DNA of 64,000 nt from Azolla caroliniana. Its lineage: Eukaryota; Plantae; Polypodiophyta. The position numbers and the translations under genes are program-made. Below, piece by piece: positions 1 through 64,000 of this stretch. The number at the start of each line of letters is the position of its first letter. The stretch's first letter is position 1. Below the pieces are notes generated by a model that saw only the letters and a program-made list of their open reading frames with translations, had not been told where the DNA came from and did no database searches. The stretch lies in NCBI GenBank assembly GCA_043228905.1, contig JBHGNT010000012.1, forward strand, positions 10,788,001 through 10,852,000. The letters are read 5' to 3'.

Positions 1-539
1 GTTGTTTCTATCGAGCTTCTTCGTCGGAAGCAAGCTAGCCATCGGTGTTTACCTGTTCTTCTTGGTTGGTTTTCTTTTCAAGCTATGTCGACTGCAGAGG
101 TTCTCAACCCTCGCGCTCTGATACCATGTAAAAAGAATAGCATGCGGAAGCAATAAAAGACCGAACACAGAAACGTAGGTTTAATGGAGAGCTTAGAATA
201 TACACAGTACGCGGGCGAGATAGAGAGAGAGCACACAGAAACTCAATTCAAAATAATACTCAATCTATACATCATATGTGTTCAATGAACACTTTTATAC
301 AAGTCCATACAGATTGATAGAAGTACGGTGTACTTCAATGTTCACACAAGCGTTTGACACTAACTATGAGACATTAACTACCTAGTAATCTAGGCTGCTA
401 TTAGGCTTCTCGTTACTAATGGATCCGGCTAACCGGCTCCCCAGCTCACCGGCTCACCGATCCGGCTCATCCTTCCAGATGTCGATCCGGCTCAGGCTTA
501 TTCAGCCGATTCGAATCCGGATGAGTGTGCCGCTCAACG
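1..539 (-). mobile_element. 5' LTR (127-~539) and PBS (115-126) of a Ty1/copia element that runs off the left edge; same family as element K (45966-52412)
   Basis: gctctgatacca at 115-126 reads TGGTATCAGAGC (tRNA-iMet PBS) on the minus strand. The LTR aligns by eye with 45966-46424 and 51965-52412 (aaaagaatagcatgcg...ttattcagccgat...ctcaac). Confidence 0.85.
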
Positions 540-614
540 ATTACCTTAATGGTTAGGCTTCGAATTTCGTAATACGAAGTCCTAGGTTCAAGTCCAGTTG
601 AAGCATAATGTTCA
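540..614 (-). mobile_element. 5' stub of a chromovirus-type LTR carrying a tRNA-like module, inserted in the pol of copia A and itself interrupted by the 127-539 LTR
   Basis: The copia A pol frame (..TSVEEAVMNP) breaks at ~614, where the minus strand reads TG. The plus strand has TACCTTAATGG (542-552) and GGTTCAAGTCC (585-595), arranged as in the LTR at 16197-16266. Confidence 0.55.
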
Positions 615-1734
615 TGGATTCATGACAGCTTCCTCCACCGAGGTCAGCTCACTCACTGAGCCTATGATGTCCACCATCAGAGCCATGTTGACAATGTGGT
701 CAGAGGTTCTACCTTGCTCCTATGTTCTTCTTGATCTTCGTAATCGATCAGTTGAAGTTTCAGGAAATGCAACTTTAGGAGTACGGTCATTGAAGAGTTG
801 TTAAGCCCACTTACATATTTTCTTTACATCTGGCACTGGCATAGGCTGAACAAGTGAGCCATTACCATCAAATGGTTCAGCTTCCTTTTCTGGACAGTGG
901 GTCGGGATTGGGGGGAAATACTTCTTCGGTTAATGAGATAACTTGAGAATCGTTGTTCTCAGCTAGCTGTGGTCGTTCCTCATCGAACGCCACATCACAA
1001 CTTGTCAATATCTTTCTTGCCTCTGGATCGTATAGTCGATAGGTCTTTGACTCTTCACTATATCCAAGAAAGATACACTTCTTGCTTTTAGCATCCAACT
1101 TCTTTCTGCTCACATCTTGAACATGTGCGTAGCACGTACACCCAAAGGTTCTGGAGTGCAGCACTGAACGTTTCTTGCCTAAATAAGCTTCTTGGGGTGT
1201 TTTCCCTTGAAGTGCCTTTGTGTAGCTCCAGTTGAGGATGTAAAGTATTGTATTCAGTGCTTCAGCCTAGAATGGGCCGGGCAACACTTGTGCCTTCAAC
1301 ATAGACCTAGCCATCTTGACAATTGTTCGGTTTCGACGTTCAACAACGCCATTTTGTTGTGGGGTGTAGGTTGTTGTATGTTGGCACTTAATTCCATGCT
1401 CTTTGCAATACTCACAAAATTCTATTGATAAGAATTCTTCACCTAGATCAGAGTGTAACTCCTTCACTAACTTTCCGGACTCCCGCTCGACAAACTTATG
1501 CCATCTTTCGAAGATTTTAAAAGCTTCAACCTTCTCTCGAAGGAAGTAAACGCACATCTTTCTATTGATGTCATCGACTACTAGCATATAGTAGAGAGAT
1601 CCACCCATTGCAGGAGTCACCATTTTTCCAGAGAGGTCGATGTGTATTACCTATAGAGTAGTCTTTGTCCGATTTTGACTCTCTTTTGGAATGGCTGATC
1701 TTTGATGTTTGCCCATCATACAAGCATCACAAAC

Positions 1735-2313
1735 TGTAGAGAAACAGTTGCGGAATATAAATCACAATGAAGGAACTACACACTGAAATACGAATCACAC
1801 CGAAATGCCAGAAAAGACAACATAAACAGATGTACATAGAGATTTACGTGGAAACCCTAAAACGGGGAAAACCACAGGAGCAGAACTTTACTCTACAAAT
1901 AGTGGATATACACCAAAGATGATTACAACACTCTGTCAAGTGTATCAACCACACACGGCTCTTCGCGTCTGCTGTTACAAACACAGTTATGGCGCGACTC
2001 TTCCTTCTTCTCTCACACACACTCTCTCTCTCTACACAATCTATTCTACTCTGTTTGTCACACCTCTACAGCAACATGTTTTCCGTAGTTGCATATATAC
2101 TTACACAACTTTCTGGTTATTTACATACGTAGCCCTCATGGGGCGAACAATTAGACTATTTACAAATATAGTCTCCCGAGTTGCTATTTACACGATTCCG
2201 GTCTCGGCCGAGGCCAAGTTCCTCATCAACCCGGCTCTTGTTTTCCGACTCTTCGGCTGTCGTCTTTCCGAACAGTCGGATCATCCCCCCACTGGAGGGA
2301 CATATTCCCTACA
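1735..2313 (-). repeat. 3' LTR of copia B
   Basis: TG...CA ends, PPT adjacent, direct repeat of 11720-12281. Confidence 0.92.
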
Positions 2314-4042
2314 AACTTCCCCTTCACTCCTGTGGGAGGAAATCTGTCAGTCCTGTATTTTGTCGACAGACTCTGAGTCTGTCCATAGGTAGGTTCTTCG
2401 CCAGCATCTCAGATCCATTGTCGTCGGTATAGATCTTCACAAGGGAAAACACTCCTTCTTCGACTCTTTCCCACAACCAGTGATACCTTCTCTGTATGTG
2501 CTTGGTCCGGGAGTGGTATGTTGCGTTCTTGGCTACGTGTATAGCGCTTTGGCTATCACAACGAAGCACGAACTCCTTTTGCTTCATGCCTAGTTCGGTG
2601 ACAAAATTTCTTATCTAGATCAGCTCTTTTCCGGCCTCTACCACTGCCATATACTCTGCCTCTGTAGTCGACAAGGCTACAGACTTCTGCAGTCGTGACC
2701 ACCACGACACTGCTCCCCCTACATAGGTCATCACGTACCCTGACGTGGATTGGCTTGAATCGGTATCTCTAGACATGTCCAAATCGGTAAAACCTTCCAA
2801 CACAGGTTTTCCGACACCATACCTTAGGCACATCTCCGAGGTGCCTTTAAAGTATCTGAGTATCCACTTCACCACTGCCCAATGTTCTCTCCCTGGATTA
2901 CTCATATATCGGCTTACTGCTCCCACAACAAATGCTATGTCCGGTCTCGTATAGACCATAGCATACATTAGACTACCGACGGTAGAGGCATATGGTACCT
3001 TCCTCATCTCAGCCTTCTCCTTCTGTCCCTTCGGACACTACTTCGCATTTAATCTGCAGTTTGTCGACAACATGGAGCTGACCGGCTTTGCATTCGACAT
3101 TTTGAACCTCTCTAGGATCTTCGTCACGTACTTCTGTTGTGACAACCATAGCACCTTTCGACCTCTTTCTCGGGTTCTGTGCATTCCTAGGATTTGCTTT
3201 GCCGGTCCAAGGTCTTTCATGGCAAATGATTTGCCAAGAGCTTTCTTCAAGCTTCCAATCTTCCTTGCATCTTGGCCGACTATCAAAAAGTCATCAACAT
3301 ATAGCAAGAGAATCAAGAAATCTCCTTCCTCATACCTTTTTACGAACACAATGTGATCAACTTGTGTTTTCTGGAACCGATGTTCCATCATGAAGGACTT
3401 GAATTTCTTGTACCATTGGCGTGGAGCTTGTTTTAGTCCGTACAAGCTTTTCCTCAGTCGACACACCAGATTCTCCTTCCCTTTCTCCTCAAAGCCTTCG
3501 GGTTGATACATGTAGATCTCTTCGTCTAACTCCCCATGCAAAAATGCGGTTTTGACATCCAATTGTTCGATCTCCAGGTCCATGCGGGCCGCTATGCTCA
3601 AAACAGTTCGTATGGATGTCATCTTCACGACTGGTGCGAAAATTTCTTCAAAGTCAACGCCCTTCCTCTGTTGGAAACCCTTCACCATTATACAGGCTTT
3701 ATACCTAGGCTCACTGTCGACTTCTCCAGTCTTCACCTTGTAGACCCATTTATTCCTGAGTGCTCTCTTACCTTTCGACAGCTCTACTAGGTCGTAGGTG
3801 TAATTTGCATCCAAGGATTCCATCTCCTCTTGCATCGCATTCAGCCATTTTTCTCTGCTCTCTCGTCGGCAATGGCTTCTTCATAGCATTGCGGTTCACC
3901 GTCATTAGTCAAGAGGACGTATTGACTGGCATATGTAGTCGGTGCCTTCCTTTCTCTGAGTGGGTACCTTCGTCCACTCGCTATTGACTCTATTTCGGAT
4001 GTCTCTGCTCGAGATTCTGCTCGTCAATTGGCATCTCCAGGT

Positions 4043-4509
4043 TGTTGAGAAGCAAGCTCAACATGGTATGCGATGCTTATTGGGAAATAAGCTATAGTAG
4101 CTATTTAGCTACTAGTGAACAAAAAGGTAAAACAGCTATTTAGCTAGTGACAGCTAATTAGCTAGTGAACAGCTATTTAGCGACTGACAGCTAATTAGCT
4201 ACTGGCAGCTAATTAGCTGCATGTGTAATAACTTATGACTTAGGTAAAAGTAAGTGAGAGTGAATAGGAAGTAAGAAGTAAGAAAAAACAGAGTATAGTG
4301 AGTAGAGAACTCTGAGAGAGTGAGAGACCAGAAGACTGACGAGAGCAAGTTGAGCTCTACATGTAATAGAAGAAAACCATTTTGTTACTACAGAGGTAAG
4401 TCCCCTTTCCTTTCTCTGTCTGTTTAGAGCACGCTAACGATCCAGCACACTACGATCCGCCGCGCATACAAAAGAAGAGCCCGAGTGCCTTCTTCACGTT
4501 TTCTTAACA
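4043..4509 (+). repeat. 5' LTR of copia C
   Basis: Direct repeat of 9019-9485, followed by the PBS. Confidence 0.97.
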
Positions 4510-4653
4510 TGGTATCAGAGCAGAGTAGCTCGTAAGGAAGAGTATAGCAGTGCCTTAATCTGAGAAAGTTATTTCTCTGGTTGCTGATCAGAAATCAGAA
4601 AGTTACTTGTTGAAGTAACTAAAGCAAAACCCTGGTTTTTTGGAAGGAAAAAA

Positions 4654-7600
4654 ATGGCTGCAGAGAATGTAGGCCAAATGGTCACAGAGAAATTAGATAA
4701 AAACAATTTCCCGGCGTGGAAATTCAGAATGACAAACTTTCTGATGGGGAAAGGATACTGGGATTACATTGAAGGAGACCTAGAAGAGGCTCCAGAGATC
4801 CCAGAAGAGAATGCAACAGCTGCACATATTAAGGCATTTAAAGATTGGAATCAAGGGGCAAGGAAAGTAATGCATTGGCTATCACTCAGCATCTCAGATT
4901 CAATGCTTGGGCATATACAAGATGCTATGCTCCCAAAAGAAGCTTGGGACAACTTGGTAAAACTGTTTGCTGTGAACACAAAGGCTAGAAAGCTCCAGTT
5001 AAAGACTGAGCTAAATACCTTGGAGAAAGGTAAGATGTCAATAAATGAATATGCCTTAAAAATCAAGAGTATATGTGAATCACTTGCTTCTATCAATGTG
5101 AAGATAGAAGATGATGACAAAGTGGAAATATGCTTAAGAGGCTTAGGACCTCAATACAAGAGTTTTAAAACTTCTATGCTCACAAGGGATAGTATCCCAA
5201 GTTTTTCAGATCTAGTCTCAATGCTTGTGGTAGAGGAAAGGAATCAGATGGATGATGCAAATAAAGGAAACTCAGAGAACGAGGGGCAAGCCCTCTATAA
5301 TAATGCCGGAAGAGGCCGAGGAAGAGGCCATGGAAGATTTGGCTCAGGAAGAACCAATAATAATGGCTTTCAAGGAAGAGGACAACAAGCTCATAGAGGA
5401 GGAAACAACAACAGAGGCAGGGGGAGCAACCGAGGTAGAGGTAAGCAAACTTATGTAAATGATGATGGCTGCTGGTATTGTGGTAAACCAGGCCATACAC
5501 AGGCTGAATGTTACAAGAAACAAAATGATGAGAAAAGAGGAAAAGGACAACAGAGTAACTATGCCTCTACTAGTGAAGATTGTGAAAAGGAAGGTGTTTG
5601 TGTAGTGCAACATGAGATAGCAGCAGTGGCTGAAAGCTCACAGAAATGTAATGAAGAGTTTACGTGGTATGTAGACTCGGGAGCATCTAACCATATGACT
5701 GGACATGCAAATTGGTTTGAGAGTTTAAGAGAACCAGAGGTTCCTAGTTATGTACAAACAGGTGATGACACAACTCACCAAATAAAACATGTTGGAGATA
5801 TCCCATTGTGGGAAGAAAGAGGAAAAACCAAGTATATGTTGGATGTGATGCATGTTCCAAATCTTGCTAAGAATCTGATTTCTGTTGGACAGATAGTAGA
5901 GCAAGGTATGCAAGTAAAGTTTAAGCCAAGTGGATGCTATATAGAAAAGAATGGGAAGCTCATTGCAAAAGGGAAGAGACAAGGAAGAATGTTTATCTTG
6001 GATGTAGAAATGCCCAAACAGATTTCAGCCATGTTTGCAAATGGAACGAGTGTAATCTCAGATGTGGAAATGTGGCATAAAAGGATTGGCCATATAAGTA
6101 TGCAAACATTAAAGAATATGTTGAGAAAAGATGCAGTGGCTGGACTGCCAAACTTGAAAAAGTGTGAAATGGGAAAAGTATGTGAAGCATGTCAATATGG
6201 TAAGCAAAACAGATTGCCATTCCCTCATGAGAGACATGTAAGCAAAAATCTGTTGGATTTGGTACATACAGATGTATGGGGACCAACAAAGAATGCATCT
6301 ATCGGTGGATGCAGATTTTATGTTACATTTATTGATGATTGTTCACGGAAGACATGGGTGTACTTCATGAAGGAGAAAAGTGAAGTATTTGACTGTTTTC
6401 GTAAGTTTAAATGCATGGTAGAAAAGCAGGCTGGTACAAGGATAAAATGTTTGAGATCTGATGGAGGAGGAGAGTATTTCTCCAATGAATTTTCTGATTT
6501 TTTGTGTAATCAGGGAATAAGAAGACAGTTCACATGCCGATATACTCCACAGCAAAATGGAGTTGCTGAGAGGAAAAATAGAACTTTGGTGAACATAGCA
6601 AGGGCAATGATGATTGAGAAGAACATGCCATTATACTATTGGGCAGAAGCTGTAAATACAGCAAATTACATTTTGAATAGATGTATTACATCAGGAGTAC
6701 ATGAGGCAACTCCTGAAGAGTGTTTTTATGGCAGGAAGCCTAGCTTACAACACTTGAAAGTGTTTGGATGCCTTGCATATGTACATGTGCCTGTAGAAGT
6801 AAGAAGTAAGTTGGATCCAAAAGCAGAAAAATGTATCTTTGTTGGATATTCAGAAGAACAAAAAGGGTACAGATGTTATAACCCTATGACTAAAAAGATT
6901 GTGACAAGTCGAGATGTGATATTTGATGAGTTGGCTAGTTGGTACAGCCCAAAACAGAATCTAGAGACTGATGAAGACTGTCAAAATGAAGACAAAGACA
7001 GATCAGAAAATGTAGAAGACTGTCACAGAGATGGAGACAAGGTTGGACAGCAAAGTCCAACATCAACAGAATGTTCTGGACCATCAAAAAGCTCAGATGG
7101 TAAATCTGATTCAAATTCATGGAGTGGAAAAACTGGACAGAAAAAATCTGATGACAAAAAAGGAAAACAGAAAATGCCAGAGTATGAAATCCCGGATGAC
7201 CTATCAAAAAACATGGAAGATGAAGATTCAGATATGTCTTTGGATGATTTCCTTGGAATACAGGAAATGAAAATCCCTGGTATGGAAAAGGCAATAAAGA
7301 ATGCAAATCAGAAACTGAGAAGATCAGATAGAGAGAAAAAGACTGTGGAAAGATTTGGGTATGATACATATATGGCTATGCACTATGCATATATGTCTAA
7401 GGTGGTACAGATCCCTGACCCAAACAGCTTTGAAGAAGCAAAATCTGAGAAGAAATGGATGGATGCAATGCAAGAAGAGATTGATGCATTGGCTGAGAAC
7501 AAAACGTGGGATTTAGTGAAGTTACCAAAAGAGAAAAATGTGGTAGGCTGCAAATGGGTCTACAAGACAAAGCATGACTCCAATGGGAATGTAAGTAGAC

Positions 7601-9000
7601 ATAAAGCAAGATTGGTTGCAAAAGGATATGCTCAGATGCAAGGGATTGATTATGATGAGACTTTTGCACCGGTTGCAAAGATGGCAACCTTGAGAACACT
7701 ACTTGCTGTAGGAGCAGCCAGAAAATGGATTTTGCATCACATGGATGTAAAAAATGCTTTTTTACATGGTAACTTGGAAGAAGAAGTGTATATGAGTCAA
7801 CCACCAGGTTTTGAAGATAAGAAACATCCTGATTATGTATGTAAGCTGAAAAAAGCTCTCTATGGACTGAAACAGACACCAAGAGCATGGCACAGAGAAC
7901 TTTCAGATTCTCTGAAAAATCTTGGTTTCAAAATGTCAAAAGCTGATCCTTCTTTGTATGTAAAAAGTGAAAATGATTGCATTGTTATTATTCTGATTTA
8001 TGTAGATGATTTGATTATTGGAGGAGATTCCGTGGATGAAATAAGAAAGTTGAAAAAAAATCTGGAAATGCAGTTTCATATGAAAGATTTGGGAGATCTG
8101 AGATATTTTCTTGGTATTGAAATCATCAGATCTGAAAGTGGTATATGTATGTTGCAAAAACAGTATGCAACAACTATGTTGAAAAAGTATGGTATGCTTG
8201 GATGCAAACCTATTGTTGTACCACTTGATAAAAACTGCAAGTTGAGGGCTGATTTGGGAGCCAAGATAGAAGATGTAAACATGTACAGGTCTATGGTGGG
8301 CAGCCTTATTTATTTGACTATAACAAGACCTGATTTGAGCTATGTTGTTGGATTAGTCAGCCAGTTTATGCAACAGCCAACAAAGCCACATTTGGACTGC
8401 ATCAGAAGGATTCTGAGGTATGTAAAAGCAACTCAGAACTTTGGACTATGTTACAGGGCTGATCTAGACATAAATCTGGAAGGATATACAGATGCTGATT
8501 GGGCTGGAAGCCAAACAGACAGGAGATCCACAAGTGGATACATGTTTACCCTGGGAAGTGCAGGAATTTCATGGAGTAGCAAGAAACAGGCTACTGTTGC
8601 ATTGTCCAGTACAGAAGCTGAGTATAGAGGGGCTGCAATAGCCACATGTGAAGAGGTATGGATTAGAAGATTGCTTGCTGATTTGGGAGAGTATATAGAA
8701 GGTACTGTCACAATCTGGTGTGACAACATGAGCAGCATTCAACTTGCAAAGAACCCTGTGTTCCATGCAAGAACAAAGCACATTGAAGTGCATTATCACT
8801 TTGTTAGAGAAAAAGTGATTGAAGGAGAAGTTGATCTGGTGTATGTGAATACAAATCAGCAGGTTGCTGATATTCTCCCAAAGGGATTGAGTGTGGAAAA
8901 GCATACACAGTTTCGGAACATGATGGGAGTTGTAAACATTGATGAGATGGCTAAAAAGCAAATGGAAAAGAAGATTGTAGATAACCCCAAGAAAGGATAA
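4654..9000 (+). CDS. Ty1/copia Gag-Pol polyprotein (1448 aa)
   Basis: Domains in copia order: Gag N-terminus KLDKNNFPAWKFRM, CWYCGKPGHTQAEC knuckle, protease WYVDSGASNH, integrase HHCC and DDE (TPQQNGVAER), RT YVDD, RNase H CDNMSS..HARTKHIEV. Confidence 0.97.
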   Translation: MAAENVGQMVTEKLDKNNFPAWKFRMTNFLMGKGYWDYIEGDLEEAPEIPEENATAAHIKAFKDWNQGARKVMHWLSLSISDSMLGHIQDAMLPKEAWDNLVKLFAVNTKARKLQLKTELNTLEKGKMSINEYALKIKSICESLASINVKIEDDDKVEICLRGLGPQYKSFKTSMLTRDSIPSFSDLVSMLVVEERNQMDDANKGNSENEGQALYNNAGRGRGRGHGRFGSGRTNNNGFQGRGQQAHRGGNNNRGRGSNRGRGKQTYVNDDGCWYCGKPGHTQAECYKKQNDEKRGKGQQSNYASTSEDCEKEGVCVVQHEIAAVAESSQKCNEEFTWYVDSGASNHMTGHANWFESLREPEVPSYVQTGDDTTHQIKHVGDIPLWEERGKTKYMLDVMHVPNLAKNLISVGQIVEQGMQVKFKPSGCYIEKNGKLIAKGKRQGRMFILDVEMPKQISAMFANGTSVISDVEMWHKRIGHISMQTLKNMLRKDAVAGLPNLKKCEMGKVCEACQYGKQNRLPFPHERHVSKNLLDLVHTDVWGPTKNASIGGCRFYVTFIDDCSRKTWVYFMKEKSEVFDCFRKFKCMVEKQAGTRIKCLRSDGGGEYFSNEFSDFLCNQGIRRQFTCRYTPQQNGVAERKNRTLVNIARAMMIEKNMPLYYWAEAVNTANYILNRCITSGVHEATPEECFYGRKPSLQHLKVFGCLAYVHVPVEVRSKLDPKAEKCIFVGYSEEQKGYRCYNPMTKKIVTSRDVIFDELASWYSPKQNLETDEDCQNEDKDRSENVEDCHRDGDKVGQQSPTSTECSGPSKSSDGKSDSNSWSGKTGQKKSDDKKGKQKMPEYEIPDDLSKNMEDEDSDMSLDDFLGIQEMKIPGMEKAIKNANQKLRRSDREKKTVERFGYDTYMAMHYAYMSKVVQIPDPNSFEEAKSEKKWMDAMQEEIDALAENKTWDLVKLPKEKNVVGCKWVYKTKHDSNGNVSRHKARLVAKGYAQMQGIDYDETFAPVAKMATLRTLLAVGAARKWILHHMDVKNAFLHGNLEEEVYMSQPPGFEDKKHPDYVCKLKKALYGLKQTPRAWHRELSDSLKNLGFKMSKADPSLYVKSENDCIVIILIYVDDLIIGGDSVDEIRKLKKNLEMQFHMKDLGDLRYFLGIEIIRSESGICMLQKQYATTMLKKYGMLGCKPIVVPLDKNCKLRADLGAKIEDVNMYRSMVGSLIYLTITRPDLSYVVGLVSQFMQQPTKPHLDCIRRILRYVKATQNFGLCYRADLDINLEGYTDADWAGSQTDRRSTSGYMFTLGSAGISWSSKKQATVALSSTEAEYRGAAIATCEEVWIRRLLADLGEYIEGTVTIWCDNMSSIQLAKNPVFHARTKHIEVHYHFVREKVIEGEVDLVYVNTNQQVADILPKGLSVEKHTQFRNMMGVVNIDEMAKKQMEKKIVDNPKKG

Positions 9001-9018
9001 GTTGAGCTTGAGGGGGAG

Positions 9019-9485
9019 TGTTGAGAAGCAAGCTCAACATGGTATGCGATGCTTATTGGGAAATAAGCTATAGTAGCTATTTAGCTACTAGTGAACAAAA
9101 AGGTAAAACAGCTATTTAGCTAGTGACAGCTAATTAGCTAGTGAACAGCTATTTAGCGACTGACAGCTAATTAGCTACTGGCAGCTAATTAGCTGCATGT
9201 GTAATAACTTATGACTTAGGTAAAAGTAAGTGAGAGTGAATAGGAAGTAAGAAGTAAGAAAAAACAGAGTATAGTGAGTAGAGAACTCTGAGAGAGTGAG
9301 AGACCAGAAGACTGACGAGAGCAAGTTGAGCTCTACATGTAATAGAAGAAAACCATTTTGCTACTACAGAGGTAAGTCCCCTTTCCTTTCTCTGTCTGTT
9401 TAGAGCACGCTAACGATCCAGCACACTACGATCCGCCGCGCATACAAAAGAAGATCCTGAGTGCCTTCTTCACGTTTTCTTAACA
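9019..9485 (+). repeat. 3' LTR of copia C
   Basis: Preceded by the PPT; direct repeat of 4043-4509. Confidence 0.97.
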
Positions 9486-11719
9486 CAGGTTGGATAACTC
9501 CAACTCATATTCATCAATTGACTTCAGCAGCTCTGCCGACTCTGACTCATAGTCTGTCGGTCTTTCCGAGTCGACCAACTCGGATTTGGCTTTGTCGGCC
9601 AGCTGTCTCCTTACAGTTGCTAGTGACGACTCACTTGGCCTTAACTCAATGATAGTCAAGGTTGACTGGGGAGTCGGTTCCGACTTCTGTTGCTTCCAGT
9701 CTTCAATTGTCTTATCTTCAAGAAAGACTACATCTCGACTTCTCACTACCTTCTTATCGACTAAGTCCCACAACCTGTAGCCGAACTCATATTCCGAGTA
9801 TCCCATGAATATGAATGCTTTCGACTTGCTCTCGAGCTTTGACCTCTGATCCTTTGGTACACGCATATACGCCAAACATTCGAACACCCTCAGGTGTTGG
9901 TAGGAGACATCCTTCCCTGTCCACACCCTTTGTGGGACATCACCCTTTAATGGCACTGAGGGAGACTTGTTGATCAGATAAACAATTGTGTACATCGCCT
10001 CAACCCAATAGTATTTCGGTAGTTTTGCATGGGAGAGCATGCTCCTTACTCTCTCCATGATTGTTCGATTCATCCTCTCTGCAAGCCCGTTCAACTTGGG
10101 GCTTTGGCAATGTGTATTGGATCCGAATACCTTGGCTGTTGGAGTATTCTTCGAACTGCCCTTTGTACTCACCATCGTTGTCGGTTCGAACAACCTTTAG
10201 TTTCCGACCCGACTCTCTTTCGGTTCTTGCCTGGGAATCCTTGAGTACGAAGGCCCATGTCTTCTGACTATAGTTGTCAATAAACGTTACAAAGTATTGT
10301 CCTCCTCGATGCGATGGAGTATCCACATAGCACACATCCGTGTGCACTAGTTCCAGTGCAGCTTCTCTTCTCCTCGGTGGTCTCGAGTGGAATGCCGCCC
10401 TATTCTGCTTTCTGGCTAAGCAGTCAACACACTTCTCCATGTGCATTCCCTTCTTGCTCATGTGGCCTAGCCTCTTATGCCATATCTCCCCTGTCGAGTC
10501 GGCTGCCACGTTTACTTCCGATTTGCACAGTCGGGCATGCATCATGTACAATGTGCCTTCTTTCTATGCTTGGGCCACTATGAGATTTCCTCTGCAGAAC
10601 TTCCACTTGCCATTCCGAAAGCTACCACTGTAGCCTTCGTCGTCAAGCCTTCCAGTCGATATCAGATTCAATCTGCTATCGGGGATGTGTCGAACATCCT
10701 TCAACGTTAGTCGACACCCTATCGACGTCGTTAAGCACAGACTTCCAACTCCGGTTATCTTGCACTCTCCACTATCACCTATCTTTACATAGCCATGATC
10801 TCCGGATATGTAAGTCGAGAAATACTCTCTCGACGGAGTAATATGGAAGGATGCACCGTAGTCAATCACCCACATGCAATCTTCACTCGCAAGATTTGCA
10901 CTCATCTATTCACAAATGAACAGGATTTCCTCATTGCTTGTAGCAATGGCCGAAGTGTTCTTTTCATCCGGAATTTTCCGGGGTTCGACATTATTTCCAA
11001 CACTGTTGTCTTTTCTCATGTGTCAGCAGTCCTTCTGGAAGTGTCTAGGTTTTCCACAATAAAAGCACACAGGCTTACCTCTGGACTTCGATCTGGCGTG
11101 CGATTTGTCCGTTCGCTGCAGACTTCTTCTTCTCCGGTCCCTTCCTCTGTCCATATGTTGAGTTAGATTCGACTTTGTTTGGGACATGACTCCTTTGTCT
11201 TTCCTCCTTGCCTCCTCATTTAGGATGCTTGTCTTCACCGTCTATAAAGACAAGTTGTCTTCTTGACAGCAGATGCTGAGAGTAACCACCAAGTTCTCCC
11301 AGCTTTCCGGCAATGTGCAAATCAGCAGGATGGCCTGCATTGCATCATCTAGGGGGAACTTGGTCATTACAAGTTGATTTACATACCCCATAAATGTGTT
11401 GATGTGTTCGACGATGCTCTCACCGTCTCTGTATTTCAGCCGCACGATTTTTCTCATCAGCGAGGTTCTATTGAGAGCGTTCTTCCTCTCATAAAGACTT
11501 GATAGCTTCTACCACATCTCATAAGCATTTGTGTCGTTCGCCACATGCTAAAGGACACTTACATCGACGCATTGTCGGATAGTGGCAACGGCCTTTTTGT
11601 TTAGGAGCTTCCAGTCTGACTCCAATACCCCCCTGGGTATTTTTGCTCTGTCGACTGGCTCGTACAGGTTTTTTACTATGAGAAAGTCTTCCATCTTGAT
11701 CTTCCAGTGTGCATAGTTC

Positions 11720-12281
11720 TGTGAAATCGTTGCGGAATATAAATCACAATGAAGGAACTACGCACTGAAATACGAATCACACCGAAATGCCAGAAAAGAC
11801 AAGATAAACAGATGTACATAGAGATTTACGTGGAAACCCTAAAATGGGGAAAACCACGGGAATAGAACTTCACTATACAAATAGTGGATATACACCAAAG
11901 ATGATTACAACACTTTGTCAAGTGTATCAGCCACACAAGGCTCTTCCCGTCTGTTGTTACAAACACAGCTATGGTGTGGCTCTTCCTTCTTCTCTCACAC
12001 ACACTCTCTCTCTACACACAATCTATTCTACTCTGTTTGTCACTCCTCTACAGCAACATGTTTGCCCTAGTTGCATATATACTTACGCAACTTTCTAGTT
12101 ATTTACATACGTAGCCCTCATGGGGCGAACACTTAGACTATTTACAAATATAGTCTCCCGAGTTGGCTATTTACACAATTCCAGTTTCGGCCGAGGCCGA
12201 GTTCCTCATCAACTCGGCTCTTGTTTTCCGACTTTCCGAATAGTCGGATCATCCTCCCACTAGAGGGACATATTCCCAACA
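11720..12281 (-). repeat. 5' LTR of copia B (PBS missing)
   Basis: Direct repeat of 1735-2313 with scattered substitutions and a ~15-bp indel; abuts gag codons QNYAHWKIKM directly. Confidence 0.88.
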
Positions 12282-13468
12282 CAAACATGACTTAAGTCAG
12301 ATAGGGTTGGCAACCCAACTACCATATTCGACTTCTTCATCTCCTTCAACACAACAAAATTGAGATGCCCAAATCTCTCATGTCATTGCTTTGTGTTAGT
12401 ACTTGTGTTCTGGTCAGTGGAAATTGTAAACGCGCTCAGCTCATAGAGATTGTTGCGCCTTACCCCTATTCCTACAACCTTGCCAGCATAAGCTGTTATT
12501 TCACCACCCGACTTCTTGAATCGAACATCAAGACCCTTGTCGGTCAGTGCAGAAATGGACAATAGATTCTTCTTGAGATCTGGCATGTACAACACTTGAG
12601 AGAGGTGCTTTGTCCCACCGATCATTGCTTTGAGGGATACGGTTCTGGTTCCTTTAGTAGGACATCGAGCATTGTTCCCGACCACAACATTGATGGGTTC
12701 TTGTAGAGGTGTCCAAGAGTACTACCATTCACGACTACTGGTCATATGTCGGGATGTTCCACTATCGAGAATCCAAGAGTCGTCAACAACTTGAGTGTCA
12801 ACTAAAGAACACACTACTTCAGTTGAGACCCATAACTCAAGCTCATCTACGACATTGTTGGCTAACTTGGGCCCTCTCCAAGAAGTCTTACTAGAACCAT
12901 TCTTCTCATCCGCCATCTTCTTCCAACAAACCTTGATTGTGTGACCCATCTTGTCACAGTAGAAACACGATCCATTGAACTTATTCTTCTTTGGTATCCT
13001 ATTCTCATTGTTTGAATTGGATGCCCCTTTATCCTTAGTCCTAGAGACAAATGTCGAATCTTCCCTTCCTTCTCTTGTCTTCAGTCGAAGCTTCTCTTCA
13101 AGTAGCATTGCACTTAGTTCATCAAATTTTAAAGGAGTGGGTTGAACCTGAGTGTTCAATGTTGTTACAATGCCATCATACTTGGAAGGAAGTACTCGAA
13201 TGCACTGACGAGCCATATCCTCTAGAGAGACAACTACTCCAATAGCTACTAGCTGATCCTGAAGATCCTTAATCCTTTTTACAAAGGATTCTACTTTCTC
13301 TCCATTGGCGAGCTTCTCTACAACAAGTTGATTTTCGAGGTTTTGTATCCTTGTATAGTTTCTGGTTTCATACTAGCTGGCCAATATGCTCCAAGCTTCA
13401 TGTGCCTTGGTTGTATGTTGCACTAATGTTAGTACAAAGTCACATATACCAGTGACTATGGTACACAA

Positions 13469-13930
13469 TGAAGTTCCAATCATTGTCGGCCACAACCGAT
13501 TGTATATGTGCGGAATAATAGTCAATCTACTGAAAAAGAAAAAACAGAATATAGAAGCTGAGAATGACACAGATTTTAACATGGAAACCATGTGGAGTCC
13601 TCAAACTCCGAAACAGAACACTATGAGAGAAAGGAATACAATCAAAGATCTCAAAGGCAACGACCTCGAGATCCTGCTTCGCCAACATGCGGCTATGGAG
13701 CTCACTCGCTTCCACTCACACTCGTTCACTCTCACAGTTACAGAGGCCACGACCTCGACAGCGGTAACTTTTCAGTTAACGTGCACAACTAACATGATTG
13801 CCCTAAGTACTTATATACTAATCTAACCTTTCGACTATTTACAAGTTTAGCCTTTCGTGTTGGCTATCTCCACGATTTCCGGTTTCGGCCTCGGCCTCAC
13901 TTCCCATCTAGAGGGACCTGTTTCTTAACA
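13469..13930 (-). mobile_element. Solo LTR D (copia, related to the B LTRs) in the gag of A
   Basis: TG...CA ends; TSD CACAA at 13464-13468 and 13931-13935; host frame NADALC|TIVTG rejoins. Confidence 0.92.
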
Positions 13931-14108
13931 CACAACGCATCAGCATTCCTTCTCTTCCAGGCTCGAAGTAGATCAACATTTGGAGGGATTGATGTGGTAG
14001 GGTGTGCAGGGTCAAAGGTCACCATGGGCTCAAGGTCTCCTCCTGTGGGTCCCACAATTGTCTCCAACAACTTGTAGGAATCCAAAATGGCAGACATTTT
14101 GAACTTCC

Positions 14109-14377
14109 TGACAGGAATACACGCTCCCAATGAACAACGTTCGGCCACAACCGAGTCTAGGATCAAACACAAAAAACGGGTAATGTACGCACGACACAGT
14201 GAAGAGAAGAGTACACAGGAAGTTAACGTGGAAAACCCAAACTAGGGAAAAACCACGACAGCCCACAGATTGCAAACTATCACTATATCACAATGTACAA
14301 TAGTAAAGCACTGAGGCAACGACCTCGAGCTTGCTATCTTTGCCACAGGCGGTGGTTACAACAGAGGCAACGACCTC

Positions 14378-14415
<38 letters not shown>

Positions 14416-14940
14416 CACAATTACGCACTCAAATCTTGCACCAACAAGAATGACAACTTCTCTACATTAAGTTTGCCCTAAGTCATATTTATACTAATAT
14501 GACTTTTCGGCTATTTACAAATATAGCCCCAATGGACTCTCAGAAACATATTTACGAATATGTCCCTTCATCCGGTGAGCACTCCTCACCGGGCATGCAT
14601 CATCCGGCTCTTGCCAGGCACTCGTCATCCAGTTCTCACCAGGCCTTCACCATCCGGCTCTTGTCGGGCACTCGTCATCCGGTTCTCACCGGGTCTTCCT
14701 TTCCGGGTACTCCACGTTCGGTTCTCACCAGGTCTTCCGTTGCCGGGTACTCCACACCCGGTTCTCACCGGGCCTTCACCATCCGGCTCTTGTCGGGCAC
14801 TCGTCATCCGGTTCTCATCGAGTCTTCCTTGCCGGGTACTCCACGCCCGGTTCTCACCGGGTCTTCCGTTGTCGGGTACTCCACATCCGGTTCTCACCGA
14901 GTCTTCTCACTTCCCATCCGGAGGGACCTATTTCCTAACA
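14109..14940 (-). mobile_element. Solo LTR E with an expanded GC-rich U3 repeat array, in the gag of A
   Basis: TG...CA ends; TSD CTTCC at 14104-14108 and 14941-14945; host frame NYTLWK|FKMSA rejoins; internal ccggttctcacc repeats at ~14570-14905. Confidence 0.93.
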
Positions 14941-15312
14941 CTTCCATAGAGTGTAGTTGGTTCCATCTACCTTTCCATCAGACAATGGAGGTGGGGGAAT
15001 GCGCAGTGTAGCAGCTTCAACATTCGTGGGCAAGGTCATTGATACTCTCTCTCTCTGTCTATTTCTCTGTGTTTTTAGACAGCAACTACCCGTATATACC
15101 TAATCTAGGTCAACCTCTCAACTCTAATACCATGTTAGAAATATTGAGAATCGATTAGATAGGTATACAGAGTTACAACCACAGAGATGGATATATGAAA
15201 ACAAAACTTCTATTACATATGAGAGTAGCGCACAATGGTAGTTCACCCATGCGCTCACACCTTAGAGCTCAAAGGGGATCTGGACCAACTCACTACAAAA
15301 TTAGTGGGGACT

Positions 15313-15636
15313 TGTTGAGTGAGCAAGCTCAACCGGATCTAGATCGGTTGAATAAGCCAGAGCCGAATCGGTATTCAGAACGGAGAACCGGATCGGTGTT
15401 CGGATGATATTCGGAACTAGGAGCTGGATCGGAGAGCCGGATTCGAGTACGAACTAGAAGCCTAATAGTAGCCTAGACTACTAAGTAGTTATTATCTCGT
15501 AGCTAGTGTCAGTTGCTCGTATGAGGATTGAATTACATAGTACTTCTGTCGGTCCTTCTAAGGACTTGTATAAATAGTGTTGTGTAAGCACATTGTAAGC
15601 ACACAGAGTTTTAGAGTATTTTTTAATAGAATTTAT

Positions 15637-15678
<42 letters not shown>

Positions 15679-15824
15679 GTACACATACTCTCTCTGTGTG
15701 TTAAGTTTTCTTCTCATCTTCCCGGCATGGGAGCACCAATGGAGGTAGCACCAGAGCCGACACACAGAGACTTCCCAAAATGGGAGCAAGGAGTGAGCCG
15801 AGTGTTGTACTGCCTTGCGTCCGG
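15313..15824 (+). mobile_element. Truncated K-family copia: LTR (15313-~15711) joined by a deletion to a gag fragment
   Basis: tgttgagtgagcaagctcaaccgg is the reverse complement of the K LTR end. 15712-15824 encodes THRDFPKWEQGVSRVLYCLAS, compared with K gag AHKDFPTWEQVASRVMYCFMS. Confidence 0.75.
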
Positions 15825-16266
15825 TGTTAGGAACGGTACTAAGATAGAGAAGTAATGTCAGGAACAATACTAAGATAGAGAAGGAATTAGTACTAAAAGA
15901 TGAGGATTAGTACTAAGGGAGGTGTAGAACTCTCGAGAGAAGGAAAGAGTGAGTGAGAGAGAGAGAGAGAATGATGATAACAAAAGATATATATTATGTT
16001 AAGAGAATATACAATAGTAGATAGGAGGCTTAAGACTAGCGTTGAACCGATTTGGTTCGAAATAATGCCTTGTGCCTCCTTTTATAGTGTTCTCAAGAAT
16101 ACTCCTGAAGTTTCTAGAATGTTCCAAAGAAATCTAGTACATCAATTTTCTATAGTAAAACTTAAATGAAAATAATATCCTTCGTATTACAACATATAGT
16201 CTAATGGTCAAGAGCTCGACCAATGTAACATAAGGTCATGGGTTCGAGTCTTGCCATATCATGACA
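15825..16266 (-). repeat. 3' LTR of chromovirus G, with a tRNA-like module, HSE and TATA box
   Basis: The minus strand starts TGTCATG right after the PPT. A-box at 16197-16207, B-box at 16241-16251, HSE at 16107-16124, TATAAAA at 16080-16086 (minus). The other terminus has a 31-bp duplication. Confidence 0.85.
16107..16124. promoter_or_regulatory. Perfect 4-unit heat-shock element in an LTR
   Basis: GAAgtTTCtaGAAtgTTC, ~20 bp upstream of the LTR TATA box. Confidence 0.7.
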
Positions 16267-19200
16267 TTATCCCCCCTTTAAAACGACGAGTGTCATGAGT
16301 CGTTTTGGATTGAGGACCTGGTTTGTCTGGATATTGACGATGGGAGTCTTAAAAAAGAGCACGAGCATTGGTCACATTCTCTATTGGTTCCCAAGTACGC
16401 TCATTGGGACTATATCGTAGCCAATCGACTTAAATAGTAGAACTTGTTGCAAACAATCTTGGAATCGAGGATGGCGGCAACCTCGTACTCAGGTCCGTCT
16501 TCAAGTTCGATTAGGGGTGGAGATTGTTTAATACAATCTGGGATGGTGCTGTCTTGATAGGGTTCGAGGAGAGAACTATGAAACATTAGATGTATCCGAA
16601 GTTGTGGAGGTAGATCAAGACTAAAAACGACATCGTTAATTGTTTTGATAATACGGAAAGGACCTAATCGCCGATAATCCAACTTCTAGCATGGGCGAGT
16701 AGTCTTGATGTGTCATCGTAGTAGCCATACCCGATTGCCAATGTTAAAACTGGATGGAAGCCGATGACGATCCGCATAAACCTTGTGTGTTTGTTGAGCT
16801 TGTTGTAGATGAGTAGATAAATCCGCTTATATCTTGCATAACCGCTACAAACGATCCTCTGCGCAAGGATTTGTGGGTAACTTTGGGGTTTCAAATACAC
16901 ACCACCGGGGGTGATAGCCTGTATAAGCATAAAATGGTGTAACCTTTGTCGATGAGTGGACAGAGTTATTATACGCAAATTCGGCGAAGTGGAGAATATC
17001 CGCCCAATTATCTTGTTGATAGCGTAGAAAGCACCGAAGATACTGCTCCAGCATTTGATTTGTTCGTTTGGCCATCAGTTTGCAGGTGATAGCCGGAGGA
17101 GAGGTTACAAGTGACTTTGACCATTTTAAAGAGGTGCTTCCAGAATTTAGAGACGAATTGGGGTCCACGGTCGCCGATGATACTATCGGGAAGGCCATGA
17201 TGCTGACATACTTCACGCATGACAGTTTCAGTGGTTTCCTCACTAGATATTTCCTTAGTACATGGTAGGAAATAGGTCATCTTCATATATCGATCTACTA
17301 CTATTAAGATTGCATCGAATCCCTTAGAGACTGGAAGATCTGTGATGAAATCTAGAGCAATGGATTGCCATGGCTTGCTTGGAATTGGTAATGGTTCTAA
17401 TAAACCATATGGATGATGCCTTGGCATTTTTGCTCTTCAACATGTACCACAAGTCCGAACAAAATCTTCGACAAATTGACGCATATGGGGCCACCAAAAT
17501 GATTGTTGTACTAAATCTAATGTTTTAGTACTACCAAAATGCCCAATTGTATATGTGTCATGACAGTTTTGGACTACTCAAAGGCGACAAGAACCATTAG
17601 GAACATACAAGAGTTTCTTAAAGAATAGTAATCCATCATGACATTCGAATTGTCGATAGTCCATACCTGGTTGTTGCGACTATGAACAAGATGCTCGAGA
17701 GGGATCAATTTGTGCTAGAATGGCTTGGGTGAACGCATTTGTCTTCAAGTCCTCACGTATGGTATTGATAACGTGGGAATCCAAGGCCATACCGAAGACC
17801 TGCGTTGCTTGCAGTCGTGCTGGTCCCAAGATTACTTGCTTTTGGTTATCGAAAGTTGGCTCGCTAGGACACGGTGCTAGATATGAGCGTCGTGATAATG
17901 CATCTGCCTTCCCTTGTTGCTTCCCTGGACGATATGTAATGTTGAAGTTGAAACGAGTGAGGAATTGAGCCCACCGATCTTGACGTCGATTTAACACACA
18001 AGCATTCTGAAAGTAGGCAAGGTTTCTGTGATCACTGAATACGGTGACTTGATAAGAAAATCCCTCTAGAAAATGCCACCATTGCGTAAAAGAGTCCACT
18101 ATTGCCAATAGCTCCTTATAATGAATTTCATAGTTGATTTCAGCGGCGTCAAGCTTGCGTGAGTGGAAAGTCACAAGATGAAGCTTTTCATCATCGCCTT
18201 GTTGTGACAGAATGCTACCCAACGCGAAATTCGACGTGTTTGCTTTGATGATGAATGGTTTTTCCAGATCAACATGAGCCAGAATAGGAGCTAATGTAAA
18301 TGCCTTCTTAAGATTCTCAAAAGCCATGTCTGCTTCTTCAGACCAAACGAACGATTGTCCCTTCCTGGTGAGTTGTGTGAGAGGTAGAACAAGCTTTGAG
18401 TAATCCTATATAAACTTGCGGTAGAAATTGGCAAAGCCTAAAAAGCATTGCACATCTCGCAACGAACGCGGAGTCTGCAACTCTACCACCGTTTTGACCT
18501 TAGTTGGATCCATGGAGATGCCTTTCGAAGTGCCCATATCTAGTGTGAAACGTGGTCTTCCATTCATCTCCTGGTCGGATCCGTACGAGGTTATATGCTC
18601 CTCGTAAGTCGATCTTTGTGAAGAACCTTGCACCATTGATCCGTTCTAAAATACTTGAAATAGGGGGAAATGCATACCTATTCCTGATGGTGACCTTATT
18701 CAAGCCAAGGTAATCTACGACGAGACAAAGTGATCCATCCTTTTTCTTGACGAAGAAAATGGGTGTGCCGACTGGAGATTTTGAATGTCGAATGAAACCA
18801 TTTGCCAAATTCTCCTCTATATAGGCTCGAAGGACTTCTAGCTCGATTGGTGACAAATTGTAGATTGGTCCCCATGGTGGCTCTTTTTCCAATTGTAAAC
18901 CGATGGAGCAATCATACGATTGATGGTGAGGAAGCGTATTGGCTTGTACTTTATCGAACACATCGGCATAATGACAATACTTCTCTGTAAGTTGAACGGT
19001 GGAATCCTCTTTAGTGGTGTTGGAGGGTTTTACTGATACTGCGAAGAAAAACATTTCTTCCTTGCGTCCTTCCTCACGCAACTGATGTAGCGAAATGGTT
19101 GCAATCTTATGAGTAGATCATTGGGTTTGTCGATACCGGATTTCCCTTGTTCTCCAATCTACGTCTGGGTTATGTAATTCGAACCATGGTAATCCCAAAA

Positions 19201-20826
19201 CAATGGGATGTTCTGGGATACCAATTATATTAAAGGATACTACACCTGCTAAATTATCTAGGACAATATTAAGGGGCTCTGACTCTTTTATGATATTTCC
19301 AGATGCAATGGGACAACCATCAATGACTACTACAAAGGTTGGACACGGGAGTTTTCTTAGGGATATCTGATGAGCTTGGGCAAAATTCCTATCCATGAAG
19401 CAAGAATTAGCTCCGGAATCTAGGAGTGCAGAGACATGTACTAGAGAGGTACTTTTAGTACTAACCGTTACTTGGGCTAAGAACACATTGCTATCTTGCT
19501 TAGAGGGAATGGAACTACTAATGGGCAACCAAACGTTGTTGTCCAACCAAATGGTTCCTATTTTGGCTGGGCTTAGTCGTTTAACTCTTCTTCTAACTGA
19601 CTAAGGACATCAAATTTGTTCGATAGATTTGGGCTATTAGTACTATTAGGACTATCAAATATTCCTACTGAAATAGACTCGGGTTTAGAACAATTAGAAC
19701 TAGCAACTATTTGGTTCACCTGTCTTCTTGGCCTATGGGGACAATTCACTGCAATATGCCCTAGTCCACCGCAATAAACACACAGTCGATTTGCTCGTCG
19801 TCGCTGCTTTTCTTCTCCCGATAATGGTCTACGACGATGTGTAGTGTCAATTTCCATCGGAGTTGGAGTATTCACTGGAGACACATTATATGACTCCCTT
19901 GTAAAAGGTTTTGCTACCACTGAGGCGTAGGTGGGCTCTGATCTTGCCCTTGGCATTTGTAACTGATGTTCCAAACGTCGTTCGAAAAGACGGTTGTCGC
20001 ATCTCACCACGCAACTGATTGCTTCTGTCAATGACTTTGGTTCTTCGGGGAAGATCAAGAGTAAATCCTTGACATCGTTACGTAGACCATAACAAAATTG
20101 CTCCATAAGTGCTTGGTCATCCCAGGGGATATCGAGGTGAGTAGGCGGAAATCTGCAGTGTATGCGGAGGCTGGACGATCACCTTGACCTAATCGTCGGA
20201 TTTTGTTTATTTTTATCCTTATGCTATTAGTATCTCCAAAACAGGCTTTAAACTCACTTAAAAACTCTCCAAATTTGTTTAGTAAAGGAGATTCCTTTTC
20301 TAACAACAGAGTGAACCATGCCAAAGCTGAGCCACTTAACAATGTGCCTACTAAACCCACTCGTGATGCATCGGTGGGATATTGAGAAGGATACATTTGA
20401 ATGACTAATCGTACTTGATTAAGGAATCCTCTAAACTACGATCGCGTTCCATCAAATTTTATGGGAAGGTCGATCTTGGGTTCTTTATAAACCCCTTGAA
20501 TACTGGGTCCTTGTTGTTGCATCGCGACTTTGGTTGCTTCAAGCTGTTGCACATGTAACGTTAGTTTCCCATGTTGTTGTTGCGTCAGCTGCTTCTCTAA
20601 GGATTTTTGTTGAAGCTCCCCCAACAGTCGTTGATTTTCTTGTTCCAATGCAAGAAACTTCTCTTTCAAGCATTGCAACTCCGAAAAAACAGATTGATAT
20701 TCTTGAGCGCTAACAATGGCCATAGTATGAGAGAAAGGAGGAATAAGAGATTAGTATGAAGGGAGGGAGAAGTAAGAAGATAAAGGAAGAGAAGGAAGGT
20801 GTTACGGGCATGACCATATAATATCC

Positions 20827-21435
20827 TGATGGAAATAAACGAAACTTTCCAAACTTCACCTCTCGGCCACAACCAAGGAAACACACGAATCGTTGTTGCA
20901 GAAAATGGGAAATGCGAAAAATAGAGAGGACACACGATTTATCGTGGAAAACCCTGTACGGGAAAAACCACGGGAGTACAAGACTCCAAACCAACACTAT
21001 ACAAAGAGAAGTATACTATGGCGAGCTGCAAGGCGACGACCTTGAGCTCGCTGTCCTCGCCACAGGCGGCGGAAATACACAGAGGCGTCGTCCTCTTCCT
21101 CTCTCGCGCTCTATCTCTCTCTCTCTCTCACGGCTGCTCTCTCTTCACTCCTCTAGAGTGGAAAAACGGAAAAATGAATAGCAACAACAAAACTGTTTGC
21201 CCTAAGTCATATTTATACATATATGACTTTGGGGCTATTTACAACTATAGCCTCAGGGGCCCTTAGCAGACATATTCACAGATATGTCCCTGCATCCGGA
21301 TCTCTCTCCGAGTACATTCGTCATCCGGCTCCGAGGTCGGGGTCTTCATCATCCGGTTCCGAAACCGAAACCGGGCTGGTCGGCATTCATCTCCGATATC
21401 CGACCATCCCATCCGAAGGGACCGTAATCCCAACA
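20827..21435 (-). mobile_element. Solo LTR H (copia, related to B/D/E) inserted in the LTR of element I
   Basis: TG...CA ends; TSD TATCC at 20822-20826 and 21436-21440; shares the tcggccacaac and cgtggaaaaccc..gggaaaaaccac motifs. Confidence 0.9.
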
Positions 21436-22117
21436 TATCCCATGGTGAGAATTTACCCTAGTATTCTATACACGTGGATAAGTGTGAGGGTTAAACGAGA
21501 GTGTAAAGAAGGGGACGATTACTTTTAAATCCTCGGGATTGAGACAACCCATTAGGCCAAGTGTGAACTTGCCTGGGGGCCTTGGGTATCACTATAAATA
21601 AGAGGCCTAGCTACCCTCATTTGATCATCTTTTGACTACATCGAGACTCTGCTCTTGTGGTGGGTCAACTCTTGTAGCAAGCGCGCCAGCACCAGGTACG
21701 ACTCGACGCCACGGCGGTGGTATGGGACGCCGATCGAGGCTCAAGTCCGTCTCGATCCCTTCGCTTGGGGGTGGTCGGGTGGATCGGCACCCTTCTTTCT
21801 CTTTCTCCTTTCTATCTATCATTACTTTATCCTTATCTTAAGCTTACTTTAGTACCTAGATCTCTAATATTTGGTATCGGAGCTATGTACTAATGTTTCT
21901 TTGTTTGTCTTTTGTCTTTTGATTGATGGTGATTGATCGAGGTGTGGTCGGCCTTGATCCAGACAACGATCAACAAAGAACTTCGGTAACTCTTTCCATA
22001 AAATTTTTTTCTATTCTCTCTTCTCCCACCTAATCATGTGTTTAGTTTATATGTCATTTTTTCATTAAGTCAATGATGTTGTAGTGGTCTTTAATTGATT
22101 ATCTAAAACGTTTACAT

Positions 22118-22378
22118 ATGTGCACGAGGTCAATACCTCGTTTGACATATAAATAATATGTGATGAGTGTCGTATGCATACGAGGTTAATACCTCAATTA
22201 CGTATTACGTTCACGAACATATGTTACGTTTGCGTATGAGTTTAATACCTTGATTTGTTGTAAAGGATATGCGTTTGGTCTCGTATGCGTAAGAGGTCAA
22301 TACCTCAATTGCGTATTATGATTATCTCTTATTTGTGGATGTTTCGTGTGCGTAGAAGTATATACCTCGATTACGTAT
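22118..22378 (+). repeat. Five spaced copies of a ~35-bp hairpin repeat in the leader of element I
   Basis: GAGGT-caat-ACCTC cores start at 22126, 22182, 22238, 22293 and 22355. Confidence 0.75.
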
Positions 22379-24625
22379 CTCGATCACATCATTTGTGGCT
22401 ATTTAATATAACGATATGTTTAATATAGGCATATGTGGTCACGTATATACGTATTTGATCGTATATATGTGATAAGTAAACATATGTGTATATTCGTTAT
22501 TACGTGATTATATCGAAAGTTGTCCTTGTCGGGAAAAGGATGTTGGTGGTCGTCCTCACATTTTTGTGAGAATGGCGTTGTCACCATCCCTTTTTCAACA
22601 ATTTTTTATTGTTGACAACCCCGTTGATGACCTCGATTTCATTACGTAAAGAAACGCCTATAGCCATAATGATGTTGAGTACGTAGGGCTTGACCCACTT
22701 CAAGTGAGGTCGCTCTAATGACACACGTATCCAACATCCCTCCCTCGTTACATGGATACGATGCCACCATGAGCTCGTTCTTACGAGAGGCATTCGTGAT
22801 CACGTGACCATGTGATGGGCCACGTGGGCCTACTACGAAACGAGGGCTCATTTGGCTTGACCATTAGGTTGCACTTTGGCGTATGCCATCGTAATTACGA
22901 GACTTGAGGTTAGGTAACGTACCAACATAGTTTTGGTAAATGAGGGCGAAATAAGGACCCTTGACATATATGTTCTTTAAAAAAAAACATATATGATCAA
23001 ATGCCTCGCATATCTCTTATACGCATCAAACATTAAGCGTTCGAGAAGAGCAACTTACTTGGTTGGCTCAAGTGTTTAATGTATTTGTTCTCGAGGTCTC
23101 GAATTCAAATATGACCAAGACCATACAACATCCTTGATACATATGACTATAACACATGTTTAGACTAAGGTCTAAGAGCACCTCGGGGTCCTCATAATAA
23201 GACTTAAAGAGCCGAAACCACATATGTGGGCAAAGAAACATAGTTTATTGTTAACATTTTTTTCGTGTATAAACTATTCATGACGCGAACATACATGGTT
23301 GAGCCTCGGGGAGCCACCATGAAAAAATCGATATAGAGATCAGGGAAAGACATTTATTTGTCACCCCCATGGTTTTTAAAACACCTTTGTGTTACCATAG
23401 TAACCTGATCTTGAACCTCATCTCATACGTCTAGAGGGGTATTGACGTGAGATCATGATATTGATTAATGTTTGCCCATGATATGTTTACATCACGACAT
23501 GATGTTATGACTATCTCTCTAACCTTATCCTATTTCTTTTCCAGAAATAATCTTTAATGGCTCAAATTAACGACCCGATGTCATCCGCTCAAGCTGAAGG
23601 AACTCAAGGGAATCCTCGTGGACAAATGTCCACTGAGATGTATTTGGCACAAATAACCCAATACCTTAGTTTCACCGCTCAACAGATGACCGAACTTCGG
23701 CAATCTCAGAGTGCTCTTGAGGCACGTGTCATTAGTCTACAACGTGAGACTAATAGACCTGATGAGCGACAAGGTGAACCATCATTTGTCATTAAGTCAT
23801 TTACGGGAGACAAAAAGGAAAGAACCGAAGAAGCAATCTGCACATGGCTAGGACGATGGGAGTCTCATTTTGAACTCTATCCCATGCCAAATAGTACGAA
23901 GATTGCATATGTCGGCCAAGAATTCGGGGGTAAGGCCGCCGCCTGGTGGCGTGGGCTCCGTACTAATACTGGGCAAGAGTTGAGTCTGGAACAGACACCA
24001 CCACATCCTCGAAGGAATACTTCCACATTGCTAACGGTTTGCTCTACCGTAATGGGAAGGTTTGTGTTCCAGATTTACCCGAGGTCAAAAAGAGGATTCT
24101 TTTTTAATGCCATGATGCACCCTCAGCAGGGCACCCTGGAATACATCGTACACTCGTTCTCATCTCCACTCAATTTTATTGGCCTAAGATGCGTCCTGAC
24201 ATACATAGCTATGTGACTAAATGTCACCAGTGTCAGGTTAACAAAGTCGAGCGACTTAAAGCCGCAAGACTTTTACATCCCTTGGACATTCCCAATAATA
24301 AGTGGGAAAGTATATACATGGATTTTATTGTTAGCCTTCCTCGCACCCAAAAAGGTCATGATGCCATCTGGGTTGTCGTTGATCGACTAAATAAAATGGC
24401 TAGATTTATTGCTACTAAAACCACGGTAACAGCTCCTGAATTGGCTTACCAATTCGTTGACGAATTATTTCGTTTTTATGGGTTACCGATGGATATCGTG
24501 AGTGATCGAGATCCAAAGTTTACTAGTGACTTCTGGACGCAAGTCTTTAAGAAGTTAGAAACTACGTTGAGCATGAGCTCCACGGATCATCCTCAATCCG
24601 ATGGACAGACAGAACAAGTAAATCA

Positions 24626-24920
24626 AAGACTGGTGTTGAATCCCTTGAAAGGGACCAAGGAGGTTACAAGTATTTATACTATGAGTTGAAGTACATGCAT
24701 TAGAATATTCTTGAGAATATTTTGGAGAATATTCTAGAACCCTCTAGAACCTTTTAGTTCTAGAACATTCTAAAAACTCATAGAACGTGAATCAATAAGC
24801 TATGAAGATATATATAACACGATTATGTACTTGGATGTGTTGGTTACAATATAACACTTGACTATAATACAAGAGGTCAAGAGTTTAAACCTTGACATAA
24901 TTGTTGTCATGTCTGTGACA
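24626..24920 (-). mobile_element. Truncated chromovirus-type LTR (G-like architecture)
   Basis: The minus strand starts TGTCAC at 24920. Degenerate tRNA-like segment at 24833-24892, HSE-like array at 24703-24770, TATAAATA at 24671-24678, TTCAACACCAGTCTT at 24626-24640. Confidence 0.65.
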
Positions 24921-25601
24921 ATGGTTGCGACCGTACTGTTGGCAGAAGCCCTGATCTCCTCTTCCATCCATCCCCTCTTATCTGTCCGATTCACCAATTC
25001 CTTACATATCCTACCAACTCCTCCATTAATACGTTTCCCTACATCTTTCCATGCGTCACTTGCTTCCATGTGTTCCAAATTCCCAACATGTTGCTTCTCC
25101 CGATCCTTATCATCCTTTGTAGTGCATACCTCAACTCCACCCACTGCAAGGCCGACACCCTTGCTGTCGATACTTTAATTGTTGCCATTGATGCTTTACT
25201 ACCCTCTGATGGGTCCTTCACCAACATGTTCTTTTGTAGCCCGCTGCCCTTTGGCTCCCTTGCCCTCTAATGCCTTGCTATTAACCTTACACCCTAATCA
25301 AAGAGACGTATCTGACATTTTAGGAGTAGGGAAACTCAACATCGATGTGGTTCATTCGAGGCGCTCTGTGCAGCCGTAAACCAGTCCATCGCTTCTTGTG
25401 ACGTTGACTCACGTTAAGAAAAAGGAATCTGCTGCGTTCGGGGCCCTCCTTGCAAACCCCGCCATTGCTCCTTTCCCCATTTCAGTCACCATCCTAAAAC
25501 TTACAATTGATATTTGCCATGATGAAATTGCCTTTGAAAAGGAAGACTAAGATGCTTGCAAAGAGGTTCTATAATCGAAGCCACCACGAAACTCTATATA
25601 T

Positions 25602-25791
25602 TGTGGTGTGCATGTGTGCCTTTGTGCCACCCTTTTTAGGATGCATGTACATAAGCCGACCCACCCTTTTAGCACACCCTTTTTAGCTAAGCCAACCCAA
25701 ATGGGTACCTTTGTATCAACTATAAATTGAGTAAGAAGTAAGACGCTAACTAGACTGGTTTTGATGTCTTTATGTTTATGTGCATTTTACA
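25602..25791 (+). mobile_element. Solo LTR of the TRIM family found at 43779-44841
   Basis: Reverse complement of the 196-bp TRIM LTR; TG...CA ends; ATAT on both sides (25598-25601, 25792-25795). Confidence 0.88.
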
Positions 25792-25983
25792 ATATGATAC
25801 CTATTTCTTCCTAACTCATGTCCAAAAAAAGATGCTTGCTAAGAGTTACGACGCTGTACATATGTATATCTAATCATAAATAAATAAATAAATAAGTAAT
25901 TTAAAATTAATCAATTTAATGTAACATTTTCCTCCTCTTTTCTTTCCCTTCTCCTTCTCCTTCTCCTTCTTCTTCGACCTCCT

Positions 25984-26023
<40 letters not shown>

Positions 26024-26299
26024 TCAAAGAGGCACCGCACGCATCCATCCATCCATCCATCCATCAGAAGACGATGGCGATGGCGATGGCGATGAACACA
26101 AACACAAACAAAAACAGAAGCAGAAGCAGAAGCAGAAGCAGAAGCTTTTCAACTCTCTCCCTCTCTCTCTCTCGTTTTTGACCCCTTCTTCCTTTCCATA
26201 GACGAAGAAGACAGAAAAAACTAAGAAGAAGAAGAAAGCACACAGACATAAGAAGAAGCATCAAAGAGAGAAGAAGAAAAAGAAGCAGAAAGTGTTCCT

Positions 26300-29200
26300 A
26301 TGTTATCTCGCTGCAGAAACAGTCTCCATTCTTCCTCTTGCTCTTCTTCACAGTTTCTTTGTGGGCACAGTGAACAACGCAGAAGATCTGCTCTTCCTAC
26401 TCAACCAGAAGACTATAGCTATCATCGAATCACAGATTCTTCTAAGAATTCTCGCCATCTCTCGCTCCTCAGATCGGATCATTATCATCATCAAAACGGT
26501 GAGTTTTCCAGGTTTAATTGTTGCTCAATCTCGAAAGTTTCTCATCACAAGAGGAGCAAAGCAAAATATCTTGCGAATCATCATTGCGTATGTGATAAAA
26601 GAAGATTACCTAGCCACAGCTTTAGCCTTGATGAACGTGATCCTGAAAAGGAGAGGAAGAGACGTAGATCTGTGAAAGAGAGAGATAAGAACAGTCCCGA
26701 AATGGTAGGACATAAATGCCGTTCTTTAGACAGCGTTCTAAATGCTAGTAGAGAGATTGCAGCACTAGAAAGTCAACACAGAAGAAGTGGAAGGTTGAAT
26801 AGAACTGAGGTTTGTGCTACGTCACCTCAAGTCAGAACAACGGGTGAAACTTCTTCTAACACAAGCAACAAAAGGAAAGCCTGCAAACTAGATGTAGATG
26901 AAGAAGATGATGAGGAAGAACAGATTCCTGATGATTGGACTGAAGAACATGTTAAGGAGCCTCGGAAATCTCAGAAAAGGAAGAGCTTGGATGAACTAGA
27001 TGCTCATATAGAAGGAAAAAATGTTGTATGGAACAGAAAGTCTAGGAAAAGATTCAAGATTCAGACTAGACCTGTGGATACTGAAACACATGTAAATAGC
27101 ACATCCTATTGTAGTGCGCATAGTAGTCTTCCACAAGAAGAGGTTGAAAAATTGTCAAATATTTCAGACAATTTCATTTCAAAGGCAGGGATGGATGAGT
27201 CCTTGAATACTTCATATGAATCAAAGCCATATATTGTATCTGAAGGAGTAGAAAGGTGCATTGAGGAAAATGACAGAGATTCTCATTTACAAGCTGAATT
27301 GAGTGATAAAGGTTTAAATGACTGCAAAGAGAAATATATTCAGAATGGTGAACGCCAATCCAACGAAGATACTACTACGGAGGTTCATTCTACCTTCAAC
27401 TGCAGTAGCTCCAGTGCTAAAGATGTAAGTAATTCCTCAAACAATGGATCAGATACACATGGGATTGATTCAGTGAAAGCCTCTACTGTAAGCAAGGAGC
27501 AGAGTTCATCTCCAGTCTTTGTAGGAAATGGAGATTCTACAGTGCATGATGCTGATGAGAAAGTGAAAGATCAAGATCCAAGTATTAATGAGGAAACAAA
27601 ACTAGATCTAGATGAAGGAAGGAGGTGTGGATTATGTGGAGGTAATAGCAAGGGAGAACCCCTGGAATTTTTTATGCCATCCTCTAGTAAAGATAGAAGC
27701 GATCAAAAGAAAGCCCATCAAAAGAATGGATCTGATAAAAATCATCCAGGGTACAGTGAATGGGATGCCTTTGGAAGTGATTCTGGCTGGCTTGGGCCAC
27801 TCCTAGGGCCTTTGGATGATCATTTTGGTATTGCAGGAGTGTGGGTCCATCAAGAATGTGCAATTTGGAGTCCTGAGGTGAGAACTCTGCTTCCATTTTT
27901 CATGTGCCTTTTTCTTGATTTCCTACATTGGCAATTCCAAATGTCAAAATTATGACAACTTCTTTGATGGTAAATATGAATCCAACATGCATCTAAAAAC
28001 CCTTTTGAGGATAGAAGGTCTTCGGATGAATGATAATTGATCTGACTAAAGCTGGAACTACAATCACTAGTTCACACATCTAAGCTCTGATGATCTTATG
28101 GGAAAACAAGGTCTTAACTCAAGGAATCAACAGGGCCCTAACTCAAGTAATCCTGCCTATCATGGATAGAAGTTGTCACTCCATTGGTCTCCTTCCATCA
28201 TAGGTGTGCTTAGATAATCTGTGCTGATACGGGCAAGGATTCCCCAAATCTTTCCTTGCCAAGGTTAAACGATAACCACCTATAAGCATTTCATATAGAC
28301 ATACTATTATTAAATTATAAATAAAGTGTGAGATATATATGTACACGCAACGAACGGACATACTATTCCTTTGAACACCATATCCTTGGCCTTGCCAAGG
28401 TTAAACGATAACCACCTATAAGCATTTCATATAGACATACTATTATTAAATTATAAATAACGTGTGAGATATATATGTACATGCATTGACCAGACATACT
28501 ATTCCTTTGAACACCATATCCTTGGCCTTGCCAAGGTTAAACGATAACCACCTATAAGCATTTTATATAGACATAATATTAAATTATAAATAAAGTGTGA
28601 GATATATATGTACACGCAATGACCAGACATACATAAAACTCCTTGCTTTTTTCGTTTTTTCAGAAACTTTTCCCACACATGTTGAGTGAAAAAACGTCTC
28701 CTTCTTGGGGTTACCTCTGGAAACTAGGTCTTAAAGGCAAGACTCTTCTGAATGCTTTTGTTTTTTCCAAAGTGAATCCCTCTTCAGGTTTACTTCCACA
28801 TGTGACAAGGACTCATCTAAAGGCAGACTGCCTCGTTCTTTCCACTTGAGAATCTAAGATTCAGTGTCAAGTTTTGTTGAAGTTAATGAGACTTCACAAA
28901 ACTAGAAGCAACCTACTCTGCTATTTCGCCCAAGTTCTTCAATTGACTAACACGAAGCTTTAGGTGAATATTAGTACTCTTGATCGAAGCGAACAGGTTA
29001 ATGACATGACTAACTTTCGTGAGGATGGTGAAAGGTCACAGCACATTGAAAAATTGACTCTGGAACTATGTTGCGAGGATGAATTCTCAGGAAATGTAAA
29101 ATTATGAAATCTTCCTCTTTTTGGTTGGGCATGTTCGCATTTTTCCAAGGAATTTTGAGCATACATTCCATGTCCTTGAGAAAATCTTTCAGACTTCGCA

Positions 29201-32200
29201 TTTTCTGGATCCACAAACTCAACACTCTGGAGCTCTGGATCTGCAAACTCAACATGGATGAAGCATTGGAATATGTTTAGAACTACGGGAAGAAAACACT
29301 AGAATGGGCAAATACCCATCTCAGTTGAAACACATTTAGAACTGTTGATAGAGAAGAGGAATTCTCAGGAAAGGTAAGATTGTGAACCTTCCTCTTTGAA
29401 GTCCACTGGTTATCCTCTTTGAGCATATATTCCATTTCCTTGAGAAAATCTTACGCTTTGCAGTTTCTGTCTCTGCATATTCAACACAACTGTAGCTCTG
29501 GTTTGGAATCCATACATAAACATCAATGGACCATAGTCTGTTGTATTATGTTTTAAACTATTGTAAGAAAACACTAGATGAGAAAATACTCATCTGAGTT
29601 TGTTTGATTTCTATTTAGAAAGTTTCTAAGCATATCCTATCGTTTCTCATTAACTCTCTCAATTTTCTCCATTTGTTCAAAGATGGTCAGCTATGCTAAT
29701 ACTCAAGGTCGGTTTCCAGCATGTCTAACACATTTGCACAAAAATCTCCTGTAATTTTTTGTAACACCATAACTTATTATATGATTGGTTAACCCATGTA
29801 ATGGATACAAATGTTGGACTAACAACATAGCTAACTTTGGTTCTTAGCTTCAGCCTGCAATGCAAACCAGTCAATGCCCTCATGGTTGTACACAATCTCA
29901 AATTATGAACCACATATATAATGTTTACATTTATAGTTGAATAATTCAACTCCTGCTCATCAAAATCCTTACTTTCAAATGCAATATTATATTATAACCT
30001 TTTAGCGTTACAACTGTGCAATCAACGAACTAGCTTTGGTTCTTAACTTTGATCCTTAACCTGAGCATTCAGTGTGAGTATCAATGTATGACAGAAAAAC
30101 ATTTATCATACTTCCAGATGGTGATATTGCACTTTATCCATTTTGCTAATTGCCATTGGCCTTTGGTCACATTTGTACCCAAATACTGCATGGCATTCCA
30201 TTTACATCCCATGTGACCTGCTGTGGTTTGAGTATTGATTGGGAGATTTTGTAAATGCAACATTTGAACGATGTACTACTGTCCATGGGCTTGATTCAAT
30301 GAAGGACTTTTTTCTTCATTGAGTATAAAGTAGGTTCCATTACTTTTAATCTAAAGTAACTATGTGGTCATAAAGCCGGCCTCTAGACATGGGGCTCAAG
30401 GATTTAGACATTCAATTGATGTATGATTATGTGGCCCAAATCTCTGGCATTGAACTTCGATTTATTATATTCTTCAAGCAGTATCCCAAAGCTAGTTCAA
30501 AGAAGATTCAAAACTATTCAAATTTTCCTATCTAAGACATTTTTGTGTTCCATTTATCTCATTTAAAGTTCACTATTTAGTGTTTTTTCCTAACTGCCGT
30601 GCTCATGGCTGAACATAATTTGTAAGAACATGAATAAAAATTGAATGTTGTATGTTGTCTACATATGTAAGAAAGAAAAGTTTCCCAAGTAATATGTGAT
30701 TTAAATGCTTTTCACACAGGTGTATTTTGCTGGTGTGGGCCATATAAAGAACATTCGAGCAGCTCTTCGAAGGGGTAAGCAGCTGAAATGTAGTCGGTGT
30801 GCACGGCCTGGTGCAACAATTGGGTGTCGAATAGAAAGGTGTCCCCGCACATATCACCTGGTTGGTTGCCTTTTTTTGACATTAGCAAAATAATAATCTC
30901 AAGCCCTTGAGGTTGGGATTCTCTTAATTACAGCTAAAGAGACTATAAGGTATATACACATGCCATACATCTCATGCCAGAAGGCATGTACAGGCTACAT
31001 GATTTCTGAATTTCTTAAACCAAAGACCTCAGAGAAATGACCCTTTTCTGGATAATGTTGGAACCTGCATTTTGTAGACATCCTGATATGGTCATGTAAT
31101 CTCATGTTTTTTGTATCATCTGCAGCATTCAGAAACCCGAAGTTAGAAAATTGCAAAAAGCAAAGATTTTGGCAAAAAGTTAAAACTCATACGCCATGAG
31201 ATCATAAATCTAGTTCTTGCCATATCTACTTACTTTCCAAAATGCCACTAGTTCATTTCTTTCTAACAAATTAATGGCCATCAATGCAGAAGCTATTACC
31301 ATTAGAAGCTATCTGATTACTTTTTGATATAAACCACTCACAAGGTCCAATAATAAAATCTTGAGGAAAAATATGTGAAGCTTATTTGTGGTTTTTAAAA
31401 ACAACATTATTTAAAACAACACAAAACTCAGAGGCCTTGCATCAATTCGAAGCATACGGAGTTAATTAAACTTTATGGAAATTTGCTCGGTGACTTTGCA
31501 GGCTTGTGCACGCTTTGAACGATGTTTCTTTGATCACAGCAAGTTTTTGATGGCCTGTCATGAACATTTACACCACTTTTTGCCTCGATTGCCTGGCAAT
31601 CGGCGTATGAATAGTTTAAATTTGGGACAGATTCGTCTCAAAAGGAAGCTTGGTGAGTGGAAAAAGCTGTCTCAGAGAGCTGCTCAAATAGATGCCGAGG
31701 CAGAAGAAAAGTGGCAGGAAAAGGCAGGTGTTGATGAGGAATTCTTAAAGCGAGAACGCAAACGTCTCCAAAGAGACCTTGCAAGGATTGCACCTGTAAT
31801 GGTTGGTGGATCTGATGGAGAAACCATATCGGATGATTGGGATTCTATTGCAGGATCAGGAGATGTGATACAATGCATGAAGGAAATGGTCGTTCTTCCT
31901 TTGCTATATCCTGAAGTCTTTACTAGCCTTGGAGTTTCACCACCTCGTGGTGTACTTTTATATGGCCATCCAGGCACTGGAAAGACACTTGCTGTAAAGG
32001 CTCTTGTAGGAGCATGTGCTAAAGGGCACAATAAGATTGCTTATTTTGCAAGGAAAGGGGCAGACTGTCTGGGAAAATATGTAGGGGATGCAGAACGACA
32101 ACTTCGCTTACTATTCTCTCTGGCAGAGAAACATCAACCATCCATCATATTTTTTGATGAAATTGATGGTCTTGCACCAACCCGGTCTCAGCACCAGGAT

Positions 32201-35163
32201 CAGACCCACAAGTCAGTCGTCTCAACGCTATTAGCGCTTATGGATGGTATCAAGTCTAGGGGTTCTGTAGTTGTCATTGGTGCAACTAATCGACCCGATT
32301 CATTGGATCCTGCATTGCGGCGCCCAGGACGATTTGATAGAGAAATCTATTTTCCTCTGCCATCGTTATTGGATAGAACGGCAATCCTCAGACTCTTGAC
32401 TAGAAGGTGGCAGTTACCTCCAACAGCAGATGTCATCTCCTTGTTAGCCAGGCAAACTGCAGGTTTTGCTGGAGCAGATTTGCAGGCCCTTTGCGCAGAG
32501 GCTGCAATGAATTCTCTTAGGAGGGTTATTCCTTTAGATGATATGCTGGAAGATGTGGAAAAGAAAGGCATTAAGGAATTTGTGTCATCACCTAATTTGA
32601 ATGTGAATATGCTTGATTGGTGTGTTTCACTACGAAAAGTGTCTCCACCATGCTCTTGGAGATCTGCTAAAGCAGCAGTGAACATTGTTCCTAATGGTCC
32701 GCTTCCATCCCACATGGTCCCTGTTTTCTTGTGGCCTATGGTTTATATGATCATATCATTTCACATGGATGAGAGAGTTGTATTGCCTCCAGTGTTGGAA
32801 ACAATAGCGATACTACTAAAAGAAAAAATCGAATCTCACTTTGGAGATTCTTGGATGGAAAATATTGCCTCTATTTTACATGGAACAATGACTGATTGTT
32901 CTAAGGAGAAACTCGAGCATGAGTTCGAAACTGTATTTTGTGGAAAAGGTATGATCTCTCGGCAGGGGTCAAAGGTAGCTATCACACAGAAGGTAGCATA
33001 CAAGGGTAGCAAGTTCAGAATTATGGTTTCTGGTAAGCGGACAAGTGGTCTCAACCATCTGGTGTCTTGGTTGCTATTTGGATTTGAGGGTTTTCTTGAG
33101 ATGTGCAACCTTAATTTTACAACAATGTTACAAGAGGGACATGGGGATGCAATCCAGGGTCTCATATCAATTTTAGGTAAGCGACCTTTTGTCTTTACAG
33201 AAATCTGACCAGACTTGATACAAATTCTTTTCTTGATTGTATTCACAAAACTTTGCAGGGAATGTTCAAAATAAATGCCCATGTGTCCTGTATATGCCAG
33301 AACTGGAGGCCTGGGCTCTTGAGCCATCAAAGAATACATCTGCTGTAGAAACAAGTCAATGTTGGAATGTCTTTATGCAACAAGTGAATTCAATGCCGTC
33401 AACTCTGCAAATAATTTTTCTGGTGAGTTTTCCTGTTTTCTTATTAAAGCTAGGTCCAAAAAATATTTTTCGTGTTTCTTAGCCAGTATTTTGTTTGTAA
33501 AGGCCTCCACTGGTATGCCCAAGGATGATATTCCACATAAAATTGTCGATTTCTTTTTTGGAACTCCAATCAATCCAGGGCTACTATTTGGAACAACTTG
33601 TGAGATATCTCCGTGTAGATCTGTGCCAAGTTCCTGGGTTGAGGCACCTCATCATATAGTTGACCTGAAGATCATATTTAGTAGGGCGGCTGATGATTAC
33701 GGAAAGTTTCTTTCTGAAGCACTATTATGCTTCAAAGATTCAGCTGGAACCTGCCCATCAGCATCTCAATCATTAATTAATCCAAATCAGAAAAAAATCC
33801 TATGCAAAGACAGTGGCAAAGATGACAGTCTGGGCAAGGCGATGTCTATGGATGTTAGTTTACCTGTGTGCAATACAAATACCGTCGAAACAAATTCTAA
33901 GCATTTAGATTCCAAACAATGTGATGGAATGCCATTAGCACCGAAATGTCCTGGGAATTTACATATTAAGGAGCAAAGTTACTTATCTGTTGCCATATCT
34001 GCTGTTGGATATCAATTGCTCTACCATCCTGAACTCACAGAGTTGCGTCATGCAACATGTAAGCTAAAAGATGGACCTACTTTTGTCACAAAAACAACGA
34101 GGAAAAAGTTATCATCAGGATCTGCTGATGGTGGTTCTAGTCCAAATAACGATTTCGGTTCTATAGACCTGAAAGGGTTGATTGCAGTGGGATTGCTAGC
34201 ATATAATGGCACTTATGTCAAAGCCAGAGATGTAGCTTCAGCTGTGAAGGAAGTTTTAGGTCTCCTAAGGAATCGAATCAATGCAAAGGTGAATCTTGGG
34301 AAAGATCCCAGACAGTTCTGTCATCTTGTCCATCAAGCAGCATCATTAGAAGATAAGATCTTCTCATGGGCTCACCATCTACGCAGGTAACTTCTTGTGG
34401 GAAACCTGTTTTCTACATTCGTCCATCACCCTAATATTTATTAAAATGGATTTATACTCTCAGGTTTGAAAGCGTAGCTATGAAGAAAACTTTTCTATTA
34501 AGCAACAAAGGGGAGTGTTTGTACACAGCTGTTGACACTGTATCAACCAAAGATCAAGGTTCTGATGTGATGCAAAATGTGGTCATTGAACCAGATTATT
34601 TTCTTCATGAAAAGAGTGAAGAGAATCATTTAGAATCCTTGAATTCCAACTCCAGCTTAGCTAAAGGACATCAAGAACAGGATGATCAAGTTATTTTACC
34701 TGGCAATCACATGTTGAATGAAGTCAATCTTGAATTCCTGTGTGGATCAGGCAGTAGATTGTGGGAACATTGTTGTGCTGAATGTTTGCTGAGGGTTAAG
34801 CAAGAGTTTGAAGATTTATTTGTCAGGTCATGGATGCGTAGAGGGGCAGATTCTTCACTAATTGTGGCAGATGAAGTGATTGGCATCTGTACATCTGGGA
34901 TATCAATTGAACTTGATGCTCTCTTCCACATGGATGAGGACAAAGCTACTATACAATGTGTTATGTCGTCACGTGAAGGCACCTGTATGTGTGCAGATAA
35001 GCATAAGAAAGGAATGAATGCTGCGATTTCACCTGTGTCTTACGCAAATGGATGCAAAGAAAGTAAATCAAGCTCTCAGATTGTGGATTCAAATAATGAC
35101 TTTTGCACCACAAAGCTTACATGCCTTTGTCCGCTAATCAAAATAATTTCTTGTATGAAGTGA
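26300..35163 (+). CDS. PHD-finger (zf-HC5HC2H) plus AAA+ ATPase chromatin protein, ATAD2 family, BRP1/At3g15120-like. Exons 26300-27877, 30720-30860, 31502-33176, 33259-33422, 33503-34386, 34464-35163 (~1713 aa)
   Basis: All junctions are GT-AG with compatible phases. ePHD WVHQECAIWSPE|VYFAG..KCSRCARPGATIGC..CPRTYHL|AC. Walker A GHPGTGKT, RKGADCLGKYVGDAERQLR, Walker B IIFFDEID, SRH ALRRPGRFD, and a degenerate second AAA domain. The start codon is uncertain. Confidence 0.9.
28254..28632. repeat. Intronic tandem repeat, 136-bp unit x ~2.8
   Basis: ccttgccaaggttaaacgataacc starts at 28254, 28390 and 28526. Confidence 0.92.
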
Positions 35164-35882
35164 TGGCCTTAACAGCATCGAAGGGAAGTTGTTGATCAGT
35201 ATGGGTCTTCAGGAACTTGATGTTTCTTTTCTTAGGGCATTTGGTTTAAATGAAGCTTTGCAAAATCGTTTTTGGAGAAGTAAATTGATGCACGACCTTT
35301 GACCATATGAATTTTTCAGTTTCAAGGAAGACTGTCAAATTTCAATTCATCCAAATGTCAGATTTGTTTGTTCAATATGCTTGCCAGAGTCCACAAAAGC
35401 CAATTTATGTAGCCTTAAGTTAATTTACTTGGCTTTTCGATCCCACCTAATGATGACGGATAGAGAGATTTTGAAAGAGATTCTCATAATGTCACAAGAA
35501 TGCCTGATTTGACCCTCTTAAGTGGGTTAGGCGTGTTTCATTTAGAACTACATCCAGACGATTGGATATGTGACATGTGTCAACTGATATATATTCTGGT
35601 GAAATTGGCCCAATTTTGTGCTATCTTCCCCTTGAAATAATACAGTAAACCACTGTTTATTGTTTCCTGCAATGACTGGGCTTATTATTTTTCAGGGAAC
35701 TAAAATGGCCTATTTATGAAATTTGGGCCCATTTTTATATAAGAAGTATTATTGTTTGCATTTCTGTACTTTATTAGCAATGATGCGTCAGTATTGGATT
35801 TGGTCCTGTTAGGTGATGTTATACCATAAAATGTCATAGAAGCTTATTTATGATGGAAAGTTGTAAATATGCTCCTGTAGGT

Positions 35883-36633
35883 GCTTTGCTTTCCACTAGG
35901 TTGTATTTACTTGTAGATATCTTTTATTTAAAGGTTACTATATTTATCAATATAAGCTAGATTCAATTCAACTCAGCTGTACTTCATTCAAACAGGCATT
36001 GATGATACACTGGCATTGGTTTCATATTATGGAGAGAAATGTGACATGTATGAGTGGTACTGCTTAGAGAGACTTATTGTGAGTTTATGTAATATAATAA
36101 TTATTTTATTATGGTTTATTTGAAATGTCTAAAGGGGCTTTGCTTTCCACTAGGTTGTATTTACTTGTAGATATCTTTTATTTGAAGGCCATTATATTTA
36201 TCAATGTTAGCTAGATTCAATTAAACTCAGTTGTACTTCATTCAAACAGACATTGATAATCTGCTGGCATTGGTTTCATATTATGGAGAGAAATGTGACA
36301 TGTATGAGTGGTACTGCTTAGAGAGACTTATTGTGAGTTTATGTAATATAATACTTATTTTATTATGGTTTATTTGAAATGTCTAAAGGGGCTTTGCTTT
36401 CCACTAGGTTGTATTTACTTGTAGATATCTTTTATTTGAAGGTCATTATATTTATCAATGTTAGCTAGATTCAATTCAACTCAGTTGTACTTCATTCAAA
36501 CAGACATTGATAATCTGCTGGCATTGGTTTCATATTATGGTGACAAATGTGTGGGTGGTACAGCATAGAGATATTTATTGTGACATGATATAATACAGTA
36601 ATTCTTTTATTATGGTTGATTTGTAATGTCTAA
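35883..36633. repeat. Tandem repeat, 254-bp unit x ~3, downstream of the ATPase gene
   Basis: gctttgctttccactaggttg starts at 35883, 36137 and 36391. Confidence 0.92.
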
Positions 36634-37288
36634 TATCTTGCACAATGTTAGTGACTATATGCTTTGGCAAATGGGAGCAGGAAACTGGTTCTGAAGTTTC
36701 TTTTACAGTGCACGTCTTTCACTAATAGCATTGTATTGTTAATGATGGCTAATATCCTGTTAGTAATGAGCCTTACTGATTCTACTGCATTCTTGAAGTC
36801 TGTAAATGAAGCAAATTCCCATTTTATCTTCATGCATGGGCTGAAGGTTTTAGGCTGCATTTACAACACATCAGTTAGATGGGGAAGATTGTTGCATCCT
36901 GTTCTAATCTGTAGGCTATATAGGAAAAAACTCAAAAGAAATAAAAACTGAATTTAATAAGTTCTGGTCTTCTAACTAGTTTGATTACAACATTAAAATG
37001 TTATGAACAGTCATGAGTTCCCCTCCCCCACCTAGATCAAAGCAGTTCTAGGGATAAATGTCATATGACCCCTAATAGATTATAGTGTTTTACCATATTG
37101 GATTTGAGTGGGAGCATGAGAATCATGACTTTATTCAAAATTTAGCTAAAACTATTTTAAAAGGTCAAAATCAAAAGTAAATGAAGAAGGATGAAAACAA
37201 CTTATAATATTAAAAATGTAAAATTATAAAGAATTTGTTAAAATGCATGTCCTATGAGTGAAATGGCAAGAGCCCAAGCCCAACATTA

Positions 37289-37520
37289 ATTCCATAACCC
37301 TAGATAGCACATAGGTACATGGCCGATGTTCACCAAGCTTAAAGAAGAATATTGGTGGGTAGGAATGTACAAAGATATGTCACCATTGTGGAGACATGCA
37401 AGATTTACCAATTGCAATGGAATGTATGGCACATAATCCACACTACCTACTTGTTGGCAATGCACTACAAATGAATGGTGGATATAATGGTTATGCCAAC
37501 GTGAATGGGACATATATGAA
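37289..37520 (+). pseudogene. Highly decayed gypsy integrase zinc-finger remnant
   Basis: H...HIG..KLKEEYWWVGMYKD..VETCKIYQ read across a frameshift. Confidence 0.4.
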
Positions 37521-38587
37521 TGTTGGCATGGAAGGATTCCCCAAATTAGGTAGAGGGAAGAACTCTATGAAACACGACTACAATTTTCTTCAATTAGAAA
37601 ATGTTGCCTGATATTTTGCTTTGTGGGAAAAATTGTAGTAGGATGAGGGAAGTTGGCAGCTAACAAAGTTAAGGAACTCTTTGCATGGTTAGGTATAAAA
37701 CTTTCTTACAATCTATGATGGTCATCATGTGATGGCAATGCTCAAACCCTTGACTTACATGTACATATGCCACATGGTTGTTAGGTACGGTAATGATACC
37801 ATACGTATTTAACGTATTAATACGGGTATAGTACCTCCCAATTTTAAAATACGTTAAATACGTTTTTTAGTATGTTAAATACCTATAAAATACATAAAAT
37901 ACGTATAGTACGTTAAATACGTTAAATACTTCTAGAATTTGAAATTTATTTACTTTCTTAAAAAATATTTGTAATATTGTAATATTGTAACCGTGTATAT
38001 GCAATGTAACGAAGCATTCCATGGCTGTAGTTGCATCTTAAAAGTACTAAAGGGCAAATCGAGCAAATATGAGAATCAAAAGGATACAAATCAACAAATC
38101 AAATAGATATTTGTTAGGTAAAAAAAAACCCAAACTTGTTGGGCATTTGCAACAACAGCCAAGGCCACGAAGCAAAAACTGTATATCCCTCACATGATTG
38201 AGGGAATTCACATGATGAGTCATGACAAGCTAAAATTCTACAAAAAAAATCGTACTTTTGACAAAAACAACACTTTGACAAGAAGTGCAACATACCTATT
38301 GAAGAAAAGACCACATCTTTTGATTTGGAAAAAACCTTCAGAACACATAACATCGAATATTTGAGATACACTTACATTGCATTTTGTCAAAGAAATAGAA
38401 TGCATTGTAGGAACAAAATTTAGAAAAAAACCTTAACAACACATAACATCAGATATTTGACTTCTAAGAACACATAACTTGAACTATGTCCAAGACTCTA
38501 ATGTATCAAAATGGGCTTAGATCAAAGAAAAGTAACATATGGCTATTGAGCTTAGTAATAATGTACAGAAATCAGAAATATTAGCCA

Positions 38588-41316
38588 TTAGATCTCGTCC
38601 TCATCACAATCACCATCTTCATCATCAGATTCAGTGTTAGTTGATGACATCAACATAGGTTCTTCGTCAGTAAGATCATCATAATTTGTATGAATTGCTT
38701 CTTCTATTCCATTGACATTATCTTGATCATTTGGTGGTAAAGAAGCAAATGTACTTGATCTTGTTATTCTCCTATTACAAGAAGACTGCTCATCATCTCT
38801 TCTTGGCCTCTGCCTCCGTATTCGATCAATAGGGACTCCATCGCTTGATGTTGTCGTATGTGATCTTGTCATGCTCCTTGTCCTTCTTCTCATGCTCATT
38901 GTTTCTTGAAAATAAGTTTCATAGAATTCTCTATCCATATCATTCTCGTGGCTAATAGATGGAATATCAGGAGTCTTAGAGACATCTATCTCATTTGGAT
39001 TCACCTGCAAACAAGTTTATAAAAGCTTAACGAAATTTGAGGAATGTAAATTATAAGAAGTGAATAAAACAATACCTGCATTGGAGATGCATTCACAGTC
39101 TCAAACTTGCGAACTAGCCTTAAGTTCTCTCGCACATATACCAATCGTTCAAGTTGTGCTACCTTTAGTCTGTTTCTATTTTTTGTATGTGCGAGAGCAT
39201 GTGCATTCCAATTCCTTTCTGCTGCCCCAGAAGAGCAATCCTAATAGAAAACAAAATATGAAATAAAAGGTAGTACACAAAAGTGCAGTATTTTAGAACT
39301 TAACTATAAAATTGATCATTTTTTCAAAACTTGACACTTACTTGGGATAATATGCGGACAGCTAATGCTTGGAGCTTTGGAGTTCTTCCACCAAAATTTT
39401 CCCACCATGTGACTGGCGTCATCATAGATATCTCTTCACATGCTAATGCATAGCTAAATGTCCCTGTACCATTTCGATATTCATGCAATTCACGAAATAA
39501 GATATCACATTCAAGTGTCGAGTACAATTTTTCTGTATAGCTCATCCATGCATCCATTAACTCGGGGTTAATAAATGTAGCCTCCTCTCTCTACATCGGA
39601 TGCAGCAAATGAGCTACAAGGTGGATCGGCCTCTTGAACCATTTCCATCGTATGTCAAATAACTTCAAAACATCTTCGTACCTAAAAGGGTATTAGTAAT
39701 TACAAAATGATCTGATCTTAAAACATGAGAAAACATTTGGAGGTTTAATGCTAGGAAACCATAAAAAATTAAAATAAATATGAAATTTACTTGGATTTGT
39801 GGGGGATGTTTTCTTCCACTCCTTTTGCTAAAACATCTTTGCTTCTTCGCATAAACTCATATAACAAACCAATAGTGGATCCCTCCCTATTAGTAAGTCG
39901 TAAAACACTATACAATGGTGCCATTAGGGTCAAAACAACTTGAAACGAGGACTCAGTTGTAGGATCAAGGATGTAGTTCTTTACATTCATGGCATCTGGC
40001 TTATTGCAATCTGACCAAGACCTCCACATGTCACTCACCACTGTTTACTCAAGAGGATACCAAACTTTGAGCAAACGTTGTATGACAAGGTACATCACAC
40101 CAAACCTTGTCTTAGAAGATCTCAAGATGGCGAGGTTACTGTGAGCAGAAAAAAATTTCCTAGCATTCCTCTTCTTGCAAAAAAAACGTACGATATTATT
40201 TGCTTTCAACATAATACTTTTCATCCAAGGCAGCTGACCAATGTCCTCCAAAAGTAGATCCAAAGAATGGGTTGCACATGGAGTCCAAACAATATTAGGG
40301 AACTCTGATTCTAGCAAAGACCCCATGCGGACACAACTAGATGCATTGTCTGAAATGACTTGGACCACATTTTCCTTACCAACTTCACTAATTGCCTCTG
40401 AAATTCTTTCAGCTAACCAAGAGCTATCAACTGTTGGTGTTGTATTAGCATGACTACAATCAATGGACTTGAGGAACTTTGTCCCATAACAAGATGATAC
40501 GAGGACATTTACAAGTTGCCTATGAGAAACATCAACCCATCCATCTGTTAATATAGAACAACCATACTTGGGCCATAATCCTTTTACCCTTTCTAACTTT
40601 GCTTGCAAGGATATAACCTCATTTTTCAAGCCTTTCGTCCTCATGTAATTATATGTGACTCCATTATGTTTCTCTCCAATTGTAGAGAAAGCTTCTAACA
40701 TGTTCCACCAACATGGTGTTTTTAATAGATTAAATGACAAATTTGCTTCAATGATACATCTCACCTCCATAACGTTTGCATGTTGTTTCCTTTGCATTTG
40801 TAACACATGTCCTTTACGCAACGGTTGTTGTTTCACTATAATTGTTGGTGGATATGGTTGGCGACTACCACCACCCATACATGACATGCTTTGACTTTCA
40901 TCAACAAAGGTAGACGAGCATGAGGTAGAAACACCTAAAAGAAAATAAAATTCAAGATAAATAATTTACAATTATTTAAACATTAGTAATCAAGACACCT
41001 ATTGTAGGCTTGTGTCTATACCTTGTTCAGGCATGTTGAATGAGTCGATCTCTACTACTATATCTTCTTCTTCGCCAATTGCTTGGCTTCCACAATTACC
41101 ATACAAAGTTGTAAGGTCAATCAACATTTCCTTGGGGACATTGGTACATTTCGTTACTCCATGGCTAGGTTTTCCAATTAAATGAGCAATCATTCGTGTT
41201 GTTGACCCATGCATATGTTTGTTGCAAAATTTACAGTTCCAACTCCTATTTCTTGTTTGACTTCTTACGACATTGAGGCAACATGTATCCCAATATTTGT
41301 TCTTAATGGGCGGCAT
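38588..41316 (-). pseudogene. Intron-containing hAT transposase pseudogene (BED finger, DUF659-type core, C-terminal dimerisation region)
   Basis: YW..WNCKFCNK..GSTTRMIAHL..C (BED), CSILTDGW, VVQVISDNAS, WTPCATHSLDLLLED, TRF, and PVTWWENFGGRTPKLQALAVRILSQ; in-frame stops, for example at 40045. Confidence 0.88.
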
Positions 41317-41699
41317 TTTCCTTCTTTATTTTCTACAAATCAATAAAATTGAGATATTGAAAATGGAAAATAATGCACAAAAAGAGGAGCAAGATTATAT
41401 GAATGCATTAAAGCAAATCGAAGAACTGAAAACTTTGAATAGATCAACCTTCAGGGAGGATGAGGATTATACTACTTTAAATAAGCAACTACAGGATACT
41501 CAAGAGTATCTTTTATTCATAGAAAGCAAATACAAGAAAATGTTACAATTAAGGAAATGTATAAAAACAGAAAATTCAACTCTTTTGGAAGTTAAAAAGG
41601 AAGCAAAAATTACCATAACTTAACTAAAGAGCCTTAATGCTTAACGTAATAACGACATGCATAAAAGCAAAAAATTCAACAAGTTTGGAAGCCAAAAGG

Positions 41700-42180
41700 G
41701 AAGTAGCATTTGGTCAAGAAATCTATCTTGAAGATGTACAGAAAGGGTTCGATGAAGATCTATTTATTCATAGTGCTTTGCTAGATATGTATGTCAAATG
41801 TGGATCTATAGTGGAAGTGCAAAATGTTTTCAACCGAATGTCCAACCGAGATGTGGTATTATGGACAACATTGATTGCATGATATGCTGAGCATGGACCC
41901 GTTGAGGATGCATTGAAAAGCTTTGAAAAGATACAAGATGAGGGGATACTTATTACTACCAAACACTTCACCTTTTCTTGTGTCTTAAAGGAATGCTCTC
42001 ATTGGAGGGTTTGTTGAGTATAGAACTACTGAGAAAGCATTAGATTCTTTCGATAAAATGCAAGTTGATGGAATCTTTCCGGATGCATATACATTGCCCA
42101 TGTCCTAAAAGTGTGCGGTTTATTAGGGCCTACAGATAAAGGACAATCCATGTATATGGAGGCTGTATTGAAAGGGTTCT
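41700..42180 (+). pseudogene. PLS-class PPR gene fragment inside the hAT element
   Basis: SALLDMYVKCGSIVEVQNVFNRMSNRDVVLWTTLIA*YAEHGPVEDALKSFEKIQDEG..FTFSCVLKEC, followed by ALDSFDKMQVDGIFPDAYT. Confidence 0.82.
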
Positions 42181-42828
42181 AGCAAGTGCACATTTATTCA
42201 TACCCATCACATTCAAAAGCAGACAACCAAAACCATGATATTCCAAAAACTGAGTAGCTGTTAACAAAAATAAATATGCATTGCAAATGATAAAAAATGG
42301 GACATCATTAAAAAGGACCAAGCACTTTTTCCCATGACACGAAATTGAGATCTTCAATGTTTCTGGAAACCAATGTCATTTATAGTAACATGGAAAGTAA
42401 ATTAGAATGATCAATTTCTGAAATGAATTCAAATGGGATACAACCACTAAAATCAATAAGCAAAGGATTAGCTAATGCTACAAATTGTGAAAGATTTTGA
42501 ACACATTGTCTACATGTATACATACATGTTTGAGTTTCAACACATGGTTCCTATAATATTTTATCTCAACACTTGCAAAGAGGAGAGTTTTATTGCATGA
42601 CGTCAATTACAATTGTCTACCAATTTGTTACTTGTATAGATGCATTATTGTGGAATAGATAGATTGCTGGACACAAGCATACGTAAACTAGATCAACTAA
42701 AAATTAAATCTCCCTTGTCATTTGGTATTATCATACAACTTGACATTGGAATACAACAAAATGGGAGGTATTCTTAATCATAAAAAATAAAAGAAAGAAA
42801 CATATTCACTAACCTGATTGTATTTTCA

Positions 42829-42940
42829 TCTTCTTGTTCTTCTTGTTCTTGTTCTTGTTGTTGTTCTTCTTCTTGTGCTTCTTCTTCTTCTTCTTCTTCT
42901 AGTGCTTCTTCTTCTTCTTCTTCTTCTTCTTCTTCTTCTA
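42829..42940. repeat. (CTT)n-type microsatellite in the hAT 5' region
   Basis: Imperfect TCT/TGT run. Confidence 0.9.
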
Positions 42941-43266
42941 AGTCTATTCTGTCCGTCTTTCTTCCTTCCTTCTATTTTACTAAAGTTGTTCTTTTCTTTT
43001 GCTTTCTTTAGGGTTTTACTCACATTTTCTATAAATACGTACTATACGTATTTTTTTAAAGGTACGTTAAATACCGTATTAGACGAATGTATATGACATT
43101 TGAATGAACAACTTTGACGTATGGTACGTACTATACAAATAAGAAGGTATTATACGTATTGATACGTTAAATACGCGTACGTAAACAACGCTGATATGCC
43201 AATATCTTAACCATTAAGCCATTTGATAGTCATAATTATTATATTGTAAATGATAGTAGAAACCTA

Positions 43267-43309
43267 GAACATTCTAGAACTTCTTAGAACTTCCCGAAAC
43301 ATTCTAGAA
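43267..43309. promoter_or_regulatory. Heat-shock-element array in an LTR
   Basis: GAAcaTTCtaGAA..taGAA..caTTCtaGAA in 10-bp phase, upstream of the TATA box at ~43340. Confidence 0.65.
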
Positions 43310-43778
43310 AACCCTAAAATGCTCCACGACCCACTATGTATATAATGAAGGCCCCTCACTCTTGTTGAACCATTCCGGTTCAATACTAGTCTTAAGTGCT
43401 CCAACTAAGCTCTCTCTTGTATCTCTTTATCTTAATACATATTTCCTTTCATTGTTGCTCTCTCTTCTTCTATCTGCTATTATTAACAATGGGCACGATT
43501 TCGGTTTCAGTTTGATTTGGTTTGGTTTGAAGGCAAAGAAACCGAACCAAACCGTTTATGAACTCTCAAGTATTTAAACTAAACCATTTAAGAAAAAGTA
43601 AACCAAACCATTTAAATTCAAATCGTTTAGGGGAAAATTGAAACCAAACCGAACCATTTAATAAAAAATTTAAACCTAACATTTCAGTCAAACTAATTTA
43701 ACATCTAATAATAATAAATACATTAAATTAAATAAGCATTTAAGTTAAATCTATTAAATCAATATAAAACCATTATAT

Positions 43779-44841
43779 TGTGAAATGCACATAAGAGATC
43801 AAAACCAGTCTACTTAGCTTCTTACTTCTTAATCAATTTATAGTTGATACAATGGAACCCATTTGGGTTGGCTTGGCTAAAAAGGGTGTGCTAAAAGGGT
43901 GGGTCATTTTGGGCACACACATCCTAAAAAGGGTGTGCTAAAAGGGTGGCACAAAGGAACACATGCACACCACATTTCCCCCCTGCGAGAAACAAGAGAT
44001 TGAGGGGCATGAGTGACCATGTGTGGTCCTTGCCGGGAACTGGAACGGTCCTCGCTGAGAGTTGGAACACAAACACCAACGGGCGTGAGCAACCATGTTG
44101 TCCTCACCGAGAATTGGAACACGAACGAGTGAGTGACCATGTGGCCCTCACCGGGAACTGGAACATGAACAACAACGGGCATGAGCGACCATGTCGGTCC
44201 TCACCGGGATCCGGAACACGAACAATAGTTGGAGTGAGCGACCATGTGCGGTCCTCACCGGAGACTGGAACACAAACGGGAGTGAGCGACCATGCGGCCC
44301 TCACTGGGAACAAGAACAGGAACGGGAGTGAGCGGCCATGTGCGGCCCTCATCGAGAACTCGAACACGAATGGGCGTGAGCGACCATGCGGCCCTCACCA
44401 GGAACTAGAACACGAACACGAACACGAAAGAAACTAAAAAATAGAGACAATGAAGCGATGTTGATGATGAAGCGGTAGATATCGAGAGGCCTAACTAGTG
44501 AACTAAGGTGGTGCTAATAGAAGAGATACTACTACAAGAGACTAACAAGAGTGTCAGTGATGGTGGTGAGGGCGATGCTACCTACAAAGCGGAAGAGGCG
44601 GATGCTTGGATGTGGGGGACTGGTACCCCGTCATCTCCACCAATATGTGAAATGCACATAAGAGATCAAAACCAGTCTACTTAGCTTCTTACTTCTTAAT
44701 CAATTTATAGTTGATACAACGGAACCCATTTGGGTTGGCTTGGCTAAAAAGGGTGTGCTAAAAGGGTGGGTCATTTTGGGCACACGCATCCTAAAAAGGG
44801 TGTGCTAAAAGGGTGGCACAAAGGAACACATGCACACCACA
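43779..44841 (-). mobile_element. TRIM (1063 bp non-autonomous LTR retroelement)
   Basis: 196-bp LTRs at 43779-43974 and 44646-44841 (2 mismatches seen). PBS TGGTGGAGATG(A)CGGGGTA at 44624-44642 (tRNA-Ala-like) and PPT GCAGGGGGGAAA at ~43975-43986. ATAT flanks and a non-coding interior with tandem repeats. Confidence 0.93.
44005..44430. repeat. ~8 copies of a 48-63-bp repeat inside the TRIM
   Basis: gagcgaccatg(t/c)ggccctcaccgggaactggaacacgaac motif repeated. Confidence 0.85.
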
Positions 44842-45965
44842 ATATTAATAAACTATTAAGGTAAAAAATAGCTAACCAAAAACCTATAAACCTTTCAAAC
44901 CAACCTATAAACCTATAAACTAGAGTTTTAAAACCGAACTGAACCTTTTATCGAAAATCCAAACCAAACCATTAAATTTTTTTGGAACCAACAAACCGTT
45001 AAACCATGGCTTAACGGTTCGGTTTGGTTTGAGCCATAATCGTGCCCATTACTAGCTATTATCTCACTTATTTCCTTCCATAGTCATACTCTCGCACTCG
45101 CTCTATCCATTACTATCTCGTTTATCCCTTTCATCATCACTCTTTCCATTGCTCTTTCTATTGCTATATTGCCTCAGTTCTGATAGTTTGATCAAAGCAT
45201 TAATAGAACAATTCCATTTTGGCCTCTATAATGATGTCAAGGATTTACTTCTTACATTTCTTGAAGATCCCAAATCACTTATTAAAGCCATTTGTAGAGT
45301 TGTACAATGTGATAATTGACTTTTCGAGTGTCGATCAAAGCGACAACAATAATTCACAAGACCAAGGATTATGCCTACCTATGCATCTGCAATGACACAA
45401 TCACCCCCTCGGCAAACATATAATCCAGTTCCAATGGATTCTCTGACACCTATGGAGATATATGTGACACATCTACAAGGACCATTATTAGACAAGGAAA
45501 AACAATGATGTCGAGCAAATCTTCTTCACTTATATTGTGGTAGTTTAGGACATATAGCGGTGAATTGTTGTCATAGGTCTAGACGTCAGTTGAAAAATAT
45601 ATAAATGATAGGGGCTCAAGCTTAATTAGTTTGAGTTGGTTAAATGAAGCAAACCAACTAAGAAAACTCAAGCAGCCGAACCAAATCTCCAAACCATTTA
45701 AATGACAATTAAATGGCTTAATTTAGGCTTGAGTCAAATTGTTTCCAATTCCTATCTTCCCCACGAACGATGTCATGGAGTTGTGTGCATGTGTGTGAAA
45801 TGTGAGCGGTACCAACAAGGACTTGAACCATGGAAGATTGGTTTTGCTTGAGTAGATGACTTTGGAACTCTCATCATTCTCAATTGTAGTAAGTTCGAGA
45901 TCCCTTTAGGTGATTTGATAAACTTTGACAATTTGGTTATTTGTATGTGTTTGTGAACTCCTATG

Positions 45966-48900
45966 TGAAAAGAATAGCGTGCGGAAGCTTGTAGACAAAC
46001 TAGCTCAGCCGGATTACAATAATAAAACAGAGAATGACGATTTAATGGAAGCTTAAGAACAGAGAATACACAAGAGAGATGGAGAGAGAAGAAAGCATAA
46101 ACTCAATTCAAATAATAACACTCTGTACATACAATATGCTCTATGAGCACTTTTATACAAGTCCTTAAAAAGACTGACAAAAGTACTGAAAAGTACTTCA
46201 ATGCTCATACGAGCGATTGACACTGACTCCCAAAAATATGCCTACGTACTAGGCTAGATTCATAGGCCTCCAACAGCCTACCGGTTCCAATCCGGTCCGT
46301 CTCCCCAATCGGGCACCTAGTTCCGGATACCAATCCAGACACCGATCTAATTCTTCGTTCCGGACTCCAATCCGGCTCTGGCTTATTCAGCCGATCCAGA
46401 TCCGGTTGAGCTTGTCTTCTCAACTTGAGGTCAGATCGTAGTGTTTGTGTCTGTGGTAGCTGGTCCTCTCCTCTAGCTCCCCCTGGCGTCCTCCCGCCTT
46501 GCTCACGCTCCTCGTCCGGTCCAGTTTCATTTTCCACGACCTGTCTGGTCCCGCGCACCTCGACTTTCTCAGTTGGCTTGTCTGCTCCTTCGGCCCCTAT
46601 CAGCTCCCTTGCTATCGCGGTGCTGGCGCCCCTCGACCCGTCGACTCTTTCGTCTCGGCGTTGAATTCGGCTGCCTTCTTGTTCGCTTGGCCTTCAGTTG
46701 ATCCGGCTCCTCCGAATCAAACACCGCTTCCGAATCATGTAACCCCAATTCATTCCAGCTCTTGTCTGAATTGGTTGTCTCCAATTTGTCCTCTTCCAGG
46801 CCCTTGACGACATCTGCCCATGTCTTGGTCTTGGCCTTTCCAGCTTTGCCTCCCCCCTTTTCAGTTGGCTTTGGCTTGGGCTCTCCGCTCTAGTGGCTCC
46901 CCCTGCGTCTGGTTTCGGCTTTATTAGCCGTCCTGTGTAGTCCACCTTCTTCAGTCGGGCCGAAATTGAAATCGGTTTCTGGATCGGCTTTTCGTTCGTC
47001 TTCCTCATTCCTCCCCCTCAAGTTCGGCATATTGAGGTACTGCACACCTAGTGCACCGGAAAACTGCCACAACTTGTCTAAGCCGAGGGGTTTGGTGAAA
47101 ATATCAGCCACTTGCCGATCCGTTGGAACATACACCAGTTCCACTTCCCTAAAGAGAATGCGCTCGTAGACAAAATGATAGTGCACCTCAATGTGCTTAG
47201 TGCGGGCGTGAAAGACGGGGTTCTTAGACAACTAGATGTTGCTGAGGTTATCACAGTAGATCACTGTCGGATCAGATACCTCTACCTGCAAATCCTTTAG
47301 GAGCCTCGTAAGCCATATGGCTTCGCATTTTGTGATAGCCGCTCCTCGGTACTCGACTTCAATGCTCGACAGTGCAACTATTCGCTACTTCTTACTGCTC
47401 TAGGTGACCGCGGAGCTTCCTAGTGAAAACGCATTTCTCGATGTAGACCTATGATCGCCGGCATTTCCGGCCCAATCGGCATCCATGTAGCCGACAAGCT
47501 ATCCGGCTACACCGGTCCGATACAACAGCCCCCTATCCTTACTGCTGCTAACATATCACAAGATTCAATGTGCGCACTAAAGGTGCTCCACCGTCAGATA
47601 CACCATAAATTGATTGATCAATCCGACTAGATAACTGTGGTCCGGCCGGGTGATGGTCAGATAGATAAGGCTTCTGACAATCAGTCGGAACCCTTTGGGT
47701 CGCATGCCGTTCTGGAGTCGGGGCGAAGCTTAACATTCCGGTCCAAAGGAGTCGAGACGGATTTGCATTCCATCATACCGAATTTGAAGAGCATACTCAA
47801 CACATAGTGGTGTTGAGTGATCAGTACGTCTTCCGGGGTGCGGATCACTTTGATCCCGAGGAAGTAATGAAGTTCACCGAGATCCTTCATTTCGAACAAT
47901 GCCGCGAGCTGGGATTGGACACAGCCGATTTTGTCCAGGTCGGCGCCGGCGATAATGAAATCATCAACATAAAGTAAAATACTAACCGGTCCGTTCCGAC
48001 CTTGCCGGATGAAGAGAGAAGAGTTTGATTTCGATGGAGCAAACCCCATTCGACACAGTCTCTGGGTGATCTTCGCGTTCCAAGCGCGCAAGGCTTGCTT
48101 GAGTCCATAGAGGGACTTCTTCAATCGGCACACTGCCAATGTATTCACTCCGGACTGGAATCCGGGGGGCTGAACCATAAACACATATTCCTCAAGATCA
48201 CCTTGCAGGAACGCATTCTTCACATCCATCTGATATAGATGCCACCCCTTTGCCACTGGCACCGCAAGCAAGTCACGAACGGTCGTCATCTTTGCAACTG
48301 ACGTGAACGTCTCATCGTAGTCGATGCGGAGCTGCTGCGTGTAGCCCTTTGCCACTAACCGGGCCTTGTACCAGTTGATGGAGCCGTCGGTGTTGTATTT
48401 TACATTGTATACCCAACGACAACCGATCGGCTTCACTCCTTTCGGTACATCCACCAAATCCCACGTCTCGTTTTCCTGTGAGTGAGTGCATCTCTTCCTC
48501 CATAGCGGCACACCAATTTGCATCTTTTGCCGCATTTGCGTAGTTCTCCGGCTCACACACTTCCGCCAGCTTTGTCATGTACGCATAGTGATGCGCCATG
48601 TACTCATTATTCTGGCGGGTGGATCGGCGCAACTTCTGGCTCGCCAATTTCATGGACCTCTTGGCCGACTTAGACTTCTCTTCCGAAGTTTCGTCTTTAT
48701 TTTGTCCAAAGTCGGATTCGGTCCGATCCGACTCATCTCTGTCGGTGTCATATTCCGGCATCTTCTTCTTCCCCTTCTCTTTGCGCATGAATCGTCTCCT
48801 CAATTCCTTGCGCGAGGAAAGCACGGTTGAGTCTCCACTACTCGTTGACTCATCATCCAGTTGACCACTCTGACTCAACCAATCCGGATTTGGTCTACTT

Positions 48901-51900
48901 ATTCGGAGAGAAGTTGAACTGTTCGGCTATTCGGATTCCGCGACACGGATTCTACCAGATCATCTACAACAATCAGCTTGGGTTCAGGCGCAGAGAAGTA
49001 CTAGGATGCCGATTCATCGAAAACAACATCTCGACTGACTTGGACCGCTTTCGATCGGGGGCTATAACACTTATAACCCTTCTGTTCATCGGAGTAGCCT
49101 ACGAGAATGCACTTTTCGGCTTTCACATCTAACTTCCTCCGTTTTCCCATTGGCACATGCACATATGCAATGCTACCGAACACCTGAAGGTGTGCCAAAT
49201 TCGGCTTCCAATCAAAGTACAACTTGTGCGGTGACACCTTTGTCCCTAAGGCCGATATCCGATTCTAGATGTAGGCGGTTGTCCGGATTGCTTCAGCCCA
49301 ATAAAACTTGGGATGCTTTTCCCCTCAACCATTTCCCTTGCCGCTTCTACCAACGTACTATTTTGACACTCAGCCACACCATTCTGCTCCAGCGTGATTC
49401 TCGTCGAATTCCCTTCGTCTGCAAATAGCTCGTGAACTGGCCGAAAAAGTACGCTTTTTCGCCATTTGATCTCAAACACTTGATCTTTCTTCCGGTCTCG
49501 CGTTCAACAAGGTTCTTCAAATCACAGAAGCACAAGAAGACTTCACTTTTCTTCTCGATTAGATATATCCATGTGTGCCGGGTGAACTCGTCGATGAAGG
49601 GGACAAAATACCGACTCTCACCAATGCTCACGTTTTGTGCCGGTCCCCATACATCTGAATGGATGAGATCAAGACAATTCCGGCTCCAATTCTTCTCATT
49701 GGGGAATGGAAGCCTATGCTGCTTCCCGAGCTGACAAGCTTCACATAGTTGGCCTTTCCGGCCACTGAACTTCGGCAACCCGGAAACTACATGTTCCGAC
49801 TGCAACTCCTGAAGCTTTTGGAAGTTGATGTAATCAATCCTCTTATGCCACAAGTCGATGTCCGACTCGACCCTCTGCCCTTTCGCAAACATAGTGGTGC
49901 CAACATCATGTTGGGAGACAGGTCCCTCCGGATGGGAAGGGAGAAGAACAGTGCTGATGAACGAGCTCGGTTGAGGCCGATAGGCCGAGGCCGAAACCGG
50001 ATGAGGAATACCCGGCTACGGAGAGCCGGATGGTGTAGACCCGGTATGAACCGGATGAGGAGTACCCGGCTACAGAGAGCCGGATGGTACAGACCCGGTG
50101 AGAACCGGATGAAGAGACTATATTTGTAAATAGCCGAAAAGTCATATTAGTATAAATATGACTTAGGGCAAACCTTTTTTAAGGAAGGTTGTTGTCATTT
50201 TCTTGTTGGTGCAAGAAGAAGAGAGAGTACGTAACGTTGTACAGAGAGAGAGAGAGAGAAAGAGGTTGTTGCCTCTGTTGTAACCGCCGCATGTGGCGAA
50301 GATCGTGAGTCCGAGGTCGTTGCCTCCGTGAACTCACTGTTTTGTACATTCTTACATAGTGTCAGTTTGCAGCCTATGGGCTGACGTGGTTTTCCCCCTA
50401 GTTTGGGGTTTTCCACGTAAACCTCCTGTGTATTTTCTTCTTCTTTGTGTCGCGTCTTATTAAATTCCCGTTTTCTGTGTATCATTCTAAGCTCGGTTGT
50501 GGCCGAGCGTTGCGCATAAGGTACGACCAGTTCCCTTCACATCATTCATCTCGAGGATAAAAATCCTCCCATCTCGACGCCATTGCGCGATGACTTTGCG
50601 CTCTTCTTCGATGAAGCACCTGAGGTGCATGAACCAAACCTGCATCCCTTGATCGACAATCTGTCCAACCCACACCAGATTCTTTGTGATTTTCTGGACA
50701 TGCAAGACGTTCATCAACTTTCCCTTCTGCCTGACATGGTTGAGGGGAATCTCTCCGATGTTGTCGATGGTATGCAGGGTGTCGTCTCTGGTTTCAATAG
50801 CCCTTGGTTGTTCCGGTTTTTCTAGATAAGCAAACCACTCTGTGTGGCTTGTCATATGGTTTGACGCTCCGGAATCAACATACCATACCTCATTCGGTTT
50901 CGAGCTACTTGTGTTCATTGAATTGGCCTTGTGTTTCATCACAAAGGCTGGGCCCGATCCATCTTCGGAACCAGATCCTTCCGGTCCCACCACGTAGTGC
51001 GAGCTTTGCCAGTTTCCCCGTCCAGCCTTGCCAGATTCGGAATTGTTCGAATCAGGGCGCTTCTTCTAGCATTCACTCTTTGTGTGGCCCTTCTAGCCAC
51101 AATACCAACATTTTGTTGCGGTCTTCTCCTGTCGGCTCTCGACACCGCCTTTATTCCCCTTACTTGTGGAGGGTCCAGAACTATTGCTGGCACCATCATT
51201 GTGCCTTTGATTCTGCTCTTGTTAGTCGCTTCCACCGTGTGTCGATCCGCCTCCGTGTACAACATCCTATTGTCGGTGTGCATGCTCGTTGACACACCTG
51301 CGTGGTTCTCCTCTACTAGGAGCATCGACTGTAAGTCGAAAAACGAGGGGTATTCTCCCTTGTACAGACCGTCGTCCGGATTGCTCTGAACTTTGACGCC
51401 AAGCCCCCGAGACAAACCTGCACCATCTCATCTTCCTCGACGGTTACGTTGACAGAGGCAAGTGAGTCACAGATGTCTTTGATCCGGGCCATATAGTCGA
51501 CCACCGACATGTCCTTTTGTCGTACATTGCTTAACTTATGTTCGAGTTGCAACTTCTGGGCCATAGTGCTTGCGGCGAAGACCTTCTTTAGGTTTCCCCA
51601 AGCTTCCTTCGACGTCTTGCCGTCCTGGATATGGCTCAACAACTGATCACCGACACTAGACATGAAGCAATACATTACCCTGCTTGCCACTTGTTCCCAA
51701 GTCGGGAAGTCCTTGTGTGCCGCATCAGCTGCCGTGTCATTAGCTCTGTCAACATAACTCCAGTAACCATGCCCGAATAGGTATTGGTGCATCTTGTACG
51801 ACCAAGATGCGTAGTTGGATCTGTCGAGCTTCTCCGTCGGGAGTGAGCTAGTCATTCCTCTGTCCATTCTAGCCTTGTTTTCTATTCTCTATCGGGTGTT

Positions 51901-52412
51901 AGGGTTTGTCTTCGGAAATCGCTCGTTGGCAATAGAGGTTCTCAACCCTGACGCTCTAATACCATGAAAAGAATAGCATGCGAAAGCTTGTAGAGAAACT
52001 GCCTCAGCCAGATTACAACAATAAAATAGAGAATGACGGTTTAATGGAAGCTTAAGAACAAAGAATACACAAGAGAGATAGAGAGAGCAGAAAGCATAAA
52101 CTCAATTCAAATAATAACACTTTGTACATACAATGTGGTCTATGAGCACTTTTATACAAGTCCTTAAAAGGACTGACAAGTACTTCAATGCTCATACGAG
52201 CAGCTGACATCGACTCCCAAAAATATGCCTACGTACTAGGCTAGATTCGTAGGCCTCCAACGGCCTATCGGTTCCAATCCGGTCCGTCTCCCCAATCAGG
52301 CACCTGGTTCCGGATACTGATCCGGACACCAATCAAATTCTTTGTTCCGGACTCTGATCCGGCTCTGGGTTATTCAGCCGATCTAGATCTGGTTGAGCTT
52401 GTCCACTCAACA
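45966..52412 (-). mobile_element. Full-length decayed Ty1/copia element K
   Basis: LTRs at 45966-~46425 and 51965-52412. TSD CTATG at 45961-45965 and 52413-52417. PBS TGGTATTAGAGC at 51953-51964. Frameshifted gag (ATG at 51867), WYVDSG protease, integrase, YVDD RT and RNase H. Confidence 0.93.
49909..50539 (+). mobile_element. Solo LTR of the E family nested in K
   Basis: TG...CA ends; TSD CATCA at 49904-49908 and 50540-50544; reverse-complement similarity to 14109-14940; host frame EMND|VGTTMFAKG rejoins. Confidence 0.92.
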
Positions 52413-52959
52413 CTATGCATAGGTATAAGTCTGAGTATTTGTATATATGTGTAAGACTTAAGTTTCAATATCTCTTAGCATATAATTGTACTTATATAAT
52501 TGTTTGATATTTTGGGTATACATGCTTATGTATAAGTTAAAGTGTAGGTTAAGGTGCAAGAGGAATATATATGCAAATGTAGTGTGTGTATATATCTAAA
52601 TGTGTATGTATATAAAAGTATCTATATATACGATTGATTATATGTGTGTGTGTGTGATTACTTGTTCAAGTATGTAAATGTGTATATACACACATGTATT
52701 ATGCTTATGTGTATGTGCTTGAAAAATGTACAAGCATTTTTTATAAGTATGTGAAGATATGTATCAATGTGTATGTATATCTAGTTTTCATGTATTTGTG
52801 AGTGAGTGTTTGAATGTATGTGCATATGTGTATTGGTAGATAAGGGAGGAATACATAGAATGCAAGCACGAGGACATACACATACACACACCTACACACA
52901 CACACACACACAAGACAAAAGTGCTACTAAAATTTGGAACGAGCTTAGGGTTGTGAATC

Positions 52960-53965
52960 AAGATGACATCTAAGAGGTACTTCCATCGAGGTTGTTTGAT
53001 TTATCGGCCCTTAAAAGGCATTAATGTGCTCCGCCATATTGGACCCGGCTTGGTATCAGAGTCTCACTAACTTCCGGAATATTGAGACCTGATTCACCGC
53101 GTTTTTATTCTCCAGCATGGTACCAATTGTTTCCCAGAGCACATGAGCCTTACTTTCTTCGTTGAAGTCGTTGTAAAGGCTCATGTCGATGAAGCATCAA
53201 ATGTATGTCATCGTCTTCAATGTGTGCATCACCTCCCAATTCACGATATCGATTTTATTTGGTTTTTTGTCTCCGAACTGTACCGGCAGCCAAAGATCTT
53301 TGACCACCAACATGTCCCTCATCTTCAACTTCCACACTGGGTAGTTGGAACCGGTGAGCTTGAACATGCCGCCGAATGGATCTTCCATGCTTTGATACTA
53401 GATTGTGCAGAATAGTGCTCGGCCACAACAAAATCTTAAACACTCAATGGAAGAAACAAAACATAAATGAAGATTTATGCACTTACACAAAATGAGACGA
53501 AACCAGATGTTAACGGGGAAAACCCTAATCGGGAAAAACCATGGGAGCCCGTACACTCCAACTATCACTATGAGAGGAATGGTACAATGCAAGACTCAGA
53601 GGCAATGACCTCGAGCTCTATGTCTTCGCCAACTAACAGTTACAACAGAGAATACTTTCTGTTTCTCTCTCTCTCGCTCTCTCTCTCCCTACCTCTCTGT
53701 ATCTTTCTCTGTACAACGATAACAACATTTCTATGAACATTGTTGCCCTAGTTATATTTATACTTATATAATTTTAGGGCTATATATAAATATGACCTCA
53801 ACGGTCACGTCTGAACATATTTACTAATATGTTCCTATTTGTTGGTTCATACTGGATCCGGCCAAACTCCTTCTGGATCCATTTGATCCGGTATCCAAAT
53901 ACCTTCTGGACCCATCCGGTCCGGTTCCTTCCTTCGGCTAATCCGGGGGGACCTGTTTCCCAACA
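52960..53965 (-). mobile_element. Truncated copia L: 5' LTR 53404-53965, degenerate PBS 53389-53400, gag N-terminus
   Basis: LTR related to B/D/H; TAGTATCAAAGC is immediately followed by the ATG of MEDPFGGMFKLTGSNYPVWKLKM. Confidence 0.82.
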
Positions 53966-54335
53966 ATATCCCCATAAACCAAGTCTGAACTCTTGTCTTC
54001 CAACTCGTGGAACCCATCGTCGAAAAGAGGGAATAATGTCATGAAGGCATACATTTTGGCTTATCAGGAGTCAAACCCACAACTTCTTGGTCTATGTGTT
54101 AAACCTTTAACCATTGTAATAATATATATGATATGTAATTATAATAATTATATTTTTAGTTATTATAAGATATATTTAGAATATTCTAGAACATTCTAGT
54201 ATACTCCATAAGGATATATAAATAGGTGTCCATACATTCATCACAACTCATTTGGTTCAACACTAGTCTTTAGCCCTTAGCCTACTCTTTGTAACCTTGT
54301 TTTCTCATAATATAATCTCATTTCCATTTCTTGTC

Positions 54336-54380
<45 letters not shown>

Positions 54381-54391
54381 AAAACTTGACA
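53966..54391 (+). mobile_element. 3' end of a G-family chromovirus: chromodomain tail, PPT and LTR 54037-54391
   Basis: YPHKPS (compare YPDKPG in G); PPT AAAAGAGGGAATAA; TGTCATG...TTGACA ends; antisense tRNA-like module, HSE at 54179-54196, TATA at ~54215, GGTTCAACACTAGTCTT at 54254-54270. Confidence 0.8.
54179..54196. promoter_or_regulatory. Perfect 4-unit heat-shock element in an LTR
   Basis: GAAtaTTCtaGAAcaTTC, ~20 bp before TATATAAATA. Confidence 0.7.
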
Positions 54392-54989
54392 ATCATGAGT
54401 TGTTCATACTAGAATTAAAAACCATCATAGAGTGGAGACCCACAAGAAATCAAAAGTAGATTGATGGTAGCTCCGCTAGATAATGATGATTAACAAGAAT
54501 GTCCATTCAGACCTCCTAATGTTATCCTCTTCAAGAAAAATCCAATGATGATCAAAATGATTGTTATGATTCATGACTAAAGTTCATTCATACCATATTG
54601 CACTTATTGCAGATGCTTCTCACGCAACTACGTCCTAAGGGGTTTCATGATAGAATCTCAAAATGAAGAAAGAAGAACGTACTTCAATCACAAGGATCCA
54701 ACTAGATGAAGTTTAAAATATTATGTTCTCAGGGTCACCAGGATCATGCATCTAAGAAAACAAATAGTCGAGTCTCTTCTAAGAGAGATGTTCATAATTA
54801 ATGCCAATAAATACTTGAAGTGCCAAGAACTAAGCATGGTGGATTATAAGGTAAGGGCTTTAAGTTCAACAAGAGCAATGCAATATTGGGCACTCACTAT
54901 ATATAAGAAACAAATCTTGCTTGGGGGAACAGATCATAAAGGTTCTATTCTTTCAGTATTCAGTAAAGCTAGGAAGGTCATTACTAAGG

Positions 54990-55923
54990 TCTACGAATGT
55001 AATGGCGCCAGCGGCACAAAAACATTGGACTAACTGGGGTGTTTCAACGTTGCAGTTGAAAACATATTGGAGATGGATCTGGTCTTTCAAGGGGCCCTCT
55101 AAATTTATTCTTTTTAGATGGCTACTAGTGCATGCAGCATTACCAGTTGGCCAAACATTAAAAGGGAATGTAGCACATAATCTCAGGCAATGTGGATTTT
55201 GCCATGCAACGCCGGAGACTACTAAGCATGCCCTTTGGTCTTGTCCCTTGGCTCAGCAAGTATGGAATAAAGTTCTTTCTTTATTCCTAATAGTCAATGT
55301 TGGTTGCTTGTTCTCATGGGGAGTAGCGGTGTGGGGAATTTTACACTCTAGCTTGATGTTGTATGAGGCAGATGATATACAAGAGGCCAGGATGGTACAT
55401 AACAAAAGATTGATATCAGTTAGTCCGTTTCAGCAACCTCGAAAGCAGGTGTGATCTGTCCAGATTTGGAAAACTGTGACTACAATAACATTATGGGTAT
55501 TATGGAAATGTAGGTGCAGTCGACTTTACGATGCCACAAAGCTTGGTCTTCAAGAGGTATTGCATGAGATATGGAAAACAGTGTTGACAGTAGTTCGTGG
55601 GCAATATGATAACATGTGCGGTTCTCCAGAAAATATTCATAAAAGACGGATGAAGATTCTTCACTTATGGAGGAAGGTGCCTCTCTTTGTAATGACAAAT
55701 CAAAGACCTCAATGGAATTATCATCTTCCATGGACCCTTTCTTGATACAAAACCAACATGCTAATGTACCGTTTAAGGTTCAGAAGCCCTGTATAAGTTG
55801 TTTTTCTATGTACAGGTTTAGGTGTATATACATTACGCTGTAAGCCTACGGGTAGATAACTTTTACTTATATTTTTTCGATATTTTTAATACTAATGAAG
55901 AAAATCTTTCAAGAAAAAAAAAA
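54990..55923 (+). mobile_element. 5'-truncated L1-like LINE 3' end (zf-RVT region and poly-A)
   Basis: WRWIWS..PSKFILFRWLLVH..CGFC..ETTKHALWSC..W, LWVLWKCR, and an A-tail at ~55911-55923. No TSD was found, so the left boundary is approximate. Confidence 0.78.
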
Positions 55924-56586
55924 GGAAACAAATTTGGCTAGTAGATTATGTGAACATAATACTAAATTAGAATGCTACCATTTTTATGGATGACAAGTGA
56001 TCTAGAAGGTATCTTTTTCAAATTTTTGTAAGGATTATTAGTTCATTCATGTCATAGCATTGATATACATATTCATTATGTAGTTCCTACAGGCTACAAT
56101 TGACACTAGTTGTTTGTCTTTCTTTATAAAATAAGGTTATTAAGATGAAACAAATCCTTGTTTCTCACATCATTTGTGGAAAGGCCTTATGGTGTGTGGA
56201 AGGTATTTGTGAACTAGAATTAAAAAACATATGGTCTTCTAATGTTTTAAGTAGTTTTCCATCTCACGTTGCTCCTCCAAAAGCATGTACCCAAGAGTAA
56301 TGTATATATAAGCTCTTGTCTATCTTTCCCATGGATGTCCATGGTAACATTAAGAGTCTAGAGATCAAATTGCTACCAAGGTTTAGTAACGAATGAGGTA
56401 GAATTAAAATGATTGGAGACCTAATTGTTGAGCACCATGATATATTCCCGAATTTCGGTGTACAAACCTCAAATATGATTAGATGGGATACCCAAGATAG
56501 ATCTTTTAGCAACTCAAGTATGTAGATTTTTGTAGCACCTTAATCACATTCCCACGAGTTTTGAGCATGTGAAAGCGTGGTGCTTG

Positions 56587-56996
56587 CTACCCAATATGGC
56601 GACAATGCCTAGGAGACACCGAACATTGGACTAGAAACATGCGACGACATGGGTTTCCTTCAGCATCAGTTTTAGAGTATCGAGGCGTACCGCGGAGGCG
56701 GTTGAAAAAATGGGTGGGACTATCACCAATGAGCCCAAAGTTGGCATCAGGATCACCCACCTGTGACACATGCACATGATCAAACCCCAACGTCGGCAAC
56801 AACTCTTCGGGCCAGTCACTATGGAAGAAGAAAGGTGCTTGCAATTCAAGCCCTAGTAGTTGGGTCGAAGATTCATTGAGGAGGTCAGCCACTACTCGTG
56901 TCCCACATGCGGAGCCACGTGCTATCCTCCGGAGCACCGCACACGCCTCCTCGTCCCGTAGGTAATACAGAAGGCCTTCCAACACCCACACCGTAT

Positions 56997-57040
<44 letters not shown>

Positions 57041-57564
57041 ACGGTAGTACTAGTACTAGTGGTAGAGCTAGAACTAGAACTAGAACTAATAGGAGTAGGA
57101 GTTGGAGGAGTAGTAGAACAATTCCGTGAAGACCATCTGCCGCCTTCGTCTTTCTCTTCCCCTTCACTGATCTCATCGCCTCTGTTGCTGCTGCTACTGC
57201 CGCCATCTCTGAACCCCACATCTCGAAGCTTTTGCCACCACTCATTTGTGGCCAGATCGGCGGGGACCCTTTCCACCTTGGCTGCATACATTTCACGAGA
57301 TTTCTCTCTTCTACCGCCGCCACCGCCGCCCACCTCTTCTTCTTCTTCTTCTTCTTCTTCTTCTTCTTCTTCAAGGAGGAGTAAGGCAGCTTTGGCCTCC
57401 AACACCCTCGGCAAATCCACCTCGTACACGTGGCATCCCTCCAAGCACTTCAGCCTGAACGCCCTTGTGTCCATCCCTGCGTGTATTATGTGCGTGTTTC
57501 CCATGAAAACCAACAATCAACACCCCACCACATCATTCATATCAATATGTATATATATATGTAC

Positions 57565-57605
<41 letters not shown>

Positions 57606-58388
57606 GACGTCGGTCACACATAATGCCAATCAATTCAAAGCTTTCCTCATATATCTCCTCTAACAAATTTGGGGCTTGCAAGGTCTTGCCTCCTCATCGC
57701 ACCACCAAAGTACTGTTAAGCTTAAATGTGTAATTCATGACATTCCACCCTGTTTGGGGGATGATCCATCCATATTGGAGTCTAGCAGCCTCTCTCATGC
57801 ACTAACTATATCTATCTTCTAGTTCCAATTAGAAGTATCGTTGGTTTCATTCAGCAAATCATCTAATGTATGGTGGTTAAGTAAGTATGAGCCTAAATAC
57901 ATTTGTTCATTGACAACAACATTACATTATAGTGTTTGTTTACCTGCACCAAGGAGAACTACTTGGGGAGGTTTGTGGGGGAACGAGTCTCGGCACTGCC
58001 GCACAGCAGCTTCAATCATTCGATCAAACCAGAGCGTCCGGACAGCGAGCATGACTCCAGCGGTGCCACGAGGGCCACCATCCAAACATTCGGGCATCAT
58101 CATCTTGTTGCAAAGACGGCGAAGGTAAGCTTCCCCCGCCAAGAAACCTGCCAAATGGTCATGGATGACATGTGACCATAACGCACGCCCGGCTGCAGTC
58201 TGCCTTGCTGTACGCTCACGTGCATCTTCTTCTCGATCCAGCATTTCATGCACCTGTCTCATCTTGTCCGTGTACAAGCGACAGACTGCGTCCACATGCT
58301 CGCTCACGCTCACCACTGATGGCGATGGCGTCATCATGAACGGATCCAGGACGGCTCTTCTCTCATTTGTCATGGCTGCCACATTCAT
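56587..58388 (-). CDS. SAM-dependent methyltransferase, LCM/leucine-carboxyl-methyltransferase-like family. Exons 58388-57944 and 57476-56587 (~444 aa)
   Basis: TARQTAAGR, AVRTLWFD, QVVLLGA|GMDTRAFRL, VYEVDLP, VPADL, WVLEGLLYYL; phase-1 GT-AG intron. Confidence 0.9.
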
Positions 58389-59703
58389 TTAGGGTTATGA
58401 TTACGATACAAAGATGCACTAAAAAAGTGGATGGGGGGGGGGGTTTTGAACGAAGACCCGAGAAATGTGGTGGTGGAGGGAGTGATGGTTATGACCTAGA
58501 GGAGCAACAAGTTAGATGTGAGGATGCAGTACAACAAGTAAAGTTGTGAGGGAATACAAATTATGGGGAGGTGGAAGGAGGGAGGGGGGCTAGAATGGAA
58601 TGGGTAGGGCGTGTTGATGGATATGGATATGGATATGGATATGGATGGAGGAGCAGCTGCACAGGTAGGTTTGATGAGGAAATGAAACAATCAATCAAGC
58701 AAATATATGTGGAAGGAGGAAGAGGATATGTGATGAGGGAGAAGTAGTAATGTATGGATCCATCCCTACCTGCCTGCCTATAGTCAGTCAGTGAGTCAGT
58801 GAGTTAGTCAGCCCTCGTGAATACTATGTACATACATACTTGTAAGGAGGAAGTGATGGATCGGATCATATCTTCTTCTGAACCAGTTACACTCCTACTG
58901 ACATCATGAGTTTAGTTAGTAGACGAGGGTGGGTAGGTGTTTTGGGGGTGACGTCCCGTCCGTCGTCACCTGCTCCTGCTCCTGCTCCCATCTCTTTCCA
59001 TTCCCCAATTCCATATCCATCTTCTTCTTCTTCTTCTTCTTCTTCTTCATCTTTCCAAGAGACGAGACCGTGTACGTACAAGAATTCCGTGGTGTTTCCT
59101 GCATCCACGTGGTCTCACCTCACCCCTTTCCCTCCTCCTCCTCCTCTTCCTCTTCCTCTTCCTTCTTCCTCTTCCTCTTCCTCCCTACTTACTCTCTCCT
59201 TTCTTCTAAGCTTTATCCTTAAAATTCCTACTACTACTACTACTACTACTAGCACTACTACAAGAAGTGAAGCGTTCTTCACTTTTTTAGGGTGCCAGCT
59301 TCTACTTCTTCTTCTATTCAGCTTTTTAGTTTTTTTAATCCTTCATGATTTAAGTCACTCGGCTCCTATTATTATTTTTATTCTCTCTAACCAAGTACAT
59401 ACATGTGTGTGTGTGTGTGTGTGTGTGTAGATTTTTAATAGCATTTGCCTAGGAGAGAGAGAGAGCTGTAGGGGAGCCTTTTTTACATCCGCCTCTCTAG
59501 AGTCTATCCTCAAGGAAGCTACTACATATGTACATATATCATATATGTATGTATGTATGTAGTATGTACGTACATATCATATATGTACATACATACATAT
59601 GTTTTAGTCCTACCAACCCAACCCTTTAAGTGCAGTGCCCTCCCTCAGACCTCTCCACCCATTACGAAACCCTTCGTCTCTCACCTCTCTATGCGTTTGT
59701 GAT

Positions 59704-60047
59704 TAAGAGTCAGTAACAACTTGGCTCAATCCTAAACCGAACCATTAAACCATTGTTAAATGGTTTGGGGGTTTGTCAGTCCTGTTTGGCTCCTTTTAGG
59801 CTTCAGCTTCCCAATCTGGTTTGAGCTCGGTTTGTCAACGCTCAAGCCGAACCGAACCATTTTGGGCCAAACAAGTTCCCTAAACCGGTTAAGGCTAATA
59901 AGTTTGGCCAAACCAGTTAAACCTTAACTAGTTTAGGAACCGATTCGGTTCAAGTTTTATAAAACTTGCAAACCAATAAGGCTTAACTAGTTTGGTTTGG
60001 ATAAGGGCAAACCAGTTAAGTTGAAACTGAACCATTGTCGATTCTTA
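59704..60047. mobile_element. hAT-type MITE (344 bp)
   Basis: Imperfect TIRs TAAGAGTCAGTAA / TAAGAATCGACAA; 8-bp TSD TTTGTGAT at 59696-59703 and 60048-60055; AAACC/GGTTT motifs. Confidence 0.82.
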
Positions 60048-61592
60048 TTTGTGATGTTACATTAAACATGTGAGCACTTGGTTGCCTCTTTGGGTATGGT
60101 GTAATTTTGAAACTCATACATGAGACAGAGATGAAAGCCGAAACCGATGCATTGCCAATTCCTATTTGTGAGAGTACTTGGCTGCCTCTTCGGGTTTGGT
60201 CTAATTTCGAAACTCATACATGAGACGAGATGATTCACTTTCTATAAACAAGTGGGCCTAAAACTAAGCCATGCATATTGTACGCAAAAGTATTTTTGAA
60301 ACAACCCCCTACACAAGCTTAATCCACAAATTATAGGTGCCATGAATGACAAGAACCACCCAACTCACATAATGTGTCTTGGGTTTGTAATCCCCACTAT
60401 GCCTTACTATATATATAAGGGTCTCCTACTACACCTATGTTTTTCTCTGTGCGGTGTGTATGTTGCTCCTCATGTTGATAAATAGTAGGGAAACATGTGC
60501 CTTATCACTTGCAAGGAAAATTGCATCCTTATTAAAACAAAATCCCAAAATCCTCTTTGCTCAATGGTATAGCCTATAGGGAAACATAAAGGTTTTCTCG
60601 TACAAACAAATGTCAAAACCCCATGTGCTACCTAAACATGGGATTAGAATGTCCAAGGTGCGTAAGTTCCAACTCTTGAACATTTTAGGGGATATATATA
60701 TAAGAAAAGGAGAAAAAAGTTCATCCAAGTAAAACCTAAAGAATATTGTTCAACTTTGCGCCTTAGTCTCCGATGTCCACACACCACATAACCTTATCAT
60801 TTTAGTTTTCATAGAGTTATTGCTTGATGCTTGATGAGTTTTTAGGACTACAAGAGAGATTTATTAATTTAAAATGTGCCATGTAAAGCTCTACCACCAT
60901 TAATCGCACAAATGTGTGTATCACAAGATGCATTATTGTTGCACAAATATTGCATCACTTATTAGCTTGTATCTTATGTGGCTTGTTTCTTGATGGTTGA
61001 TATAATATCATCTATTGCAGTATGGACATTAAGTAGATTCTCCCCACAACATTTCCAAAGGCTGATGGGTGAAATAGGAGAGGTAACAAGTATTGAGTTT
61101 TACAATTAAATAAGCCATCAACAAGGGTTAACTCATTGTCCTTATCCTTAGTCCATCCTCTATTCACCAAACTTAATATTTAAGATCTAGCCTTTTTTGT
61201 TCACCATCAAGTTGTATGTTCATCTTCGCCACATAGTACTATTGCCCGTGTTACTTGTGCCAAGCTTATGGTTCAATTTGAGTGGCATTTTCACCTTAAT
61301 ATCTGTATATTGACGCTTTGTTTAAAATCTATTTACCTTCTTCCTAATGGAGATGAGGATAGAGTATGATTTGAAATAGTTTCTCTAATGACCTTTTTTT
61401 TTTTTTCCTTTTGCTGACTTTTTGTGATTTTCTTTTGCTTACTTAAAGATAATATGCGGCAACACTTTTGTCCTTATGTGAGAAATGCCCTTATATGTTT
61501 TAGTATCCTTACTAAGAAAAAAGAATCTCTTTTTGGCACAATGATGTGTCGTATTATATCTTGTTTAATCCCTTTTCGTTTGGTTACAGATA

Positions 61593-61743
61593 TTTTCTTG
61601 ATCTCCAACTCCACTTCAAAAGTAGTATTTTATTATGTACTGTAATATATAAGCCCATTATTTCATTTCTTGATCTCCAACTCCACTTCAAAAGTACTAC
61701 ATATTGTTATTCTGTACTTTAATATAAGCCCATTATTTCATTA
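61593..61743. repeat. Local ~73-bp tandem duplication
   Basis: ttcttgatctccaactccacttcaaaagta...atataagcccattatttcatt occurs twice. Confidence 0.75.
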
Positions 61744-62482
61744 TGTATTTTATCCAAAATGATCATGTGAGTAAACCACAGAAAATCCTGCTGCTCAGAA
61801 GGGCATATCTCTAGGGCTCCCATGAAATATGGGCTAATGTTTGAGGTTCATTTTAATAAATATGAGCAACATTGCGACAAGAAAGACTAATAAAAATTGA
61901 GCTTGCATGTAGCTTACAAAATTGAGGATTTGATCACTTGAAAAAAAACTTTTCGAGCCACATAACACAAATGTAGAAGAATAGCTGGATTCATCGTTCT
62001 GTAATTATTTGAACCTCAAAACTGATGAATAATTTATCTCTTTGATAAGAAAGGAAGGCATGGGAAGTATACGAATGCATTCTACACTCTACATGTTAAT
62101 CCATAGGTCAACTGAATCAAAGCAAATGTTAGGAGGTGACATAGACTGATTGGTATATACATTTTGTGATTAAGTCACCATCCATCCATCCATCCATCAT
62201 ACTCCTTTTAGGAGAGTTAGAAGTGGATTCACATATTTAAACGATAATGCAAGGGACGATTTGCTATAAAAAAAAACACAAAAAAAAAAACTTCTCTCGG
62301 ATATCTTATGCGTTTGTAGAATCTATGTATTGATTCATTATTATTCAAACCTCAAGCAAGTGTCATGAATGTTCATAAATAGAGATTTTTATGCTTAATA
62401 AGATGTCAAGCCTATCAATGCATCCTAGACTCAACAACATATTATGTATTAAGCATGCATGGGATGTAGCTCGCCTCCTAAG

Positions 62483-64000
62483 TCAAAGTGGATGTTTCGA
62501 GCAATTAAGTCGAGATTGTGCTCTTCGTGGGAGAGTGAGAAGCGGATTCACACGATGGCAAGTGAGTCCACATTCATCAGACATATCCAGAGAGTCATGC
62601 CCAACAGGCAACAAAAGCTCCCATTTGTCAAAGGCATGAACAAGGCTAGAAACTGTGAGCTCGACCATGGGCATGGCTAAGGTCATGCCAGGACACATCC
62701 GTCTCCCCGAACCGAATGGGAGAAGCTCAAAATGTTGGCCTTTCCACGTGACGTGATCCATGGAATTATGGTGTCCTACGAGGAACCTCTCGGGTATGAA
62801 CTTCTCTTCATCTTTCCATACATTGGGGTCATGACCCATGGCCCATGCATTCACGAACACAGTTGTCCCTTTGGGGATTTCATAGCCCCCCACTTTACAT
62901 TTATCAATGGACATGTGGGGGACCAACAACGCGGCCGGAGGATGCTTGCGGAACGTTTCCTTTAGTACCGCACCAAGGTATGGTAGTCGCGGGATGTCAG
63001 ATATCTCCACATGTCGATCTCTCCCAACTACCGCATTTAGCTCTGCCTGAAGCTTCATGAGAACAGGTGGATTCGCCAACAGTTCGGACATTGCCCAATC
63101 AATAGCGGCGCTAGATGTTACGATTCCCGCGGTGAACAACTCCTACAGCCGCCCGGCCCCATTACGGCAGACAAAAATCATCATACATGGTTAGCGATTG
63201 GCTCTATCCTCCATTGGGGTGGGTTAAATCAAATAAAGGACATTAAATTTGTGCTAAGTTACCATTATGAGAACCTTCACCAAATCGCGGTCGAGTTTGT
63301 TCTCGGGCAAGAGGAAGACGTCGAGGATGTCTCGGACGCACTCCTTTGCAGGGACCGGGTCCTTCTCTCGTTCGGCGATGATATGCCCCATGAGTGCGTC
63401 GAATGAAGACTTCCACTTCCTCATCGAATCCTTGGTCTTGTAATCCATAAACCCAAGGAATGGCACAGAGTCACCAATGAGGGGTGTAGGGTACAACTTC
63501 TGGAGTTGGCGTGTGAGATCCGCGAGGTTGTTAATGCTGGTGCCACTAGTCGATGATGATGCTGCGGCGGCGGAGGCATTATTATTATTGTTGTGGCTGA
63601 AGAAGACTTGAGAGGGCCGCTGTCGTAGCACGATGCGGCATATGATGTTCTCGACAAGCATCTCGATGCATGCGCTGAGATCGACAGCATGGGTCGCGAG
63701 GTGGAGCCGAGTGTCAATGAGCTCCCGGATCTCCTGCACTATGATCTCCGATTGGAACTCGCCGATGCGGCGCGATGTGAAGAGCTGAAGGCTGTACAGC
63801 TTCCGGGTTCTCTTCCACTCCTCGCCGTAAGGGAGGAAGGTGACGGTCTTGTGGCCGCTGAGGTCCCCCATTAGGAGTTTGGCGCTCCCGAATGATGGGC
63901 GGCTCGCGAATGTCTTGTCGTGGGTGTGGAGGAGCTCGCGAGCCAGCACCGGGCTCGACACTACGATCGCGGGGCTGGAGCCGAGGCGCAGGGAGAAGAT
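62483..64000 (-). CDS. Cytochrome P450, CYP71 clan (A-type), 5' end outside the window. Exons >64000-63263 and 63142-62483
   Basis: FASRP, YGEEWKRTR, phase-0 intron in the I-helix (IM|ELFTAGIVTS), KETFR, FIPERF, heme motif PFGSGRRMCPG. Confidence 0.93.

What the first reader, a model, noticed from the sequence alone, without database searches (positions are those of the whole stretch)
16190..16266. Chromovirus LTRs begin with an antisense tRNA-like Pol III module, shared by five diverged LTRs
Seen: right inside the U3 terminus, on the strand opposite to the element, lies TAGTCTAATGG-33 nt-GGTTCGAGTCT, with D-arm and T-arm-like pairing. The same arrangement recurs in otherwise poorly alignable LTRs. 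These are 542-595 (TACCTTAATGG-32-GGTTCAAGTCC), 54067-54121 on the minus strand (TATTACAATGG-33-GGTTTGACTCC), the hAT-split LTR at 37738-37772+43202-43221 on the minus strand (TGGCTTAATGG-33-GGTTTGAGCAT), and a degenerate copy at 24833-24892. Known: type-2 Pol III promoters have this A/B-box geometry; Cassandra TRIMs carry 5S-derived Pol III promoters in their LTRs; TFIIIC-bound B-boxes can act as chromatin barriers. Inference: this Tcn1-like lineage carries a built-in tRNA-derived cassette that could drive outward or antisense Pol III transcription, insulate the LTR from silencing, or aid priming. I do not know of a description of this.
Basis: partly seen in the sequence, partly recalled or inferred. 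Interest (0 to 1): 0.85.

Follow-up and report, generated by a model that had tools for sequence, protein, structure and literature searches.

The report
Backward tRNA-promoter boxes in moss retrotransposons
Many families of jumping genes in what is likely a moss genome keep, at the start of their terminal repeats and facing outward, the two boxes of a tRNA-gene promoter while the rest of the tRNA has decayed; the boxes likely bind the host's RNA polymerase III factors and may shield the element's own promoter from silencing, which is untested.

Summary
Confirmed, and wider than reported. 16197-16251 is an A box and B box 33 nt apart, antisense in U3 of a Tcn1-type chromovirus 3' LTR. Three other window copies hold up; 24833-24892 is too decayed (p=0.09). 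LTRs picked by their chromodomain carry the pair in 14 of 16 sampled, 30 of 30 youngest, 19 of 20 older and 32 of 39 plant-like metagenome cases, against 0 of 24 outgroup Tcn1 and 0 of 17 Copia rows. Spacing is 32-33 nt in 120 of 123. Across 38 LTR clusters the tRNA-invariant promoter bases stay 0.73 alike, against 0.31-0.40 around them. No cloverleaf or Rfam tRNA score survives, so the DNA boxes, not a tRNA, appear selected. A distant tRNA-Trp-primed Gypsy lineage has the same antisense module, though its two commonest clades lack it. Tcn1 copies self-prime, so a priming role is unneeded. Best reading: a TFIIIC/TFIIIB platform protecting the LTR promoter; binding, transcription and barrier activity are untested. 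Closest known: Helenus and Cassandra TRIMs (non-autonomous). The scan noted related LTR-borne boxes in fungal-like genomes before.

The parts
16197..16207 (+). A box (tRNA positions 8-19), antisense to the element
16233..16236 (+). AGGT at tRNA positions 44-47, as conserved as the boxes across families
16241..16251 (+). B box (tRNA positions 52-62), ending 15 nt inside the LTR edge
15825..16266 (-). 3' LTR of a Tcn1-type chromovirus; its 5' LTR is not in the window
16267..16279 (-). polypurine tract
16112..16119 (.). TTCTAGAA palindrome, heat-shock-element-like (label recalled), between A box and TATA box
   Evidence: sequence
16080..16086 (-). TATA box of the presumed Pol II promoter, about 115 nt from the A box
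   Evidence: sequence; position in intact relatives
16042..16053 (-). presumed 5' end of the transcript; complementary to the primer site of intact relatives (self-priming)
16340..20722 (-). broken gag-pol with zinc knuckle, protease, RT, RNase H (Pfam) and integrase and chromodomain remnants
542..627 (-). second Tcn1-type LTR start (A box 542-552, B box 585-595 on +); a Copia LTR end lies 1-2 nt before the A box
54037..54121 (+). third Tcn1-type LTR start after a PPT (B box 54067-54077, A box 54111-54121 on -; decayed C56T)
37719..37772 (+). fourth LTR start with B box 37738-37748 on -, cut by a hAT element
37773..43193 (.). hAT-type DNA transposon (DUF659 frame) inserted between the boxes, 8-bp target duplication
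43202..43221 (+). rest of the fourth module, A box 43211-43221 on -, followed by TTCTAGAA repeats, TATA box and self-primer-like motif
24833..24920 (-). degenerate fifth copy at an LTR-like start; not significant alone

Best explanation
The LTRs of these Gypsy retrotransposons carry a tRNA-derived A/B-box pair facing away from their own promoter, which is likely kept by selection as a DNA landing site for the RNA polymerase III factors TFIIIC and TFIIIB and would help keep the nearby polymerase II promoter open against flanking heterochromatin. Shown: the boxes, their antisense position in U3 about 110-180 nt from the TATA box, the fixed 32-33 nt spacing, conservation at the tRNA-invariant bases, loss of the cloverleaf, presence in both LTRs and in two distant Gypsy lineages. 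Inferred: origin from a tRNA gene or tRNA-derived SINE captured after the split from lycophyte and outgroup Tcn1; purifying selection in active copies (about 0.8). Untested: factor binding, any transcript, and the barrier effect.
For: Presence: 14 of 16 sampled, 30 of 30 youngest, 19 of 20 older, 32 of 39 plant-like metagenome LTRs, picked by chromodomain and not by the motif; 0 of 24 outgroup. Spacer 32 or 33 in 120 of 123 with 28-60 allowed, while the B box lies 10-62 nt from the LTR edge. Motif-blind alignment of all 38 clusters: positions 8,14,18,19,53-56,58,61 are 0.73 alike, degenerate box positions 10-13 and 59 0.31, positions 26-43 0.38, upstream U3 0.38-0.40. At the B-box CpG, clusters carry the tRNA-compatible G57A 17 times and C56T 3 times; single copies decay the other way, 5 against 10 in the first 100 of 2,749 matches (Fisher p=0.004). 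No stem pairing above shuffles, whereas real tRNAs pass. The youngest family keeps a full module in 179 identical copies. A lineage with 27% RT identity has the same antisense U3 module, doubled in two families. TFIIIB/TFIIIC limit silencing spread in yeast (PMC9540200, passage); the moss chromodomain element RLG1 sits in heterochromatic islands (PMC7466625, passages).
Against: No binding, transcript or chromatin data; no RNA run was available. The two most abundant clades of the second lineage (18 and 10 of 40 tree rows) lack the module; only 4 of 30 position-ordered tRNA-Trp-primed LTRs have it. Two iMet-primed chromovirus-like elements and 17 Copia rows lack it, so it is not needed by LTR elements here in general. 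A 10-copy Tcn1 cluster carries T54C and both LTRs of L273 carry C56T. The B-box CpG decays in 6 of 34 family copies, so most copies are probably methylated and unprotected. Clusters are related, so the Fisher test overstates independence. PMC9540200 says no yeast- or animal-type barrier element has been shown to work in plants.
Confidence: 0.45

Rival explanations
1. The boxes are a working Pol III promoter whose product matters: a short RNA reading outward from the 5' LTR and antisense over the PPT from the 3' LTR, which tunes silencing or replication.
For: Both boxes and tRNA-like spacing are kept, more than a B-box-only binding site needs. A T4 run follows the B box inside the LTR in 7 of 18 families and just beyond it in 5.
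Against: 6 of 18 families have no T4 run in the stretch examined, and its position varies from 0 to 62 nt. The transcribed sequence has no conserved structure.
Confidence: 0.2
2. The sequence works in the genomic RNA: being complementary to the D and T loops of tRNA, U3 pairs with a host tRNA, as the 3' half of the Ty3 bipartite primer site does.
For: Ty3 U3 pairs with the T and D arms of its primer tRNA (PMC5371799, passage). A tRNA-like stretch in HIV-1 U3-R is known to me only from a reference title (PMC11241228). G57A and T54C would become G-U wobbles, C56T a mismatch, which also fits the asymmetry (inference).
Against: Tcn1 copies here self-prime, with 11-13 nt complementarity that changes in step between families. 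Position 59 and positions 10-13 vary freely inside the would-be duplexes. The second lineage is primed by tRNA-Trp, whose gene has T52 and A62, while its 7 modules examined have G52 and C/T62.
Confidence: 0.12
3. A neutral relic: a tRNA-derived SINE head landed in an ancestral LTR and is simply inherited.
For: Whole clades of the second lineage do without it; one young copy has lost it from its 3' LTR (L037); other A/B-box repeats exist in this genome as possible donors.
Against: Drift does not explain near-saturated positions 59 and 10-13 between invariant neighbours, fixed spacing, or the CpG asymmetry, nor the same orientation and place in two distant lineages.
Confidence: 0.12
4. The module is a landing pad that draws Pol III-targeting insertions (Ty3 style) and so builds nested element clusters.
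For: A Copia LTR end lies 1-2 nt before the A box at window 542 and another insertion about 10 nt before it in L133. Earlier scan notes propose this for fungal-like genomes.
Against: Only 3 of 69 host flanks of Tcn1 copies have a module within 200 nt, at unlike distances (60, 116 nt, one facing the junction). Other interruptions fall between the boxes (hAT), in the B box (L154) or near the LTR edge (L139).
Confidence: 0.08

Closest known systems
Helenus TRIMs / TRIMp3 (Kojima 2024, PMC10886601; parts 1-4 of 6 and passages read, supplements not seen)
   Same: tRNA-derived sequence in both LTRs, conservation centred on boxes A and B, mostly no functional tRNA, no role in priming, proposed origin by SINE2 insertion into an LTR.
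   Different: Helenus is non-coding and 311-1263 bp, and its boxes are proposed to drive its own transcript (sense orientation is my inference; the text does not state it). Here the hosts are coding 5.8-kb elements with a TATA-type promoter and the boxes face backwards. The paper says 'not a few LTRs' in Repbase resemble part of a tRNA but analyses only TRIMs.
Cassandra TRIMs (as described in PMC10886601)
   Same: Pol III promoter from a small RNA gene carried in LTRs of a plant retroelement.
   Different: 5S-derived, non-autonomous, transcribes the element itself.
Tcn1 chromoviruses of mosses and lycophytes (PMC2864245 passages and supplement S3; PMC6317226 passages)
   Same: Gypsy domain order, chromodomain, PPT, self-priming site.
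   Different: No A/B module is mentioned in the passages read; the Selaginella SM-Tcn1 LTR shows none by eye; outgroup Tcn1 0 of 24.
tRNA-gene/TFIIIC barriers of yeast and B2 SINE boundaries of mouse (PMC9540200 passages; PMC8136502 abstract)
   Same: A/B-box DNA acting on chromatin regardless of the RNA made; mobile in the B2 case.
   Different: Not shown in plants; here built into the LTR of an autonomous element. The B2 abstract points to CTCF, which plants lack.
Ty3 bipartite primer-binding site (PMC5371799, passages)
   Same: U3 sequence complementary to tRNA T and D arms.
   Different: Ty3 matches its one primer tRNA; these modules match no primer, and the Tcn1 carriers self-prime.

Membership tests
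Tcn1 chromovirus (host element) | Gypsy order PR-RT-RH-INT with C-terminal chromodomain | tested here: met
   Pfam on intact relative L039; window pieces
Tcn1 chromovirus (host element) | self-priming site instead of tRNA PBS | tested here: met
   11-13 nt complement of the R start in 5 of 6 Tcn1 LTR pairs; L285 alignment stopped short
Tcn1 chromovirus (host element) | placement in the Tcn1 clade of a reference phylogeny | tested here: inconclusive
   no reference set held; chromodomain resembles SM-Tcn1 by eye; own tree only
Type-2 Pol III promoter | A box and B box at tRNA-like spacing | tested here: met
Type-2 Pol III promoter | downstream T-run terminator | tested here: inconclusive
   inside LTR 7, beyond 5, none 6 of 18 families
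Type-2 Pol III promoter | TFIIIC binding and Pol III transcription | not testable with these tools
   no raw RNA or ChIP data listed
tRNA gene | cloverleaf and covariance-model score | tested here: not met
Helenus / TRIMp3 | tRNA-derived A/B boxes in both LTRs | tested here: met
   both LTRs of L031, L039, L055, L069, L285
Helenus / TRIMp3 | short non-coding element | tested here: not met
   5.75-5.8 kb elements with 1203-1222 aa pol frames
Helenus / TRIMp3 | boxes able to drive the element's own transcript | tested here: not met
   antisense in 123 plant-type LTRs; sense hits at p<=0.01 in 4 of 134
Independent SINE2 insertion | own target duplication and tail, mostly outside LTRs | tested here: not met
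   none evident in aligned LTR starts; about 51 of 76 high-scoring modules in 1.064 Mb lie in Gypsy LTRs, 15 expected by chance
Phygy (second carrier lineage) | non-chromovirus Gypsy clade of mosses | tested here: inconclusive
   RT-RH-INT, DUF4100 gag, no chromodomain hit in frames scanned, PBS complementary to the genome's tRNA-Trp; no reference Phygy sequence held

The most novel reading that the evidence does not exclude
Autonomous moss Gypsy retrotransposons of two distant lineages carry their own portable Pol III-factor insulator: an outward-facing tRNA promoter in U3 that lets elements inserting into heterochromatin stay transcribable. It would be a first tRNA/TFIIIC-type barrier in plants, present in thousands of copies.
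Probability: 0.3. Interest if true: 0.85.

Novelty: new variant of a known kind. Interest (0 to 1): 0.63.

Why it matters
Kojima (2024) treats Pol III boxes in LTRs as the promoter of short non-coding TRIMs and argues that autonomous elements must rely on Pol II. Here coding elements keep such boxes backwards, where they cannot make the genomic RNA, so they must do something else. If they act as barriers, they offer a sequence-defined test of tRNA/TFIIIC insulation in plants, which a 2022 review calls unshown, and an answer to how chromodomain elements stay active in heterochromatin. One family alone has 2,749 B-box matches, against 432 tRNA genes annotated in Physcomitrium patens (PMC3729371), so LTRs could be the main reservoir of TFIIIC sites in such genomes.

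Tried and rejected
tRNA fold: ARAGORN, three Rfam scans, RNAalifold and fixed-numbering pair counts were all negative. The hairpin between positions 29-36 and 48-55 in the window's family is not shared across families. Idea that the youngest family had lost the module: L037 is a single deleted copy; 30 of 30 others keep it. Parent tRNA: tRNA-Arg(TCT) scores best most often, but the anticodon-arm signal is weak (z 1.6 and 2.6), only 9 isotypes were scored and tRNA-Trp and Ala were dropped by the script. Expression: no RNA holder listed; two contig runs laid on a young element cannot show strand or starts. Viral contigs gave one distant locus, not analysed. Protection of the box from methylation: CpG decay 6 of 34 at the B box, 3 of 34 in the spacer, 18 of 34 upstream, 9 of 33 in R; the set was picked by a B-box pattern, so this is not interpretable. 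One search's 0.93-0.97 identities come from 28 hand-picked intact modules; the unpicked figure is. A genome-wide census of all module types was not obtained.

Full report
Observation. The window is C12:10788001-10852000 of a 523-Mb genome, likely a moss, since it is rich in Tcn1-type elements, which Neumann 2019 found only in mosses and club-mosses among plants (PMC6317226, passages). At 16197-16207 and 16241-16251 (+) lie an A box and a B box 33 nt apart. They sit at the start of the 3' LTR (16266-15825, minus strand) of a broken Gypsy element with PPT and chromodomain remnant. Scored with a matrix built from 12 tRNA types of this genome, the copies at 16197, 542 and 54121 exceed 1000 of 1000 shuffles; the hAT-split copy has spacer 33 and score 17.0; the 24833 copy is not significant, p=0.093. 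The claimed arm pairing does not hold: no ARAGORN or Rfam tRNA hit, 0 pairs in RNAalifold, and stem pairing at column-shuffle level in 21 Tcn1 and 7 other modules (49-428 of 500 shuffles reach it) while 6 real tRNAs pass (0-9 of 500).

Spread. I collected LTR starts by their upstream chromodomain, not by the motif. An antisense box pair at p<=0.01 is in 14 of 16 LTRs from 1.064 Mb of mid-chromosome stretches, 30 of 30 of the youngest family, 19 of 20 older relatives and 32 of 39 plant-like metagenome LTRs; the 28 of 28 for the window's family were picked by similarity and do not count; one extra chromodomain-like hit in L128 has none. Records with no PPT junction (8) or under 160 nt of LTR were left out. 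The misses are deletions, interruptions or worn copies. A clade of 16 rows with 100/100 support, likely fungal, gives 0 of 24 records, and the Selaginella SM-Tcn1 LTR shows no module by eye (PMC2864245 supplement S3). The hosts of the plant-like contigs are unnamed and may include close relatives of this species. One B-box pattern of the window's family has 2,749 matches; the youngest family, with over 60 identical chromodomains and 1222-aa frames, has 179 identical modules. Both LTRs carry it in L031, L039, L055, L069 and L285.

Selection on the boxes. With 28-60 nt allowed, the spacer is 32 or 33 in 120 of 123, while the B box lies 10-62 nt from the LTR edge. In a motif-blind alignment of all 38 clusters, broken ones included, the ten tRNA-invariant positions are 0.73 alike, the degenerate box positions 10-13 and 59 0.31, positions 26-43 0.38, upstream U3 0.38-0.40; the same ten-position template reaches at most 0.61 anywhere else. 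The list of invariant positions is recalled tRNA numbering. Positions 44-47 (AGGT) are also 0.74. At the B-box CpG, clusters show G57A 17 times and C56T 3 times, while the first 100 single copies listed show 5 and 10 (counted from the listing); Fisher p=0.004, overstated because clusters are related. Against strict need: a 10-copy cluster has T54C, and copies decay at this CpG, so most are probably methylated.

A second lineage. Of 76 high-scoring modules in the 1.064 Mb (15 in a reversed-sequence control), 28 are in Tcn1 LTRs (31 flagged, 3 spurious) and about 23 resemble LTRs of another Gypsy group; those in L045, L273, L282, L293 and L297 were tied to an LTR by a repeat pair or primer site, the rest by eye. 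This group has RT 27% identical to Tcn1, a DUF4100 gag, no chromodomain hit in the frames scanned and a primer site matching this genome's tRNA-Trp; it is Phygy-like. Its module is again antisense and upstream of the TATA box; L293 and L340 have two, plus a sense copy downstream of the TATA box. But only 9 of 43 such LTR regions carry it (4 of 30 in position order), and two abundant clades, 18 and 10 of 40 rows, lack it. Both LTRs of L273 have C56T. Copia LTR pairs: 0 of 17 rows; two iMet-primed chromovirus-like elements: 0 of 2. One or two captures could not be told apart.

Priming. The bases after the 5' LTR are complementary over 11-13 nt to a stretch about 30 nt past the TATA box, and both change together between families: Tf1-type self-priming, as predicted for Tcn1 (PMC6317226). 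The module is not needed as a primer. Ty3-style pairing of U3 with a tRNA (PMC5371799, passages) stays possible but fits poorly: positions inside the would-be duplex vary, and the second lineage's modules do not track tRNA-Trp.

Mechanism. What is kept is what TFIIIC reads on DNA (established knowledge of type-2 promoters), not an RNA structure. Facing outward, the complex would place TFIIIB between the A box and the element's TATA box and, in the 5' LTR, stand between host chromatin and the promoter. I judge a barrier or chromatin-opening role most likely (0.45), then a short antisense or outward transcript (0.2; terminators inconsistent), RNA pairing (0.12), relic (0.12), landing pad (0.08; 3 of 69 flanks, no fixed distance). 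None of the functional steps was tested.

Known work. Nine searches found Helenus and Cassandra but no account of antisense tRNA boxes in coding moss LTRs; most subscription papers and Repbase are not searchable here. Read: PMC10886601 parts 1-4 of 6 and passages; passages of PMC2864245 (plus supplement S3; five .DOC supplements unreadable), PMC6317226, PMC7466625, PMC3729371, PMC5371799, PMC11241228, PMC9540200 and bioRxiv 10.64898/2026.03.01.708851; abstract of PMC8136502. The Helenus supplements were not seen and may bear on orientation. Earlier scan notes describe LTR-borne boxes in fungal-like genomes; none matched this sequence.

Verdict. A real, apparently selected feature; a new variant of small-RNA-derived Pol III promoters in LTRs; interest 0.63.

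Noticed in passing
L292:7194-7640, L293:4447-4890, L340, L284:8428-8829: A tRNA-Trp-primed Gypsy family has two antisense modules upstream of its TATA box and one sense module downstream, so the boxes point outward on both sides of the promoter.
   Followed up: partly
L039, L055, L069, L031, L037; SM-Tcn1 supplement: Self-priming site and the start of R change together between families; the same complementarity is visible by eye in Selaginella SM-Tcn1, where the 2010 paper reported no priming evidence.
   Followed up: yes
L101-L130, L231-L236: Very young Tcn1 family with over 60 identical chromodomain regions and intact 1222-aa frames.
   Followed up: partly
L108, L110, L116, L122 (3' flanks): Young copies abut LTR sequence of their own family, inverted or tandem, at varied positions.
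   Followed up: partly
L037:5270-5600: Young copy whose 3' LTR has lost the whole module and upstream U3 while its 5' LTR (L036:9986) keeps it.
   Followed up: partly
L043:1883, L256:417, L275:9770, L061:2579, L070:2126, L286:6205, L310:5514: Other repeats with A/B-box pairs outside recognised LTRs; possible tRNA-derived SINEs or DNA-element ends, and possible donors.
   Followed up: no
G000 C8:17.80-17.82 Mb, C16:4.99-5.11 Mb, C5:17.99 Mb: Tandem arrays of tRNA-Trp 3'-end matches (65 genome-wide) and of tRNA-Lys genes.
   Followed up: no
window 16112-16119, 43260-43310, 54180-54200: Repeated TTCTAGAA palindromes between module and TATA box in many Tcn1 LTRs, heat-shock-element-like.
   Followed up: no
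window 4043-9485: Young Copia element (1470-aa frame, LTRs 99.4% identical) nested in another Copia (1741-12281).
   Followed up: no
window 31466-35163, 56590-58388, 62486-63142: Host-type frames: AAA ATPase, leucine carboxyl methyltransferase, cytochrome P450.
   Followed up: no
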